This document shows positions 1 through 64,000 of a DNA stretch of 64,000 nt, in pieces. The position numbers and the translations under genes were made by a program. The notes under the pieces were generated by a model. It made no database searches. It saw nothing but the letters and a program-made list of their open reading frames with translations, and had not been told where the DNA came from. This DNA is from Opitutales bacterium (lineage in GTDB: Bacteria; Verrucomicrobiota; Verrucomicrobiia; Opitutales; UBA2995), in contig OZ219850.1 in NCBI GenBank assembly GCA_964291575.2, positions 170,808-234,807 of the forward strand, in the 5' to 3' direction. Positions within the stretch are counted from its first letter, which is position 1. Each line of letters begins with the position of its first letter.

Positions 1-2
1 CG

Positions 3-266
3 CGAGTAGCGAGCAACTCGGTAAGCAGAGAAGTGGTTTCGATCGAGGCCAAAGGGAATGCCACGATTGATGACCTGGCACATCTGGTCTCAGGCGAACG
101 CGGCAAAGTCGTATTTGAAGAAGGGGATGTTGAGCATGGCGTATGGTCCGCTGGAATGGTCCAGGGATTGATCTACGATATTCCGACTTGCAAGGAGCTC
201 ATTGAACGCATCGTCGACGAAGCAACTCAGATAATCGACAATCTTGGCACCCTATCCTCTTCCTAA
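3..266 (+). CDS. 3' end of a CDS entering from the left window edge; function not assignable
   Basis: Frame is open from position 3 (track ORF 33..266 starts at an internal GTG). Stop at 264-266. Same strand as the following acyl-CoA genes. Confidence 0.4.
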   Translation, partial: RVASNSVSREVVSIEAKGNATIDDLAHLVSGERGKVVFEEGDVEHGVWSAGMVQGLIYDIPTCKELIERIVDEATQIIDNLGTLSSS

Positions 267-314
267 GTATTTAATTCACCCACCTGATCACCACTCAAAC
301 TCAGCACACGAATC

Positions 315-1154
315 ATGTCTTACGAAACTGTTCTTTACGACGAAAGCGATCACATCGCAACCATCACGCTCAACCGCCCCGATCGCCTCAATGCAATTAC
401 CAGACAACTCCAGGAGGATCTGTACAACGCCATGATTCGGGCGGAACAAAGCGAGGACGTACGGGTAATTATCCTAACGGGAGCCGGACGTGGTTTTTGT
501 GCCGGAGCCGACATGAACCTTCTTGGTGATACTTCCGCAAAAGCCGACACATCTGAATTGACCGACGAAGAGTGGGTGCAAGAAAATTGCCGTCCGCATG
601 ACAGGGACCATGTCCGGGAAGATTTTAGAAAAACGAACAGTTATTTCCCTGGAATTTCGAAACCGATCATCGGTGCTATCAACGGCCCCTGTGTTGGACT
701 TGGGTTTGTGATCTCTCTTTATACGGATATACGATTTGCATCGGATAAGGTCAAATTCGGGACCGCTTTCGCTCAACGTGGATTGATCGCTGAGCATGGT
801 GTCAGCTGGATGCTCCCTCGGCTGGTGGGTCTTTCCAACGCGCTTGACCTGCTCTACTCGGCACGCCTCTTCGGCGCTGAAGAAGCGTTACGGATGGGAC
901 TGGTAAGCCGTGTGGTGCCGAACGATGACTTGATGGATGAAGTCAGGCAATATGCGACTCACTTAACTACCATGATATCCCCACGTTCGTTAAAAGAAAT
1001 GAAACGGGAGGTCTACAATGCCCTCTTTCAAACCCTGTCTGAAGCCACCGATGCAGCCAATCTGGATATGGCAGCCAGTTTCCGCACCGACGACTTCAAA
1101 GAAGGAGTCGCACATTATCTGGAAAAGAGAGCGCCTAATTTCACGGGAAAGTAG
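315..1154 (+). CDS. enoyl-CoA hydratase/isomerase (crotonase) family protein
   Basis: 279 aa. N-terminal ITLNRPDRLNA and oxyanion-hole region GAGRGFCAGADM are typical of crotonases. ATG start. Confidence 0.9.
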   Translation: MSYETVLYDESDHIATITLNRPDRLNAITRQLQEDLYNAMIRAEQSEDVRVIILTGAGRGFCAGADMNLLGDTSAKADTSELTDEEWVQENCRPHDRDHVREDFRKTNSYFPGISKPIIGAINGPCVGLGFVISLYTDIRFASDKVKFGTAFAQRGLIAEHGVSWMLPRLVGLSNALDLLYSARLFGAEEALRMGLVSRVVPNDDLMDEVRQYATHLTTMISPRSLKEMKREVYNALFQTLSEATDAANLDMAASFRTDDFKEGVAHYLEKRAPNFTGK

Positions 1155-1198
1155 AAATACGCCAGGGATTGGCATAGAAGTAGTGCATTTTGGATTCC

Positions 1199-2428
1199 AT
1201 GACCGCAGGCAGTTCCTCTGATCCCAAAGACAAATTACTGGCGGGATACACCGTCCTTGACTTTACCCGAGTGCTCGCAGGCCCCTACTGCACACGCCTA
1301 CTTGCCGATCTGGGAGCCCGGGTAATCAAAGTCGAACGTCCCGGGGAAGGAGACGAAATCCGTTACACCGTGAGCCAACTGGAAGAAGGGCGCGTCGATC
1401 AAAGCAGTTATTTCGTACGCATCAATGCCGGGAAACAAGGCATCGCCATCAACCTTGCACATCCGGATGCGCGCGAACTCATACTCGACTTGTTGAACAA
1501 GGCCGACGTGTTGGTGGAAAATTTCTCTCCCGGTGTAATGGCTCGCCATGGTTTGGACGCTGAATCATTGCGGGCCATCAAGCCTGAGTTGATCTATTGC
1601 TCCATCTCCGGGTTTGGACAATCCGGTCCCAATAAATCAGATAGAGCCTACGCTCATCTCATCAATGCAATATCCGGAATGATGGACCTCGATCGAAGTG
1701 GCGAAGCAGAACCGCGTGTTCAGTACCTTCAAGCCGCCGATGTGCTTGCGGCCACGCACGCATTTGGGGCGATCTCTGCAGCCCTCCTTCGCCAGGCGCG
1801 CACGGGTCAAGGGGCGACTCTCGACGTCTCCATGTTCGAATCACTCATCGCCTCAGACGACAATACCTTCGGCGCCCTGATAAACGGAGGACCCGTTGAG
1901 CGACGGGCAAGACCCGGTATGGTCGTACATCGTGTAGGCGATCGGCACATTGCCTTGCAATCAGCCGGCTCATCCCACTTGTGGAATCGCTTGACAGAAA
2001 CCATGGAGAAGCCTGCCCTAAAAGAGGATCCGCGTTTTGTCACACCCATGGCCCGCCGTGTCCATTGGTCCGAATTGCTCGATGAGATTTACGGTTGGCT
2101 GGATACATTTGATTGTGTCGAAGACCCCCTGAATCGCCTGTTGGATGCAGGAGTACCGGCAACCCCGATGCTTACGCCGGAAGAAGCGATTGAACACCCT
2201 CAACTTCTTGCCCGAGAAGCCTTTCCAGAAATCGAACACCCCGGCCGAGGCCCCATAAAAGTTACGGCATCCCCCTTTCATGTGGACGGACAAGCGACGC
2301 ACCCACAGGGACCGGCCCCTCATCGAATCGGGGAACAAACGCACGATGTGCTTAGCGAGCTTCTTGGTTACTCCGAGCAGAAAATCAAGACGCTGCAAAA
2401 CGCGGGTGTAGTAGATGGTCCGGATTGA
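1199..2428 (+). CDS. family III CoA-transferase (CaiB/BaiF-like)
   Basis: VLDFTRVLAGPYCTRLLADLGARVIKVERPGEGD is the classic N-terminus of class III CoA transferases. The track ORF starts at TTG 1190; the first ATG is 1199. Confidence 0.88.
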   Translation: MTAGSSSDPKDKLLAGYTVLDFTRVLAGPYCTRLLADLGARVIKVERPGEGDEIRYTVSQLEEGRVDQSSYFVRINAGKQGIAINLAHPDARELILDLLNKADVLVENFSPGVMARHGLDAESLRAIKPELIYCSISGFGQSGPNKSDRAYAHLINAISGMMDLDRSGEAEPRVQYLQAADVLAATHAFGAISAALLRQARTGQGATLDVSMFESLIASDDNTFGALINGGPVERRARPGMVVHRVGDRHIALQSAGSSHLWNRLTETMEKPALKEDPRFVTPMARRVHWSELLDEIYGWLDTFDCVEDPLNRLLDAGVPATPMLTPEEAIEHPQLLAREAFPEIEHPGRGPIKVTASPFHVDGQATHPQGPAPHRIGEQTHDVLSELLGYSEQKIKTLQNAGVVDGPD

Positions 2429-2508
2429 GTTGGGAAACCTGTGAACAGCGAGCCCGGGTTTCCATCTCCTTTTGGACCCCTTTATGGAATGAAAGCCCCG
2501 AAGCTTAC

Positions 2509-2532
2509 ATTCTACCTACCGTTCGGTAGAAT
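2509..2532. promoter_or_regulatory. 24-bp palindrome ATTCTACC-N8-GGTAGAAT (candidate operator or leader hairpin), site 1
   Basis: Perfect 8-bp arms about 100 bp upstream of the 2633 start. A further half-site CCGTTCCGTAGAA lies at 2546-2558. Related sites at 16237 and 23131. Confidence 0.3.
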
Positions 2533-2632
2533 TAAATCTTGAACCCGTTCCGTAGAAGAACTGGAATCCTGATACCGAATAAATTCCAATTCCTTTACCC
2601 GGAATTACAAAAAAGACCCAAGGAAAGAGTAT

Positions 2633-4714
2633 ATGGCTGCAATAACAGATATGGTTGACCTGGAGATTCGAGACGGCGTGGCCGTCGTGCGGATTGATAA
2701 CCCTCCGGTAAACGCACTCAGTAGAGGTGTAAGAGATGGTTTGTTTGGAGCGATCACGCAGGCGGATGCAGATGAGGCTGCCGTGGCAATACTCATCATC
2801 TGCGAGGGCCGTACCTACATTGCCGGTGCGGACATCAAAGAATTTGGCAAACCTCAGGAAGGCACCTCGCTCTTTAAAGTCCAAGAGGTCATTGAGGGTG
2901 CATCCAAACCCGTGATATCCACAATTCATGGTACTGCTTTGGGTGGCGGATTGGAAGTCGCCCTCACCTGTCACTACCGCGTCGCGGTTGCTTCGGCCAA
3001 ATTCGGCTTGCCGGAAGTGCATTTGGGAATCCTTCCCGGTGCCGGAGGAACTCAACGCCTGCCAAGGGTCGTAGGCGTGGAACCGGCCATGGAGATGATG
3101 GTGAGTGGCAAACCTGTGAACGCAAAATTCGCCCTCGCAAACGGCCTCATTGATGAAATCGTCGACGATCTATTCGAAGGCGGCATGGCCTTTGCGAAAA
3201 AAGTCGCGGCCGAAGGAGGACCACTGGTCAAAGTCCGAGACAACAACGAGAAGCTCGAGGAAGCCAAGCAGGACGCGGAGCTCTTTGATCGATTTCGCAA
3301 GAAAATTGCCCGCAAGACACGAGGTTTTGACTCACCGGAAGCGATTATCCAATGCGTTGAGGACACCCTGACCAAATCGTTTGACGAAGGAATTTTGGCG
3401 GAACGTGAACGTTTCATGAAACTGATCACGGGTGCGAAGTCGGAAGCCCAACGCTACTATTTCTTCTCGGAACGACTGGCGAACAAGATCCCGGACGTCC
3501 CCAAAGATACCCCCACTATTCCGATTAAAAAAGTAGGCATGATCGGTGCCGGAACCATGGGTGGCGGTATCTCGATGAACTTTATTTCGAGAGGCATTCC
3601 TGTCACCATCGTGGAACACAAACAAGAAGCCCTGGACCGCGGATTGGCAGTGGTGCGCAAAAATTATATGCGGGGAGTCAAGAGCGGACGTACGACCGAA
3701 GAGAAAGTCGATGAGATGATGAGTCTCTTTACCCCCTCCCTCAACTTGGAAGACCTGGCCGACTGCGACCTGATCATCGAAGCCGTGTTCGAGCTCATGG
3801 ACATTAAGAAAGAAGTCTTCACCAAACTCGATGAAATTGCCAAAGACGGCGCTATACTGGCCACCAATTCTTCCGCGCTGGATGTTAATGAAATTGCCTC
3901 GGTCACCAAACGTCCCGAATGGGTCTTGGGGACTCACTTCTTCAGTCCCGCCAATATTATGCGCTTACTGGAAGTAGTCCGCGCCGACAAAACATCCAAA
4001 ACGGTTTTGGCCACAATCATGGGTTTATCAAAGTTCTTGGGCAAGGTACCGGTCGTCTCCGGAGTATGCCCCGGATTCATAGGCAATCGCATGCTCTTTC
4101 AAAGAGGTTATCAGACCAACAAATTGATTTTAGATGGAGCCATGCCCTGGGATGTGGACCGCGTTGTCTATGACTTTGGATTGCCCATGGGACCGTTCGC
4201 CATGTCCGACCTGGCGGGACTCGATATCGGCTGGGACCCCAGAACATCCAAGGGCGAAACGATTCGGGATCGACTTTGTGAAATGGATCGACGCGGACAA
4301 AAGACAGGCGCGGGTTTTTATAATTACGATCCTGAAACGAGGGCCAAATCACCCGATAAAGACGTGGAAGATCTCATCCTGGAATTCTCCGAGAAACAAG
4401 GCATCGTCCGACGCGAATTCAGCGACGAAGAAATCCTACAGCGATGCACTTACTCAATGATCAATGAAGGAGCAAAGATCCTGGATGAAGGCATGAGTCA
4501 ACGCCCCAGCGACATCGACGTTGTATGGGTAAATGGATACGGCTGGCCCACCTACCGTGGAGGGCCTATGCACTATGCGGATACGATCGGCCTGGAGAAC
4601 ATTCTGGCAACACTCATGCAGTTCCAGGAGCAGGACCAGGACGATTTCTGGCAACCTTCTCCACTGATCGAACGACTGGTAGCAGATGGAACAGGATTTA
4701 AGGACATGAATTAA
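2633..4714 (+). CDS. bifunctional enoyl-CoA hydratase / 3-hydroxyacyl-CoA dehydrogenase (FadB/FadJ-like)
   Basis: 693 aa. N-terminal crotonase domain (IDNPPVNAL, IAGADIKEF). Central Rossmann KKVGMIGAGTMGGGI plus 3HCDH C-terminal domains. Confidence 0.92.
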   Translation: MAAITDMVDLEIRDGVAVVRIDNPPVNALSRGVRDGLFGAITQADADEAAVAILIICEGRTYIAGADIKEFGKPQEGTSLFKVQEVIEGASKPVISTIHGTALGGGLEVALTCHYRVAVASAKFGLPEVHLGILPGAGGTQRLPRVVGVEPAMEMMVSGKPVNAKFALANGLIDEIVDDLFEGGMAFAKKVAAEGGPLVKVRDNNEKLEEAKQDAELFDRFRKKIARKTRGFDSPEAIIQCVEDTLTKSFDEGILAERERFMKLITGAKSEAQRYYFFSERLANKIPDVPKDTPTIPIKKVGMIGAGTMGGGISMNFISRGIPVTIVEHKQEALDRGLAVVRKNYMRGVKSGRTTEEKVDEMMSLFTPSLNLEDLADCDLIIEAVFELMDIKKEVFTKLDEIAKDGAILATNSSALDVNEIASVTKRPEWVLGTHFFSPANIMRLLEVVRADKTSKTVLATIMGLSKFLGKVPVVSGVCPGFIGNRMLFQRGYQTNKLILDGAMPWDVDRVVYDFGLPMGPFAMSDLAGLDIGWDPRTSKGETIRDRLCEMDRRGQKTGAGFYNYDPETRAKSPDKDVEDLILEFSEKQGIVRREFSDEEILQRCTYSMINEGAKILDEGMSQRPSDIDVVWVNGYGWPTYRGGPMHYADTIGLENILATLMQFQEQDQDDFWQPSPLIERLVADGTGFKDMN

Positions 4715-4759
4715 AGGTATGGCCTTAAACCCACATTAAAGGTATGGCCTTAAACCCAC
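4710..4759. repeat. perfect 25-bp tandem duplication (2 copies) spanning the stop of the FadB-like gene and the start of the next ORF
   Basis: ATTAAAGGTATGGCCTTAAACCCAC occurs at 4710-4734 and again at 4735-4759. Each copy carries TAA, an AAGG and an ATG. Confidence 0.9.
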
Positions 4760-5305
4760 CGAGCGAGGCATGGCTGAACCAGGTTCAAGAGCCGAACCTG
4801 GATCCGGAGCGTCCCATCGTGGACCCTCATCATCACCTCTGGGAATCACCTGCCTGGACCTACGCCTTGGAAGAGCTGTGGGCTGATACTGGATCGGGTC
4901 ACACTATTACAAAAACGGTATTTATTGAATGTCGCGCGAGCTACTTCGAAGATGGCCCGGATCATTTAAAACCCGTCGGCGAAACCACATTCGTTGAGGA
5001 GATTGCCTCTTGTCTATGCGAAGCTCGGTGGCCTTGCAATGCCGGACAACGGCTTCGGCTGGGACCGCCGCGATAGACCCGCCATGTCCGATGAATTTGT
5101 GGAAGCACAGGCGCGGTACTATCACCATACCATACAGTGTTTTGGAGCAGATCGCTGCATGTTTGAAAGCAACTTCCCCGTCGACCGAACTTCCATTTCC
5201 TACGCCGTCTTGTGGAACGGTTTGAAAAAGATCGCCGCTCAATATAGTGAGCCAGAGCAAACGGCCATGTTCAGTGAGACAGCAACCCGAATCTACCATC
5301 TATAA
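4744..5305 (+). pseudogene. amidohydrolase-2 (PF04909-like) gene with an internal out-of-frame deletion
   Basis: N-part (frame of 4744) has the DPHHHLW metal motif. C-part (frame of 4994) has YAKLGGL...CMFESNFPVD...IYHL. The two frames join near 5000-5012. Combined length is about 185 aa against roughly 280-300 aa expected for the family. Confidence 0.6.
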
Positions 5306-5314
5306 TCATACGAC

Positions 5315-7081
5315 ATGGATTCAGAGGACAAAGGCCCCCTTACCAGAGACGAAGCCATCGAATTGATGACTGCCGCTGAGTCACCTTTGCACGTCACGAA
5401 GACAAGCATTCGAGGGATAGAATACCAGGTATTCAAACATGCGCCCAATGACATGCGCGATCTATTCGATTATTCGAATGAGCATTTCAGAGACCGGGAC
5501 TTCCTGGTTTACGAAAAAGAACGATACACCTACGGCGATGTACATCAAAAATCCGTGGCCCTGGCCCACTCCCTCGTAGCACTTGGTATTGAGCCAGGCG
5601 ACCGGGTTGCAATTTCGATGCGGAACTATCCCGAATATGTCATCGCGCTGGAAGCCATTCTCGCAACCGGTGCCGTAGCGGTTACACTCAACGCATGGTG
5701 GGTGTCCAAAGAAATTGAATACGGCCTGGTTGATAGCGAAGCGCGGTTCGCGTTTGTCGATCACGAGCGCTGGGATCGTTTCATTCCTTCAAAAGACAAA
5801 TTGGATCTCGGTTTTGCCATTACACGAGTAAATGGAGAGTTGCCTTCCGGTGTACCGGCTATGACTGATCTCATGAAACCGACCTCTGACGAATCGTTTC
5901 CATCGCTCAAGATAGATGCCGACAGCGACGCCCTGATCATGTACACCTCTGGTTCCACCGATCATCCCAAAGGCGTGGTTCTTACCCACCGCGGTATTGT
6001 CAACGCCCTATTAAATTTTTTCTGCATCGGGGTGATAGGCGCGTTATCCGGAGAGGATAAGGGATTCAGACAATTGGTGGAAAACTGGCTGAAGGGTGGA
6101 GCCGCATCGATGGAAGACCCGATTGCTCTCAAACTACCTGAGGAACGGATGCTGGTCAATGTGCCGCTCTTTCATGTTTCAGGTTTACACACCATGCTCT
6201 TTTACAGCTTCCTGTCCGGACGAAAACTGTACCTCATGTATAAATGGGATGTAGAAAAAGCACTCGCACTGACTGAAAAAGAGAAGCTCACCACCATACA
6301 TGGCGTGCCGACCATGGTCGGAGAAATCCTGAACTCTCCTTCTTTGGAAAAACATGATTTGAGCAGCGTGACTTGGATCAGCGGAGGAGGTGCCGCGCGT
6401 CCACCCGAACATGTGAAACTCATTCAGGAGAAATTACCTCACGCAGTTCCGGGTGTGGGTTATGGGATGACAGAAACCAATGCCGCTGCCTCAACCATCA
6501 ATGGCTATGAATACATCCAGCGTCCATCCTCGGTAGGTAGAGCTTCCGCTCCCTTGATTGACATTCAAATTCGGGATTCAGACGGACACACGCTCGGCCC
6601 CAACGAAGAAGGAGAAATCTGCATGAAATCCTCCCTGAACATGCGATGCTATTGGAATAAGCCTGAGGCAACTCAGGAAACGCTCCGGGATGGTTGGATT
6701 TATTCGGGAGATCTGGGATACCTGAATGAAGACGGGTTTCTTTTTATTACCGGTCGAGCCAAGGACATCATCATTCGCGGAGGCGAAAACATCGCCTGCA
6801 GTGAAATTGAACATGTACTGTATGAACACCCTGCTGTGGACGAAGTCGCGGTGTATGGTGCACCCGATGACAGATTGGGAGAAATCGTATGTGCGAGCGT
6901 ATTTCTTAAACAAGACTGCACCGCCACCGAAGAAGAAATTAAGAATCACGTAGGTTCTCATCTATCGGCTTTTAAAGTACCCAGTCATATCCACTTCTCA
7001 TCCTCAAGGTTGCCCAGAATCGCATCGGGGAAAATGGATAAAATCACCCTGAAAAAACAAGCTGCCGATCGATGGTCGTGA
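5315..7081 (+). CDS. AMP-dependent acyl-CoA synthetase/ligase
   Basis: 588 aa. AMP-binding signature YTSGSTDHPKGV. GYGMTE and GWIYSGDLGY...RAKDIIIRGGENI motifs. Confidence 0.92.
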   Translation: MDSEDKGPLTRDEAIELMTAAESPLHVTKTSIRGIEYQVFKHAPNDMRDLFDYSNEHFRDRDFLVYEKERYTYGDVHQKSVALAHSLVALGIEPGDRVAISMRNYPEYVIALEAILATGAVAVTLNAWWVSKEIEYGLVDSEARFAFVDHERWDRFIPSKDKLDLGFAITRVNGELPSGVPAMTDLMKPTSDESFPSLKIDADSDALIMYTSGSTDHPKGVVLTHRGIVNALLNFFCIGVIGALSGEDKGFRQLVENWLKGGAASMEDPIALKLPEERMLVNVPLFHVSGLHTMLFYSFLSGRKLYLMYKWDVEKALALTEKEKLTTIHGVPTMVGEILNSPSLEKHDLSSVTWISGGGAARPPEHVKLIQEKLPHAVPGVGYGMTETNAAASTINGYEYIQRPSSVGRASAPLIDIQIRDSDGHTLGPNEEGEICMKSSLNMRCYWNKPEATQETLRDGWIYSGDLGYLNEDGFLFITGRAKDIIIRGGENIACSEIEHVLYEHPAVDEVAVYGAPDDRLGEIVCASVFLKQDCTATEEEIKNHVGSHLSAFKVPSHIHFSSSRLPRIASGKMDKITLKKQAADRWS

Positions 7082-7137
7082 CCGGTCCAAAACGAAATAG
7101 CGATCCAAGTACTAGAAGTTAACCCCAAGCATTTACC

Positions 7138-8205
7138 ATGAGCCAAACCATTAAAGCCGTACGCTGCCACCGGTACGCGGCATTCGACGACGAAGGAAAA
7201 CTATTACCCAAACCTCTACCGTTAAGAGAGGTTCTGAGTCTTGATGAGATTGAACGACCTGGGTGCGCTGATGAACATGTATTGATTGAAGTGCTCTACG
7301 CCAGTGTTCAATACCCGGACGCACTCCAGGCTCAAGGGCTCTATCAATTGAAACCAGACCTTCCCTACATTCCCGGAATGGATGTCGCCGGAACGGTATT
7401 GGAAGTGGGGGCCGGAGTGGAACACGTTGAACCGGGAGATCGGGTCGTCGCACAAATCAACCGGGGTGGTTTAGCGGAGATTACCAGCGCCCCTTCCCAA
7501 GTAGTGTTTAAAGCACCCGAGGGAGTAGACCTATCAAAATGTGCCAATCTTGGGCGCAACTTTATTCCCGCCTATTTTCCACTGAAAGTCATTGGAGAAA
7601 CAAAGCCCGGAGATCTCGTTCTTGTCGATGGAGCCTCTGGGGGCGTGGGAATGGCAGCGGTGGAATTAGCCAAAGCCATGGGCGCGCAAGTCATTGCAGG
7701 AGTCAGCGTTCCAGAGAAGATGGAATTCCCCAAAGCGGCCGGAGCCGACCGGGTTTTCTGCTACGGAAACGATCGTGAAAGCTACAAGCAATTCAAAGCC
7801 GATGTTAAACAGGCAGCCAAGGAATTGGGCCACCCGGCAGGAGTCGACTTGGTCATAGACATGGTACAAGGAGCGCTTTTTGAAGGAGCCCTCATGTCCT
7901 GCATCAGACCCTTTGGAAAAATTTGCCTGGTAGGATTTACCGCCGGGCAAAACCCGATTCGCCCGGGAATGATTTTGATCAAGGAGGCTGCAGTGATTGG
8001 CAGTTTGTGGGGTCGTTGGTCTGCGGAAAACCCTGAGAGCCATCGCCAGAACGTGACCGAGATCATTCGTTTCATGGAAAACGGAGCGGTCTGTCCGAGA
8101 GTCGGTCGCATTTTTCCAAAGGAAGCATTTATTCAGGCCTTTGAGCTGTTTGAAACGAATCGAGGCCGGGGCAACACGGTAATTTGCTTCAAAGATGAGT
8201 CATGA
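7138..8205 (+). CDS. NADPH:quinone oxidoreductase / zinc-type MDR family dehydrogenase
   Basis: 355 aa. Cofactor-binding [23 protein letters not shown]. GroES-like N-terminal region. Confidence 0.85.
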
Positions 8206-8695
8206 AGCAAAATATCCAAGAACTGGATACAAAGGGTGTTACAATCCAAAAAAGAGTTATAATGCACCATAATTTCCATGATAGTACAAATCCACTCGAA
8301 TCCAAAGTCAGTTGTTTACCAGATATGGATTTCACACTCCGCAATCACAGCAACTTGCACCTTATATCATAAAAATACATTCAGCTGCTGCCTCCATCTA
8401 GCAAACCATCCAGTTTAACACTTAAAGAATAAAATGATATGCCAAGTCTAGAAAACCACTCTGAAATACTTCATACTTCGCACCACTCAACGTATCGATT
8501 GCCTCTACGCCAGAAAGGCTCGAAGCTCAAGCCAAGGCGGCCTGAGCCTTCGGCGCATCCCACAGGCTGATCAAAACTGAAGGCGCCCGTGGTGGCAAGG
8601 CCGCCGCATGACCGAAATCCAGCATCAGGCTTAAAATTTGCCCCGAGGTGAGATTGAAAGCCGCCGCAAGACGCGAATCGAGCGCAACTGAGAAA

Positions 8696-8786
8696 ATAAT
8701 CAGAAATTTATTCCTTGACTCAAAGCATCGAATTCAAATAAAAAACGCAAAATATCCATAATCGGAAATTTAATCCTTGACTCAAA
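8696..8786 (+). promoter_or_regulatory. two 29-nt direct repeats ATAATCRGAAATTTAWTCCTTGACTCAAA (TTGACT -35-like core) in the AT-rich leader of the TonB receptor gene
   Basis: Copies at 8696-8724 and 8758-8786 are 27/29 identical by eye. They lie about 210-300 bp upstream of ATG 8998. Confidence 0.25.
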
Positions 8787-8997
8787 TGCCTGGCTTCTAG
8801 CTGTAACATAGGCCTACCTATCTTCTTTTCATCTAATTACACCCAGAATGGAGCTCGAGTACCCATATCTTTTGAGCCGATGTCCTATTGGCCCAGGGCG
8901 ACGCTGTATTCATTCTTCTCACGCCAGTCCCGTCGGAGTGGTTACCGAGTCCATTCTGTCTCTGCTTGGAACCCCGAACCCATGATACAAACAAAAT

Positions 8998-11900
8998 ATG
9001 AACGCTAAAAATTACAAATGGTTTAAGAGGATCGCTGCTGTCCTATCTCTTGGTTTAGCAGGAACGTTGCTTCCAGTGTCCGCCCAGGACTCTGAAGACG
9101 AGGAGGACATATACACCATTTCTCCGTTCACGGTAATCGAAGAGGAGGGGGTTGGCTATCTGGCGCGGTCCTCCCTGGCCGGAACACGCTTGAACACTCC
9201 CTTGAGAGATATCGCTGCCACTGTCAGCGTAATCACGCAGGAGTTCCTGGAGGATACCGGTTCCTCGGACCTGCAGGAGTTGCTCGTATACACTACAGGC
9301 ACGGAAATCGTAGGAATTGGTGGTAACTTTGCCAACCCGGACAGCACCAATGTGGTCTCGGGTATTCAGGAGCAAAATTACAGGGATCCGATTCGCAGCA
9401 CCCGGGTGCGGGGTCTTGCTGCGGCTGACCTGACCCGGAATTACTTCTCGACCATTATTGCCATGGATTCCTACAACACCAGTCGTGTAGTTATCAACCG
9501 TGGTGCGAATGCGACCCTCTTTGGTTTGGGAAGTCCGGCTGGTATAATCAACAATCAGACGGTTAATCCGCTATTTTCAGATCACGGGGAAGTTTCCTTT
9601 CAAGTCGGGAGTTATGGCTCGCATCGATCGGAACTGGATGTTGAACGGGTGCTCGTGGAAGACAAACTGTCCCTCCGGGTTGCAATCCTGAACGAGGAAA
9701 AATTCTACCAGCAGGAACCTGCATTCGAGCACGATAAGAGGATTTATGGCGTAACTGAATGGCGTCCTTTGGAGAACACCACTCTCCGGGCATCATTCGA
9801 GTCCGGTTCCATAACGGCAAACCGGCCTCGCACGCTACCTCCGCAGGATTTGGTGAGTAACTGGTTCCTTCCAGGTCCGGAGGGCACTCCCAAGCCGACG
9901 CATAATCCTTGGCAAGGAGGCGGCACCAACTACAAACGCCCGAGCGCTTACATCCCGGATAATCCTGATACTCCCTTTGAATTTGATGCGGGTGGTTTGA
10001 GAATCGTAGGTGGTAACGAATGGAGAAATCCTTCTCTCCCCAATTACTTTGGTTTTGGAGGCTATACTTTTGAGCCCGTTGTCGTTTATTCCAGCCCGAA
10101 TCTTGCCGTCCCCGATGGATCGGGTCTCGGCGTCCAGGGCACGGTATTTATTCAACCGGGAGGCAACCGGGGCGCTGATTTTTCCAACGGAGCAATCGCC
10201 CAGTCTTTTGCCACCATGCGGGGAACGGCGGAGAATCTGGGAACTATTACAGAATTCAAGCCGGATGTCCTGGACCAGAACGGTAATTCCAAAGCGGCTA
10301 CGAGAGGTTTCTATACCAACGCGGTCGTTCAGGATACGACTTTCTTTGATTTCCAAAATCTGCTCATAGACGGGCCCAACAAGAGTGAGCTGGAGTGGTT
10401 CGATTCCTTCAATCTCTCCCTGGAGCAAACCTGGTTGGACGGCGATGCCGGTGTATCCTATCAAATGAACAAGGAAGATTACCGAAGCGACTTTGACGCG
10501 AAGTTGTCTATCGGATCCCGATTCCAGGGTTTGGGCATCGACCTGAATACCCATACCAGGTGGGGGGCTCCCAATCCCAATTTCGGGCGCGTATGGATTT
10601 CCGGAAGCCGGGGATTCATCAATACCAAGGACCAATCTTTGGAAAACCACCGTCTCACCGGTTTCTACAAGTTTGATTTCGAGGATGTTGGTGATAATGA
10701 CGGCTGGCTGGGCAAAATTCTGGGCAGTCACACCATCACCGGTCTTTGGGAAGATGCGAATGACAATTCCACGTCGATTGCCTACTATCAGCCGATTTTC
10801 GATGCCAGGTTTCGAACCATTGGCGATGGTGTCCGGGCAAATTTGTCTCCACCTGTGGACCGTGGGGTAGGTTCCTATGGAATGGCCAATCTTGTTTACG
10901 TGTCCGATAGCCTGGCCAATGCCACCAGTTCCGCCGGCGCCAATATATCCAATTGGAAAACCAAATTTGACATTCAGGACGAGTACACGCTCCGTTATCT
11001 CGATTACCCTTCCGGGTCCTATAAAGACGGTACTTTCAGAGTGGAAGAACGTGTTGCCGGGTCGCCATCTCAGAATAACAATACGGTCAAGCAGGATATC
11101 AACATCGATAGTAAGGCCCTCATATTACAGAGCCGGTTTCTCGACGATCACATTGTAGCCAACTACGGCTACCGCGAGGATGACGTGGAGGTATTTACCA
11201 ACGATGCTGCACCTCGCAATACGGATGGCAGCAGAAATGTAACCGATAGCGCCTGGAAGTTGCCGACTTCACCTACTTTCGCATCTTCGACCGATGCGAC
11301 CAATTGGGGTGTCGTGGTACACGTGCCGGACGCATGGATGGAAAGCCTTGGAGGATTGGGGTTGAGTTTTCACTACGCTCAATCCGAAAACGGGCAGATT
11401 GGTGTAGAACGGATCAACCTGAGAGGGGAAAATCTTCCGCCTGTAAGTGGAGAAACTACCGAGTACGGCATTACCATCGAGGTCAATGACTGGCTAAGCC
11501 TCCGGTATAACGAGTACGAGACCCTGCAGCTTAGTGAGACCAGCATAGGCTTGACCCAAAGTTTCAGGCCCCTGATCCAGCTTTACGGCGACTACACCAG
11601 CCCAAGGCACAGGGAAGAGATTGTTGAATTAGTGAAAGCGCAACCGGAAGCATGGCCATTGGCTGCCGGTGACCCGGACGATTTTCTCAACTTCATGCCG
11701 TTTGATTCACCCTTGGGACAAGAGGTAAAGACCACGATAAACTCCCGTTTGGATGCAGCTGGTTATAACATCGATAACATCCCCGCCGGTTTTGCCGTAA
11801 CAAGCGACTTGTTGTCGGAAGGTAAGGAAATCGAGGCGGTAGCCAATATAACCAACAATTGGCGGGTTATGGTCAATATTGCGCAACAGGAGGTTGCTTC

Positions 11901-12474
11901 CACAAATTCAGGTCCCCTGTTCAAGCAGTGGATCGATGGTGAAGTGAATCCCAACTTGCAACGCTTTGGTGATTTCCCAACGAGTGGGACCGGAACTGAG
12001 ACGATCAATAATTGGCTTACCCGAAATGCTATCGTAGCCATCAACCGGGAGCTTGCCCAGGATGGCGCGAAAAGGACCAACGAAATTCGCGAGTGGCGCT
12101 GGAACCTGGTGACCAATTACACATTCGACCAGAATTCCACCATGGCCGGTTGGAATGTCGGGGGCGCCTACCGCTGGCAGGATGAAGTGGGCATCGGACG
12201 GCCAATTATCGTTGTCGACGGCGCCTTTTCTCCCGACTTGGCCAATCCCTGGTTTGGTCCCACCGAAGACAGGCTTGACGCCTGGATTGGTTGGGAGACC
12301 GAGATGAGCACATTCCTGGGTGACCGCAACATATTCAGGGTTCAGCTCAATGTGCGCAACCTGCTGGACAAAACGGATCCGATTCCGGTGGTCGCCGACC
12401 CCGATGGAGGCATTCCGGTAATCCGCATTCCAGACGAACGCACCTTCGAATTGCGCGCTTCGCTCCGGTTTTAA
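8998..12474 (+). CDS. TonB-dependent outer-membrane receptor (large, 1158 aa)
   Basis: Signal peptide ending PVSAQ. Acidic linker plus a TonB-box-like region IYTISPFTVIEE. Plug region (TRLNTPLRDIAATVSVITQEFL). C-terminal beta-barrel ending in aromatic ...RASLRF. Confidence 0.9.
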   Translation: MNAKNYKWFKRIAAVLSLGLAGTLLPVSAQDSEDEEDIYTISPFTVIEEEGVGYLARSSLAGTRLNTPLRDIAATVSVITQEFLEDTGSSDLQELLVYTTGTEIVGIGGNFANPDSTNVVSGIQEQNYRDPIRSTRVRGLAAADLTRNYFSTIIAMDSYNTSRVVINRGANATLFGLGSPAGIINNQTVNPLFSDHGEVSFQVGSYGSHRSELDVERVLVEDKLSLRVAILNEEKFYQQEPAFEHDKRIYGVTEWRPLENTTLRASFESGSITANRPRTLPPQDLVSNWFLPGPEGTPKPTHNPWQGGGTNYKRPSAYIPDNPDTPFEFDAGGLRIVGGNEWRNPSLPNYFGFGGYTFEPVVVYSSPNLAVPDGSGLGVQGTVFIQPGGNRGADFSNGAIAQSFATMRGTAENLGTITEFKPDVLDQNGNSKAATRGFYTNAVVQDTTFFDFQNLLIDGPNKSELEWFDSFNLSLEQTWLDGDAGVSYQMNKEDYRSDFDAKLSIGSRFQGLGIDLNTHTRWGAPNPNFGRVWISGSRGFINTKDQSLENHRLTGFYKFDFEDVGDNDGWLGKILGSHTITGLWEDANDNSTSIAYYQPIFDARFRTIGDGVRANLSPPVDRGVGSYGMANLVYVSDSLANATSSAGANISNWKTKFDIQDEYTLRYLDYPSGSYKDGTFRVEERVAGSPSQNNNTVKQDINIDSKALILQSRFLDDHIVANYGYREDDVEVFTNDAAPRNTDGSRNVTDSAWKLPTSPTFASSTDATNWGVVVHVPDAWMESLGGLGLSFHYAQSENGQIGVERINLRGENLPPVSGETTEYGITIEVNDWLSLRYNEYETLQLSETSIGLTQSFRPLIQLYGDYTSPRHREEIVELVKAQPEAWPLAAGDPDDFLNFMPFDSPLGQEVKTTINSRLDAAGYNIDNIPAGFAVTSDLLSEGKEIEAVANITNNWRVMVNIAQQEVASTNSGPLFKQWIDGEVNPNLQRFGDFPTSGTGTETINNWLTRNAIVAINRELAQDGAKRTNEIREWRWNLVTNYTFDQNSTMAGWNVGGAYRWQDEVGIGRPIIVVDGAFSPDLANPWFGPTEDRLDAWIGWETEMSTFLGDRNIFRVQLNVRNLLDKTDPIPVVADPDGGIPVIRIPDERTFELRASLRF

Positions 12475-12498
12475 TTGATCCAAGTAATTTTATTCACA

Positions 12499-12533
12499 AG
12501 CCGGGGAGTCAGAAATGATTCCTCGGCTTTTTT
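12499..12533 (+). terminator. Rho-independent terminator after the TonB receptor gene
   Basis: AGCCGGGGA, a 12-nt loop, then TCCTCGGCT (9-bp stem with one G-U) followed by TTTTTT. It starts 25 nt after the stop codon. Confidence 0.6.
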
Positions 12534-12557
12534 CACACCAGGCAGGGAAACCAGAAT

Positions 12558-12860
12558 ATGGCAGGGAACGATTTGGTCATAACCTTGGTTAGCTGTTTGG
12601 TTTTTATGGCATTGGTGGGATGCCTGACTGCGGCCGAGCCAGAGACTGATCCTGTTACCAAACTCATCAAAGCAGAAAATTGGGAACTGGTCAGCGCCAA
12701 CTGCATGGCTTGTCACTCAACCAAGGGATTTACGCAGGTTGGTCAAGACCGCGCGAATTGGGAGAGGACGATCCGGGATATGCAAAAGAAGCATGGCTTA
12801 TGGCCGTTGGGTGACATGGAGCCGAAGATTCCGGATTACTTGGAGAAAAATTATGGCTAA
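12558..12860 (+). CDS. small lipoprotein with a single CxxCH haem-binding motif (c-type cytochrome-like)
   Basis: 100 aa. Lipobox LVGC. ANCMACHS motif. Confidence 0.6.
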   Translation: MAGNDLVITLVSCLVFMALVGCLTAAEPETDPVTKLIKAENWELVSANCMACHSTKGFTQVGQDRANWERTIRDMQKKHGLWPLGDMEPKIPDYLEKNYG

Positions 12861-12865
12861 CCAGA

Positions 12866-13088
12866 AGTCAGCCGGTTTGGATGAGGTATCACGGCAGGAA
12901 GGCCTGCTACTTTGTCCGGAAGGAGCAGCCACCTATGCTGCCTATAAAACCTCGTTGGAAAAGGCCTTATTTCCGACAGTGACCAGGTTGTTCTCTATAA
13001 TTGTGCAACGGGGTTAAAATACGAAATGCCCCCTGCGGAAGCTACTTTGGACTGCACCCAACCCATTGATTACGAAGCCTTGAAATAA
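12866..13088 (+). pseudogene. C-terminal remnant of a PLP-dependent threonine-synthase/TrpB-like enzyme, frameshifted
   Basis: EGLLLCPEGAATYAAYKTSLEK continues in another frame as GLISDSDQVVLYNCATGLKYEMPP...EALK* . The shift is at the A-run 12959-12962. The N-terminal ~350 aa are absent. Confidence 0.55.
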
Positions 13089-13091
13089 ATT

Positions 13092-14072
13092 ATGTCTCGC
13101 ATCCTTGTTACCGAAGCCGTAACCGGTCATGCCATGGACCGCCTTCGAGAAGAAGCGGATCTGGATGTGGTGTTCGAACCCGATATCTGGAAAGATGCTA
13201 CCGCCCTGGCCGAGGCAGTGAAAGATGCTGAAGCCATCATTGTACGCAATCAAACACAGGTGACTGCCGAACTGATTGCGGCGGCACCTAAGCTAAAGAT
13301 TGTTGCACGTGCTGGAGCAGGTCTTGACAACATAGATACCGACGCAGCCACTGAAGCAGGAGTGGTGGTAAGTTATGCTCCCAGCGAAAATTCTCTTTCG
13401 GTTGCCGAACTTGCAATCGGTATGTTTCTTTCTTTGGCCAGGAATATTCCTCGTGCAAATGAAGATATCCGGGATGGAAATTGGAATCGGGCTTTGTTTA
13501 CCGGAAGTGAGCTTTCCGGAAAAACGCTCGGTGTGGTTGGTATTGGCCGCATCGGTACATTAGTCGCGCAACGGGCAAAAGCCTTCGGCATGACCCTCAT
13601 CGCTCACGATAAATTCGTAGATCAAACCGCATCGCGCTATACGGAATTGGATGTTTCATTTGTCGAACTGGATGAACTGTTGGGCGCCTCTGATTTTGTT
13701 ACCATTCATTTGCCGCTACTGCCGGAGACGCGGGAGTTATTCAATGAAGCCAGATTGACTCAAATGAAGCCCACGGCTTTTCTGGTCAACACCTCACGCG
13801 GTGAAGTAGTCGATGAAGCTGCCCTCATGCGTGCTCTTGAAAATGGTATGATCGCGGGTGCAGCCTTGGATGTGAGGGCTACCGAACCGCCCCCTGAAGG
13901 GGATGCGATTGTAAACTCCAAGCTGGTTGTTCTCACTCCCCATATCGCTGCCTTTACGCATGAGGCCCAGGAACGAGTCGTCGAATCGGTCTGTCGAGAC
14001 GCCTCTGCAGTTCTCCGGGGTGGGGCTGCTGAAGGATACTTCAACTTTCCGCAACCTAAACCTAAACGCTGA
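13092..14072 (+). CDS. D-isomer-specific 2-hydroxyacid dehydrogenase (phosphoglycerate dehydrogenase-like, no ACT domain)
   Basis: 326 aa. NAD-binding [21 protein letters not shown]. Catalytic region [13 protein letters not shown]...LDV...TPHIAAFT. Confidence 0.85.
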
Positions 14073-14358
14073 ATTCCATGTGCGCTCAATCGAATCGGCA
14101 GTATGTGGAAGCTTTTGTTTGTTGATCAGTTGGAAGGTAAGCCGGTCGATTGCGCAACTGCGGAGCAAGGGCTATGGGCGGTTGCGGCTTAGCGTTCGAT
14201 TTCTTTTGGGTTGAGCATTGGTTTCATCGGAAAACTCTACTTAATGCGCCAATAGCGATGATCGTATACTGCCCCGCATTATTTCCAAATTATCACCCGT
14301 CCGGATTGTTTGGTTTGCCCAATTAGGCGCGTTGCCGGGAATACTGTGACGGATTGTC

Positions 14359-14626
14359 GTAACTACCCAGGTATCTCAATCTATGGTCCGCAAGGATGTG
14401 ATTACCATATTACGAAACTGTAGGAGGGGGTTTATCCCGCGATTGCTAGGAGGCCGTTCAGAGAGATCGCGGCATAAAGCCGCTCCTACAGCTCTCCAAG
14501 TCGTTGATTTTTCCATCATTCCATCACTCCATTACTCCCTCCCCCAATCTTTGCGTCCTTTGCCTCTTGGCGTCTTTGCGAGAGACTCCTCTTCACAGGC
14601 CAAGCTATGGAGACCTGAGTAGTTAC
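14359..14626. mobile_element. MITE-like non-autonomous element, copy 1 (268 bp)
   Basis: Terminal inverted repeats GTAACTACCCAGGT...ACCTGAGTAGTTAC. Flanked by a perfect 8-bp direct repeat GGATTGTC (14351-14358 and 14627-14634). Internal long hairpin CTGTAGGAGGGGGTTTATCCC.... Confidence 0.8.
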
Positions 14627-14716
14627 GGATTGTCTTGCTTTATCAAGTCCAATCCGAAAGGATGGACTTCATCAATCGACCGTCAAGCGAAAGTTATAAT
14701 TCCCAATCGTTTTCAC

Positions 14717-15841
14717 ATGGTCCTGCAAGCTGACACGGTTTATAAGAAAATGGAGTTGAGGAAAAATCTGCTTCTCCAGGAGATTTTTCAAAATGGTCCG
14801 ATTGGCCGCAGTGAGTTGGGCAGGAATCTAAGAATGAGCAAATCGCGTCTCTGCGAAGTGGTTCTCGAAATGATCGACGTAGGATTGATCACGGAAGACC
14901 TCGAAGGCACAGAACGAAGAGGTCGGCGCCCGGTTCCGTTAAGCACTAATCCCGACTACGGCTGCTTTATCGGTCTGGACTTCGAAGCCAAACGAATGCG
15001 GGTAGTGGTGGTTGATTTTTCGGGCCAAGTACTTTTTCAAAAACAACAAAAGCTAAAGGCGATAAAGAGAAGAAATTCATTAATCAACAAACTCTTGGCC
15101 TTTATTGACGAAGGGACGAAAGCCGCAAAAAAATCCAAGGCTAAAATCCTGGGTATTGGCATCGCTGCACCGGGAACCATCCACAGAAAAACAGGGACTT
15201 TGGTTCATCACGATTTAATCGAGGCAGCCCATAATATTCCCCTTCGCCAGTTGGTGGAAGCCCACACCGGATTACCCTGTGTAGTCGAAAATAATATCCG
15301 GTGTTACGCATTAAGGGAATGGAGTTCGGGAGCAGCGAAAAATATGTCCAACTTTGTATTTATCGCCGTGCGTAGTGGCTTCGGCCTGGCTATTATGGCG
15401 GACGGAAAGGCCTTGAATGGCAGTCATGGACTATCAGGAGAAGCAGGCTCTGCTCCCGCACCGAGCAACGCGCCCGTTTCTCAATGGAAGACATTAAATG
15501 ATTTGGTCTCAGAGAAAGCCTTGAATGTGGAATCGGAGGAAAATGCAATCGACATACCCAGGGCAAAAGCCAAACCAGCCGGTGAAATCCTGGGTGCAAT
15601 GACAGCAACTTTAGCCACCTTGCTTGATCCTCAAGCCATTGTATTGGCTGGTGCACTACTGAAGCCGGAGGGGCCTCTCTGGAACACGGTTAACCAAACT
15701 TACAACCGTTTTATGTTGGCTGATGTAAAGGACGGAGTGCAACTGATTCCCTCGGAGGTGGGCCCATTCGCAGCTGCGATCGGCGCCACTCAAAGGTGTT
15801 TTCAGGAACTCTACTCAACCCGTCTAAACCTGGAAACATAG
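14717..15841 (+). CDS. ROK-family transcriptional regulator (NagC/XylR-like)
   Basis: N-terminal wHTH (NLLLQEIFQNGPIGRSELGRNLRMSKSRLCEVV) plus a ROK sugar-kinase-like fold. The track ORF start at 14504 lies inside the MITE. ATG 14717 or 14750 is more plausible. Confidence 0.8.
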   Translation: MVLQADTVYKKMELRKNLLLQEIFQNGPIGRSELGRNLRMSKSRLCEVVLEMIDVGLITEDLEGTERRGRRPVPLSTNPDYGCFIGLDFEAKRMRVVVVDFSGQVLFQKQQKLKAIKRRNSLINKLLAFIDEGTKAAKKSKAKILGIGIAAPGTIHRKTGTLVHHDLIEAAHNIPLRQLVEAHTGLPCVVENNIRCYALREWSSGAAKNMSNFVFIAVRSGFGLAIMADGKALNGSHGLSGEAGSAPAPSNAPVSQWKTLNDLVSEKALNVESEENAIDIPRAKAKPAGEILGAMTATLATLLDPQAIVLAGALLKPEGPLWNTVNQTYNRFMLADVKDGVQLIPSEVGPFAAAIGATQRCFQELYSTRLNLET

Positions 15842-16236
15842 TCCTTTAGAAATTAACCTAAGTCACCTCAATACTTCCAATCGAGATCGCTGTATCCGAT
15901 TTATTCATACACTTAACCCACATATTTCATAAAATTCGTGGGCGAGCGAACGGAGGTCGAGTGCTGGTGTGGGCTTTGCGCCGATGAGGGGGTGAAGCTG
16001 GGTCGACACCCTGCAAGGTCCCGAATCAAGGGAAGTCCGCTCCAGTGCCGACATACCGGAGCGCAGTAGAAGATTTGTGTATTATGCGGGTTAAGTTCCG
16101 GAAACCAACAAACGGACGATGAAAAATCTGCAGGTTTTCGATCCTGCACACAACGCAATCTTGCGAGAAACACCTTCCTTCTTGATGTAGATCAAATTTA
16201 TCACAAGGCAGTTCAAACAGCCTTCATTTAAACTTG

Positions 16237-16262
16237 AATTCTACCGTACGGTCGGTAGAATT
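16237..16262. promoter_or_regulatory. palindrome AATTCTACC-N8-GGTAGAATT, site 2
   Basis: Perfect 9-bp arms, ending 22 nt upstream of the GH31 ATG, just downstream of the ROK regulator gene. Confidence 0.35.
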
Positions 16263-16283
16263 TTTATTTGAAAAGACACTATT

Positions 16284-18611
16284 ATGAATAAATCAATTCT
16301 TCAACTCAGTCTGCTTTTTGGGACGGCAACGCTACTTACCCTAACGGCCACTGCTCAAAGCCATTCCATGGAGGACGGGCAGGCAATCAGTAAGGACTTT
16401 TCAGTCCGCACTGCCGGACCTTTCGTGGAAATTCTGCATGCAGATGTACCTGACCCGATTCTGCGCTTCAATCCCGGTGAGGGGTTCATTTCAGCGGCAC
16501 ACGCACAAGGCGCCGTCAAGGAAGTGGTCGATTCGAGTGGATTGCCACGCCATGGTCACTACCCGCTGGATTATTCTGTCCAGGAAACCATCATCGAGCC
16601 ATTTAGCTCCACGGATGATTGGAACCTGACTCCAAAAGCCAAAGGCTTCGAAATCAGCGGGGTATTAAAAGGGACTCATTCCTATACCCTGTACAACTTT
16701 ACTGTCGATGCGGTCTCCGACCAGGAACTGCGGTTTGAGATCCGTGTGAATTCCCCGGAGGTTAACCGCCTTTATCTGGAGTTTGATTCTCCGCGCGACG
16801 AGCACATCTTTGGTTTGGGTGAACAGTTTTCATTTCTCGATCTAAAGGGACATCGAGTTCCCCTTTATGTCATGGAGAAAGGGATAGGCAGAGGCCTGGA
16901 ACCCCTTACTTCGTTTCTGGACCTGGCACCCTTTCCAGCGCTCATGGAACCTGTTGATGCGCTAGTGAAGGGAATTAAGACGGAGTCTCATTTTGGAACT
17001 CATTCCTACGGCACTTATATACCGATTCCTTATTTCCTGAGCAATAAAGGCAGAGCCCTTGTCATAGACAATTTCGAATACAGTGTTTTCGACTTCAGCG
17101 AGGACGAAAGCGCCAAGATTGAACTGTGGTCCTCTCACATGAGCGGAAGGCTATTTACGGGAGCCAATCCGAATGAAATTCTTGAAACCTACACCGCCTA
17201 TGCCGGGAGAATGCATCGGCTCCCCGAATGGATGGTGGACGGGATGATGATCGGCGCGGGTGGCGGATCGGATAACGTCAGAAAAGCCATTAAGAACGCA
17301 GTCGAAGCGTATGGAAAACACGGAGTTCCCGTTACTTCCGTGAACATCCACGACTGGCAGGGAAGAAGAACGGGAGACTTGTTCATCGCCAGCCGCCTGT
17401 GGTGGACCTTCGAACCCGATGCCGACCTCTACCCGGACTGGGAAGACATGGTCAAAGAGCTTCGTAATCAGGGCATTCGCGTAATCATCTACTACAATCC
17501 GATGATGGCCTCGGAGGCAGGTGAGCAGAAGAAGAATCTGCGCAGGGACGTTTACAAAATCGCGAAAGAGGCTGGCTACCTGGTGAAGAAACAGGACGGC
17601 TCGCCTTACATCGTATCATCCGGAATCGTGAAAGCAGGCCTGCTCGACCTCACCAATCCGGAAGCAAGAGAGTGGATGAAAGACCTCATGAAGGAACAAG
17701 TGAAAGTCGGAGTATCCGGTTGGATGGCCGATTTCGCGGAGGGCCTGCCTGCCGACGCGGTTTTGCATTCCGGTGAAGATGCTGCGACCTATCATAACCG
17801 CTATCCCGTTGAGTATGCCAAACTGAACCATGAAATACTGGAAGAATTGGGCATGGAAGATGAAATCAATTTTCATTCCCGATCCGGTTATACTTTCAGC
17901 TCCCGTTATAGCACAGGCTTTTTTACCGGAGACCAATTGAACACCTGGGATGATTATGGAGGATTCAAAACGACGGTGAACGCACTGATCAGCGGTGGAC
18001 TTTCGGGCGTTCAATTTTTTCTCTACAGCTATGGTGGGTTTTGGACCATAAAACCGGATGAAGTATTTCCACATCTTCCGCCGGAGATAACAGAACTTGT
18101 TCCCGAAGAAGTCATTCCACGCTTGCGGGCCGAAATGTCACCGGAGTTGAAAGCCAGGAGACTCGAACTCGTCGCTTTCGGAGCCTATGCATTATTAGGA
18201 CCACCGGAACCGGACGACGGAATGGGACGCTTTGCCACTATCGTGAACCAACTTGCACCTTACCGAAAACAACTGGGCACAGAAGCCACAGAGACAGGGT
18301 TGCCTCTGATACGACATCCAATGCTTCATTACCCGGATGATCCCGAAATCTATAAACTCAAGTACCACTACATGTATGGAAGCGAATTCCTTGTCCGCCC
18401 GATCGTAGATCCTGGCGTCACCAAGGTAGCCGTTTACTTGCCCGCCGGCAAATGGGTCCATCTGTTTTCGGAAAAGACATTCGGAAATGAGCAGTTTGGC
18501 AAATGGGTGGAGGTGGATGCTCCCGTCGGCGAACCCGCTGTGTTTTATAAGGCAGGCTCGGCAGTGGGCGATGAGTTGTCCAAAGAGCTCAAGTCCCGCG
18601 GCTTGTTTTGA
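16284..18611 (+). CDS. exported glycoside hydrolase family 31, YihQ-like subgroup
   Basis: Signal peptide ...LTATAQS. Nucleophile region GWMADFAEGLP. Acid/base region FFTGDQ 67 residues later. HDWQGRR...SRLWWTF segment. Confidence 0.85.
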   Translation: MNKSILQLSLLFGTATLLTLTATAQSHSMEDGQAISKDFSVRTAGPFVEILHADVPDPILRFNPGEGFISAAHAQGAVKEVVDSSGLPRHGHYPLDYSVQETIIEPFSSTDDWNLTPKAKGFEISGVLKGTHSYTLYNFTVDAVSDQELRFEIRVNSPEVNRLYLEFDSPRDEHIFGLGEQFSFLDLKGHRVPLYVMEKGIGRGLEPLTSFLDLAPFPALMEPVDALVKGIKTESHFGTHSYGTYIPIPYFLSNKGRALVIDNFEYSVFDFSEDESAKIELWSSHMSGRLFTGANPNEILETYTAYAGRMHRLPEWMVDGMMIGAGGGSDNVRKAIKNAVEAYGKHGVPVTSVNIHDWQGRRTGDLFIASRLWWTFEPDADLYPDWEDMVKELRNQGIRVIIYYNPMMASEAGEQKKNLRRDVYKIAKEAGYLVKKQDGSPYIVSSGIVKAGLLDLTNPEAREWMKDLMKEQVKVGVSGWMADFAEGLPADAVLHSGEDAATYHNRYPVEYAKLNHEILEELGMEDEINFHSRSGYTFSSRYSTGFFTGDQLNTWDDYGGFKTTVNALISGGLSGVQFFLYSYGGFWTIKPDEVFPHLPPEITELVPEEVIPRLRAEMSPELKARRLELVAFGAYALLGPPEPDDGMGRFATIVNQLAPYRKQLGTEATETGLPLIRHPMLHYPDDPEIYKLKYHYMYGSEFLVRPIVDPGVTKVAVYLPAGKWVHLFSEKTFGNEQFGKWVEVDAPVGEPAVFYKAGSAVGDELSKELKSRGLF

Positions 18612-18728
18612 GCTGCAATCGGAAGTCATTTACTATTTGGGTCAAGACAACTTAAGGGGGTTCTGGCTGCCAATTCGAATTGAACCATTCATCCGGCAAA
18701 GGATCTAAAACCACAAACAGGAGCTAAT

Positions 18729-18821
18729 ATGGTAAAACACAAGAATCGTAGAAATTTCCTTAAAGCAGCTGGCCTCGGCATAGCACTCGACGAAAACAAA
18801 TTGGAAAAGTACAAAGTCTGA
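18729..18821 (+). pseudogene. orphan 30-codon ORF consisting only of a twin-arginine signal peptide (remnant of an exported enzyme)
   Basis: MVKHKNRRNFLKAAGLGIALDENKLEKYKV*. RRNFLK is the canonical Tat motif. GGAG lies 6 nt upstream. Below the 60-aa cut-off of the track. Confidence 0.4.
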
Positions 18822-18998
18822 TCCCGTCGGATCATTGCTTGCAGTTTTGATAAAGCCTGTGCAGTCCACTGGTTCAATATTCGGCCTTTGAAGCCTGAAA
18901 GAAGACCACTATGCCCATTGATTTCAACGCCCTGCCCTTGAGACTTTTTGAGTGCGGTCGCTTTGGCCAGATTTCGGAAATCAGGTTACGCATTGAAA

Positions 18999-19925
18999 CT
19001 ACTCATGCAATGCCAACCAGGCTTTGATCATATTCGTGACCAACTCGGGGTTGTCGCGATGAGGCCAATGTCCGGCATCCGGGATCGTGACCAAGGTCCA
19101 GTCCTGATCGAGCTCGTCCCAGGTATTATTCAAGGATGCCGGCAGCAAGGCACGATCCTTTAACCCGTGAAACTGCAAAACGGGCATTTGAATGCGCTCA
19201 ATATTCATGAAGTCCGAGTCATCAAACGGTTCCCGTGGAAAATTGGCTCGGTAATAATTCATCATTGCATCCAGACTGGAGTTTTCAAAAGCCTCCAAAT
19301 AGATCGCTTCCAATGCAGCATCACCTCCCCCATGAGAAGCCGCAAAGCGTTTGGGATCTAATGCCAGATGCGAATCATCCTGCTGAAATCTTCTGGCATA
19401 GGCAGAATTGCGGTATTGATCTTCGAATTTAGCCAGTTCTTTGGCGAAGTTTTTCACATGCGGCAAATTGAGGATGATCAAATGGCTGGTCAGATCGGGT
19501 CGAGCCGCAGCGAAACTCCAGGCAATTCCCCCACCCCAGTCATGACCCACAATGACCGCGTTTTCCCGACCTTCGTTTTCAATGATCGCTGCAACATCGG
19601 CTATTAAGAAACGCATATCATAATTTTCTATTCCGGTCGGCTTATCACTTTTGTTATATCCACGCGTGTCCATCGCCGCAACGGTATAGCTGTCAGCCAG
19701 GCCTTCCATCTGATGACGCCAGGAATACCAGAAATCCGGGAAGCCATGGATAAAAACCACCAGAGGGCCATCGCCTGCTTGGGCGTAGTGAATCGCTACC
19801 CCGTCGCTATCCGCAAATTTGTGTTCCACCGAATCGACAAATTCAGCCTTCCCCACTGAGCTTGGAATCATTCCCCAACTGGCGAATAAAACGAGTTGAA
19901 TGAGAGGTCTCTTTTTATACGTCAT
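18999..19925 (-). CDS. alpha/beta hydrolase, epoxide-hydrolase/haloalkane-dehalogenase-like, exported
   Basis: 308 aa. HGFPDFWYSWRHQ and nucleophile motif GHDWGG. N-terminal signal sequence. Confidence 0.8.
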   Translation of the reverse strand: MTYKKRPLIQLVLFASWGMIPSSVGKAEFVDSVEHKFADSDGVAIHYAQAGDGPLVVFIHGFPDFWYSWRHQMEGLADSYTVAAMDTRGYNKSDKPTGIENYDMRFLIADVAAIIENEGRENAVIVGHDWGGGIAWSFAAARPDLTSHLIILNLPHVKNFAKELAKFEDQYRNSAYARRFQQDDSHLALDPKRFAASHGGGDAALEAIYLEAFENSSLDAMMNYYRANFPREPFDDSDFMNIERIQMPVLQFHGLKDRALLPASLNNTWDELDQDWTLVTIPDAGHWPHRDNPELVTNMIKAWLALHE

Positions 19926-19966
19926 AGCTGAATTTAATCCATTCGAATCACCTCTGGCCAGATTTC

Positions 19967-21643
19967 CTATTGGTTGATAGAAACTCTGACTTCCCGAACT
20001 TGCTCGGAAGTGACCTTCTTAGAGGAGTTGGCAAAGCGTGCTTTCGAATAGTTGATTACCGCTGAAATCTCCTGATCGGACAGGGAAGACAACGATGGCA
20101 TAAGGTTGTTGTATTGACGATTTTCGATCCCAGCACTCCCCTGCAGAATGAGCTGAATGGTATAGGTATCATCGTTCAAGAAACGCTCTGAGTTTATCAA
20201 TGACGGCTGCATATTAGGCACCCCGCTTCCATCCACCTGATGACATGCCATGCAATACACCTTGTAAATTTCGGATCCTTTATGATCGTAGGAATTCACT
20301 TCGAATGACTCAGTGCTGACAGGAGCTTCGGCTCTCGATTGATTGGCCATTAGGTCACCTGCAACAGGAACATTAGCATCTACTTCTCCAGTATACTCGA
20401 TCTTCCATACTCGACCGGTATTGTCTTCGGAAAGATACAATGCTCCGTCTGAGTCGGTGGCAATCCCTGTGGGGCGATACGTTGCCGAGGCAGGTGTGAG
20501 CAGAACATCTGCTCCTTTAAAACCGTCTGCAAATACCTCGTATCCACCGGCAGGGTACTTGCCTTCAAAGGGAACAAATACAACGTTATACCCTTGCTGA
20601 GGAAAAGGGGCCCGATTCCAGGATCCATGAAAGGTAACAAAGGCACCCCCTTGGTACTTTTCCGGGAATTGACTCCCGTGATAAAACTGAAGACCGACCG
20701 GAGCCCAGTGCCCCGGGAAGGATAATATCGGATCATCATAAAGGCCGTCCTCAGCGAGGGTTTTCCCATCGCCTCCATACTCCGGGTTTATCATATGCGC
20801 TTCTCGCTCTTGGTCGTAATAGACGTAAGGCCATCCAAAATCATTCCCTTTCCGAATAAGAAGAAACTCTTCGGCAGGTTTTTCTGCACTTTCCCGTTCG
20901 TTATAAAACTGAGGCCACTGCTGATAAAGCCCATCCCGTCCATTGGAAACGCCATATAATTCACCCTTGTGCTCGTCCCACTGAAACGCGACAGCATTTC
21001 TAACTCCCGTGGCAATGAGTTCACCGTCTACTTGCTGCAATTGATTCACCCGTTCCGCATCAAATTTCCAAACTCCACCCTCCCATTCCAACTCATCACA
21101 CGGCATTTTTCCCGGGGAACCCATGGCACGATCTTGCTCCTGGCATGAGTTGCTGGGACCTCCCGTGGCTACGTATAGATTTCCTTCTCCGTCAAATGCC
21201 AGATTTTTACTGGCGTGGATACGAGGTTTTGGAAATCCCGATACAATAACTTCAAAATGCTGCTGAGGGAGTAACTTTCCTTCGGTAAGCTTGTATCGCA
21301 CCACCTGCGTAGTCGAGCCAGCGTAGAGATAACCATTATAGATGCGGATAATCTTTACCATGCTTCCCAACTCACCAAAAAATTTGATTGTTTCCATGGT
21401 GCCATCCCCATCGGAATCGCGGAGCGCACAAATATAATTCAGATCTACTGCTCGAAGTAGTGAAACATAAATATCGCCATTGTCGCGAACCGCGATCCCC
21501 CGGGCCTTTCCTATTTGATCAGCAATAACCGTCGCCTTGAATCCTGGAGGCAGGAGAATACCGCCGTTGTCCGCAGACAACTCACTGAATAAAAAGAAAG
21601 ATAATAGACAGCATTTTGTAACGATCAATTCGAAGCATCGCAT
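19967..21643 (-). CDS. PQQ-dependent sugar (glucose/sorbosone) dehydrogenase fused to a C-terminal cytochrome c domain
   Basis: 558 aa. Beta-propeller sGDH-like body. C-terminal CMACHQVDGSG haem motif. Signal peptide. Confidence 0.75.
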   Translation of the reverse strand: MRCFELIVTKCCLLSFFLFSELSADNGGILLPPGFKATVIADQIGKARGIAVRDNGDIYVSLLRAVDLNYICALRDSDGDGTMETIKFFGELGSMVKIIRIYNGYLYAGSTTQVVRYKLTEGKLLPQQHFEVIVSGFPKPRIHASKNLAFDGEGNLYVATGGPSNSCQEQDRAMGSPGKMPCDELEWEGGVWKFDAERVNQLQQVDGELIATGVRNAVAFQWDEHKGELYGVSNGRDGLYQQWPQFYNERESAEKPAEEFLLIRKGNDFGWPYVYYDQEREAHMINPEYGGDGKTLAEDGLYDDPILSFPGHWAPVGLQFYHGSQFPEKYQGGAFVTFHGSWNRAPFPQQGYNVVFVPFEGKYPAGGYEVFADGFKGADVLLTPASATYRPTGIATDSDGALYLSEDNTGRVWKIEYTGEVDANVPVAGDLMANQSRAEAPVSTESFEVNSYDHKGSEIYKVYCMACHQVDGSGVPNMQPSLINSERFLNDDTYTIQLILQGSAGIENRQYNNLMPSLSSLSDQEISAVINYSKARFANSSKKVTSEQVREVRVSINQ

Positions 21644-21899
21644 GGCTTAAATTATGGGTCAGTGGTGAGCAATCAGCAAGTGGAAAGGCAGTGGACTAAG
21701 CATCCATTATCTTTGCGCCAGAAACAATGGCATAAAAGGCTTCCTTCCCTTCGAAAAAATTGAACATGGAGGATTCCCTTTCCATCTATTGCAAAGCAGT
21801 GATAGGCCAACCCGGAAGGGGCAAAACCAAACAAAAAATAAGAGTGTCCACCTTTTTCACTACGGACAGAAAATACGAGGTAAAGATCGATTCGAGAAC

Positions 21900-22561
21900 T
21901 TGATACCCACGCGATCCTCGATTGAAGAGGAACGACTTCATAGAAAACAGCAATTGGCGGGGGGTATCAGTGAAGGGGTACATATAAGCGAACTGACCGA
22001 TCATTTCTGGGTCAAATCCCTTTGGCAAAGTGTCCGATTTGGTGTTGGTGAATGAGGAGGGTGAGATTGTTGAAGGAATCACGAGATGTTAATGGCTATT
22101 CATTCCCGGATTCACGCAACGTCCCGATGCGATTGCCGCCGCCCATGCCCATTCCCTGGTCGGCTTTGGGGAGGAAACTGGATCCCATTACGCAGGATGC
22201 ATGTGCGTTTTATGAAGACCATGCTATATTTGACGACTATACCGGTGTGGTGAGTGAACTCGATGAGGGTGATCGGATTGCCAAAGCCCTCGGTGATAAA
22301 AAGTCGGCTATACTGAAAAACCATGGTTTGCTCACCGTCGGCAGCTCAGTGGAAGAAACCGCTTGGTGGTTTATCAGCATGGAGCGCTGTTGCCAGGCTC
22401 AAATTATGGCCGAGTCAACGGGCAGTGAGGTCCACCTCATTGATCATGAAACAGCAATGATGACCCGAAACGAAGGCGTCGGGTTTCCGGTTGCCGGCTG
22501 GTTCAGTTACCAGCCTATCTGGCAAGATATTGTGGCGGCGAATCCGGACTTACTGGATTAA
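21900..22561 (+). pseudogene. class II aldolase/adducin-family gene with multiple frameshifts in its N-terminal half
   Basis: The C-terminal half is intact (KSAILKNHGLLTVGSSVEETAWWF). The N-terminal half is readable only by hopping frames: GVHIS..DHFWV / PFGKVSDLVLVNEEGEIVEG / AIHSRIHA / RPDAIAAAHAHS / LDPITQDACAFY. The start coordinate is approximate. Confidence 0.6.
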
Positions 22562-22809
22562 TCGTCTCCCCACCAGGTCTCTTCCGGACGGATATTCTCC
22601 TTAAGGTACTCTTGGTCCATCTGCATTAAACCCGGTGTCTTGGGAACATCGATATAACTGTCTGTCACAACTACGGGTTCTTTTCCCATGAGTTCGGTTC
22701 ATTGGCTGTCTCTCGAGCTTGCAAGCTCGACGCTCTTTCGGAAATCTTCAGGTATCCGGACCGGCTTGGAAGATGTACGCGATCTCGGACTCTCCATGCT
22801 TGTTCTCTT

Positions 22810-23102
22810 GTAACTACTCAGGTATCTTAAACAATCGCCCCATGGATGATTTATAGATAGTAAATTACTAACCTGTAGGAGGGGGTTTATCCCCCGATTG
22901 CAGTGAGGCACGTTTGGAAGATCGGGGGATAAACCCCCTCCTACAGTTCTCCAAGTCTTGTTGATTTTTCGATTATACCAATACTCCATTACTCCATCAT
23001 CCCCCCCCCTCATTCTTTGCGTCCTTTGCCTCTTGGCGGCTTTGCGAGAGACTCCTCTTCACGTTCCCCCTCAGGCTAGGCTATGGAGACCTGAGTAGTT
23101 AC
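22810..23102. mobile_element. MITE-like element, copy 2 (293 bp)
   Basis: Same TIRs as copy 1 (GTAACTACTCAGGT...ACCTGAGTAGTTAC). Perfect 8-bp flanking direct repeat GTTCTCTT (22802-22809 and 23103-23110). Perfect 26-bp internal hairpin. Confidence 0.85.
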
Positions 23103-23130
23103 GTTCTCTTTTCTTTCGATTCAAGCTTGT

Positions 23131-23154
23131 ATTTTAACGAACGGTCGGTAGAAA
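23131..23154. promoter_or_regulatory. degenerate copy of the ATTCTACC-N8-GGTAGAAT palindrome, site 3
   Basis: ATTTTAAC GAACGGTC GGTAGAAA. The right half plus spacer closely matches site 2 (ACGGTCGGTAGAA). It ends 12 nt before the thiolase ATG. Confidence 0.25.
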
Positions 23155-23165
23155 ACGATCTTGTT

Positions 23166-24350
23166 ATGAGAGAATCTGTACTCGTTGCCAACGCTCGAAC
23201 CCCACTCGCAAAATCCTTCCGAGGATCCTTCAATATGACGCGCCCTGATGATCTGGTCGCGCATTGTATCAAGGCTTGTTTGGAAAAGACTCCCGTCCTG
23301 GATCCGAAGGACATTGAGGATGTGATTATAGGTTGCGCGAATCCCGAAGGACCTCAGGGATCTAACGTCGCTCGTATTTCCCTGCTGCGTGCAGGGCTTC
23401 CAACTTCCGTTCCTGGCACCACGATCAACCGTTTTTGTTCCTCTGGATTGCAATCGGCCGTTTTCGCCTCGCATTACATTAAAAATGAAGGAGCTGAGGT
23501 AGTCGTGTCGGGTGGGGTAGAGAGTATTTCCCAAGTTCCCAAACCAGCGCATGATCCGAATCCCTGGATTGTGGAGCATATCCCCGAGGCCTATATGGTG
23601 ATGGGAGACACTGCGGAGGTGGTCGCCAAACGTTACAAGGTCTCTCGTGAAGCCCAGGATGAATATGCGTTGGCAAGTCAGCAGCGTACGGCTCACGCGC
23701 AGGAAAACGGTTTGCTGGACGAGGAACTGGCACCCATGCAGGTCACTCGTGCGATTCTCGAAAAAGGAACCGGCAAAGTCCTGGATACGGAAGAACACTT
23801 TATTGAGAAGGATGAGTGTAATCGACCCACAACCACCATGGAAGGCTTGCTCGGTCTTAGACCGTATTTTGATCCTGAAAACGGTAGCATCACCGCCGGA
23901 AACGCGTCGCAGATTTCAGATGGTGCGGCCGTAAACGTATTTATGTCCCGGGACAAAGCCGAATCCCTTGGATTGAAACCAAAAATCGCCTTTCGTGGTT
24001 TCGCCGTTGCCGGTTGTGATCCCGATGAGATGGGCATCGGACCCATTTATGCGATTCCGAAGTTGTTGAAGCAGCACGACCTTTCCATTGATGACATTGG
24101 CCTATGGGAGCTGAACGAAGCCTTTGCCGTCCAGGTAATTTACTGCCGGGACCATCTGGGAATTCCCATGGATCGACTGAATGTAAACGGAGGCTCCATT
24201 GCTATCGGCCACCCCTTTGGAATGACGGGCGCTCGTTTAGTGGGTACGATTTCCAATGAAATGCGTAGACGCAATGCCCGCTATGGCGTTGTTACCATGT
24301 GTGTGGGCGGTGGACAGGGTGCAGCCGGCTTGTTCGAGTTGTGCGATTGA
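23166..24350 (+). CDS. acetyl-CoA C-acyltransferase (3-ketoacyl-CoA thiolase)
   Basis: Thiolase motifs NRFCSSGLQS (active-site Cys), NVNGGSIAIGHPFGMTG and CVGGGQG. The track start is TTG 23127; ATG 23166 gives the usual MRE.V..A.RTP N-terminus. Confidence 0.92.
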   Translation: MRESVLVANARTPLAKSFRGSFNMTRPDDLVAHCIKACLEKTPVLDPKDIEDVIIGCANPEGPQGSNVARISLLRAGLPTSVPGTTINRFCSSGLQSAVFASHYIKNEGAEVVVSGGVESISQVPKPAHDPNPWIVEHIPEAYMVMGDTAEVVAKRYKVSREAQDEYALASQQRTAHAQENGLLDEELAPMQVTRAILEKGTGKVLDTEEHFIEKDECNRPTTTMEGLLGLRPYFDPENGSITAGNASQISDGAAVNVFMSRDKAESLGLKPKIAFRGFAVAGCDPDEMGIGPIYAIPKLLKQHDLSIDDIGLWELNEAFAVQVIYCRDHLGIPMDRLNVNGGSIAIGHPFGMTGARLVGTISNEMRRRNARYGVVTMCVGGGQGAAGLFELCD

Positions 24351-24377
24351 TTTGGTAGGCGTTTGTAACTATGCGGG

Positions 24378-24608
24378 CTAGTGTGGTGTCCCAGAAATTC
24401 CCTTGCACGCCCGTCGGGGTCATGCCGTAGAAAAGTGATGCCTTACGAAAGAAAAGGGTCGGGTCAAAAAAACTGTATTCCGTTGTACTCCATACACTTT
24501 TACAAGACGACCGATCCTGTAAGGCATAACTTTTTACGTCTTGACCCCTTCTCCCGCGACCTCGAAACTCGCAGTTTATGTGAATGAATTTACAGGACAC
24601 CACACTAG
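24378..24608. repeat. 231-bp element bounded by perfect 14-bp inverted repeats CTAGTGTGGTGTCC (family B), copy 1
   Basis: TIRs at 24378-24391 and 24595-24608. The core recurs in inverted orientation at 42641-42788. No clear target-site duplication. Confidence 0.7.
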
Positions 24609-24724
24609 TTACAACTGAACCTTCAGACGGTTGAATTTGTGGATCCTGCTCTCTTTGTGCAGTAGGTCTTTCCGGGCCAGATAGTCAAACACTTCGACGG
24701 CTTCCGTCAGGCGCCGTTTTCCTG

Positions 24725-24793
24725 TCCATCCATGTCCATCCATGTTAATTCTAATTCCTAATTCCTAATTCCTAATTGGCGCCAACGGCGCCT
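24725..24793. repeat. micro-tandem word array: (GTCCATCCAT)x2, (TTCCTAA)n, GGCGCC-AAC-GGCGCC hairpin
   Basis: Read directly. The hairpin at 24778-24792 ends 1 nt from the sulfatase stop codon. Confidence 0.85.
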
Positions 24794-26215
24794 TCATCCT
24801 TCTCCAGGCCAATGTGGGGATGGCACGTGCTCGGATCTGAGGCGTCTTTCCAAGTCATTCGCGATTTCCGGATATTGCCCGGATACATCGGACTCTTCCC
24901 TGGGGTCCACCTCCAGGTCATACAATTCCAATGGGCCATCCAGGCCGTAGCGAACCGCCTTCCACTTGCCCAATCGTCCCGCCTGCCAGAGCCGTTTTCT
25001 GGGAAATTCCCAGTAGAGGAACCGTGTTGAGAGATCCTGGGGTTCCCCCCGAAGGGTCGGCGCCAAGCTGACTCCGTCAAGGTCCACGGGCAGCGGGGCT
25101 CCGGTCAGCTCCGCAAAAGTAGGGAGAATGTCCGCGAACATCCAGACCGTTTCATCGGTTGCCCCGGCCTCCACCTCGCCCGGCCACCTCACGATGAGGG
25201 GAACGTTGAGACCGCCCTCGTAAACCGTGCCTTTCCTTCCCCTTTTTCCTGCATTCGAGTCGAGAAACACCGTCCGGTCATTATTCACCGCCCCGTTGTC
25301 CGAGGTAAACATGACCAGCGTCTCTTCGGTAATTCCCAATCGTTCCAGCTCTTCCATTATTTCGCCCAGGTATCCGTCCAGACGCGACACCATGGCGGCA
25401 TAGATCTTGAACGGTTCCGGCCAATCCTCCTCCTCATAGGGACCAAGGGATGGCACTTCCATAAGGGCGTGGGGAATGGTGAAGGGAAGGTAGAGAAAGA
25501 ATGGTTCTTCCCTGTGCCGGCGCATGAAATCGAGGGCAAAATCGCGCATCAGGTCGTTGGAATACACTTGCCGTCTTCCACCCTGGTTTTCGGGAATGGC
25601 CATCTTTTCGCGGTTCCTCCAAAGAAAATCCGTGTAATAGTAGGAAGCGTGATTCTGATTGAGGTACCCCAGCCACTCATCGAAGCCCATGTGAGTCGGT
25701 GTCCCCACCGAAGTCGGCTCCCCTATTCCCCATTTGCCGGCCGCTCCCGTGGCATAGCCGGCTTCTTTTAGAACCGAGGCGACAGTCGGTTCATCCCCGA
25801 TCAATGATAACCGCATGCTGCCTTCCCCGAATTGCTCCAATTCGCCTCCCACTTGCGGTCCATTTCCCCGAATGCGGGCATGCCCCGCGTGCAGGCCCGT
25901 CATCAACACACAGCGGGAAGGAGCGCACACCGGCGAACCGGCATAGAATTGGGTAAACCGGGTTCCCTGTTCCGCCAGCCGGTCAATATGCGGGGTGAGA
26001 ATCTGATCCCCTCCAAAACAACCGAGATCTCCATATCCCAGATCATCCGCCATAATGAAGATGATATTGGGCTTGGTCGGGAAAGATTCCGCCCACACCA
26101 CCGATTGAATTGAACCGCAGAGGACACAGAGGAAAAAGCTCGCCAAGGCGCGCCAATCAGGAATTAGGAATGAAGAATGAGGAATTGGGAGAAGATGATG
26201 AACCACAGAGGACAT
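24794..26215 (-). CDS. sulfatase (formylglycine-dependent, arylsulfatase-A-like)
   Basis: IIFIMADDLGYGDLGCFG and CAPSRCVLMTG (C-x-P-x-R) motifs. The start is set at the first ATG giving a hydrophobic leader (26215). The track ORF extends to 26389 through repeats. Confidence 0.88.
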   Translation of the reverse strand: MSSVVHHLLPIPHSSFLIPDWRALASFFLCVLCGSIQSVVWAESFPTKPNIIFIMADDLGYGDLGCFGGDQILTPHIDRLAEQGTRFTQFYAGSPVCAPSRCVLMTGLHAGHARIRGNGPQVGGELEQFGEGSMRLSLIGDEPTVASVLKEAGYATGAAGKWGIGEPTSVGTPTHMGFDEWLGYLNQNHASYYYTDFLWRNREKMAIPENQGGRRQVYSNDLMRDFALDFMRRHREEPFFLYLPFTIPHALMEVPSLGPYEEEDWPEPFKIYAAMVSRLDGYLGEIMEELERLGITEETLVMFTSDNGAVNNDRTVFLDSNAGKRGRKGTVYEGGLNVPLIVRWPGEVEAGATDETVWMFADILPTFAELTGAPLPVDLDGVSLAPTLRGEPQDLSTRFLYWEFPRKRLWQAGRLGKWKAVRYGLDGPLELYDLEVDPREESDVSGQYPEIANDLERRLRSEHVPSPHWPGEG

Positions 26216-26479
26216 AGAGAGCACAGAGGGGGAGGAATGCAAAGGAAGAAGGCAGAAGGCAGAATGGGATCCACGAAGGACACGAAGAGGCGCGAAGAAA
26301 ATTTCGATCACGATCAAGATCAAGATTCGCCTCTCTTTCCTCTTCACTCTTTCCTCTTTCCTCTGGAGCGAAGCGACTTCCTCCCTCATTCTTTGCGTCC
26401 TTTGCCTCTTGGCGGCTTTGCGAGAGACTCCTCTTCACGTTCCCCCCCTCAGGCCAGGCTATGGAGACCTGAGTAGTTA
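26116..26479. repeat. mosaic word array ending in the right half of the MITE; overlaps the 5' end of the sulfatase CDS
   Basis: Words present: CCTCTGTGTCCTCTG, GGCGCGCC, (TTCCTAA)n in reverse orientation, (GATCAx)n, and CTTTGCGTCCTTTGCCTCTTGGCGGCTTTGCGAGAGACTCCTCTTCACGTT...GGAGACCTGAGTAGTTAC. Confidence 0.85.
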
Positions 26480-26740
26480 CCAAATCCTGCTAACATTCCA
26501 CCAGCGGGAGGTTCGAAAAACCATTTGTTGGGAAATGTCTGCATGGTCGCCGCCTGGTTTCCCTTTTCTTAGCTGGAATTTATGCGACCTCATCTCCGGT
26601 GGCACATCCACCAGATAATCTTTGTAAATCTGGAATTCATTCCAATTCTGCAAGAAATGCCCGGTGGCCAGATCATTTGGCACCCTTTTCAGGATGAAAG
26701 CATTCAGTGGACTAACTTGAAAAATAACGTTGATTTTCAA
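26477..26740 (-). CDS. possible degenerate RelE/HigB-like (killer-protein-like) toxin; very tentative
   Basis: 87 codons from a TTG. Only a loose by-eye resemblance of ...VDVPPEMRSHKFQLRKGKPGG..ISQQMVFRT to the ..LH.LKG.RKG.WS..IN.QWR..F pattern. Confidence 0.2.
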   Translation of the reverse strand: MKINVIFQVSPLNAFILKRVPNDLATGHFLQNWNEFQIYKDYLVDVPPEMRSHKFQLRKGKPGGDHADISQQMVFRTSRWWNVSRIW

Positions 26741-26800
26741 GATAATTACACTCAGCTTGGTAAGTGCGCAGGGCACGCAAAAACGAAGAAAGGCATTACC

Positions 26801-27058
26801 ATGAAAAACCATAAGGAAATCACGACGGAAGAATTTGACCGCCTGTTCGACGCTGGCAAAGACATCAGCGACATGGTCGACTGGTCGAAAGGCAAGCGTT
26901 TGCATGGCGGCAAGCGGCCTGGGTCAGGGCGCAAAGCCACTGGGCGCAAACCCTATACCGTTCGCCTTCAGCCTGAAGTTCACACCAAGATTCAGCAGCG
27001 GGCAAAAAAGAAAGGGATCAGCATTTCCGAATACATCGAAGAGTTGGCAAGCCGGTGA
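26801..27058 (+). CDS. ribbon-helix-helix (CopG/BrnA-like) antitoxin-type protein
   Basis: 85 aa. N-terminal EEFDRLFDAGKDISDMVDWSKGKR resembles BrnA-type antitoxins. C-terminal KPYTVRLQPEVHTKIQQRAKKKGISISEYIEELA is an RHH fold pattern. AAAGG lies upstream of the ATG. Confidence 0.55.
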   Translation: MKNHKEITTEEFDRLFDAGKDISDMVDWSKGKRLHGGKRPGSGRKATGRKPYTVRLQPEVHTKIQQRAKKKGISISEYIEELASR

Positions 27059-27265
27059 GGGTTTCCAATGTCTCCGATTAATTCCCCTTTCACGGCTGAT
27101 GATGAACCCGATTCCCTTAAAAATGCTACTCCCACACCAAGCTACGGGGTATCTAAGCACTTTTATCCGCCACTAAGCGGGGGACCGGAAATCGGGGACG
27201 TGCTATTACCGCCTCCAGGTGAGCCGGGCCTTTGACCTGTCCGATTAATATTGAAAACAAATTAA

Positions 27266-27605
27266 ACAGATTTACACGGATAAAGCGCCAACGGCGCCCG
27301 CATTTGTGCCCCTTCGTGTCCTCCGTGGATCTAATTTCTATTCAGCCTTTAACCTTCAGCCTTCAGCCCCTCTCTCAGCATCTCTTTTCCTTTGTGCCTT
27401 TTAATTCCTAATTGGCGGCCACGGCGCCTTTTGTGGAACCCCGTTGGGGTTCGTATTTTTTCCGATTCCTACCCAGTGTGCGTTTTGCGACACTGGGCTT
27501 TGGAGTGGAACTGCTTTGCAGTTCATTCAAGACTACTTTCCTCTTTCCTCTTTCCACTTTCCTCTGGGCTCCAGCCCCCCTCTGTGTCCTCTGTGGTCTC
27601 TGTGG
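27266..27605. repeat. mosaic word array
   Basis: Contents: ACAGATTTACACGGATAA, GCGCC-AAC-GGCGCC, AGCCTTY repeats, TTCCTAATTGGCGGCCACGGCGCC, hairpins GAACCCC-GTT-GGGGTTC and CCCAGTGT..ACACTGGG, CTCTGTGTCCTCTGTGGTCTCTGTGGTTA. Confidence 0.85.
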
Positions 27606-28952
27606 TTAAAATTTCTCGGTTTTAGCCAGAGGATTCTCAAACCAGATCACACCGAGTTTGAGGTTTTCCTCCGAGGTGACCACATCCGGATCGCCATCCA
27701 GATCCACATCGCAAAGCTGCAAATTGTCGTATTTCTCCTCAATGCGGCCCGGGGATTCACGGATGTCATGCAGTTTCCAACTGCCAGTTGTCGGTGTATC
27801 GTCATACTCGAGCCAGGAGACACGCGAGCCGACGCCCACATGGGTCGTGAATACGAGATCCACCTTACCGTCCCCATTCACATCGCCACACGCGACTCCC
27901 TTGGTCCCATTCTTGTAACCGGAGAAAGGGCGTTCACCATCCACATGCACCGGGCAGGAGGTAAATTCTTTCCCGTAGGCATGATTTCGGTACCAAGTTG
28001 CTACACGACTGCTTTGAGTATCCCGGTAGTCGGTGGCAACTATGTCGACATGACCGTTGCCGTCGAAGTCCGTCAAGGCCAGGAATGAAGCGGTATCCCC
28101 AAAAAGATCCACAGTGTGCATCCTCCAGGGCAAGTCCGGCAAAAAATTCGGACTGGGGTTTTCCAACCAAGCCAGCACATGTCGGGCTCCGGTTACGATG
28201 TCGAGATCCCCATCGCCATCCATATCGACCGGTTCGATACTCATAATACTGGGGGTTTCATTTGAGATCACGTACTCCTCCCATTCCATCGCCCGCGGAT
28301 CCTTTGAGGCCCGATACCAGTAGAGAGTTGGACTCGGTGTGCCTTTGTTCATTGCTCCCCCAATTACATCCAGTCCAGCCTCTCCATCCAACTGTGCCAC
28401 TTCTACCTGAACCCAGAGTCGCGCCGCCCTGTCTAAGCGCGTGCGAGTCCATCCGGTCTCATCCAGGTAGTCATTTGACGGACCGGGAGCCCAATGAATA
28501 AACAGTTGGCGGGTTGTCTCACTGGCAGTGATCACGTCCATCGATCCATCGCCATTCAGATCCCCGAATTTGGAATCTTCAATATCCCCCGCATCCAAAA
28601 TCACGCGTTTCACCCACTCCCCTTCCTTGGAATCAGAGCTGCCAGGATTCAAATACACAATGGCTTTGGAGGCATGCTGCCAGGCCGCCACCACATCCGG
28701 ATATCCGTCGTTGTCAACATCTTCCACATCGATACCGTCAGCGCCTTTTCCCATAAGTGGTCCCTTGTGAATGAAATGCATGATCCATTCGGCATCCTCA
28801 GTTTCCGACCCTTCTCTTTCAATAGAAGGCTTTATTGAATCGGTCGCCGAATCAGGGTACCCACAGGCGGCACAAAAGGAAAAGAAAAGGCCAAGACCAG
28901 CGAGGATATGCCCCAATCGTCTGCACAACGCTTCTGTTCCGTTTACCTGCAT
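27606..28952 (-). CDS. FG-GAP/VCBS repeat (integrin-alpha-like beta-propeller) lipoprotein
   Basis: Six or more D-x-[DN]-x-D-G-x-x-D Ca-binding repeats (DVDNDGYPDVV, DLNGDGSMDVI, DMDGDGDLDIV, DFDGNGHVDIV, DVNGDGKVDLV, DVDLDGDPDVV). N-terminal signal with Cys. Confidence 0.85.
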   Translation of the reverse strand: MQVNGTEALCRRLGHILAGLGLFFSFCAACGYPDSATDSIKPSIEREGSETEDAEWIMHFIHKGPLMGKGADGIDVEDVDNDGYPDVVAAWQHASKAIVYLNPGSSDSKEGEWVKRVILDAGDIEDSKFGDLNGDGSMDVITASETTRQLFIHWAPGPSNDYLDETGWTRTRLDRAARLWVQVEVAQLDGEAGLDVIGGAMNKGTPSPTLYWYRASKDPRAMEWEEYVISNETPSIMSIEPVDMDGDGDLDIVTGARHVLAWLENPSPNFLPDLPWRMHTVDLFGDTASFLALTDFDGNGHVDIVATDYRDTQSSRVATWYRNHAYGKEFTSCPVHVDGERPFSGYKNGTKGVACGDVNGDGKVDLVFTTHVGVGSRVSWLEYDDTPTTGSWKLHDIRESPGRIEEKYDNLQLCDVDLDGDPDVVTSEENLKLGVIWFENPLAKTEKF

Positions 28953-29067
28953 CCTTGTCCCCCATTATTATCTGTCGCCATACCCGGACTAGGCAAGCGA
29001 CATCCCGCCGGATATCAAAGTTAGCGTTTGAATAAGCAGGCCGCCTGCGGGTAAGTTCCTTAACCGG

Positions 29068-30933
29068 ATGAAAGGCTTATTGTTATCCCGGTTCCTCAAT
29101 GCCCAACTGATATTGATAATTCTGCTTTGCCCCATCGTCGGGGCCGCCGCTACGGAAAGACCCAACATCCTCTGGATCATCGCTGAAGATGCTTCTCCCC
29201 ACATTGGATGCTATGGCGAAACCCTCATCAAAACGCCGCGGTTGGATCAGATGGCCAGTAACGGCATCCGCTTTTCCCAGGCTTTTGTTACCGCTCCAGT
29301 CTGCTCCCCCTGCCGCTCGGCCATGATTACCGGAATCTATCAAACGACCCTGGGAGCCCAAAACCACCGCAGCCAGCAAACCGCGCTCAAAGGCGGCGGC
29401 AATACCGCCTACTACGACAGCTACGAGTTGCCGGGGGCGGTTAAACTGGTTCCGGAGCTTTTTCAGAAAGCAGGCTATTTCACTACCCTGGGCGATGGAC
29501 CGGATTGCCGGAAGCTGGGCAAGACCGACTACAATTTTATTTTCGACCCTTCCGTTTATCACGGGGCCGACTGGCGACTCTGCCCGACCGACCGGCCGTT
29601 CTTCGCCCAAATCATGCTGAAAGGCGGGAAAGACTGGCAACGGGTTCAACGCAGGACCGACCCCGATCGTGTCCAACTGCCGCCCTACTATCCGAACCAT
29701 CCTGTTTTGCGCAAACGCTGGGCGGCTTACCTCGACAGTTGGACCAAACAGGACCGGGAAGTTGGCCAGATCCTCGACGATCTGGAGAAAGCCGGAGTCG
29801 CTGAAAATACCATCGTCTTTTTCTGGACCGATCACGGACTGACCCATGCAAGGGCCAAACAATTTCTCTATGACGAGGGTATCAAAATTCCCCTGCTGGT
29901 GCGTTTCGGGGACAAACGCATGAAGGGAACGGTGCGAGACGATCTGATCCTGCAAATCGACGTTGCCGCAACCTCCCTGGCGTTGGCTGGGATTTCAGCG
30001 CCGGACAATATGCATGGAAGGAATGTATTCCAGGCGAACTACACACCGCGCAGCATGGTCGTTTCCGCACGCGACCGATGCGATGAGACCGTAGACATAA
30101 TCCGCTGCATCCGCACGAATCGCTTCAAGTACATCCGCAACTTCATGTCCTATCGTTCCCATACGCAACCGAACGAATCAAAAGACGACGAGGATTTCCT
30201 GCTGACCCTGAGAGCGCTGCAGGATTCGGGTAAACTGACCGAACTGCAGAGCCGAATCCTCGCCCCCACCCGCCCCGTGGAAGAACTGTATGACCTGCGG
30301 TCAGATCCATTCGAAACCGTAAACCTGGCCAACCGCCCGGAGTTCCGGAATACGCTCATAGATTTGCGAAAACAATTGTATTCCTGGATGAAGGACAGCG
30401 GCGATACAGGACTAATCCCGGAGCCTATCCTGGAAGACATGGGCCGCACCTTCGACAATAAGTATTTTATCTTAAAACAACCGAGGCACAGAAATCTCAT
30501 AGGCAATCTCATCAACCTTATCGAGGCCGGTGAACAGGCCAAAACGGACCCCTTGAACAATGCGCTGATGTCGCCGGATCCTTCCCACCGTTATTGGGCA
30601 GCCACCTGGCTTGGGATTAACGGAGGCGAGGAAAGCATCCACCTCCTGGAGGAGAGGTTGATGGATCCGGTCCCCGCCGTCCGAATTGCGACCGCCCGTT
30701 CTCTACATCAGCTTGGCAGCGCCCAAAACACAGTCCAAATCATTGCAGACGAAATCGGTGATTATAACCTCATTAACGGACTATTTGCCATGCGCGCCCT
30801 GGAATGGATTGGCCACGATTCCACGCTGGAGCGCCAGCACATCGAGGAAGCACGGAATCATCCCTACGAATATGTCCGGCGCATCGCAAACCGCCTTTCT
30901 GCAACTGGCATTGACCGGAAAAGCGGAATATAA
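29068..30933 (+). CDS. sulfatase with C-terminal HEAT-repeat domain
   Basis: Signal peptide. ILWIIAEDASPHIGCYG and CSPCRSAMITG motifs. The C-terminal ~150 aa show HEAT-like repeats (PDPSHRYWAATWLG.., DPVPAVRIATARSL.., NHPYEYVRRIANRL). Confidence 0.85.
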   Translation: MKGLLLSRFLNAQLILIILLCPIVGAAATERPNILWIIAEDASPHIGCYGETLIKTPRLDQMASNGIRFSQAFVTAPVCSPCRSAMITGIYQTTLGAQNHRSQQTALKGGGNTAYYDSYELPGAVKLVPELFQKAGYFTTLGDGPDCRKLGKTDYNFIFDPSVYHGADWRLCPTDRPFFAQIMLKGGKDWQRVQRRTDPDRVQLPPYYPNHPVLRKRWAAYLDSWTKQDREVGQILDDLEKAGVAENTIVFFWTDHGLTHARAKQFLYDEGIKIPLLVRFGDKRMKGTVRDDLILQIDVAATSLALAGISAPDNMHGRNVFQANYTPRSMVVSARDRCDETVDIIRCIRTNRFKYIRNFMSYRSHTQPNESKDDEDFLLTLRALQDSGKLTELQSRILAPTRPVEELYDLRSDPFETVNLANRPEFRNTLIDLRKQLYSWMKDSGDTGLIPEPILEDMGRTFDNKYFILKQPRHRNLIGNLINLIEAGEQAKTDPLNNALMSPDPSHRYWAATWLGINGGEESIHLLEERLMDPVPAVRIATARSLHQLGSAQNTVQIIADEIGDYNLINGLFAMRALEWIGHDSTLERQHIEEARNHPYEYVRRIANRLSATGIDRKSGI

Positions 30934-31757
30934 ACCCTCGACTTCTTACTCTTCAGGCGGGTCCACGCGCCCCACGATCGCCCCACTTCCCGGTTTTTCT
31001 TCAGGATACTCCACAACACCCATGGTTCTGACGGATCCCAGGCAAAGGCCTGCCCTTCCGCCGGAATTTGAATGGTATCCACCCATTTCAAAATGGATCC
31101 TCCCTTGGGTATTTCCAGAGCGTAGAGTTCCTTTCGATCGTGGCCCGTTCCATAGAGTCTCCCATCCGGTCCGAAAGCGCCACCCGAGCAACCATAATTC
31201 TCGAATCTTGCAACCAACTCCGCCGGAAATACCCAAGCCGCCACCCGGCGCCATTGCTCATCAAACTTGACCACCTGCGTCCAACTGGGATCCTTGCCCG
31301 GTTCCGCCGCCCGATTCCCATAATAGACAAAGCCGGCATACCAGAACCCGGCCCTGCGGTCGACCCAGGTGATCGAGCCGAATCCGTGCCCGAAGCTGTG
31401 CGACTCGATATGCTCCAGTGTCTCCGCATCGAATACCTCCACCGAACTGGTGGATGGCACCCCCGGGTAGTTGGAATGGGCCGCATACAACCTGCCCTCA
31501 TGAAAGAATCCGTCGTTCATGTGAATGAGCGGATCCCCCTCCGGACATTCCCAGGAAGCAACCCTGACTCCATCCGACTTCCGGTACTTCCCAATGGCAA
31601 AATCGGAAACGACGTAGGCAAACTCGTCATCGACGGCGACACCCTGTTTCGCTTCCGGCACCGGAAAGCGCCTGATCTCCGCGTGTTTTCTTTCCGCATG
31701 AGAAAGTGGGCGGAAAATACTGAAAAATAGGGCAAAGCACAAAGCGGCGCGAGTCAT
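30864..31757 (-). CDS. exported hypothetical protein (beta-propeller-like composition)
   Basis: 297 aa with a signal peptide (ALCFALFFSIFRPLSHA). No motif I can name. The last ~23 codons overlap the 3' end of the convergent sulfatase gene and look like read-through. Confidence 0.55.
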   Translation of the reverse strand: MTRAALCFALFFSIFRPLSHAERKHAEIRRFPVPEAKQGVAVDDEFAYVVSDFAIGKYRKSDGVRVASWECPEGDPLIHMNDGFFHEGRLYAAHSNYPGVPSTSSVEVFDAETLEHIESHSFGHGFGSITWVDRRAGFWYAGFVYYGNRAAEPGKDPSWTQVVKFDEQWRRVAAWVFPAELVARFENYGCSGGAFGPDGRLYGTGHDRKELYALEIPKGGSILKWVDTIQIPAEGQAFAWDPSEPWVLWSILKKNREVGRSWGAWTRLKSKKSRVYIPLFRSMPVAERRFAMRRTYS

Positions 31758-32062
31758 GGCGATGGGCTACATGTACACCTTGTCAAACGAGATGGTAGAG
31801 GCTTTTTAATAGGGGAATATCGGGTTGATTTCAGGATCGACTAATCAGGAAAATTGACCGTGTTTACATTTGACAAGGGTCGAGGATTATCCTTTCATGC
31901 CTTCTCCGCAAAATTTTTCGACTCTAACTAGGAAATATTCGTTGAGGTCGCTTTCCTCCCTTTTCCATGGCCGTAGGCCCATGTTCCGGATAATTTGTCC
32001 GTCTGACCGCTATTCCCACTATTTCAACGATCAAGGCACGTAAACTCCAAAAAACTATCCGC

Positions 32063-34957
32063 ATGAAAACGAATCAACTTCTCAGAAACAATGCCCCGGG
32101 GTTCTTCCCCCGTTTTTTTCGCCACCGTTTCGATTTGTTCACATTGGCCCTTATGCTGGCCCTGGCCGCGCCCGGCTTGAAAGCCGGAGACATCGAAGGG
32201 TTTGTCACCGACGCCAATACGGGAAGATATCTGCCCGGGGTTGAAGTGGTCGTCCTCGGCGAAGGCCGCATGGCCGTCACCGACCGCGATGGGAGTTATC
32301 GCATTCCCGATCTTCCCGCCGGGACCTATACCGTGCAGATTCGTTACATCGGTTACAGCCCCATCAGCGAATCGGTTGCCGTTCCCCAAACCGGATCGGC
32401 CACTCTATCCGTGGAAGTTGGATTGGAATTTGTGGAACTCCCCGCCTTCCGCGTGGAAGGTTACCGTGAAGCCCGGGCCCTGGCCCTCCAACAAAAGCGC
32501 ACCGCCAACAACATCCTCGATATCATCTCCGCCGACTCGGTGGGATCCCTGCCCGACCAGAATGTGGCGGAAGCTCTGGCCCGTATTCCCGGTGTCAGCC
32601 TGGACGTGGACGCCGGTGAAGGCCGCTTCGTCAGCATCCGTGGTCTGGAGCCGAACTTCAACAACGTGACCTTCAATGGCGCCACCGTGGCCGCCCCCGC
32701 CGCAGGTGGACGCGAAGGTCGAGCCATGCCCTTGGACGTAGTGGGTTCCGGTCAGATCTATCAGATTGAAGTCATCAAAGCGGTAACCCCCGACATGGAC
32801 GGCAATGCTCTTGGTGGGACGATTAATATCAAAAGCGTCAGCGCTTTCGATCAACCGGACCGATTTGTATTCGGTAAAGTTGAAGTGGGAGAAAACAGCG
32901 ATCGCAGCGGAACCCTCTTCGATGGGGATATCACTTGGGGGAATACCTTCAACGACGGCAAGATGGGGATCTCCCTTTCCGCCCACTATTCGGAACGGCC
33001 TTTTACATCCCATGAGATTCAGGCCAGTTACGGAGAGCAAAATGGCCGCTACTTTGTTGAAACCTTTGAACTCCAACCGGCCATGGGAGAACGGACCAGG
33101 ATGGGATTCAATTATAACATCGAATTCCTCCCGGATTCTGATTCCGAATTTTATATTCGCGGTATCTTCAACCAGTTCGACGAAAGTGAACGTCAACAGG
33201 AAATGATCATGGATACCCGCCGGGATCCGGAGTTCCTCTCCTCCACTGCGGCGGACTTCAACCGGATGCGCATGGAGCAACGGGACTTCCGCCGGGAAAT
33301 TGACCAAGGCCTGTTCAACATCTCGGTAGGTGGTCACCGCCAATACGATAATATGCGCGTTTCGGGAGACGTCACCTATTCGGTGGCGGAGGAAGAGGTG
33401 CCTTTCATTAAAACCGTTCAGTTCCGCACCGGAAACGAAGATTTTATCCAACAGCGCTTTTTCTATGAATTCAGCGGTCTCTACCCGAATTTTGATGACA
33501 AAGGTTTCCTCACCGAGCAACAGGATCAATTCAACCTGCGACGCTTCCGCGAGGACGATTCCTATTCCAAGGAAGAAACCTATGCGCCCCGCCTGGATTT
33601 CGAGTGGGAAAATGAGGACTTCCTCGGCGGACGGACTACTTTCAAATCGGGGGCGAAAATTACCTCGCGGGATCGCTTCGTGGACGATAACTCCACCCGC
33701 CCGGTGGGAGATTTCACCATGCTTCAGATCGCCGCTCCCGAACCTAACTCGGGATTCCCCATATATGGCGGGCGCTACCAATACCCTTCCACTCTGGATG
33801 TGTTGAAGGCCCTGGACTACCTCAATGCCAATCGCAGCGCCTTTGAGGTGGATCCGGTTGAATCTACCTCAAACTCCGTGGAAGACGACTACGACATCAC
33901 GGAAGATATCCTGGCCCTTTACTTCATGGCCACTATCCAGGCCTCGGAGAATATGACCGTCCTGGCCGGAATACGCTGGGAAGATACCGATGCCGGTCTG
34001 AAATCTTTCGAATTCCAAGAAGGGGAAACCGCCCAAGGGGATGTCTTTAACCTGGTCGAAACGGAAGGCGATTTCGCTTACAGTAATTTCCTTCCCAACT
34101 TGCAATTCCGTTATCAAATGGGCGCCAACACCATTTTGAGAACTGCCATCACCGGAACCGTTGGACGTCCTCCCTATGAAAAAGCAGCTCCCAACAATGT
34201 CTTCGAGTATGAAGAGCTGGACCCGGATGACCAAGCGGATCCCAACTTCCCCTTTATCGGAGAAGTTGAGCTCGGTAATCCGGAACTGTCGCCCTACGAG
34301 TCGATCAACTTAGAACTCGGCATAGAGCGCTATCTCGAGTCCGGTGGCCTTATTTCTGCCGGCTTTTTCCAAAAGGAAATCGATAACCCGATCTACGAAT
34401 TCTCTGAAGATCTCAGAAATGAGATCCGGCATGAAATCGCTTTTGAAGCATTGTCCAGGGTCCAGTTCAGAAACGCCGATAAAGGGTCCATTACCGGTTT
34501 CGAACTCGCCGCTCAGATTCCATTTAGCAGCTTTCTGGAGGAAGGTTTTCTCAATGGTTTCGGACTGGACGTCAATGCCACCTTCATCAGCTCCGATGTC
34601 ACCATCTTTGACCGCACGGAGGATGACCTTCCCTTCTTCCGTCAACCGGAGAACATCTACAACGTCGCCTTCTATTATCAAAAACACGGATTGGCAGCCA
34701 GGATCGCCTACAATTTCCAGGACGAGAGCCTGCGCGAACTGTCCGGCGGTGCCGACTCGGATCGCTGGGATGACACCCGCGACTATACGGACATTCAGGC
34801 CAGCTACGCCATCAGCGATAACTACACCATCTATATGAACTGGCAGAACATTTTCGAAGCCGAAAAGATTCGCACTTACGGCAGGGGCACCAAGCGCCTG
34901 CGCCGCGGTGAATTCTACGGCTCCTATGTCCGCGCCGGCATCCGTTACAATTGGTAG
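32063..34957 (+). CDS. TonB-dependent receptor with N-terminal carboxypeptidase-regulatory-like domain
   Basis: 964 aa. Signal peptide. GFVTDANTGRYLPGVEVVV...DGSYRIPDLPAGTYTVQIRYIGY (CarbopepD_reg-like). Plug (DIISADSVGSLPDQNVAEALARIPGVS). Barrel ending ...GIRYNW. Confidence 0.9.
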   Translation: MKTNQLLRNNAPGFFPRFFRHRFDLFTLALMLALAAPGLKAGDIEGFVTDANTGRYLPGVEVVVLGEGRMAVTDRDGSYRIPDLPAGTYTVQIRYIGYSPISESVAVPQTGSATLSVEVGLEFVELPAFRVEGYREARALALQQKRTANNILDIISADSVGSLPDQNVAEALARIPGVSLDVDAGEGRFVSIRGLEPNFNNVTFNGATVAAPAAGGREGRAMPLDVVGSGQIYQIEVIKAVTPDMDGNALGGTINIKSVSAFDQPDRFVFGKVEVGENSDRSGTLFDGDITWGNTFNDGKMGISLSAHYSERPFTSHEIQASYGEQNGRYFVETFELQPAMGERTRMGFNYNIEFLPDSDSEFYIRGIFNQFDESERQQEMIMDTRRDPEFLSSTAADFNRMRMEQRDFRREIDQGLFNISVGGHRQYDNMRVSGDVTYSVAEEEVPFIKTVQFRTGNEDFIQQRFFYEFSGLYPNFDDKGFLTEQQDQFNLRRFREDDSYSKEETYAPRLDFEWENEDFLGGRTTFKSGAKITSRDRFVDDNSTRPVGDFTMLQIAAPEPNSGFPIYGGRYQYPSTLDVLKALDYLNANRSAFEVDPVESTSNSVEDDYDITEDILALYFMATIQASENMTVLAGIRWEDTDAGLKSFEFQEGETAQGDVFNLVETEGDFAYSNFLPNLQFRYQMGANTILRTAITGTVGRPPYEKAAPNNVFEYEELDPDDQADPNFPFIGEVELGNPELSPYESINLELGIERYLESGGLISAGFFQKEIDNPIYEFSEDLRNEIRHEIAFEALSRVQFRNADKGSITGFELAAQIPFSSFLEEGFLNGFGLDVNATFISSDVTIFDRTEDDLPFFRQPENIYNVAFYYQKHGLAARIAYNFQDESLRELSGGADSDRWDDTRDYTDIQASYAISDNYTIYMNWQNIFEAEKIRTYGRGTKRLRRGEFYGSYVRAGIRYNW

Positions 34958-34974
34958 TCCTGGATGCTCGATTC

Positions 34975-35300
34975 TCGATTCTGGGTTACTCTCGCTACTT
35001 GTCACGCCGTAATCCATGAAGGCGGAAGCTCGCCAAGAGGCGCTAAGAGGCGCCTCCGGCGCCAGTGATCAGTGGTCAGTGAGCGCCATTATCTGCTTTC
35101 AGCAGAACAAGATCGCTTCGCGAGCAGTATTTAACGGAGGGCGGGTTTTCCAACCCGCCCATTCGTAGGGGCGAGGCATGCCTCGCCCACATTCCTTCAT
35201 GCCACGCCGTGAGGCGGGTCCCCTGGCGCCACAGGCGCCAATCGTGATCTTGATCTTGATCGTGATCTTGATCGAAAATCCCTGAGGAATTCCGTAGGAT
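34975..35300. repeat. mosaic word array with GC palindromes
   Basis: Contents: CTTGTCACGCCGTAATCCATGAAGGCGGAAGC, GGCGCC-TCC-GGCGCC, CAGTGGT units, hairpin GGGCGGGTT-TTCC-AACCCGCCC (35140-35161), perfect 20-nt palindrome GGGCGAGGCATGCCTCGCCC (35170-35189), (GATCAx)n. Confidence 0.85.
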
Positions 35301-35306
35301 GCTGAA

Positions 35307-36582
35307 ATGCCGCAAACTCATAAACGTCGGTCCTTCCTAAAGAAATCCCTTACCTCTGGTATGGGTCTGCTACTCGTTGCGCAGCTTCGGGGCCAAGGCA
35401 AAAACAACGCGGTTATTACTGCCGAAAACTACCTTCGTTCGATTCTTTATACTCCCGGGGAAGTTAGGGCTTGGCTTGCGGGAGAAGCCTTTCCCTTTGC
35501 CAGGTACAGCTCCGAGTTCGGATGGTTGCTGCCCGATGCCTATTTCAGGGACGGGGTGGATAATTCGGTATCCCAATACCGCTATGAAAAAGACGACGGA
35601 CCCCGCATACGCGTAAACTACGCCGGCAAGCCTTGCCGGATAAACACCTATGGTGACAGCTTTACACAATGTCACCAGGTGAGCGACGGAGAAACCTGGC
35701 AGGAAGTTCTGGCCGCTCACCTTCACGAACCGGTTCGCAATTTCGGTATCGGCGGATGGTCCGTTTACCAGGCTTACCTTCGCATGCTGAAGGAGGAGGA
35801 AAGAACGCCGTCTGACGTTATCATTTTCAACATCTACCACGACGATCATTCCCGAAACCTGGATGCCTGGAGGAATATCCGGGTAAACAAACACCAACGC
35901 TTCATTGAACCCACCCTTCCCCATCTTGTGGTTAATCCGACCACCGGGCTCTTTGAAGGAAATGCCCAATCCATGCCCAACCGAAGATAGTTTGATGAAC
36001 CTCTGTGATTTCGACTGGGTCTACAAGCGCTTCAAGGACGACTTTGCCTTGAGCATAGAGCTTGCACACCTGAACGCCGACACAGCGAATCCGAAAGCAC
36101 AATACAAAGACCTGCTGGATCTTGCCACGACCCACGGAATCAGGACTCGCGCGGACCAATACCCCACCCTCGAAAAAGCGGCCGATGCTCTGCACGACGA
36201 AGCGGCCTTCTATTCCACCATGCGATTGGTTGAAAAAATCGAAGACCATGTCGAACGAACAGGCAAGAGGCTGTTGTACATTCTCTCCTATTCGGCCGGG
36301 AAAATTGCTCGGATAAGGGATGAAGATCCAAGATGGGATAAAGCCTTTGTGGACTTTCTAAAAAAGCGAACACATCCGGTCGTCGATATGGCCCAGGAAC
36401 ACATAAGGGATCATGCGGAGAACTACAAAATCGATTTTAACGATTACCTGAAAAAATTCTTCGTGGGTCATTACAACCCACGGGGGAACTTCTTCTGCGC
36501 ATTCGCCGCCAAGGATGCCCTGGTGAAATTGCTCGATCCCAAACCCATGGCTTATTCGGACAATCCCGAAATCATGCAATGA
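35307..36582 (+). pseudogene. Tat-exported SGNH/GDSL-type hydrolase split by one frameshift (or a sequencing error)
   Basis: Track ORFs 35307..35990 and 35905..36582 are two halves of one gene. Tat motif KRRSFLKK. Block I TYGDSFT. Block II GIGGWS. C-terminal GHYNPRGN. The frame switch is near 35955-35965. Confidence 0.6.
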
Positions 36583-36667
36583 TGCCGGCAATCGTGCCAG
36601 GCCTGACACATGAGTTCGGCTGAATCATCTGCCAGGGCTACCAGGTATTTTCCATCTACTGAAACAA

Positions 36668-38143
36668 TCATCGTTGGATTTCCAGTTCGGCATAACGAAC
36701 GGAATGATACTCCTGCCCGTAGCCCATTTCCAAAAGGTCCACTCGGTTGCCAGGTTTACTTCCACCCCTCTCAGTGTTGGTAAAAAATCGGCCTTTCATA
36801 GGGGTTTTCAAGGGAACCCTCGCTATAGGACTCGGCTTTCCCGCATCATCCAGTTCAACCACGTACATTTCAGCGCCACTTTTCAAATCCGCTGAATATA
36901 TCCCCACCAAACTCCCATCTTCCAATCGGTGAAGTCGCCCCCAAAAAAGACCAACAAATCCTTTCTTTCCGGATTCCGATTCGCTGACTTCCACCAAGGA
37001 ACGCCTCAAAACCATTTTGCCTTCCTTCACCCGGGCGTATCCAATTTCTTGCGACAGGTCTTCACCGGGAAAAAACCGATCCCTTAAAAAGGGATATTGG
37101 AAACGTTGTTTGAGGTAGAGAATATGTGCCGTTCCGTCCTCATCGACTAACAGGTCCAGATTCATGGCATATCCCGGCCGATCCCGGATGCTGTCCACGA
37201 GAATCGATGGCTCGAAATGTCCGCGTTTAGCCTCCGGCGCCCATGTATAGTAAACATCCCGGAAGGCATAATCCCAATGTCGCCTGAAAACCTCATATTT
37301 GGCTTTTCTCCATTCTGCGACGGGCTCCTTTATATCACTGATGGCAAGGACATGGGCCTCTCCGTTCCTTACGAATAAATTTGGGTACAAGCTGCGAATC
37401 GGAAAGGTGAAGGGGAGGAAAGGATGCCACTTGCCTCCGGCATCACGGTAAGTTGGGTAATATAGCTCAGAATCAGGATCCAATACAAACAACAGGATCT
37501 CCCCTGTATGGGGCCACACTGCAATTCCCCGATAGGTGTGTTCCCGGAATCGACCACCCGATGAAAACTCTGGTTCAATCGTAGAGAGTCGCAGTTTCGT
37601 AGAATTCACCGAAAACCGGATGAGGTGAGGATGCGAATCCCACAAGGCGGCTTGGTTTTCCTCGCGAAAGAACCTGTACCTGGTTTTGGGATTTACAAAA
37701 ATTGCCAGAGAATCGGGCCCGACAAAAGCTATCGGACAGGGTTCGCGATTCCTCGGCCCTCGATCTTCCAAAACAACTTTCCAACCTCTGGCCAGGCGCT
37801 TGTAGATTTGCCAGAAGGTGTTTGCATAAGGTTCCTCGCCAATGACCGGACGCGAAAGGGAAAACCAGACATCGTCCCCTTTTCGGACCAACATGGGTGA
37901 TCCCGCATTCCAGCCGGGAGAAGAACCGTTGTTAAACCGCGGAATCCTCAAATCGATGGCTTCTTCGCGGTTTACCTCTACCCTTAAACCGAATACAGAG
38001 CCTGCCAGGACTGTGGAAAGGCCTAACGAAAGCCAGACTGTTCCATATCGAATATTCAAAATAACAATTCCGCTTCCTTCATGAATTGTTGGAGGACTGC
38101 GTATTCCAGGGACACTCTCATCCTGGCTCCCGGAAACAGTCAT
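36668..38143 (-). CDS. hypothetical protein, probably exported
   Basis: 491-codon ORF. A hydrophobic segment GTVWLSLGLSTVLAGSVFG near the N-terminus suggests the true start is an internal TTG near 38060. No nameable motif. Confidence 0.5.
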   Translation of the reverse strand: MTVSGSQDESVPGIRSPPTIHEGSGIVILNIRYGTVWLSLGLSTVLAGSVFGLRVEVNREEAIDLRIPRFNNGSSPGWNAGSPMLVRKGDDVWFSLSRPVIGEEPYANTFWQIYKRLARGWKVVLEDRGPRNREPCPIAFVGPDSLAIFVNPKTRYRFFREENQAALWDSHPHLIRFSVNSTKLRLSTIEPEFSSGGRFREHTYRGIAVWPHTGEILLFVLDPDSELYYPTYRDAGGKWHPFLPFTFPIRSLYPNLFVRNGEAHVLAISDIKEPVAEWRKAKYEVFRRHWDYAFRDVYYTWAPEAKRGHFEPSILVDSIRDRPGYAMNLDLLVDEDGTAHILYLKQRFQYPFLRDRFFPGEDLSQEIGYARVKEGKMVLRRSLVEVSESESGKKGFVGLFWGRLHRLEDGSLVGIYSADLKSGAEMYVVELDDAGKPSPIARVPLKTPMKGRFFTNTERGGSKPGNRVDLLEMGYGQEYHSVRYAELEIQR

Positions 38144-38197
38144 TTCCGGTTAAATTGTTCACAAATCGGCGGACTTTTTCGAGGATGGAATGGTTAG

Positions 38198-38342
38198 ACG
38201 CGCAGAAGCGCGCCAATTAGGAATTAGGAATGAAGAATGAGGAATTGGGGAGAAGGAAGTTTTAAACTATTAGGCTCGGTGACAGAGCCAGGGTGTTTTA
38301 GCCGGAAAGAGGACTCTCGCAAAGTTCGCCAAGAACGCTAAG
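38198..38342. repeat. word array flanking the IS element on the left
   Basis: GCGCGCC, then AATTAGGAATTAGGAATGAAGAATGAGGAATTGGG (near-identical to 26149-26190), then CTCGCAAAGTTCGCCAAGAACGCTAAG. Confidence 0.8.
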
Positions 38343-38429
38343 ATTTTTTAGAATACAGAGATATTGAAATAAGAAAGGTGTGGTTTTGTGATGGTATGGG
38401 TTCAATCCGAATCTGATAAAACTTGTTAA

Positions 38430-38627
38430 GCATGGCAGCGTTCGGAAACATTAGAAGCAACTCGTGGGTGATTGTGCTAACCCGCGGGTGGCTACTGGAG
38501 ACGCTCGGAACAAGCACTGGAATAATTCTCCGATTTTGTGATTGAGCGCCGACGGATACGCACCCACATGGTGAAAAACCGAATACCTGTTTGTCACGTG
38601 GCCGTCTGCTTCCAGAACGCTGCCTGC
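38430..38627 (+). ncRNA. candidate IS110 bridge (seek) RNA in the 5' non-coding arm
   Basis: Long-range closing stem GCAtGGCAGCGTTCGGAA (38430-38447) pairs with TTCCaGAACGCTGCCTGC (38610-38627): 17 bp with two 1-nt bulges. Inner stem GTGGGTG (38464-38470) pairs with CACCCAC (38561-38567). The structure ends 27 nt before the transposase ATG. Confidence 0.4.
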
Positions 38628-38653
38628 TTTAAATAATAAGAAAGATTAATCTA

Positions 38654-39835
38654 ATGATAGAAAACAAAACCAAATGCAACCGAATCATTGGCTTGGATAT
38701 GCATCCGGATGTTTTTGCCGCAGCAGCGCTGCAGAACACCGATGCTGCAAGCGCTAAGACCCTCTGGGTACATGACCGTCAAAAAACCGCCCAACTCGAA
38801 CAGTGGGCCGATAAACACCTTCAGCCAGGTGACGTCCTGCTACTGGAAGCTTCCGGCAACAGCTTCGAAGTAGCTTCGCGTCTCCACACTCTGGGTTTCA
38901 CCGCCCTGGTGTTGGAAAGTGCACAAGCCGGTAAGCTGCGAGAGAACTTTTGTAACGATGATCGTCATAGCGCCGTGAAGCTGGCCCGTGTTTACCTCAG
39001 CGGATTAGCCAAATTAGTCTGGCAACCCGATGAGGCGACTCGCGATCACCGCGAGGTCTTTTTCGCCCATCGTAATGCCGTAAAGGATACCACCCGCTGC
39101 CGCAACCGGATCCGGGGGTTCCTCAATGAACACTGTGTGCGGCTGCCAACCGGCACACGACTGACTCAAGCCAGTGGGCTGAAACGTGCCCTGAGCCTAT
39201 ACAACTGGAACGCTCTGCAGCAATCCCTGCTGGAAGATAAATTTAGCCAACTGTGGGAAACTGAAAAACGCCGCAAGCGTTTGGAACAAACCATGATTGC
39301 CGAACTGATTGCCCGGCCAGCCTGGGCGCGCCTCTGGCGCCTGATGGGTATCCGCCATCGGGTGGCCTTTGGGCTGATGGCCATAATCGGGGATGTCCAT
39401 CGTTTTGCCACTGCCAAAAAACTCGTCGGCTACCTCGGCCTGTCTCCGCGCAAAGAACAATCCGGTAACAATGCGCGTGGACGCGAACGAGGGATAGGCA
39501 AGACGGGACGAGGTGACTTGCGTGCCTTACTTATACAGAGCGCCCAAAATGCCCTAAACCAACGAGGCAGTCCGCTTCACAAATGGGGCTGGAAACTCCT
39601 GATCAAAAAGAATCGCAAATTGGCCGTAGCAGCTGTCGCACGCAAACTGACTGTAGCAGTCTGGCATTTGCTCATGGGACACTTCACACCACTGGTCGAA
39701 CTTGATGACCACCTCCAAACTAAACTTCTAAAACTTGCAACTGTGATGGGAAAGCAAAAGCTCTCTGAGCTCGGCTATCCCAATAGGAACGCATTTACTC
39801 ACCATATCTTTAAACAAATTAAACATTGCACTTGA
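38654..39835 (+). CDS. IS110-family transposase/recombinase
   Basis: 393 aa. N-terminal DEDD RuvC-like region (IIGLDMHPDVFAAAAL...LLEASGNSFE). C-terminal Transposase_20 region (IIGDVHRFATAKKLVGYLGLSPRKEQSGN). Confidence 0.92.
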   Translation: MIENKTKCNRIIGLDMHPDVFAAAALQNTDAASAKTLWVHDRQKTAQLEQWADKHLQPGDVLLLEASGNSFEVASRLHTLGFTALVLESAQAGKLRENFCNDDRHSAVKLARVYLSGLAKLVWQPDEATRDHREVFFAHRNAVKDTTRCRNRIRGFLNEHCVRLPTGTRLTQASGLKRALSLYNWNALQQSLLEDKFSQLWETEKRRKRLEQTMIAELIARPAWARLWRLMGIRHRVAFGLMAIIGDVHRFATAKKLVGYLGLSPRKEQSGNNARGRERGIGKTGRGDLRALLIQSAQNALNQRGSPLHKWGWKLLIKKNRKLAVAAVARKLTVAVWHLLMGHFTPLVELDDHLQTKLLKLATVMGKQKLSELGYPNRNAFTHHIFKQIKHCT

Positions 39836-39926
39836 TTGACCACATACCTGCTTTTTGTGGCTAAATTCCCATCCGTGGCTCTTCCTTGGCCAAAATTTGC
39901 CGCATCCACCCTTCAACCCTCAAATC

Positions 39927-40100
39927 GAAAAATTCCTAATTCCTAATTGGCGCCCCCTGGCGCCTCTTTGCGTTCTTGGCGATCTTTGCGAGAGGTAATT
40001 CCTCTGGGATTTTCGATCACTATCACGATTTATTTCAGCACCTTCAGCCATCAGCCTTTATAACCTCTGTGTCCTCTGTGCTCTCTGTGGTGATTTGTTT
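39927..40100. repeat. word array flanking the IS element on the right
   Basis: (TTCCTAA)n-TTGGCGCC-CCCT-GGCGCC, CTTTGCGTTCTTGGCGATCTTTGCGAGAGG, GATCAC units, AGCCTT units, CTCTGTGTCCTCTGTGCTCTCTGTGG. Confidence 0.85.
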
Positions 40101-40113
40101 AAAGGACGTCACC

Positions 40114-42606
40114 CTATCTCCAGGTTTTTCGCAGTTCCGTCACCTGGGCCCGGGAGTGCCTGAGAAATTTGCCGGAAATGACTTCTTCCGGCCGGCCTTC
40201 CCAATTCCAGCGGATGTTGAAACTCCCCACACCGCCTGAAGACAGTTGGTAACGAACTTCCACGGGATAGGTTTCACCTTCTTCCATGTCCAGCACGGCG
40301 GTATGAAAACCGGGAAAATCATCCAGTTCCATCAATGGCCTGCCGTTGATGATGAGGGAGAGGGCTTGCTCAGTGCTCCCGGTAAAGGTGATCTCACCGG
40401 AATGAGGACCAACCAAAAAACCACTCCAGATTCCGCCCCAATCATTTCCTCGTTTTTCCACCGCGTTATCGTAATCGATGGACAGGGCATCCAGGGGATA
40501 TTCTCCCTGTGGGTTGAAGAAGGAGGAACTGCCGAAAAAGGTTCCAACCAACCCCGGCATTTTGGGATGGTGATAGTCGGCCGGCAAAACTGCGCCCGGG
40601 ATCGCAATTTCGAAACCCAGGCTATCCACCGGAAGCTCCTCGGTCAATTTTCCGCCCAGAGCTTTTTTCAGATGGGGCAAATCGTAGTGCAACAACACGC
40701 CGTGGGCCGCATTGGCCAGTTGGTGAAATGAGCGTTCCCTTTTCAATATACTCTCCCAGGAACCGAGGCAGTTTACCAACCGGGTTCGCCCGATGAGTCC
40801 CGGTTCCAGAAAGGCGGCGTGCAGAGCCGCTACGGCAATTTGACCTTCCCCATGCAAGTCCACCCCTCGCCGGTCCCCGCCCCGGGTGTAACGAACCGCC
40901 CTCAAAATATCTTCTACACGCATACCCAGATAGCTCTCCCCCAAGACATAGGCGCTCTGAATATCCTCCTGATCCGTTCCAAAGAAACCGCCCTGGGTGA
41001 CCTGAAATTTCTGAGCCGTTTCCCCTACTCCCCGGGGATCTGCCGCCACAACCGGTCTGCCCGATTTCGCCACCTCATCCAGCCAGCCTCCTTCATAGGC
41101 CGAGGCCCCGGCGCCCTCGGTGCTGACATACAGCAAGGGCTTTTCCCCATTGGCCTCAACAGGTCGCAGATCCAGTAGGGGCAGGAATAATCCTTCCTCC
41201 GTCTCCAGAAGTCCCTTGTGGATAGTGTAACCATCGCGCTCGACCCTTCCCATTTCATGATAAACCGGCCGGGGAATTTCCATGAGAGGACGGACCTTTA
41301 GAGCAGAGCGAACCAACCGACGTTTTCCCTCTTCCTCCAGGCCATCCCAAACCGAGTCCCGCCCCGATCGAGCGGCCTCCAGCTTTTCCCGGAACAAATC
41401 GAATATCGACCGGGCCCCTTCCACATCCATAACCTGTCCCCCGGGGGTAGCCCAAAGCTCTTCCGGGGTAAACAGATCGAGCGGCGGCTCAACAATGGTT
41501 TCCACCCGCCCCTTCAACCATTGATTGAACCAGCGCATGGCCGCTTCCCGCTGGGTGCGGTTATAATTGTGACCAGCGTTGTTCTCCAGAATGTCGGCCC
41601 GTTCGGAAAATCCGAGATCCGTGTAATGGCGCTTGATCCAGCGGAAACTTTCCCAAACCGCATCGATTTGGAAAAAGTCGTGGGTGGAGGCCAGGACCTT
41701 GACTGGCGCAGGGGCTCGCATCAAATAGAGGGAGGGTTGCTCGATCCCGCTGGACATCTGGCCAAAATGCATTTGCTCCCAGTCCCCCATGGAATCGTGG
41801 ATCTGCCGGCGCAACAAATGGAGCCAACAGCTGGGGGCAGCCACTTTCAGGCGATCATCCAGGGCGAAGATGAAAGAGGTCTGCGTCCCCCCGCCGCTAT
41901 TACCGGTAATCCCGAGCAAATCGGAGTCGACCTCGGGACGACTCGCCAGGTAATCCAGAGCCCGAATGCCATCCCAGGCGAAGTACTGCATGAGGCCTTC
42001 ACCCAGCAAGGTGGCTATAACCCCCTCCTGCATGTGCATGTGAGTGCCGTAGTAGGGCCTGCTCCCATCATCCCTCTGGTATTGCTGGCGCTCCCCTTGA
42101 TCCAGTGGATCGAAAACCAAACCGACCATCCCATTCAAAGCCAGCAATGCGCCCATGGACTGGTATTCGTCATGCGCCTTGGCCACGTGGGCATGGCCGC
42201 ATGGAACCAGAACACCGGGATAAGGAGGGGCAAATCTGCCACTTTCCGGCACATACAGATTGGCCGAGACCAGGAAATCCGGACGGCTTTCCATAAGGAC
42301 CTTCTCAACGCGGAATCCGGGACGGCGCAACACACCTGTCACTTGCGGTTTCAGAGGAGTCCTCTCGGGAAAGCCTCCCAACAATTCAATCATCTGCCCT
42401 CGCAAGGTCCGGTTGTGCTCTTCCCACCCGCCTTCCTCCTGCAGTCGAAGAAAATCCTCCTGCCAGTCCTCGTAGGCGGACAACAGCTTCTCCTTCATCC
42501 AAACCTCAACCATATCCCCGGGAATGACACCGTCCGGCAAGCGGTCCGGCACAACCCGCACTTCTTCCGCCGTCAGGTGAATCACACCCCCCACCAACAA
42601 AATCAT
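40114..42606 (-). CDS. exported alpha/beta-hydrolase (esterase/peptidase-like) with C-terminal PA14-like domain
   Basis: Nucleophile elbow ITGNSGGG. The C-terminal ~140 aa are PA14-like (GLVGTFFGSSSF...GETYPVEVRYQLSSGG). The track start at 42801 runs through repeat family B. ATG 42606 is preceded by AAGGGAG and gives MILLVGGVIHLTA. Confidence 0.65.
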   Translation of the reverse strand: MILLVGGVIHLTAEEVRVVPDRLPDGVIPGDMVEVWMKEKLLSAYEDWQEDFLRLQEEGGWEEHNRTLRGQMIELLGGFPERTPLKPQVTGVLRRPGFRVEKVLMESRPDFLVSANLYVPESGRFAPPYPGVLVPCGHAHVAKAHDEYQSMGALLALNGMVGLVFDPLDQGERQQYQRDDGSRPYYGTHMHMQEGVIATLLGEGLMQYFAWDGIRALDYLASRPEVDSDLLGITGNSGGGTQTSFIFALDDRLKVAAPSCWLHLLRRQIHDSMGDWEQMHFGQMSSGIEQPSLYLMRAPAPVKVLASTHDFFQIDAVWESFRWIKRHYTDLGFSERADILENNAGHNYNRTQREAAMRWFNQWLKGRVETIVEPPLDLFTPEELWATPGGQVMDVEGARSIFDLFREKLEAARSGRDSVWDGLEEEGKRRLVRSALKVRPLMEIPRPVYHEMGRVERDGYTIHKGLLETEEGLFLPLLDLRPVEANGEKPLLYVSTEGAGASAYEGGWLDEVAKSGRPVVAADPRGVGETAQKFQVTQGGFFGTDQEDIQSAYVLGESYLGMRVEDILRAVRYTRGGDRRGVDLHGEGQIAVAALHAAFLEPGLIGRTRLVNCLGSWESILKRERSFHQLANAAHGVLLHYDLPHLKKALGGKLTEELPVDSLGFEIAIPGAVLPADYHHPKMPGLVGTFFGSSSFFNPQGEYPLDALSIDYDNAVEKRGNDWGGIWSGFLVGPHSGEITFTGSTEQALSLIINGRPLMELDDFPGFHTAVLDMEEGETYPVEVRYQLSSGGVGSFNIRWNWEGRPEEVISGKFLRHSRAQVTELRKTWR

Positions 42607-42640
42607 CCCAAATAAGACTCCCTTTACCGCCCTGGATGGG

Positions 42641-42788
42641 CCGCGGGGGAAGGGGTCAAGACGTAAAAAGTTTTGCCTTACAGGGTCGGTCGTCTTGAAA
42701 AAGTGTATGGAGTACAACGGAATACAGTTTTTAAGACCCGACCCTTTTCTTTCGCAAGGCAGCACTTTTCTACGGCATGACCCACTAG
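42641..42788. repeat. family B element, truncated copy 2 (inverted relative to copy 1)
   Basis: CGCGGGGGAAGGGGTCAAGACGTAAAAAG...CTACGGCATGACCCACTAG aligns with the reverse complement of 24400-24560. Confidence 0.75.
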
Positions 42789-42797
42789 GAGGTCCCC

Positions 42798-44105
42798 TCA
42801 CCGATCGCCAATGGAACCGTCCGGCCAGCGATGTGCGCTCCAGTCCTTGGGTTTATAGGGCATTTTGGCCGCTACCTTTTCGTCCAGATCCAATCCGAGG
42901 CCAGGCCGGTCCGGCGGTAGCGCGAATCCATTTTCAAAGACTACACCTCCCCCATGAAAAAGGTCCTGGAAATAGGGAGACTGGCCTGAGCCAATTTCCA
43001 GTAAGGTGGCGTTGGGCGTGCTCATGCACACGTGCAGGCTGGCCATGGTGCTGACTTCGCTCTGGGGATTATGAGGGGACATTTCGATGCGGAATGCCTC
43101 CGCCAAAGCGGCAATTTTACGCATCTCCCCAATCCCTCCGCAATGGACCACGTCCGGGTTCACGTAATTCACCAAGTGCCGGGCGCAGATTTCAGTAAAC
43201 GCGTACTTGGTCAACAATCGTTCCCCTGTGGCCAAAGGCACGGCCGTTTGCGACCGAAGGAGAGCCAACTCGCCGATGTCTTCCTGCTGGGTCGCTTCCT
43301 CCACCCAGAAGGGATCATACTCCTCCGCTCGGCGGCAAAACTGAATCGCCATCGGGGTGGTCGGCTTCCCATGGGCATCGATCAAAATGTCGAAATCCGG
43401 GCCCACCGCTTCCCGTACCCGCCTGAGCCGGTCGATGGCCGTCCGAATCATCTTGGCCGGCTCGACCAGATTATTCTCGGCCTCGAGGAAACCGGCCTTG
43501 CAGGCGGTCCACCCCTGTTCCTTCCGTTTCAAGTACCTTTCCGGATATGAGAGCGGTTCGGGTTTCGGCGTTCCGGGAGGCTGGTGGTGATGCATGAGAA
43601 CGTTCCCGCTACGCACGTGCGGATAGACGCGGACTTTATCGCGTGCCTTTCCTCCCAGAAGTTTCCAGATAGGCTGTCCCAGCGCCTTTCCCAGAATATC
43701 CCACAAGGCGATCTCCACCGCACTGAGGGCGGAGGTGAGGATAGGACCGCCCCGGTAACGTGGGCCCCGGAACATACCCTGCCACAAGCGTTCGATATTG
43801 GTGGGGTCCTTACCTAGAAGATAGCGCTTGTGCTCCTGAATGGCCGCTTCCACCGTAAGTCCCTTGCCGGTCATGGTTCCTTCACCGAGACCGGTTATTC
43901 CCTGGTTGGTGTAGATCTTGACGTAAACGAAATTTTCGTCGTTTGCCGAATCGACAACAAAGGTCCGCAGGTCGGTAATTTCCAGGTTCAAGTCCTCCGC
44001 CCTGGCATAATGTGCTTCTGACTCCTTCGAGCGGGCCAGAAGGCTTTGCCTTGCCAAACCGGCCATTCCCGTAAGACCCAAACCCAAAAATTGGCGACGC
44101 TTCAT
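42798..44105 (-). CDS. enolase-superfamily dehydratase (mandelate racemase/galactonate-mannonate dehydratase-like) with a twin-arginine signal peptide
   Basis: 435 aa. MKRRQFLGLGLTGMAGLA Tat motif. MR/MLE N- and C-terminal domains (KIYTNQGITGLGEGT, DAHGK, EEATQQED, LATGERL). Confidence 0.8.
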   Translation of the reverse strand: MKRRQFLGLGLTGMAGLARQSLLARSKESEAHYARAEDLNLEITDLRTFVVDSANDENFVYVKIYTNQGITGLGEGTMTGKGLTVEAAIQEHKRYLLGKDPTNIERLWQGMFRGPRYRGGPILTSALSAVEIALWDILGKALGQPIWKLLGGKARDKVRVYPHVRSGNVLMHHHQPPGTPKPEPLSYPERYLKRKEQGWTACKAGFLEAENNLVEPAKMIRTAIDRLRRVREAVGPDFDILIDAHGKPTTPMAIQFCRRAEEYDPFWVEEATQQEDIGELALLRSQTAVPLATGERLLTKYAFTEICARHLVNYVNPDVVHCGGIGEMRKIAALAEAFRIEMSPHNPQSEVSTMASLHVCMSTPNATLLEIGSGQSPYFQDLFHGGGVVFENGFALPPDRPGLGLDLDEKVAAKMPYKPKDWSAHRWPDGSIGDR

Positions 44106-44205
44106 AGTTTAAATGGCTTTTGAATGACCAATTTAACCATCACCTCAGTTTCCATGCCAGCAATATCATGCCCCTTCACCAGACGTTCTCATTCTTCTAC
44201 CTTTC

Positions 44206-44912
44206 ATTTGTGGAACCCCTTTGGGGTTCGATGATGGGGTGATCGGTAACCCAGCGTGCGCTGCGCGACACTGGGCTTTGGAGTTCAACGCCGTTGGCGT
44301 AAAAACCAGATCTTTGCATCGGTTGATTTCATTGCGCTTCGAGAATTTTGCGAGGAGTCATTTCCCTTCTCCAAGTCGGTGGTTTTTCGATCAAGATCAT
44401 GATCAAGATCACGATCACGATGATTTACTTCGTGCCCCTTCGTGGATCCAATTCCCTTTCAGCCTTTAGCCTTCAACCTTCAGCCTTTAGAATCCTTTGT
44501 GCCTTTGTGCCTTTTCATTCCTAATTCCTAATTGGCGCCAACGGCGCCCCTCCTCTTTCCACTTGGCGCGTCAGCGCTCCCCCCTCCTACAGCTCTCCAA
44601 GTCATTGATTTTTCCACCACTCCACCATTTCTCTTTCCATGGGGGACAGGAATGTCCCCCCTCCGTTACTCCATCACTCCCCCACTCCATCACTCCATCA
44701 CTCCACCACTCCACCACTCCCCCACTCATTCTTTGCGTCCTCTGCCTCTTGGCGGCTTTGCGAGATGCCCCTCTTCACGTTTCCCCCTCCTTTATTTCTG
44801 CGCTAATCTGCGTCATCTGCGGTTCCTCTCCCTCTCAGCATCTCAGCAACTCTTCCAATTCCTAATTCCTAATTCCTAATTCCTAATTGGCGCGAAGCGC
44901 CTTTAGCCTTCA
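44206..44912. repeat. largest mosaic word array (~0.7 kb), includes an internal MITE fragment
   Basis: Order: GAACCCC hairpin, CCCAG..CTGGG hairpin, (GATCAx)n, AGCCTTY units, TTTGTGCC x2, (TTCCTAA)n-GGCGCC hairpin, MITE interior (CCTCCTACAGCTCTCCAAGTC...), GGGGGACAGGAATGTCCCCC palindrome, (CCAYCACTC)n, CTTTGCG... word, AATCTGCG units, CATCTCAGC units, (TTCCTAA)4-TTGGCGCGAAGCGCC, AGCCTT units overlapping the stop codon of 44910. Confidence 0.9.
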
Positions 44913-46064
44913 GCCTTTATTGAAACAATCCATCAAATCGGGCCTGGTTTCCCAACCTATGCCGCTTTCCTCGGGAGCGGAGGCCCGTCCATCCTCGATT
45001 TCAACCGACACCCCAAATCCCCCGAAGGGGGCAAATACCCCGGGATAGACTTCCGTTCCGCCTATCTGAAGGCCTTGGGCGATGTGAAGGTTGAACAAAT
45101 TCCCACCATGAGGGAAACAGCTTCTCCGCGACCAGCCGGAATTTTCCAGGGCATGGATGATGTCCAGGTATTCCGCGATCCCGTAGGCCAAACCCGGGTC
45201 CATCTGTAGAATATCCCGTTCCGGACGCAATCCCCCGTAGCGAATCAGGTTGTTTACCTCCTGCAGTGAGAAGAGGTTCTCCCCTGTGGCCAGGGGCGGC
45301 CCGTAGGCTGTACCCAACCGTTTGTATGCCTCGAAGTCCAAGGGATCGACCGGCTCCTCGTACCAACGCAGGTTCAAATCCACCAGGGCTCTCCCCCATT
45401 CCAGCGCCTCCTCCCCACTGAAGCGCCCGTTCGCGTCTACGGCCACGTCACTGGAAGAACCCACCGTGGTTATGGCGGTTTCTATCCGCTGCAAATCCTC
45501 CTTCAAGGATGCGCCGCCGACTTTGATCTTAACGGACCGGAATCCCCCTTCGAGATAGCCTTGCAACTCCCGCCGCAAACGGTCCTGTCCACCCTCATCA
45601 TAATAGTATCCACCGGCCGCATAAACCTCGACCGCGGGATCGAATCGGCCCCCGTTAAAACGATCCGCCAAGCACCGATAGAGCGGCTTCCGTTCGAGTT
45701 TTGCGTAGAGGTCCCAGGCTGCCATGTCAACGGCGCCAATGGCGACCGATCGCTCACCATGACCCCCTTGCTTTTCGTCGCGGCGCATGAGCCGGTTCAA
45801 CAGCAAGGGATCCGGAAACCCATCCCGGTTGTAGGCGGATGGGTCCGCCCGTAACAGGCGCGGGGCAAAGCGCTCCAGGATCATTTCGGTTTGGGCGTAA
45901 CGCCCAATGGACCCGAATCCGTAACCGGTCTCGATGGATCCATCATTCCGCCTTGCCAGGATGGCCACAACCGATCCCGTCATCCCGGCAAAACTGACCG
46001 TGGCATTTCGGTAATCGGCCTGCAGGGGGATGGTCCGAGCCCGTATGGATTCAATCCTGGTCAT
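44910..46064 (-). CDS. enolase-superfamily (mandelate racemase/muconate lactonizing enzyme family) acid-sugar dehydratase candidate
   Basis: 384 aa. MR-subgroup layout (KIKVGG, DANGRF, EEPVDP, LATGENL, HGG). Confidence 0.78.
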   Translation of the reverse strand: MTRIESIRARTIPLQADYRNATVSFAGMTGSVVAILARRNDGSIETGYGFGSIGRYAQTEMILERFAPRLLRADPSAYNRDGFPDPLLLNRLMRRDEKQGGHGERSVAIGAVDMAAWDLYAKLERKPLYRCLADRFNGGRFDPAVEVYAAGGYYYDEGGQDRLRRELQGYLEGGFRSVKIKVGGASLKEDLQRIETAITTVGSSSDVAVDANGRFSGEEALEWGRALVDLNLRWYEEPVDPLDFEAYKRLGTAYGPPLATGENLFSLQEVNNLIRYGGLRPERDILQMDPGLAYGIAEYLDIIHALENSGWSRRSCFPHGGNLFNLHIAQGLQIGGTEVYPGVFAPFGGFGVSVEIEDGRASAPEESGIGWETRPDLMDCFNKG

Positions 46065-46088
46065 GCGAATTTATATCCAAATTAAACG

Positions 46089-47252
46089 CTAGTGCTTGGA
46101 ACACTCCTTCATCAACTCGCGCAAGCCTATGGCAGAAGCGTCTCCTTCCAGCGGGTACGTTTCCGACCCATTGTAGAGAATGAATTTCCGGTTCGGTTTG
46201 AGATCCGAACACGCTCTCCTGAAATGGCTGCTTGGCTTGGGGGCCGACGTGCGCTTGATCTCTATTGCCCACAACTCTCCACCCGGGAACTGCAATAGTA
46301 AATCGATTTCCACACCCGTGGACGTTCGGTAGAAGTAAGCCTCCACATTTCTGGGCGCACTCGCCAGAAGGCTTTCGATAGCGAATCCCTCCCAACTCAT
46401 GCCAACCACCGGATGTGAGAACAGGGCTTCGCGATCTGAAATCCCCAGCAACTGGTGAACGATTCCGCTGTCCCGCACATAAACTTTTGGTGACTTCACC
46501 AACCGCTTGCCAGTGTTGGCATGCCACGGATGCAAACGCCTCAACAGGAGGAGATCTACCAGAAGATCCACATAACGGAAGATGGTAACACTGCTCACAT
46601 CTAGTCCCGAAGCCAGTTTTGCGGCATTCAGATTGCTTCCCTGCTGGTGAGCCAACATCGTCCAGAATCGACGCAAGGTGGTGGCAGGGACGCGAGGACC
46701 CAACTGAGGAATGTCACGCTCGAGATAGGTTCGGATGAAGTCCTCTCGCCAATCCACACTGACTTCGTTCGTCTCCGCCAATACGCTTCTGGGAAATCCA
46801 CCGCGAAGCCAAAGTGTATCGAGTTCAATCGACTCGACCTCCAGAGGGGTTACCCCCGTCAACTCAAGATACTGAATCCGGCCAGCCAGACTCTCGGAAG
46901 GCTGCTTGAGGAGATCGATCGATGCCGACCCAAGAATCAGATATCTGCCGTTGCCGGCACCTTTCATGCGAGCCCGATCGATCAGCCCTCTCAACACCGG
47001 AAACAGATCCGGCGCTCGGTGAATCTCATTGAGAATAACCAACTTGTCCAGGTGTCCTGAAAGGTAACTCAAAGGATCCTGCAACTTCGCCAAGTCCGCC
47101 GGACTTTCCATATCCAAGTAAATTGATGAAAGTACCTCAGAAACGTGATGGGCCAATGTCGTCTTTCCCACCTGACGAGGGCCAAGCAATGCCACAGCCG
47201 GATTATTTTTTAATCCGTTAGCAACCCGTGAGTACAATGCCCTTTCAATCAT
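46089..47252 (-). CDS. AAA+ ATPase with DUF4143-type C-terminal domain
   Basis: Walker A LLGPRQVGKTTLA. Typical AAA_14 plus DUF4143 architecture. The track start is TTG 47261; the first ATG is 47252. Confidence 0.8.
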   Translation of the reverse strand: MIERALYSRVANGLKNNPAVALLGPRQVGKTTLAHHVSEVLSSIYLDMESPADLAKLQDPLSYLSGHLDKLVILNEIHRAPDLFPVLRGLIDRARMKGAGNGRYLILGSASIDLLKQPSESLAGRIQYLELTGVTPLEVESIELDTLWLRGGFPRSVLAETNEVSVDWREDFIRTYLERDIPQLGPRVPATTLRRFWTMLAHQQGSNLNAAKLASGLDVSSVTIFRYVDLLVDLLLLRRLHPWHANTGKRLVKSPKVYVRDSGIVHQLLGISDREALFSHPVVGMSWEGFAIESLLASAPRNVEAYFYRTSTGVEIDLLLQFPGGELWAIEIKRTSAPKPSSHFRRACSDLKPNRKFILYNGSETYPLEGDASAIGLRELMKECSKH

Positions 47253-47253
47253 A

Positions 47254-47290
47254 CCTTGCAAATCTAATACGAAATGTTAGATTTGCAAGG
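47254..47290 (-). promoter_or_regulatory. perfect 14-bp hairpin abutting the ATPase start codon
   Basis: CCTTGCAAATCTAA (47254-47267), 9-nt loop, TTAGATTTGCAAGG (47277-47290). In mRNA sense the stem ends 1 nt before ATG 47252. Confidence 0.35.
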
Positions 47291-47334
47291 TATTTCCTGG
47301 CTAGCCCAAACGTGATGGCAGAGACAGTAAGTTG

Positions 47335-47549
47335 TCAGTGGTCAGTGGTCAGTGGTCAGTGGTCAGTTATCAGTGGTCAGTGGTCAGTGGTTTCTCGATG
47401 CTTGTTCGTGACCTTTGCGAGAGTCAATTCCTCGGGAATTTTCGATCACGATTCCAAGAAATCTCAGCAACTCGGCAACTCAGCATCTCAGCCTCTCCAA
47501 TAATTCCTAATTCCTAATTCCTAATTGGCGCCCCCAGGCGCTTTTGTGG
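47335..47549. repeat. mosaic word array starting with about 8 tandem CAGTGGT heptamers
   Basis: (CAGTGGT)n at 47335-47390, CTTTGCGAGAG, GATCAC, CATCTCAGC/AACTCGGC units, (TTCCTAA)n-TTGGCGCC-CCCA-GGCGC, TTTTGTGGTTA ending in the stop codon of the PhoD gene. Confidence 0.9.
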
Positions 47550-49292
47550 TTATTTTAATTCGCTCAGCTTGATCGTGCGCGAAAAAATCGGTTCGTCGTC
47601 GATGCTGACGATCTCGAACCGCATTTCGGGGTCATCCAGCCCGGTATGGAAATTCAGGACCCCGAAGGATGGCTTCTCGTTGTAGCCGAAGACGGCCCCC
47701 GGCATCAGGTCGGCCGTATGGATGTTGGTCAGCCGGGAACTCGACATTTCATAGAGGGGATAATCCCCCTCCCGATGGTTTATCCAAAAGTCGCTACGGT
47801 GCCGGTCCCCGGAGAGGAGAAGCACGCCCTCGATCCGGTTCCGGCCAAGGTAGCGGAAGATTTCTTCCCGTTCCTCGATGAACCCGTTCCAGGTATCTTT
47901 GCTTCCGGGTTTGGCTGCGGAAGCCCAGGCCACCGGCGAGGCGATAACCTTGAAGGCAGCCTTGGAGGCTTTCAGACCCGACAACAACCAATCCTTCTGA
48001 ACCGGGCCCAGCATGGTCTTCTCCTCCTTGTGCGGATTGGTCCGGTAAGTTCGGCCATCCAGCATGAAGATGTCCACGTCACCCAGGGAGAATTGGAACC
48101 AACAACCCGGCCAACCCGGCACGCCTCCTCCGGGATTTACCCAGTTGCGCTGAAATACTTCGACCATGGGCTGCTTCCAGACCGGCCTGTCTCTATACGG
48201 CCCCATCCAGACATCATCCGTGGCCGAATCGTGATCGTCCCAGATGGCGTATAGGGCGGTGGTATGCCCAAGTTTTCGGAAATCCGGTTGAGATTGACGG
48301 CGGTAGTAAGTGTAGCCGTGAAAGGCTCCCGGCATTTCCGGCATGTTGATGTAGACGTTGTCTCCCAGCAACAACATGGCGTCCAATTGCCGCGCCGCCA
48401 AAGTGGACCACATGTATTCATACTTGGGTGTGTAGCCGGCACATCCCCCTACACCGATCTTGAATGAACCCGAACTACCCATCTCCGGGTAGGTGCGGAA
48501 AGTGAGCCCGGCATCCCTCAGCACAGGAGCTCCATTCACCAACACATCATAGCGATACTGCGTGTCGGATTGCAGGCCTTCTACCGTCACTACAACAGTG
48601 TAATCCGCCCCGGCCTCGGCTCGACCCGAGGCTTTGGCTGCAAGCTGCCCGCCTTGGTCGAAACAGCGGACCTCCACCGTATCCTCTCCCATTGTCCTGA
48701 ACCAGAAACGGGCGCTTTCACTGGTTACCGACCCCAACATGGGCCCATGGATGAGACCGTCCCCCTTTTCCTCCGCCACAGCCTGAAATCGGGGAGAATT
48801 CGTAAGGTTTTTCAACAGATCCCTGGGACCGGCCAGGAAGCGGGAAAACTCCATACCGTTCTGCAAAGCCTTGCCCATGGATTCCATGGCTTTTCCGACT
48901 TCCCCCTTTACCGAATGAGCCACCGTCAGGATGAACCAGGACTCCGCGTCGGTGGCATCCTCCTCCAGGCGAAACTCGGCCAAAGAGATGGCTTCATCTA
49001 TGTCCCCTTCCAGAATCTTCAACAGTTGCCGTTGCCCCCGGCGCTTGTAGAGCATCTCCGCCCTCACCGCGGAAAACTGCCGCCGGGTCCATTCGTTTTC
49101 GCTACCGTAATAGGCGAAATCCGGATCCTCCACCCAGGCATCCTCCGGCGCGAATTGCCCATAGTTCTCGGCAATGGCTTTTATTTCCTCTACCGTCAGC
49201 GGCCTCGTGTCGCCCGCTTTGTTCCCCTGCGGATAAACCGCCGAACCAAGCAAAAGCACCGCCAGAACCAATATTGAGGAAATCAAGCGCAT
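47550..49292 (-). CDS. PhoD-like alkaline phosphatase/metallophosphatase, exported, with helical N-terminal domain
   Basis: LLLGDNVYIN, IWDDHDSATDD and LLLSGDRHRSDF metallophosphatase motifs. Signal peptide MRLISSILVLAVLLLGSAVYPQG. The track start at GTG 49361 lies in repeat DNA; ATG 49292 chosen. Confidence 0.85.
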   Translation of the reverse strand: MRLISSILVLAVLLLGSAVYPQGNKAGDTRPLTVEEIKAIAENYGQFAPEDAWVEDPDFAYYGSENEWTRRQFSAVRAEMLYKRRGQRQLLKILEGDIDEAISLAEFRLEEDATDAESWFILTVAHSVKGEVGKAMESMGKALQNGMEFSRFLAGPRDLLKNLTNSPRFQAVAEEKGDGLIHGPMLGSVTSESARFWFRTMGEDTVEVRCFDQGGQLAAKASGRAEAGADYTVVVTVEGLQSDTQYRYDVLVNGAPVLRDAGLTFRTYPEMGSSGSFKIGVGGCAGYTPKYEYMWSTLAARQLDAMLLLGDNVYINMPEMPGAFHGYTYYRRQSQPDFRKLGHTTALYAIWDDHDSATDDVWMGPYRDRPVWKQPMVEVFQRNWVNPGGGVPGWPGCWFQFSLGDVDIFMLDGRTYRTNPHKEEKTMLGPVQKDWLLSGLKASKAAFKVIASPVAWASAAKPGSKDTWNGFIEEREEIFRYLGRNRIEGVLLLSGDRHRSDFWINHREGDYPLYEMSSSRLTNIHTADLMPGAVFGYNEKPSFGVLNFHTGLDDPEMRFEIVSIDDEPIFSRTIKLSELK

Positions 49293-49981
49293 TTTGTAAT
49301 CGATCCTGAATAAGTTTTCATCGTTTCGGAAGGTTGGATAGTTCGGATTTTCTCGCGCCACTTGTCACGCCGTAATTCATGAAGGCGGAAGCACGCAAAG
49401 ACCGCTAAGAAGAAACCACAAAAAGCTCAAAAATCCCAAAAAGTTTTCTACAACTAACCACAGATTATACAGATTTACACGGATAAGGCGCCGCAGGCGC
49501 CCGCCTCTGTGTCTTTTCCACTATTATTTGGCCGTTAATCCTTTTATTGAAATTGTTGGGGGACAGGAATGTCCCCCCTCCTTTTTTAATCTGCGTTAAT
49601 CTGCGTCATCTGCGGTTCCTCTTCTCCTAATTCCCTGTCTTTGCGTTCTTGGCGATCTTCCGCCTTCAAGCGTTACGGCGTGACGTGTTGCGAGAGTTAA
49701 ATTAGTGAGAAGTGGAGAGATGCCAGGAATTAAGCCTTTAGCCTTCGTGCCTTCAATTCCTAATTCCCAATTCCTAATTCCTAATTCCTAATTCCTAATT
49801 GGCGCCCCCAGGCGCCTCTTATCCTGTGCATCCATGTTTAATTTTCGATCACGATCAAGATCACGATCAAGATCACGATTCCAAGAAATCTCAGCATCTC
49901 GGCAACTCAGCATCTCGGCATCTCTAATAATTCCTAATTCCTAATTGGCGCCCCCAGGCGCCTTTGTGCTCTGTGGTTAAT
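49293..49981. repeat. mosaic word array (~0.69 kb) including the shared leader cassette
   Basis: Contains nearly the whole vocabulary, including the longest (TTCCTAA)n run (49757-49800) and two TTGGCGCCCCCAGGCGCC hairpins. Confidence 0.9.
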
Positions 49982-52504
49982 TCATCTCTCCACAAAATGC
50001 ATGGCGTAGAGGCTGGCTCCACGCATTTTGAACTGCAGCCGAATGGCTTTACCGGCAAGGTGTCCCAAGTCCGACCTGGTTTTTCCCTCGAGGCTGAGGG
50101 TGGAGTGCCGCATTTGATTGGCCCTCAACCCTGCCAGATCCCGGAGGTCGGCCTCGCGGTTCAACCATTCCACTTCATGCCGGATAAAGTTGCCGTTGAT
50201 CCATATGCAGTTCTCGGCCTCATATCCGGGAATGGTCTTTCCTTCTTCATCCAGGATTCCAACCAGGCAATACCCGAGGGCGCGGGTATCGATATTCAGC
50301 TCCAGCCGGTTTCCATCAAAGGTTAGAGGACGGGTTACCACGGTTACTTCTCGATGGTAGGGAGTATCGGCCGAGACAAAACCATCCAGACGCTGCACCG
50401 CCCGATAAATTCCGTTTCCGGCTTTGTTGCGGACGGCAGGGGAATGATATTCCTCCTGCCCGTAGAAGTACTGCCAAATTTCATCGCCGCGCCGAATCAT
50501 TCCCTCCGACATGTAAATCTGGTGGATGTCGCGGTCCTGATAACGATCCATTGGAATATAGGCCGGCCGCATGAACCGCTTCCAGTTGACTCCATCCCGG
50601 CTTATCGCCACATGCGATTCCATGGTTCCCGAACCTTTCTTATAGGATGGGTGATAAAGAATGCGCCGGTTCAACGGCTGATGCGGCTCTTCGTAATCAT
50701 AATACATGGCCGGAAAAGAGATGTAGGCATCCTCGGCCCATGGGTACTTCATGCCCTTGGGAACATAGATCCCGCTCCCCCCGGGATCGACTGAAAGGTC
50801 CGGAGCGAATACGGTTGGCATTTCCACGCTGAAGTCGCCCGGAGTCAGGGGTCCGTTATCCATCCACCAGGGAATGGGCAATCGAAGCGGTCGCGTTTGC
50901 GCGATCTCGAGTGCTTCCTTTTGGGTCAGAGGATCGACCGGCCAGGGGGAGTAGATATCTGCCGTTTCGGAAAGGACGAACTGCCGGCTCGTTCCCCCTC
51001 CCGGGGTCATAGGATGTCCGGTGCGGTGATAACCCACATACAATTGCCGCTGATCGTCGTAGAATAAACTGGATTGGGAACCGGAACGAAAAGGTAGAAC
51101 CGCAGTGCGATGGCGCTGCCATTTCCATCCGTCCGGGGAGGTGTAGAGGTAAACGCCCCGGCCTTCCAAGCCGCTGACATACTTCCACCGGTGCTCGGGC
51201 GGTCCATTGGGATCGATTATGGGACGTCCCAGTGGCGCCGCTTCGGGAATGACGATATTCTTGTCGCCCTTCCAATGGTAACCGGTGTCCGGAGCTACAA
51301 AGTTCACCCCATCATGGGAAATACGAATGCCCAGGTAGTCGTCCGCCACCCCATGGTAGATGCGGATTATTCCCTGCTCATCCTCAATGACGGTCAGGTG
51401 CTTGCGGACCTGTCCCAGTAATCCTTCAACCACCCGGGTTATGTATTTGGGCTGATGGGTATTGAAGGTGATTCCACGGCTGGATTCAAAGAGGGAATCG
51501 TCCCAGAAAACGTGCTTTGATCCACCGAGATCCACCCTGCCGGATTTTGGAGAATCAGGTCCGAAACGAAGGGACGGTCCCTTCATCAGGGAAACTTCGG
51601 GAACGGAAGGAGCAAAGCTTCCCGGCGGTTGGAATCCATCTCGATAAACCATTCCCCTGGAAAAGCGTAGCTCGTCCAACATGCCCGGCAGTGGATCTCC
51701 CCAACGTCCGTTTCGCCCTACACTCATGTAGGACTCGTCGCCCCTTGGCAGTCGCTTCAGTTCGATTTTCTTACGATCCATTCGCTCGCCATCGGAGTAT
51801 AGGGTCATGACATCCCGGCTGGAATCAAACGTCAGGGCGAAATGATGCCACTGCCCATCCTGGAACGCCTCGGTTGCATACCCCAAGGAAACCTCGTTTC
51901 CGGACGTAGCGTTTTGGAATCCAAAGCGGCCTTGGACCGTATCCACGGTCAGTCGAGTATGGGTAGCGTTCTCCGCCCGAGGTCCGGTTCCGATTTCGAA
52001 GACGACTCCCTCTCCCTGGCGGTTTGGATGCCCCTTCAGCCATAACTCCACCGTCCAATCGAAATCCCCCAGATTCAGATCGGTCATGGAAGGATTGACA
52101 AAACCTACCTGTTTGCGCAGGTGGCGCTCTCCCCCGGTCATCAGGGCGGCAAATTCGGCGTTGTGCCAAGTGAGCGGGACCTGGGTTCGGCCGGGTGGTA
52201 TGGGCAATGGCTGAAGAGAGGCGGTGGCCTCACCCGTCTCCGGAATCTCTACCGGGGGATGGGGAACGGTCGACAAGGCGCGTCCCCATTTGCCAGCAGT
52301 GAGGGTTCCTCCCAACCCGAGGACCATGGGCGCATCCAATCCGGCGCTGGAGTCGAGTGTATGGCTTGGATACAACCACTCCGGCTCGTCGAAGAGCCAC
52401 AAGGCCACCGTCTCCGGCCTCATGTCGCCCGTTCTGTCCACCTGCGCGTAAGCCGGGCCAAGCAAAAGCGGCGCCAAGCATAATATTTGGGTAATCATTC
52501 GCAT
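49982..52504 (-). CDS. exported LamG/concanavalin-A-like lectin domain protein with a large GH-like (beta-propeller plus beta-sandwich) C-terminal region; function unknown
   Basis: 840 aa. Signal peptide MRMITQILCLAPLLLGPAYAQ. LamG-like block DWTVELWLKG...GQWHHFALTF...LDELRFS. The C-terminal ~120 aa resemble the beta-sandwich that follows GH32/GH43-type propellers (by eye). Confidence 0.6.
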   Translation of the reverse strand: MRMITQILCLAPLLLGPAYAQVDRTGDMRPETVALWLFDEPEWLYPSHTLDSSAGLDAPMVLGLGGTLTAGKWGRALSTVPHPPVEIPETGEATASLQPLPIPPGRTQVPLTWHNAEFAALMTGGERHLRKQVGFVNPSMTDLNLGDFDWTVELWLKGHPNRQGEGVVFEIGTGPRAENATHTRLTVDTVQGRFGFQNATSGNEVSLGYATEAFQDGQWHHFALTFDSSRDVMTLYSDGERMDRKKIELKRLPRGDESYMSVGRNGRWGDPLPGMLDELRFSRGMVYRDGFQPPGSFAPSVPEVSLMKGPSLRFGPDSPKSGRVDLGGSKHVFWDDSLFESSRGITFNTHQPKYITRVVEGLLGQVRKHLTVIEDEQGIIRIYHGVADDYLGIRISHDGVNFVAPDTGYHWKGDKNIVIPEAAPLGRPIIDPNGPPEHRWKYVSGLEGRGVYLYTSPDGWKWQRHRTAVLPFRSGSQSSLFYDDQRQLYVGYHRTGHPMTPGGGTSRQFVLSETADIYSPWPVDPLTQKEALEIAQTRPLRLPIPWWMDNGPLTPGDFSVEMPTVFAPDLSVDPGGSGIYVPKGMKYPWAEDAYISFPAMYYDYEEPHQPLNRRILYHPSYKKGSGTMESHVAISRDGVNWKRFMRPAYIPMDRYQDRDIHQIYMSEGMIRRGDEIWQYFYGQEEYHSPAVRNKAGNGIYRAVQRLDGFVSADTPYHREVTVVTRPLTFDGNRLELNIDTRALGYCLVGILDEEGKTIPGYEAENCIWINGNFIRHEVEWLNREADLRDLAGLRANQMRHSTLSLEGKTRSDLGHLAGKAIRLQFKMRGASLYAMHFVER

Positions 52505-52859
52505 AATTTATTCGATCAAGATAAAGTCATCATCGTTTCGGAGAATTGGATTGTCCTGAAATTCTCTCGCCACTTGTCACGCCGTAATTCATGAAGGCGG
52601 AAGCACGCAAAGACCGCTAAGAAGGAACCACAATTAAAGGCAGAAGGATGAAGGAAGAAGGCTGAATAGCCGCCATCTTGATCCTGATCGTGATCATGTT
52701 CGCAAATATAAAAGGGGAAAAGACTCACGCAAAGGTTAAGCACAAGCATCCGGAAATCAACTGACCATTTCCAAAACTGACCTCTGATAACTGAACTCTG
52801 CACACTGACAACTGGCGCCCCCGGCGCCTCTCCCTCTGTGTCCTCTGTGCTCTCTGTGG
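52505..52859. repeat. mosaic word array including the second copy of the leader cassette
   Basis: CACTTGTCACGCCGTAATTCATGAAGGCGGAAGCACGCAAAGACCGCTAAGAAGG, AGCCTT-type units, (GATCAx)n, CAGTT/CAGAGG units, GGCGCC-CCC-GGCGCC, CTCTGTGTCCTCTGTGCTCTCTGTGGTTA. Confidence 0.9.
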
Positions 52860-55265
52860 TTAATCTTCCAAAAACTGCATGGCGTAGAGATCCGTGCCCC
52901 GCATGTGGAAAACCAGGCGAACCGTTTTTCCAGCCAGGGCGGTGAGGTCCGTGCCCTTTTCCAACCATTCCACGGTATGTGCAACCGAGTTGGTATTGAT
53001 GTAGATACAATCCTCCAGTGCGTAACCCGGTATGGAATTTCCACCTTCATCGAGGATACCCACCTGGGCGTAACCAGCGGCGCCGGTGTCGATGTTCAAC
53101 ACCAAACGATTTCCCGTAAAGGTAAGGGGTAAAGTGGTGAAGCCGCCTCCGGTATAAGAGGTGCGAAGGGAAACAAACCCGTCCAATCGCTGGGTCAGCC
53201 GATGCGTAACCGGGCTGGGCGCATCCTCGGTCCAGGGATCGTGATAGGAGGCCCGCGTGTAGGAATACTGGAAAATCTCATTTCCCCGCCTGACCATGCC
53301 ATGGGCCAGATAAGGCCGCCTCACCGGAAAACCCTTATGGTCTCCGATGGGCAGATAGGCCGGCCTGGGATACCGTTTCCAACTCAATCCATCGCGGCTG
53401 ACCGCCAACTGGGGTTCCACCATGCCGGTGCCCATTTCCCGGCTGGGATGGGCCAGAATCTGCCGGGCCTGCGGTCCGTCTCCATGGTAGTGGAAAAACC
53501 AGAGCGGAAAAGCCAGGTAGGCGTCCTCCGCCCAAGGGTATTTGATAGCCCGAGTGTTGTAGAGATCGGTCGCCACCGGATCCAGATTCGGGTCCCGGCC
53601 CATGGCTATAGGGAACTCGACCCCGAAACCCGGAGGGGCCAGGGGTCCATTGTCCAGCCACCAGGGATCCCACTGCTCCACCTTCAGGGGCCGCTCCCGG
53701 TGGATTCGCAATGCCTTTTCCCGCGTGGTAGGCTCAAATTCCCAAGCCCCAAAAAGGTCCGTGACCTCCGTCCGCACAAAAAACCGCTCGGTCCGCCCGG
53801 AGGGAGTCGAGCCGTAGTCGGACCGATGATGTCCCAGATACACCTGGCGCTGGTCGTCGTAATACAGGGTCGAAGCCGACCCGGGCCAGAAGGGAAGCGC
53901 CGCCGTTTCACTGCGTTGAAAAGTCCACCCGTCGGGTGACGTCCAGATATACCAGCCTCCCCGGTCGTGCAGCCCTACCAATGCTTTCCATCGTTCCTCG
54001 GGCGGACCATTTGGATCGATGATAACGGAACCGGCTTTGGCCGGCCCGGGAATGACTTGGTTGCCCCGGCCATTGCCCAAATCCGGAGCTTCGAAATGAA
54101 GGCCATCCCGGGAGGTCCAAACGGCGACTCCTCCCGCGCCTTCACCGTAAAGCCTTATGAGTCCGTCATTGCCCTCGATCACAGTGGACCAACCAATTCC
54201 TCTATCCAGGACAATTTCTTCCAGTCGGGCCGGATGCGGGATCAGCCTTGCCCCCTCGCTCTCGGCCAGAAAAACGTCATCGAGGAAGAGATGCTTGCGG
54301 GAGCCCATTTCCACTACTCCGGAAGGAGCCCCGTTGCCCGAAAAGAGGAGTTCCCCTCCTTTTTTCAGGGTATAAGGTTTCCTGCCTGCCATATGCAGGC
54401 GCGAGTAACTTCCGGGAGGAGAAAAAGTTCCGGTATAATCGACACTGTCGGAAAAGCGTAGTTCATCGATAGCCCCGGGCAGGGGTCGGTTCCACAGTCC
54501 GTCCCGGGCAACGCTGAAGTAGGCCTCTTCCCCAATGGGGAGCGCCTGCAACAGGGCCGATGCTTCCGCCACCACCTCCCCGTTGAGATACCAAATCAAC
54601 CGGCCATTACCATGAGTGAGGGCATAGTGATTCCAACCATTTCCGATAGCATCCCGGGAACGGAGTTCCACAGTCCCTCCTCCAGCCCGGTTGTAGAAAC
54701 GGAGCTGATGTTCCTCCGGTATGACCGAAAGCCGGGTAACCCGGTCATTTTCCCCCCGGGGTCCACTGCCGATTTCAAATACCACTCCCTCCCCGGCAGC
54801 CCTCTCGTCCAGCTTCAACCAGAATTCAACCGTCCAGTCACCAGACCCGAGATTGAGGCCCGTCCGAGTGGCATTTTCAAACTCGAGCCGTCGCAAGTGC
54901 CTGTTCCCATTGGTAAACAGGGCGGCAAAGCGGTTATTGAACCAGGTCAAAGGTTCCACCGTGCGACCGGGTTGGAGCGCAGGAGCCTTCAATCCGAAGC
55001 GGATGTGGGTTTCCTCATTGGAGGGTTCGTAAACCGGCTCCCAATCCTCCGGTTCGACCGCGCCAAGAGCGCCGCCAAACTTCCCCGGCACGATGGACCC
55101 GCCCCGCCCCAAAATCAGGTGCAGGCCATTGGGGGTGGCATCCGAGAGCGGACAACTGGGATAAAGGCCTTCCTGCTCGTCAAACAACCATAGAGCCACC
55201 GTCTCGGCCCTGGACACGGGAACCGAAAGCAGCAGCAAAGCGGCGAAGGAAAATATTCGTTTCAT
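52860..55265 (-). CDS. paralogue of 49982..52504 (LamG domain plus GH-like region), exported
   Basis: 801 aa from ATG 55265 (MKRIFSFAALLLLSVPVSRA). Collinear similarity to the neighbour throughout (ETVALWLFDE, DWTVEFWLK, IDELRFS, KYPWAEDAY, RLDGFVS, LYAMQF). Confidence 0.6.
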   Translation of the reverse strand: MKRIFSFAALLLLSVPVSRAETVALWLFDEQEGLYPSCPLSDATPNGLHLILGRGGSIVPGKFGGALGAVEPEDWEPVYEPSNEETHIRFGLKAPALQPGRTVEPLTWFNNRFAALFTNGNRHLRRLEFENATRTGLNLGSGDWTVEFWLKLDERAAGEGVVFEIGSGPRGENDRVTRLSVIPEEHQLRFYNRAGGGTVELRSRDAIGNGWNHYALTHGNGRLIWYLNGEVVAEASALLQALPIGEEAYFSVARDGLWNRPLPGAIDELRFSDSVDYTGTFSPPGSYSRLHMAGRKPYTLKKGGELLFSGNGAPSGVVEMGSRKHLFLDDVFLAESEGARLIPHPARLEEIVLDRGIGWSTVIEGNDGLIRLYGEGAGGVAVWTSRDGLHFEAPDLGNGRGNQVIPGPAKAGSVIIDPNGPPEERWKALVGLHDRGGWYIWTSPDGWTFQRSETAALPFWPGSASTLYYDDQRQVYLGHHRSDYGSTPSGRTERFFVRTEVTDLFGAWEFEPTTREKALRIHRERPLKVEQWDPWWLDNGPLAPPGFGVEFPIAMGRDPNLDPVATDLYNTRAIKYPWAEDAYLAFPLWFFHYHGDGPQARQILAHPSREMGTGMVEPQLAVSRDGLSWKRYPRPAYLPIGDHKGFPVRRPYLAHGMVRRGNEIFQYSYTRASYHDPWTEDAPSPVTHRLTQRLDGFVSLRTSYTGGGFTTLPLTFTGNRLVLNIDTGAAGYAQVGILDEGGNSIPGYALEDCIYINTNSVAHTVEWLEKGTDLTALAGKTVRLVFHMRGTDLYAMQFLED

Positions 55266-55456
55266 AGGGGAAAAAGGGGTCAAAAAACGTGAAGAGGAGT
55301 CTCTCGCAAAATCGTGATCGTGATCGTGATCGAAAATTTCTGAGGAACCAACCACGGATTGAATTTTCAACTGGGAAGAAAACGTAAAGAGGAGTCTCTT
55401 TGCGTCTTTGCGAGATGCCCCTCTTCACGTTTCCCCCCTATTGCCTTTTTTCCCGT
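55266..55456. repeat. word array with an inverted pair of the GAGAGACTCCTCTTCACG word
   Basis: CGTGAAGAGGAGTCTCTCGCAAA (about 55290-55312) faces TTTGCGAGATGCCCCTCTTCACG (about 55405-55430). GATCAC units and CCACGGATT lie between. Confidence 0.8.
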
Positions 55457-56605
55457 TTACCATGCCTCTCGGTAAATATTTTCCGCGTCCGCAGCCGAAA
55501 GTGCCCGTGGATTGTTCCGCAACAAACGGGTTACTTTCATGGATTCCCTGGCCAAGGTTGGGATGGCTTCCTCGGGAACCCCGAAATCGCGCATCCGTTG
55601 CGGAATACCACAGTTCCGGGAAAGTTTCTCGAGCCGGGCCAATCCCCTTTCAGCAGCTACCTCATCAGAATCTCCGATCCCAACTCCCAGCGCCCTGGCG
55701 ATCCCGGCGTAGCGGTCGGGAGCAGCTGGCAAATTGAATCGAAAAACGGCTGGGGTCAGCAGTGAATTGGATACACCGTGAGCTACGTGATAGGCCCCTC
55801 CCAAGGGATAGGACAGGGCATGAACGGCAGCCGTATTGACGGGACCCAGACAGAGGCCTCCATTCATGGCCCCGTGCATGACCCGGGTCCTCGCCTCCAG
55901 GTCCGAACCGTTTTCAACAGCCCTTTCAAGGCCCCCTCCGATCTGGCGAATGCCTTCCAATGCAATGGCATCTACCACCGGATGAGCATGCAAGTTGGCA
56001 TAGGCTTCCATGCAATGCACCAGGGCATCGTAACCGGTCGCAGCCGTTATGGAAGGAGGCAGACTCAGGGTCAGTTCCGGATCCACGAAAGAGGCATCCG
56101 GAACCAGATGCGGACTGACCACGCCTTTCTTCAACTTCTCGCCTTCATCCAGAATGATCGAATTGGGAGAAACATCGGCTCCGGTGCCCGCGGTAGTCGG
56201 TATGCAAGCCAGGTAGGTTTCCCGGCCCTTTAACAGCCCGATTCCGAATACCTCCTCAACCATCTGGGAACCGTTCCAGAGAGCGGCAACCAACTTGGCC
56301 ACATCCAGGGCGCTGCCTCCACCAAACCCGACAATTGCATCGGGTTCATAGGCTTGTGCCGCCTGAAGCGCCTGGTAGAAATCAGTCAGGTCCGGTTCCC
56401 GGTCCGTTCCGACGAACATCCCGACTTCCAACCCCTCTGCTTTCCAGGTTTCCATTTGGGCTTGCGCCATTTCAGCGGGCACTCCCTCGCTCGTTATCAG
56501 GAATACTCTTTTCCTGGAAGCAGCATTCAGTTCAGCAGCCGCCCCGGACACACAGCCCGGACCAAAAAAGAGGCGCTTGGGTTGTTGTAAGATTAAAGGG
56601 TTCAT
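55457..56605 (-). CDS. iron-containing alcohol dehydrogenase (lactaldehyde reductase/propanediol oxidoreductase-like)
   Basis: 382 aa. GFGGGSALDVAKL dinucleotide motif. Conserved His cluster (ALVHCMEAY, HALSYPLGGAYHVAHG). Confidence 0.85.
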   Translation of the reverse strand: MNPLILQQPKRLFFGPGCVSGAAAELNAASRKRVFLITSEGVPAEMAQAQMETWKAEGLEVGMFVGTDREPDLTDFYQALQAAQAYEPDAIVGFGGGSALDVAKLVAALWNGSQMVEEVFGIGLLKGRETYLACIPTTAGTGADVSPNSIILDEGEKLKKGVVSPHLVPDASFVDPELTLSLPPSITAATGYDALVHCMEAYANLHAHPVVDAIALEGIRQIGGGLERAVENGSDLEARTRVMHGAMNGGLCLGPVNTAAVHALSYPLGGAYHVAHGVSNSLLTPAVFRFNLPAAPDRYAGIARALGVGIGDSDEVAAERGLARLEKLSRNCGIPQRMRDFGVPEEAIPTLARESMKVTRLLRNNPRALSAADAENIYREAW

Positions 56606-56644
56606 GTAACTACTCAGGTAGTTTAAACAATGGTCCGTCCCAGG

Positions 56645-56733
56645 AAAAAGGGGTCAAACGCAAAATGTTGAAATCGACCGCTAACGTTCCCCCCACCATC
56701 CAGATTTTAACATTTTGCGTTTGACCCCTTTTT
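56645..56733. repeat. 89-nt near-perfect hairpin (family C), copy 1
   Basis: 31-nt arms AAAAAGGGGTCAAACGCAAAATGTTGAAATC / GATTTTAACATTTTGCGTTTGACCCCTTTTT with one G-T pair and a 27-nt loop. Preceded by a MITE left TIR at 56607. The right arm contains the sulfatase stop codon. Confidence 0.9.
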
Positions 56734-58080
56734 CAGGTCGCCAGGCGGAGGTTCGGACGCCTGCCCGCCAGCCGCTTCATCAAATTGGGGATTCGGCGCC
56801 ATTTCCTGAGCCCCGATCCGGCGGCGCCAGTCCCGCAATGCGGCGGACAGGGTCTCCACCAACTCGGGATATTCCCCGGCCAAGTCGTTTTCCTCCCAGG
56901 GATCCTCCTTCAGGTCGAAGAGTTCAAAAGCTGGAAACTCAGCTGAATTGCCCATACTCCCTTCAAACCACTCGATCAACTTGTGGTTTCCGCGAAGGGC
57001 CGAACCACAAGGCCCCAGCCCGGTGTGATGATAGTGTGGGTAGTGCCAGAAGAAAGTTCTCGGCTCATCAATTGCACCTTCCCCGGAAATAACAGGCAGC
57101 AGGTTCAACCCGTCCAGCTCTGCTTCCGGCAACCTCGCCCCCGTCATGGCCGCCAATGTGGGAAGCAGGTCGGCCAGGGAAACAGCCCCCTCAATGACGC
57201 GTCCCCCGTCCAAGCCCCCGGGCCACCGCATCAGGAAGGGCACGCGAAGCCCGCCCTCATAGAGGTCGGATTTGGCCCCTCGCCAGGGTTTGCGAACGTT
57301 GCTGTCGGCATAGGCGCCATGATCGGAGGTAAAAACGACAATGGTGTCCTCCCGCCCACCCGACTGGTCCAGAGCCTCCATCAACCGGCCAAACGCATCG
57401 TCCAACTCCGCCACCATGGCCGCCTGGGTTGGATGAACCCACTCCTTCTCCCGGGGAGGTTTGTTTTGAAAGCGTTCCAGGTAAGTCGATGGAGCTATCT
57501 CCGGACGGTGAATGGTGTTGTGAGCCAACACACACAGGAACGGCTTGTCGCGGGGTCGCCGGAGAAACTCAATGGTCCGGTCCGTCAGTTTCCGCACATT
57601 GTGGGCATCGTCCTCGGGATCGAAATGGGGCTTAGGCTTTAGCGTGACAAATACCTCGTCGAACCCATGGGATTCCGGATCCATGGGCCGGTGCCTCCGG
57701 TAATGGTAATCCTGCCCCAGGTGCCATTTTCCAATGTGAGCGGTTTCGTATCCCTGAGCTTTGAACACGTCTCCCAGGGTTTGCTCGTGAACCGGCAGTC
57801 CTTTTTGCCAATCCGGGGTAATCAAACGGGGATTGGCGGGAACGGTGCCCGGAATGTAATTGGTCAAATGCAGACGTGCCGGATGGCGCCCCGTGTAAAT
57901 CCCGGCCCGGGCCGGAGAGCAAACCGGCCCCGTGGCGTAAGCCCGGTCGAAGCGGATTCCCTTGCCGGCAAAAGCATCGAGATGCGGAGTCTCGTAGTAT
58001 CCGCTGCCGTAACAACCCAATTGGCAGGACGACAGATCATCCACGATGACCAGCAATATATTGGGATGGCTCCCCGTCAT
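56707..58080 (-). CDS. sulfatase (formylglycine-dependent) without a recognisable signal peptide
   Basis: 457 aa. ILLVIVDDLSSCQLGCYG and CSPARAGIYTG motifs. Starts directly MTGSHPNILLV. The last 8 residues KKGSNAKC and the TAA are encoded by the family C hairpin arm. Confidence 0.88.
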   Translation of the reverse strand: MTGSHPNILLVIVDDLSSCQLGCYGSGYYETPHLDAFAGKGIRFDRAYATGPVCSPARAGIYTGRHPARLHLTNYIPGTVPANPRLITPDWQKGLPVHEQTLGDVFKAQGYETAHIGKWHLGQDYHYRRHRPMDPESHGFDEVFVTLKPKPHFDPEDDAHNVRKLTDRTIEFLRRPRDKPFLCVLAHNTIHRPEIAPSTYLERFQNKPPREKEWVHPTQAAMVAELDDAFGRLMEALDQSGGREDTIVVFTSDHGAYADSNVRKPWRGAKSDLYEGGLRVPFLMRWPGGLDGGRVIEGAVSLADLLPTLAAMTGARLPEAELDGLNLLPVISGEGAIDEPRTFFWHYPHYHHTGLGPCGSALRGNHKLIEWFEGSMGNSAEFPAFELFDLKEDPWEENDLAGEYPELVETLSAALRDWRRRIGAQEMAPNPQFDEAAGGQASEPPPGDLKKGSNAKC

Positions 58081-58181
58081 TCCAATCCCCCTCTTGCCTT
58101 GTGTGACGACAGATCATCCACGATGACCAGCAATATATTGGGATGGCTCCCCGTCATTCCAATCCCCCTCTTGCCTTGTGT
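58028..58181. repeat. perfect 77-bp tandem duplication (2 copies) covering the sulfatase start codon, first 17 codons and 24 nt of leader
   Basis: 58028-58104 equals 58105-58181 base for base as read. Confidence 0.9.
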
Positions 58182-58215
58182 GCTTCTCGTGGCCATTTCC
58201 ACTTCTTGGACCAGG

Positions 58216-58302
58216 AAAAAGGGGTCAAACGCAAAATATTAAAATCCGATTGGCGGGGGGAAGTAGAGGAGGATTTCAACATTTTGCGTTTGACCCCTTT
58301 TT
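58216..58302. repeat. family C hairpin, copy 2 (inverted orientation)
   Basis: Arms at 58216-58246 and 58272-58302. The two mismatches are A-C on the plus strand, hence G-U on the minus strand. Confidence 0.9.
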
Positions 58303-58340
58303 CCCCTTTGCTTCTTGGCGGCTTTGCGAGAGACTCCTCT

Positions 58341-59933
58341 TTATATTTTTTCCGCCTTTCCCGCCTTTTCCGCCTCTTCTCTTCTCAACTTTCTCACCTG
58401 ATGAATGGTCAATTCCTCCACATGGGCCGGCCGGTAACCTCCGAAGAGGCGGCTGGTCAGATAACCCACGCCAAAGAGAATGAAGTGACCGAACAGGCCG
58501 ATGAGCATGGAGTTCATTTCCCAATTGAACCCGAAATCCAGGATGCGGCGGCCCTCCCCGTCGGGCTTGGACAAGAGGGCCCAGGAGGTAAAGATCACAC
58601 ATGCCGCAATTCCGTAATAGACCCCGGTGCGGGTGGCGCGCCGTGTCAGAAAACCGAGACAGAATAATCCCAGGGTACCGCCCGATATGATGGTGGCGAT
58701 GGTTATGGCCCGTTCCATCAGGGGAACCGATCCATCCTTGGGAAGCAACAGTATCGCTATGGTGGAGGCCGATAAGCCCCCGATCATTACAAAGAGCCGC
58801 CCGCAAATCAGGCGTGTTCTCTCCTTCACTTTGGGAAAGATATTTCCGAAGTAGTCGGTGGTCAGGACCGTTGCTATACTGTTGAGATCGGCGCTCACCG
58901 AGGACATGGCCGCGGCCAGGATTGCGGCCAATATCAACCCCAATACCCCCGCCGGAATGTAGTGGGAAAGAAAATAAGGCATGACCTCATCCGCCTTGAC
59001 GGGTCCGGCATCACCGGGCATCAGTTCGAAGAATCCATAGAAACTGCCCCCGATGAACATGAAGGCGAAGAATATGGGCAGGCAGCAAAACGCCCCCATC
59101 AAGGCGCCGCGGCTGGCCGCCTTGTCCGACTCGCCGATGAGGTAGTTCTGCACGATGTGCTGATCGGTGATATAGCGGCGGCTCCACTGAATGAAGTATG
59201 CGAAGAAGAAAATCCAGATGGTGGTGGTCTCCCGGTCGAAGAGCATGCGCCAGGAAAACTCCCAGGAACCGAAACTGTAACGGCCCGCCTCCCATGAAGA
59301 CTTGATGATACCCGCCGGATCCCCGATCTCCGGAGCAAACAGGACCCGGATCAGAATGAGCGCGGCTCCGCCCGACAAAATGATTCCCTGAGCCACGTTG
59401 GTCCAGGCCACCGCCGTGATGCCCCCGATCATGGTGTAGATCAAGGTGAACAGACCGGTGCCTAAAATGACATGCATGGGGTCCCAACCGGTAAAGACAT
59501 AAAGCGCTATGCCCGTCGTCACCAGCGTCACCCCGAGGTCGAAGGTGCGGTCGGCCAGAAATCCCAGCGAGGTGTAGATGCGACTGCCCAGTCCGAACCG
59601 GCGGCCGACAAATTCGTAGGCGCTCATCTGCACCACCCGCCGGTAAAAGGGCACGATCCACACCGCGACGATCAGGAGCACCAACGGCAGCAACATGTGC
59701 GGGAGGAACAGTATCATCCCCTTATCGTAGGCGGTGCCGGGGTGCCCGACAAAGGTGCCGCTCCCCACGATGGTAGCCATCAGGGTAAAACCCACCGCCC
59801 AGGACGGAATGGAACGGTCCGCCGTGAAGAACTTGCGCACGGTCCGTTGCCCGCGGGAGACGTAAAGCCCTATACCGGCAATGCACGTCAAATAGATTAG
59901 AACTACTACCCAGTCGATAACAGCTAACTCCAC
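58341..59933 (-). CDS. sodium:solute symporter (SSS) family transporter
   Basis: 530 aa, about 13 hydrophobic segments, with the typical SSS N-terminus (DWVVVLIYL...GLYVSRGQRTVRKFFTADRSIPSW). Confidence 0.88.
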   Translation of the reverse strand: MELAVIDWVVVLIYLTCIAGIGLYVSRGQRTVRKFFTADRSIPSWAVGFTLMATIVGSGTFVGHPGTAYDKGMILFLPHMLLPLVLLIVAVWIVPFYRRVVQMSAYEFVGRRFGLGSRIYTSLGFLADRTFDLGVTLVTTGIALYVFTGWDPMHVILGTGLFTLIYTMIGGITAVAWTNVAQGIILSGGAALILIRVLFAPEIGDPAGIIKSSWEAGRYSFGSWEFSWRMLFDRETTTIWIFFFAYFIQWSRRYITDQHIVQNYLIGESDKAASRGALMGAFCCLPIFFAFMFIGGSFYGFFELMPGDAGPVKADEVMPYFLSHYIPAGVLGLILAAILAAAMSSVSADLNSIATVLTTDYFGNIFPKVKERTRLICGRLFVMIGGLSASTIAILLLPKDGSVPLMERAITIATIISGGTLGLFCLGFLTRRATRTGVYYGIAACVIFTSWALLSKPDGEGRRILDFGFNWEMNSMLIGLFGHFILFGVGYLTSRLFGGYRPAHVEELTIHQVRKLRREEAEKAGKAEKI

Positions 59934-59952
59934 GATATAATCCTCGACTTCC

Positions 59953-60942
59953 TTACCAGGGCATCACCCGCCCCGTATGTTTACGACCGATTTCCGCCGC
60001 CTCCCGGCTGCCGCCGGCCGCTATATCGATTCCTCCATCGATACCGGAAATTACATTGTCGGGCAGAACGTTATTGAGAAAAGCCACCCCGGCCGCATCG
60101 GCCGCGGCCAGAACGCGATCGTTGGCCGCCACCACCTCCGGAGGCAAGGGGGGATCGGCCCGTCCCTCCAGGTACCCGTAGGACAACCCCATGTCGCGCG
60201 GACCCGACTCGACAAAGGCCAGCCCCGCCACCGCCGCGGTCGCCTCGCAGTTGCGCAGGGCATGGGGATCTTCGATCTTCACCCCCAACATGATTTCCCC
60301 CCGCGGGTTCAAGGGCCAGGTATCGGCCACCGTAAAATATTCCTCGCGGGTAAGCCCCCAGATCTTTCTGGCAAAACCATCGCTGCCCATACCGCGGACA
60401 CCTTCCTCGAGCCCCCCTTCGAGATCGAGTCCCTGTCGATGCACGGGGTAGCGGGCTTGCCGGACAAACTCCCGCACCGCCTCGGGGTCGCGGGCCCGGC
60501 ACAAATGAACCCCGTGGATGCCGGCCGAGAGCGCCTGCTGAACCATCCAGCCATTGATCTTCACCGATTGGGGGTCCAGGCCCATCAAGGGCAAGGTCAC
60601 GACCACGGCCGGTGTGCGGTGTCCGCTCGGAGTGGGTCCTCCCTCCAGCAACCCGGACATGAAGGACCGCAGGAGATTGAAATCCAGGGCGGAGTGCTCC
60701 ATGTCGTACATGATCAGATCCGCCCAGGTCTTGGACAGGGATTTCCCCAGCTCGAACATTTCTTCACCGGTGCGCGGCGCGTCGCTTCCACGGGCGCCGT
60801 AGGTATAGTAAATGGGTTGGCCGGCCTCCAACAACTCAATGGCCTTGTTGAGGCGCTTGGGACCTGAATACTCCGCCCCAAGACAGGAAGCCGCCGCGAA
60901 AGCGGCCAGAAAACAGGGAACTCGAAACACGCGCGACATCAT
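59953..60942 (-). CDS. HpcH/HpaI-family (2-keto-3-deoxy-sugar-acid) aldolase homologue with an N-terminal signal/lipoprotein-like peptide
   Basis: IMYDMEHSALD and GVKIEDPHALRNCEATAAVAGLAFVESGPRDMGLSYG match the HpcH/HpaI pattern. N-terminus MMSRVFRVPCFLAAFAAASCLGA. Start set at ATG 60942 (track start 60984). Confidence 0.75.
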   Translation of the reverse strand: MMSRVFRVPCFLAAFAAASCLGAEYSGPKRLNKAIELLEAGQPIYYTYGARGSDAPRTGEEMFELGKSLSKTWADLIMYDMEHSALDFNLLRSFMSGLLEGGPTPSGHRTPAVVVTLPLMGLDPQSVKINGWMVQQALSAGIHGVHLCRARDPEAVREFVRQARYPVHRQGLDLEGGLEEGVRGMGSDGFARKIWGLTREEYFTVADTWPLNPRGEIMLGVKIEDPHALRNCEATAAVAGLAFVESGPRDMGLSYGYLEGRADPPLPPEVVAANDRVLAAADAAGVAFLNNVLPDNVISGIDGGIDIAAGGSREAAEIGRKHTGRVMPW

Positions 60943-60961
60943 GACAGACGGGGTTGGTTGA

Positions 60962-62641
60962 TTAAAGGGATCCGGCGCCCACACCTTGGGGCGGGTCCTC
61001 TTTCAAAGTAAAGGTGCGGATAACATCGAAGGCGTTTACCCCGCCAGTAGTGGTTTGGACCGCGCCCCAGACTTCCATCCGGCGACCGTCGGAGGACTTG
61101 ATCACCCGCCACTGGCCATCCTCGTGATCTTCACTAAGGCGCACGGGGCGGCCGGCCAAATCGGAGGGCAGGGGCTCCGCCGTTTTCAGAACAGTGGAGT
61201 AAGTTTGGGAATTGAAGGAAAGGGATAGGATCCTGCCGCGGAGAGCATCTTCCAGAAATATATCTGCAATGGGTATTCGACTCGCATCCCCCACCGAAGG
61301 TTCAACCATGTTTCCCTCAAACGTCACCCTCGCCTCAATCGGCCCCACCGGTCCCTTGAGCACGTTTCCCGAAAAATAACTGGGCCCGAGGGTTTCCTTG
61401 TCCTCCAGGAACTTCCAATCCTGCCAGACCGTATTGTTCTCCGCTATGATCTCGGAACGTTGCAGATACATGCCGCCGTAGTTCTCAGCAATCACGTTCC
61501 CGACAAATTGAGCCCGTGACTCCATGGTTATCCGCATGGCTCCGGAGTTGTCCGCGGAGTTGCGGTTCCCCACAAAGAGATTCCCCTCTACCAGGACGTT
61601 AAACTGTTCTTTGGCCGGATAAGGGTCCAAGGGTGCATCGTAGCGGTGTTCCTGCCCTCCGATAAACAGCCCGCCCGCATCGTCGTCGCTGTAGTTGCCC
61701 ACAAAGACATTGGACGAAATTTCGGGCGCGGCCCACAGCGCCACAAAGACCCCGCCCGCGTCGTTGTTGGCCAGGGAGGAATTGGCTACGATAACGTTAC
61801 CGGAAAATTCCCCGCCCGACCCGTCAAACCAGGATACCGCCCCGCCATCGCTGCTGCGCATCGGATCGTCCATGCCGGCCCGGTTGTTGGCGAAAACATT
61901 GTTCTTCACCACCGGGTTGGCCCCTAAGTCCACCGCCAAGGCGCCCCCCCGACCACACTCGGTGGAGTTGTTGAAAAAATAGTTGTGCGAAATCTCGGGC
62001 TTGGCTCCGTTGAGGACCATGACGGCTCCTCCGTCATTGCCGGTCTCGTGGATGAGAGGAGGGTTCCACGGATCCGGGATCAGGGTGCGGTTGTTGACAA
62101 AGACGCAATTGGTTATGGTCGGAGAAACGCCGTCGCAATGAAGGGCGGCTCCTTTCCCTCTAACGCGCGCATCCACCAGATGAAAGCCGTCCAGCCGCGC
62201 ATGATCGGCCCCGAAGAGGATCCGCCGGTCCCCGTTCCCATCCAATACCGTAGCGTGGGCATAAACGTCGCGTTCGCCCCCCGGCCTTGCGTAGCCGCCA
62301 TACAAGTGAACATGCGGGCGCAATACAAAGGTCGGTTGCAGGTAGCGACCCTTGCAAACGAGCACGGCCACCCGGTGGTTCGGGGTGGCAAAGCCGGAAT
62401 GCTCAAGCGCGTGAACGATGCTGGCCCAGGGCTTGGATTTCGAGCCATCCCCGACCACGTCGTCTCCGGAACCTTCATCGACATAAAAGACTTGTCCGTA
62501 TTGTCCCGGATCCACCGCCTCCGACCGGGGTCCCACCATGGCTGGAAGAAGGATAGGGAAAAAGGCACAGAGGCACAGAGGCACACAGGCACAAAGGAGG
62601 CGCCGTCGGCGCCAATTTGGAATTAAGAAAGATGTAACCAC
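60962..62641 (-). CDS. right-handed parallel beta-helix (pectate-lyase-fold) protein, candidate polysaccharide lyase/hydrolase
   Basis: Repeated NN..G.GGA/DAGG beta-helix turns (FFNNSTECGRGGAL, FANNRAG, ANNDAGGVFV, SDDDAGGLFI, GNRNSADNSGAM). Start uncertain: GTG 62641 gives a signal peptide, ATG 62539 does not. Confidence 0.7.
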   Translation of the reverse strand: MVTSFLIPNWRRRRLLCACVPLCLCAFFPILLPAMVGPRSEAVDPGQYGQVFYVDEGSGDDVVGDGSKSKPWASIVHALEHSGFATPNHRVAVLVCKGRYLQPTFVLRPHVHLYGGYARPGGERDVYAHATVLDGNGDRRILFGADHARLDGFHLVDARVRGKGAALHCDGVSPTITNCVFVNNRTLIPDPWNPPLIHETGNDGGAVMVLNGAKPEISHNYFFNNSTECGRGGALAVDLGANPVVKNNVFANNRAGMDDPMRSSDGGAVSWFDGSGGEFSGNVIVANSSLANNDAGGVFVALWAAPEISSNVFVGNYSDDDAGGLFIGGQEHRYDAPLDPYPAKEQFNVLVEGNLFVGNRNSADNSGAMRITMESRAQFVGNVIAENYGGMYLQRSEIIAENNTVWQDWKFLEDKETLGPSYFSGNVLKGPVGPIEARVTFEGNMVEPSVGDASRIPIADIFLEDALRGRILSLSFNSQTYSTVLKTAEPLPSDLAGRPVRLSEDHEDGQWRVIKSSDGRRMEVWGAVQTTTGGVNAFDVIRTFTLKEDPPQGVGAGSL

Positions 62642-63586
62642 AAAAAATTTCTTGTTCGTGAAGCGATCCTGTTCCGGCGCGGCCGGATCAAGCGAAGCGT
62701 TGTCAGAAAAACTTTGCGATTCTTTGCCATTCTTTGCGTGCTTTGCGAGAGTCAAATTTGATCAGGATCAAGACTTTGCAGGGGACTGGAATGTCCTCTC
62801 TCCTTAATTCAATTGTAACTACTCAGGTCTCCAAAGCCTAGCCTGCATTTCTACCAAATTTTCATGGGATAGGGATGGAGGAGGGAGGATAAGGAATGAT
62901 GGAGTAATGGAGTGATGGAGTGATGGAGTATTGGAGTGATGGAGTGATGGAGTGATGGAATAATGGAATGTGGCGGAATCAGGATATAACGGAGAGGGGG
63001 TTTTCCATTGGATTTAACGGAGGGGGGACATTCCTGCCTGTCACGCCGGGAGGCGGATCCCCCATAACCCATAAAACAGGGGGTTGGAAACCCCCCTCTC
63101 CTTTAAATCCCAGTTGAAGAAAAAGGGGTCAAACGCAAAATGTTGAAATCGACCGCTAGCGTTCCCTCCTCCATCCAGATTTTAACATTTTGCGTTTGAC
63201 CCCTTTTTCGGTCGCACTCTCATTCTTTGCGTCCTTTGCCTCTTGGCGGCTTTGCGAGAGACTCCTCTTCACGTTTCCCTCCCAGTTGAAAATTCAATCC
63301 GTAATTATCCGTCCTCATCCGTGTAATCCGTGGTTGGTTCCTTTCAGCCTTTAGCCTTCAACCTTCAGCCTTTAGAATCCTTTGTGCCTTTGTGCCTTTG
63401 TGGATTCAATTCCTAATTCCTAATTGGCGCCAACGGAGCCTGTGCCTTCTTCTCTGCGATAATCTGCGTAATCTGCAGTTGGTGGTAAAAATTTTTTTGC
63501 GCTTTTTGTGCCTTTTGTGGTTCCCTTTTTCCTTACTGGCCGAAAAACCTGGCCGCGAAGCAACTGAATAGAACCATCCGTCCAAA
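62642..63586. repeat. mosaic word array (~0.95 kb) between divergent genes
   Basis: Inverted MITE right end at 62816, (GGAGTGATG)n, GGGGGGACATTCC palindrome half, AGGGGGTT-GGAA-ACCCCCCT hairpin, family C hairpin, CTTTGCG... word, CCGTGTAATCCGTGG, AGCCTTY units, TTTGTGCC x3, (TTCCTAA)n-TTGGCGCC, AATCTGCG units. Confidence 0.9.
63120..63208. repeat. family C hairpin, copy 3
   Basis: Same 31-nt arms as copy 1. The loop differs at a few positions. Confidence 0.9.
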
Positions 63587-64000
63587 GTGTCCCTTTCCTT
63601 CCCCATCGCCGCCATACACTGGCTGGATGGCACAGTAATTGTAGTCTACCTGCTCGGGATCACCCTCCTGGGGGTTCACACCGGCAAGCAGGTGAAGCGG
63701 TCGGCCGATTTTTTCATGCCCCGGCGCTTCGGCAAGGTCATGATGATCATGCATGCCTTTGGCACCGGCACCGCCTCCGACCAGGCCGTAACGGTTGCCT
63801 CGGGCACGGTGCGCAGCGGTCTCTCCGGAATCTGGTACCAGTGGTTGTGGCTTCTGGTTACACCCTTTTTCTGGATCATTGCCCCCATCATGCGGAGGTT
63901 TCGGGCCACCACTACGGCCGACGTATTCGAACTCCGCTACGACCGAAGCGTGTCCTTCCTGTTCTCCCTGGTCGGCATTCTCAGCATGATAGCCAAGATC
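63587..64000 (+). CDS. sodium:solute symporter family transporter, 5' part (runs off the right window edge)
   Basis: Not in the track because there is no in-window stop. The frame is open from stop TAG 63569-63571. GTG 63587 gives SLSFPIAAIHWLDGTVIVVYLLGITLLGVHTGKQVKRSADFFMPRRFGKVMMIMHAFGTGTASDQ..., a typical SSS N-terminus. Confidence 0.7.
   Translation, partial: MSLSFPIAAIHWLDGTVIVVYLLGITLLGVHTGKQVKRSADFFMPRRFGKVMMIMHAFGTGTASDQAVTVASGTVRSGLSGIWYQWLWLLVTPFFWIIAPIMRRFRATTTADVFELRYDRSVSFLFSLVGILSMIAKI

Follow-up and report, generated by a model that had tools for sequence, protein, structure and literature searches.

Short intergenic repeats of 40-150 nt that occur in many copies and in both orientations are known from enterobacteria, as REP/BIME, and from Neisseria, as NIME/dRS3 and Correia elements. 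REP/BIME and NIME-type elements form mosaics with other repeat words and can offer patches of homology at which recombination and gene replacement take place. Other repeats, the MIRU and the Rickettsia palindromic elements, overlap or enter coding sequence. Gene conversion in its textbook form takes place between paralogues, and the large paralogous families of Mycoplasma (vlp/vsp) and Borrelia (with an upstream homology box) serve phase or antigenic variation. A literature search for intergenic repeats in Verrucomicrobia found nothing relevant.

Here we describe two adjacent minus-strand genes of an Opitutales genome, encoding a PhoD-like phosphatase and a LamG protein (LamG-B), which share about 220 bp around their start codons. 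The DNA analysed was a single 64-kb stretch, hereafter the window. The original prediction read the shared sequence as a complete expression-and-export module, with leader, 20-codon upstream ORF (uORF) and signal peptide, that had been grafted onto two different mature proteins. In our assessment the shared sequence is likely a composite of two unrelated processes and not a functional mobile cassette. The features of the locus are as follows.

47550-49292, minus strand: PhoD-like phosphatase gene (DUF7800 plus PhoD), identified by its domains, with orthologues found.
49200-49292, minus strand: PhoD codons 1-31, a native, donor-type signal peptide with about the first nine mature residues (..QGNKAGDTRP); the N-terminus is conserved in orthologues P0001-P0008.
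49293-49345, minus strand: 3' half of the leader upstream of PhoD (..ATCCAACCTTCCGAAACGATGAAAACTTATTCAGGATCGATTACAAA), holding the last 10 codons of the supposed uORF and the spacer; 72% identical to its LamG-B counterpart and homologous to the long-form repeat (3' half).
49318-49380, minus strand: 20-codon ORF A (MNYGVTSGARKSELSNLPKR, then a stop), judged incidental.
49346-49421, minus strand: repeat copy A (TGTGGTTTCTTCTTAGCGGTCTTTGCGTG-CTTCCGCCTTCATGAATTACGGCGTGACAAGTGGCG..), in which the supposed uORF begins (ATG and ~10 codons); identity to copy B, 97%.
49982-52504, minus strand: LamG-B gene (Laminin_G_3, 840 aa), recipient of the graft, from its domain match, paralogue alignment and orthologues.
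52407-52414, minus strand: 3' junction of the graft (GAGACGGT), a microhomology of PhoD ..CCGC(A/T)GACGGTA and ancestral LamG ..GCGGAGACGGTT.
52415-52504, minus strand: 30 PhoD-derived codons (MRMITQILCLAPLLLGPAYAQVDRTGDMRP) in place of the native LamG-B signal peptide, from alignments and orthologue comparison.
52505-52557, minus strand: 3' half of the leader upstream of LamG-B, from profile matches and alignment.
52530-52592, minus strand: 20-codon ORF B (MNYGVTSGERISGQSNSPKR, then a stop), judged incidental.
52558-52633, minus strand: repeat copy B, upstream of LamG-B, from its alignment with copy A, which includes an exact match.
52860-55265, minus strand: LamG-1, a paralogue at 45% identity, which has a signal peptide of its own (MKRIFSFAALLLLSVPVSRA, followed by ETVAL).

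By pairwise alignment, the homology between the two 5' regions runs on the minus strand from about 49421/52633 to 49192/52407. The claim that 49201-49420 and 52416-52632 align throughout was confirmed (49196-49421 aligned to 52411-52633, minus strand), with a local alignment score for the two intervals of 132 versus 9.1 +/- 1.2 in 1000 shuffles, far above chance. The alignment includes an exact 57-nt match (49356-49412 = 52568-52624), where 0 are expected in shuffles. The shared stretch is three-layered, consisting of the dispersed intergenic repeat (segment 1, 97% identity over 70 aligned positions), about 55 nt of leader (segment 2, 72% over 54) and the first 30-31 codons of PhoD (segment 3, 75% over 95, with one 3-nt indel). 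Taken alone, the repeat word gives z = 45, the 3' half of the uORF with the spacer z = 14 and the signal-peptide codons z = 29. Signal peptides are biased in composition and a repeat-rich region is apt to mislead assemblers, so the similarity might be put down to chance, to the likeness of all signal peptides or to an assembly artefact. These explanations, to which we assign a negligible probability, are refuted: the signal-peptide codons stay far above background once their composition is allowed for (observed score 43, codon-shuffle maximum 14), the non-coding DNA is homologous as well, and the same arrangement is found in two further independent assemblies, L027 (an ENA long-read contig) and L029 (Logan). 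With the window, the graft is thus present in three independent assemblies and is not an artefact.

The protein assignments made from the sequence were borne out by the PhoD and DUF7800 domains of the one product and the Laminin_G_3 domain of the other. The two proteins are alike only in residues 1-34, in keeping with the expectation that they would be unrelated after about 30 codons. The LamG-1 paralogue aligns to LamG-B from RPETVALWLFDE onwards, and the homology between PhoD and LamG-B does stop exactly where the mature part of LamG (ETVALWLFDE) starts.

Comparison with orthologues, proposed with the original prediction as a way to date the graft, also distinguishes donor from recipient. 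All PhoD orthologues examined (70-91% identity) have KAGD(T/S)(R/K)P after the signal peptide. In more than 100 LamG-B orthologues the signal peptide is ordinary and unrelated and ends A(A/E)ETVALWLFDE, the exceptions being P0121/L029 and L027. The transfer went one way, from PhoD to LamG, since the PhoD orthologues keep this N-terminus and the LamG orthologues have unrelated signal peptides. The orthologues thus point to PhoD as the native owner and donor and to LamG-B as the only recipient. In LamG-B, the 5' end of the adjacent PhoD gene has taken the place of the original start region and signal peptide. What stands of the grafted-module reading is that the same leader, start codon and signal peptide precede two unrelated mature proteins; PhoD was not grafted, its N-terminus being native, and only LamG-B was.

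The window, L027 and L029 carry the graft; L028, L030, P0122-P0127 and the more than 100 other LamG orthologues do not. It is recent and restricted to a small group of closely related genomes. Mature LamG-B proteins are 94-95% identical among the window, L028 and L029, with L027 at 89-91% and P0122 at 84%. The LamG-B of L028 is 94% identical and yet has a different signal peptide, while its DNA is 97% identical to that of the window just past GGAGACGGT (columns 150-299, the first full block beyond the junction). L028 is ungrafted though nested among grafted genomes, in a tree that reflects percent identities only, and this calls for one more event, be it allelic recombination or polymorphism, unless grafting has recurred.

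The change in LamG-B is a 5'-end replacement of an ordinary kind, probably by gene conversion anchored in the repeat. The proximal leader, the start codon, the signal peptide and about the first nine mature residues were copied from PhoD to LamG-B, in what would be a non-reciprocal recombination, that is, gene conversion. The upstream end of the exchange would lie within repeat sequence that both genes already carried, and the downstream end at the '(E/Q/L)TV' codons, where (G)AGACGGT provides 7-9 nt of microhomology. The breakpoints are defined and have (micro)homology: the 3' junction reads AGGCCG followed by GAGACGGT, with AGACGGT in common, and the common upstream words are CCGAAACGATGA(A/T)A and CGAGAGTCCATTCC. 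Both CCGAAACGATGAAA and CGAGAGTCCATTCC also occur upstream in the ungrafted L028 allele. The repeat anchor of donor and recipient is suggested by present-day leaders that have since been remodelled, and the original upstream breakpoint is no longer visible in them. The 97% identity in the distal 76 nt, versus 72-75% further on, would stem from later conversion events between the leaders or from a recent module replacement common to both. In the two L027 leaders another module takes the place of segment 1, again with 97% identity between them; segment 1 matches at 97% inside each genome and at 49-50% across genomes. LamG-B would now depend on the PhoD initiation region for its translation and on a Sec-type signal peptide (..AYA followed by Q) for its export. 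PhoD itself occurs with Tyr or with the ancestral lipobox Cys.

Upstream of the two start codons lie members of a clade-specific intergenic repeat family of Opitutales that occurs in either orientation, with a core of ~60 nt (the layer spans ~60-75 nt) and a long form of ~130 nt. The window holds four copies, in both orientations. Besides A and B these are:

34987-35046, minus strand: third copy, core, 85% identical, facing a convergent TonB-receptor gene (32063-34957, plus strand) at that gene's 3' end.
49639-49698, plus strand: fourth copy, inverted and diverged (80%), 227 nt upstream of copy A, with AAG for ATG.

The third copy had been noticed as a partial one near 34985-35017 and is real; it is a leader to no gene, since what follows it is the 3' end of a convergent one. 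The fourth had been missed. Exact cores number 26 in five Opitutales MAGs (14, 4, 3, 3 and 2), with three more in metagenomes, too little diversity for a covariance model; the core gave 0 matches in viral contigs and none in plasmids (blastn). Copies A and B have in common the rare variant ATGAAT, while 25 of the 30 exact copies read ATGGAT. For the 3' half of the leader, an nhmmer profile gave matches in L007-L010, L018, L020, L023, L025 and L027 as well as in both window copies. As in REP/BIME-like families, there are many intergenic copies in both orientations, in this genome and in its relatives, and they combine in a mosaic with short repeats of other kinds (the direct-repeat families number 54, and the leaders are built from common words). 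No stable stem-loop palindrome was found in the repeat, for which only a short CGCC/GGCG stem is predicted (z = +0.6 for the 64-nt core), and no RAYT-type transposase was seen within the 64-kb window. As to MITE features, no terminal inverted repeats are evident in the alignments, and the 'empty' orthologous leader of L027 differs from that of the window by module replacement, with no clean insertion. In L028, the GTG start of PhoD lies inside CTCTGTGGTTAA and the ATG of LamG-B inside CCGAAACGATGAAA. We saw no in-frame insertion of the repeat within a mature protein, nor any overlap with the stop or start codons of flanking genes.

The distribution of the repeat bears directly on whether a self-contained, transferable cassette of promoter or leader, regulatory uORF and signal peptide has been placed on different mature proteins. 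Such a cassette would fit homology that runs unbroken over leader, small ORF, spacer, start codon and signal peptide, its stop exactly at the mature N-terminus of LamG, and two uORFs of equal length. There is, however, a single recipient, the N-terminus of PhoD being native. The other repeat copies precede unrelated genes without this signal peptide, or convergent 3' ends; the uORF part is missing in the orthologous leaders of L027, L029 and L028, and the length and frame of the ORF vary among copies. A search for further copies, also suggested at the outset and made here in related DNA, found the repeat to be dispersed and the signal peptide on no third gene family: in 364 kb of related loci (tblastn and blastn), it was on PhoD and LamG-B only. 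A protein search with a concatenated 93-aa signal-peptide query had no match at E<=10, a result that carries no information for a database of this size. We regard the cassette as largely refuted and its probability as very low.

The two 20-codon ORFs are present as described (49380-49318 and 52592-52530) and equally long. The proposal of a conserved uORF was not borne out, as ORFs in other repeat copies range from 10 to 50 codons, there are 1-nt indels among the long forms, and seven of the nine base changes between A and B are nonsynonymous. Neither length, frame nor peptide is conserved among homologous leaders, as would be expected of a leader peptide, and the ORF is absent from the orthologous leaders of L027, L029 and L028. 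No ribosome-binding site or ORF-coupled attenuator or terminator was found either. Just upstream of ORF A there is no purine-rich SD-like run, the sequence there being the pyrimidine-rich CTTCCGCCTTC, and neither leader has a minus-strand terminator-like site (five such sites in 49150-50000, all on the plus strand, and none in 52400-52900). The shared small ORF is most likely incidental, and would be a by-product of the ATG inside the repeat core. Nevertheless, five of the ten or so long-form copies have ORFs of 20-22 codons that end near the same TGA, so a small ORF may be translated in some copies.

Another explanation is that the ~130-nt long form is a cis-regulatory 5'-UTR element, such as a structured RNA, an attenuator or a protein-binding leader, and that the genes behind it are co-regulated. 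We consider this improbable, if less so than the cassette. Consistent with such an element, the long form ends from a few to ~40 nt before the starts of several genes (PhoD and LamG-B in the window, three genes in L027, an aldehyde dehydrogenase in L008/L018 and MR_MLE in L025), the core is nearly invariant across species, L020 and L023 have an insertion at one defined point, like a variable stem, and there is one weak long-range pairing with compensatory changes in two pairs. However, the orientation of the repeat to neighbouring genes is mixed, and roughly every second copy runs towards the 3' end of a convergent gene, among them the long forms of L009, L010 and L020, so that the consistent 5'-UTR position of a riboswitch-like element is lacking. 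Genes downstream of other copies are functionally unrelated and without this signal peptide. Rfam 15 gave 0 matches at gathering score over the whole window, and at E<=1 nothing relevant between 49000 and 53000, just a chance match inside the LamG gene. When the two leaders, the core and three long forms were folded, z-scores ranged from +1.9 to -1.1, with shuffles equally good, and RNAalifold gave a covariation term near zero (+0.2) on only eight long-form copies, in which most paired columns are invariant. Scans for sigma-70 promoters and terminators found no promoter-like site in either leader.

The locus is not a new regulatory or export system. It offers a clean, datable case in which an exported bacterial enzyme replaced both signal peptide and translation start in a single step, the source being an unrelated neighbour gene and the sole guides a dispersed repeat and a 7-nt microhomology. 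Gene 5' ends remodelled by intergenic repeat mosaics in polysaccharide-degrading Verrucomicrobiota matter for start-codon annotation and the prediction of localisation in such MAGs. The near invariance of the core across species-level genomes suggests some sequence-specific function, and the core may be a protein-binding site, a promoter element or a transposase target. A sigma-54 promoter and a Pho box were rejected by eye, as spacings and half-sites do not fit. More speculatively, undescribed, near-invariant, non-palindromic repeat modules could have expanded formerly compact sugar-utilisation operons and, as portable homology patches, repeatedly exchanged start and signal-peptide modules between neighbours, creating strain-level polymorphism; a sequence-specific function (promoter element or protein-binding site) might then explain their conservation. 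We would like to note that this wider picture is tentative and, in our estimate, has the odds against it. The grafted and ungrafted LamG-B alleles and the L028 PhoD start inside a repeat word are the examples given for such repeat-driven exchange.

Set beside leader peptides such as trpL and ermCL, the locus has a short ATG-initiated ORF between the putative transcript start and the main gene, but that ORF lacks an SD-like run, a conserved peptide and length, alternative hairpins, a terminator and counterparts in orthologous leaders. Like the Mycoplasma vlp/vsp and Borrelia families, PhoD and LamG-B have a common upstream region and signal peptide before divergent mature sequences; unlike in those families, there are only two enzymes and one donor, and nothing points to a switching mechanism. 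The repeat words abut or supply start codons (L028 PhoD, LamG-B), as MIRU and Rickettsia palindromic elements do, whereas no in-frame insertion in a mature protein or overlap with flanking stop or start codons was seen here. The Opitutales repeat is short, multi-copy, intergenic, present in both orientations and mosaic, like REP/BIME and NIME/Correia elements; it differs from them in that its core has no stable palindrome, is kept almost base-for-base across several species-level genomes and occurs in low exact-core numbers (2-14 per MAG). In contrast to textbook gene conversion, PhoD and LamG-B are otherwise unrelated, and the sole homology on hand for the exchange was the dispersed repeat upstream and 7-9 nt downstream. 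The exchange itself resembles the ectopic gene conversion or partial duplication that replaces a gene's 5' end, in its directional copying of leader, start codon and signal peptide, its microhomology breakpoint and the continuing homogenisation of the leaders within each genome.

The two intervals paired in the original prediction, one spanning the start of the PhoD gene (copy A) and one spanning that of the LamG-B gene (copy B), are homologous throughout on the minus strand (49421-49192 with 52633-52407), with a local alignment score of 132 against 9.1 +/- 1.2 in shuffles and an identical run of 57 nt where shuffles give an expectation of 0. Identity stays above background after control for composition, each segment being significant alone (z = 45, 14 and 29 for the repeat word, the 3' half of the small ORF with the spacer, and the signal-peptide codons), and the signal-peptide codons score 43 against a maximum of 14 under a codon-shuffle null. 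Both 20-codon ORFs were recovered as described, as were the spacer and the N-terminal homology, and residues 1-34 are the only part common to the PhoD and LamG-B proteins. The genes concerned are the following.

47550-49292, minus strand, PhoD+DUF7800 phosphatase gene
49982-52504, minus strand, LamG-B gene (Laminin_G_3)
52860-55265, minus strand, LamG-1 gene, a 45% paralogue of LamG-B

The upstream word is one copy of a dispersed repeat. The core of ~60 nt (..CTTxGCG..CTTCCGCCTTCATG(G/A)ATTACGGCGTGACAAGTGGCGAGAG) has four copies in the window, two of them in the leaders and two elsewhere.

34987-35046, minus strand, third core copy, facing a convergent TonB-receptor gene at its 3' end
49639-49698, plus strand, fourth core copy, inverted and diverged, with AAG replacing ATG

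When one genome per species was scanned, 26 exact cores were retrieved, every one in five Opitutales/Opitutia MAGs; JGI metagenomes gave three core matches, viral contigs 0 and plasmids no match. The core copies in the two window leaders are the rare ATGAAT variant. A long form of ~130 nt, ending ..GACTTTTTCAGGGTCGAC, exists in ~10 copies, both window leaders included. Orientation relative to neighbouring genes is mixed, and for about half of the copies, long forms too, the gene that follows is convergent and has its 3' end towards the repeat. Same-strand genes downstream are unrelated (Gfo/Idh/MocA, MR_MLE, PLD, HipA, FAD oxidoreductases, aldehyde dehydrogenase), and none of them carries a PhoD-type signal peptide. 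Head-to-head pairs were seen in the window (49350-49409, minus, with 49639-49698, plus) and in the related locus L025 (292-337, minus, and 429-488, plus), a well-conserved core copy being accompanied in both genomes, 92-227 nt upstream, by an inverted partner that has diverged; a composite or MITE-like arrangement is possible.

The 20-codon ORF, which had been proposed as a conserved uORF, appears to be incidental. Its length from the core ATG varies from 10 to 50 codons from copy to copy, 1-nt indels inside it distinguish long-form copies, and in codons 9-17 copies A and B differ by 9 base changes, 7 of the 9 nonsynonymous. Pyrimidine-rich sequence precedes its ATG. Orthologous leaders of close relatives lack the core and therefore the ORF: both leaders of L027 (an ENA long-read contig) hold another module (CTTTGCGAGAGTCCATTCCCAATTCC..) in its place, that of L029 (a Logan locus) retains the last ~16 nt alone, and the PhoD leader of the related locus L028 is entirely different. 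Nor is the element a recognisable structured RNA. That it might be a structured cis-regulatory RNA is weakened by the absence of Rfam matches and of sigma-70-like promoter matches and by unremarkable fold z-scores (+1.9 to -1.1); nor does covariation contribute to the consensus fold, a test of little power with eight nearly invariant long forms. In membership tests, the element did not qualify as a riboswitch-like leader, nor the shared stretch as a uORF or attenuator.

Short repeat words, from 54 direct-repeat families, generally form a mosaic in the intergenic DNA of the window. Spacers of 250-700 nt consist almost wholly of such words (AATTCCTAATT + GGCGCCnnnnGGCGCC, GATCAAGATCACGATC, CAGTGGTCAGTGG, TCCATCACTCC, CTCTGTG(G/C)TC.., CTTTGCG/CTTGGCG), which also occur in other Opitutales MAGs; in L030 and L035, which are more distant relatives, the same genes stand in compact operons, 0-60 nt apart and without such spacers. 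A perfect 77-nt tandem duplication (58028-58104 and 58105-58181), either very recent or an assembly artefact, comprises 24 nt upstream and the first 53 nt of a sulfatase gene (56707-58080, minus) and places a truncated copy of 26 codons (MTGSHPNILLVIVDDLSSHKARGGLE*) immediately before the real start. A MITE-like 145-nt element without an Rfam match, present in two 94% identical copies (24417-24561, plus; 42639-42783, minus), folds on both strands as one long hairpin (z -3.4 to -5.8), its second copy overlapping the over-extended 5' end of ORF 40114-42801. Also present are a palindromic repeat of ~91 nt (GAAAAAGGGGTCAAACGCAAAATGTT ... AACATTTTGCGTTTGACCCCTTTTTC; 90-97% identity) in at least three places (56644-56734, 63119-63209, 58215-58304) and a REP-like hairpin module (CTGTAGGAG(C/G)GG(C/G)TTTA(C/T)(G/C)CCGCGATT...), presumably similar to Pseudomonas REP sequences, at 14409-14502 and 22864-22957, these two copies differing from each other by changes on both arms, and at 6660-6700 and 9815-9855 of L027.

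The proposal that one module was grafted onto two proteins was supported in part only: the shared 5' block stood, and PhoD as a recipient did not. In all PhoD orthologues at 70-91% identity the signal peptide is followed at once by ..(A/C)..KAGD(T/S)(R/K)P(L/Q)T.., so this N-terminus is native to PhoD. The signal peptides of more than 100 LamG-B orthologues are ordinary and unrelated to one another, and they end ..A(A/E)ETVALWLFDE; MRMIT...KAGxxR(P/L)ETV is found on LamG-B only in the window, P0121/L029 (94%) and L027 (89%). The signal-peptide part is a one-way transfer from PhoD to LamG-B. Synteny with the window extends over sulfatase, LamG-1, LamG-B, PhoD and MR_MLE in L027; mature-protein identities are 94-95% among the window, L028 and L029, 89-91% for L027, 84% for the orthologue P0122 and 79% for L030. 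LamG-B of L028 is ungrafted, with MKPHLFKACGIALGLFQGACFTVSAAETV, similar to the P0122 signal peptide, and L028 DNA is 97% identical to the window in alignment columns 150-299, just past GGAGACGGT. A single origin is favoured because LAP and QV residues, which occur in no PhoD, are common to the grafted copies, and L028 would then imply allelic recombination or a persisting polymorphism; alternatively, grafting may be recurrent. The graft did not qualify as a vlp/vsp-type cassette family in membership tests.

At 49220-49240 (PhoD codons ~18-24) Tyr (..AVYPQ / AAYAQ) stands in the window clade at the place of a lipoprotein-type Cys (..AGC followed by QK..) in PhoD orthologues at 58-72% identity (P0005-P0013), which suggests that in this clade PhoD exchanged a lipoprotein signal for one of Sec/SPase I type. 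An AAA_14/DUF4143 ATPase gene (46089-47261, minus) between PhoD and MR_MLE in the window and L028, and not in L027, is a lineage-specific insertion, the block being otherwise syntenic.

The 3' junction of the graft in the window lies between AGGCCG and GAGACGGT (52415 and 52414); PhoD there reads ..GGCCGC(A/T)GACGGTA and ancestral LamG ..GGCGGAGACGGTT, so that 7-9 nt are common to both. The ungrafted L028 leader has repeat words of PhoD-type leaders, CGAGAGTCCATTCC and CCGAAACGATGAAA, the latter a 14-mer that the PhoD leader of the window also has and that contains the ATG with which L028 LamG-B starts (L028 205-225 region). Since the GTG start of L028 PhoD also lies inside a repeat word (CTCTGTGGTTAA; L028 3060-3075 region), repeat modules seem to supply or overwrite gene starts. 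The simplest model would be gene conversion with the 5' region of PhoD as donor, initiated in repeat sequence that both leaders carried and resolved in the 3' microhomology.

Exchange between the leaders may have continued. Segment 1, the repeat word, is 97% identical within the window, 97% within L027 and only 49-50% between the genomes, as their modules differ at this place; for the signal-peptide codons every comparison gives 75-86% identity. The duplicated tract of L027 continues ~250 nt further upstream, mostly at >90% identity. This pattern looks like the signature of conversion between two leaders after speciation, for which parallel replacement from one source is an equivalent reading. 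We consider it rather doubtful that repeat modules systematically drive exchange of start regions and signal peptides in the clade and have a sequence-specific function.

In behaviour the repeats are like mosaic elements of the REP/BIME or Neisseria NIME type, but a stable palindrome is lacking. The graft is a 5'-end replacement of the kind made by partial duplication or gene conversion, unusual only in joining unrelated proteins through a repeat and microhomology.
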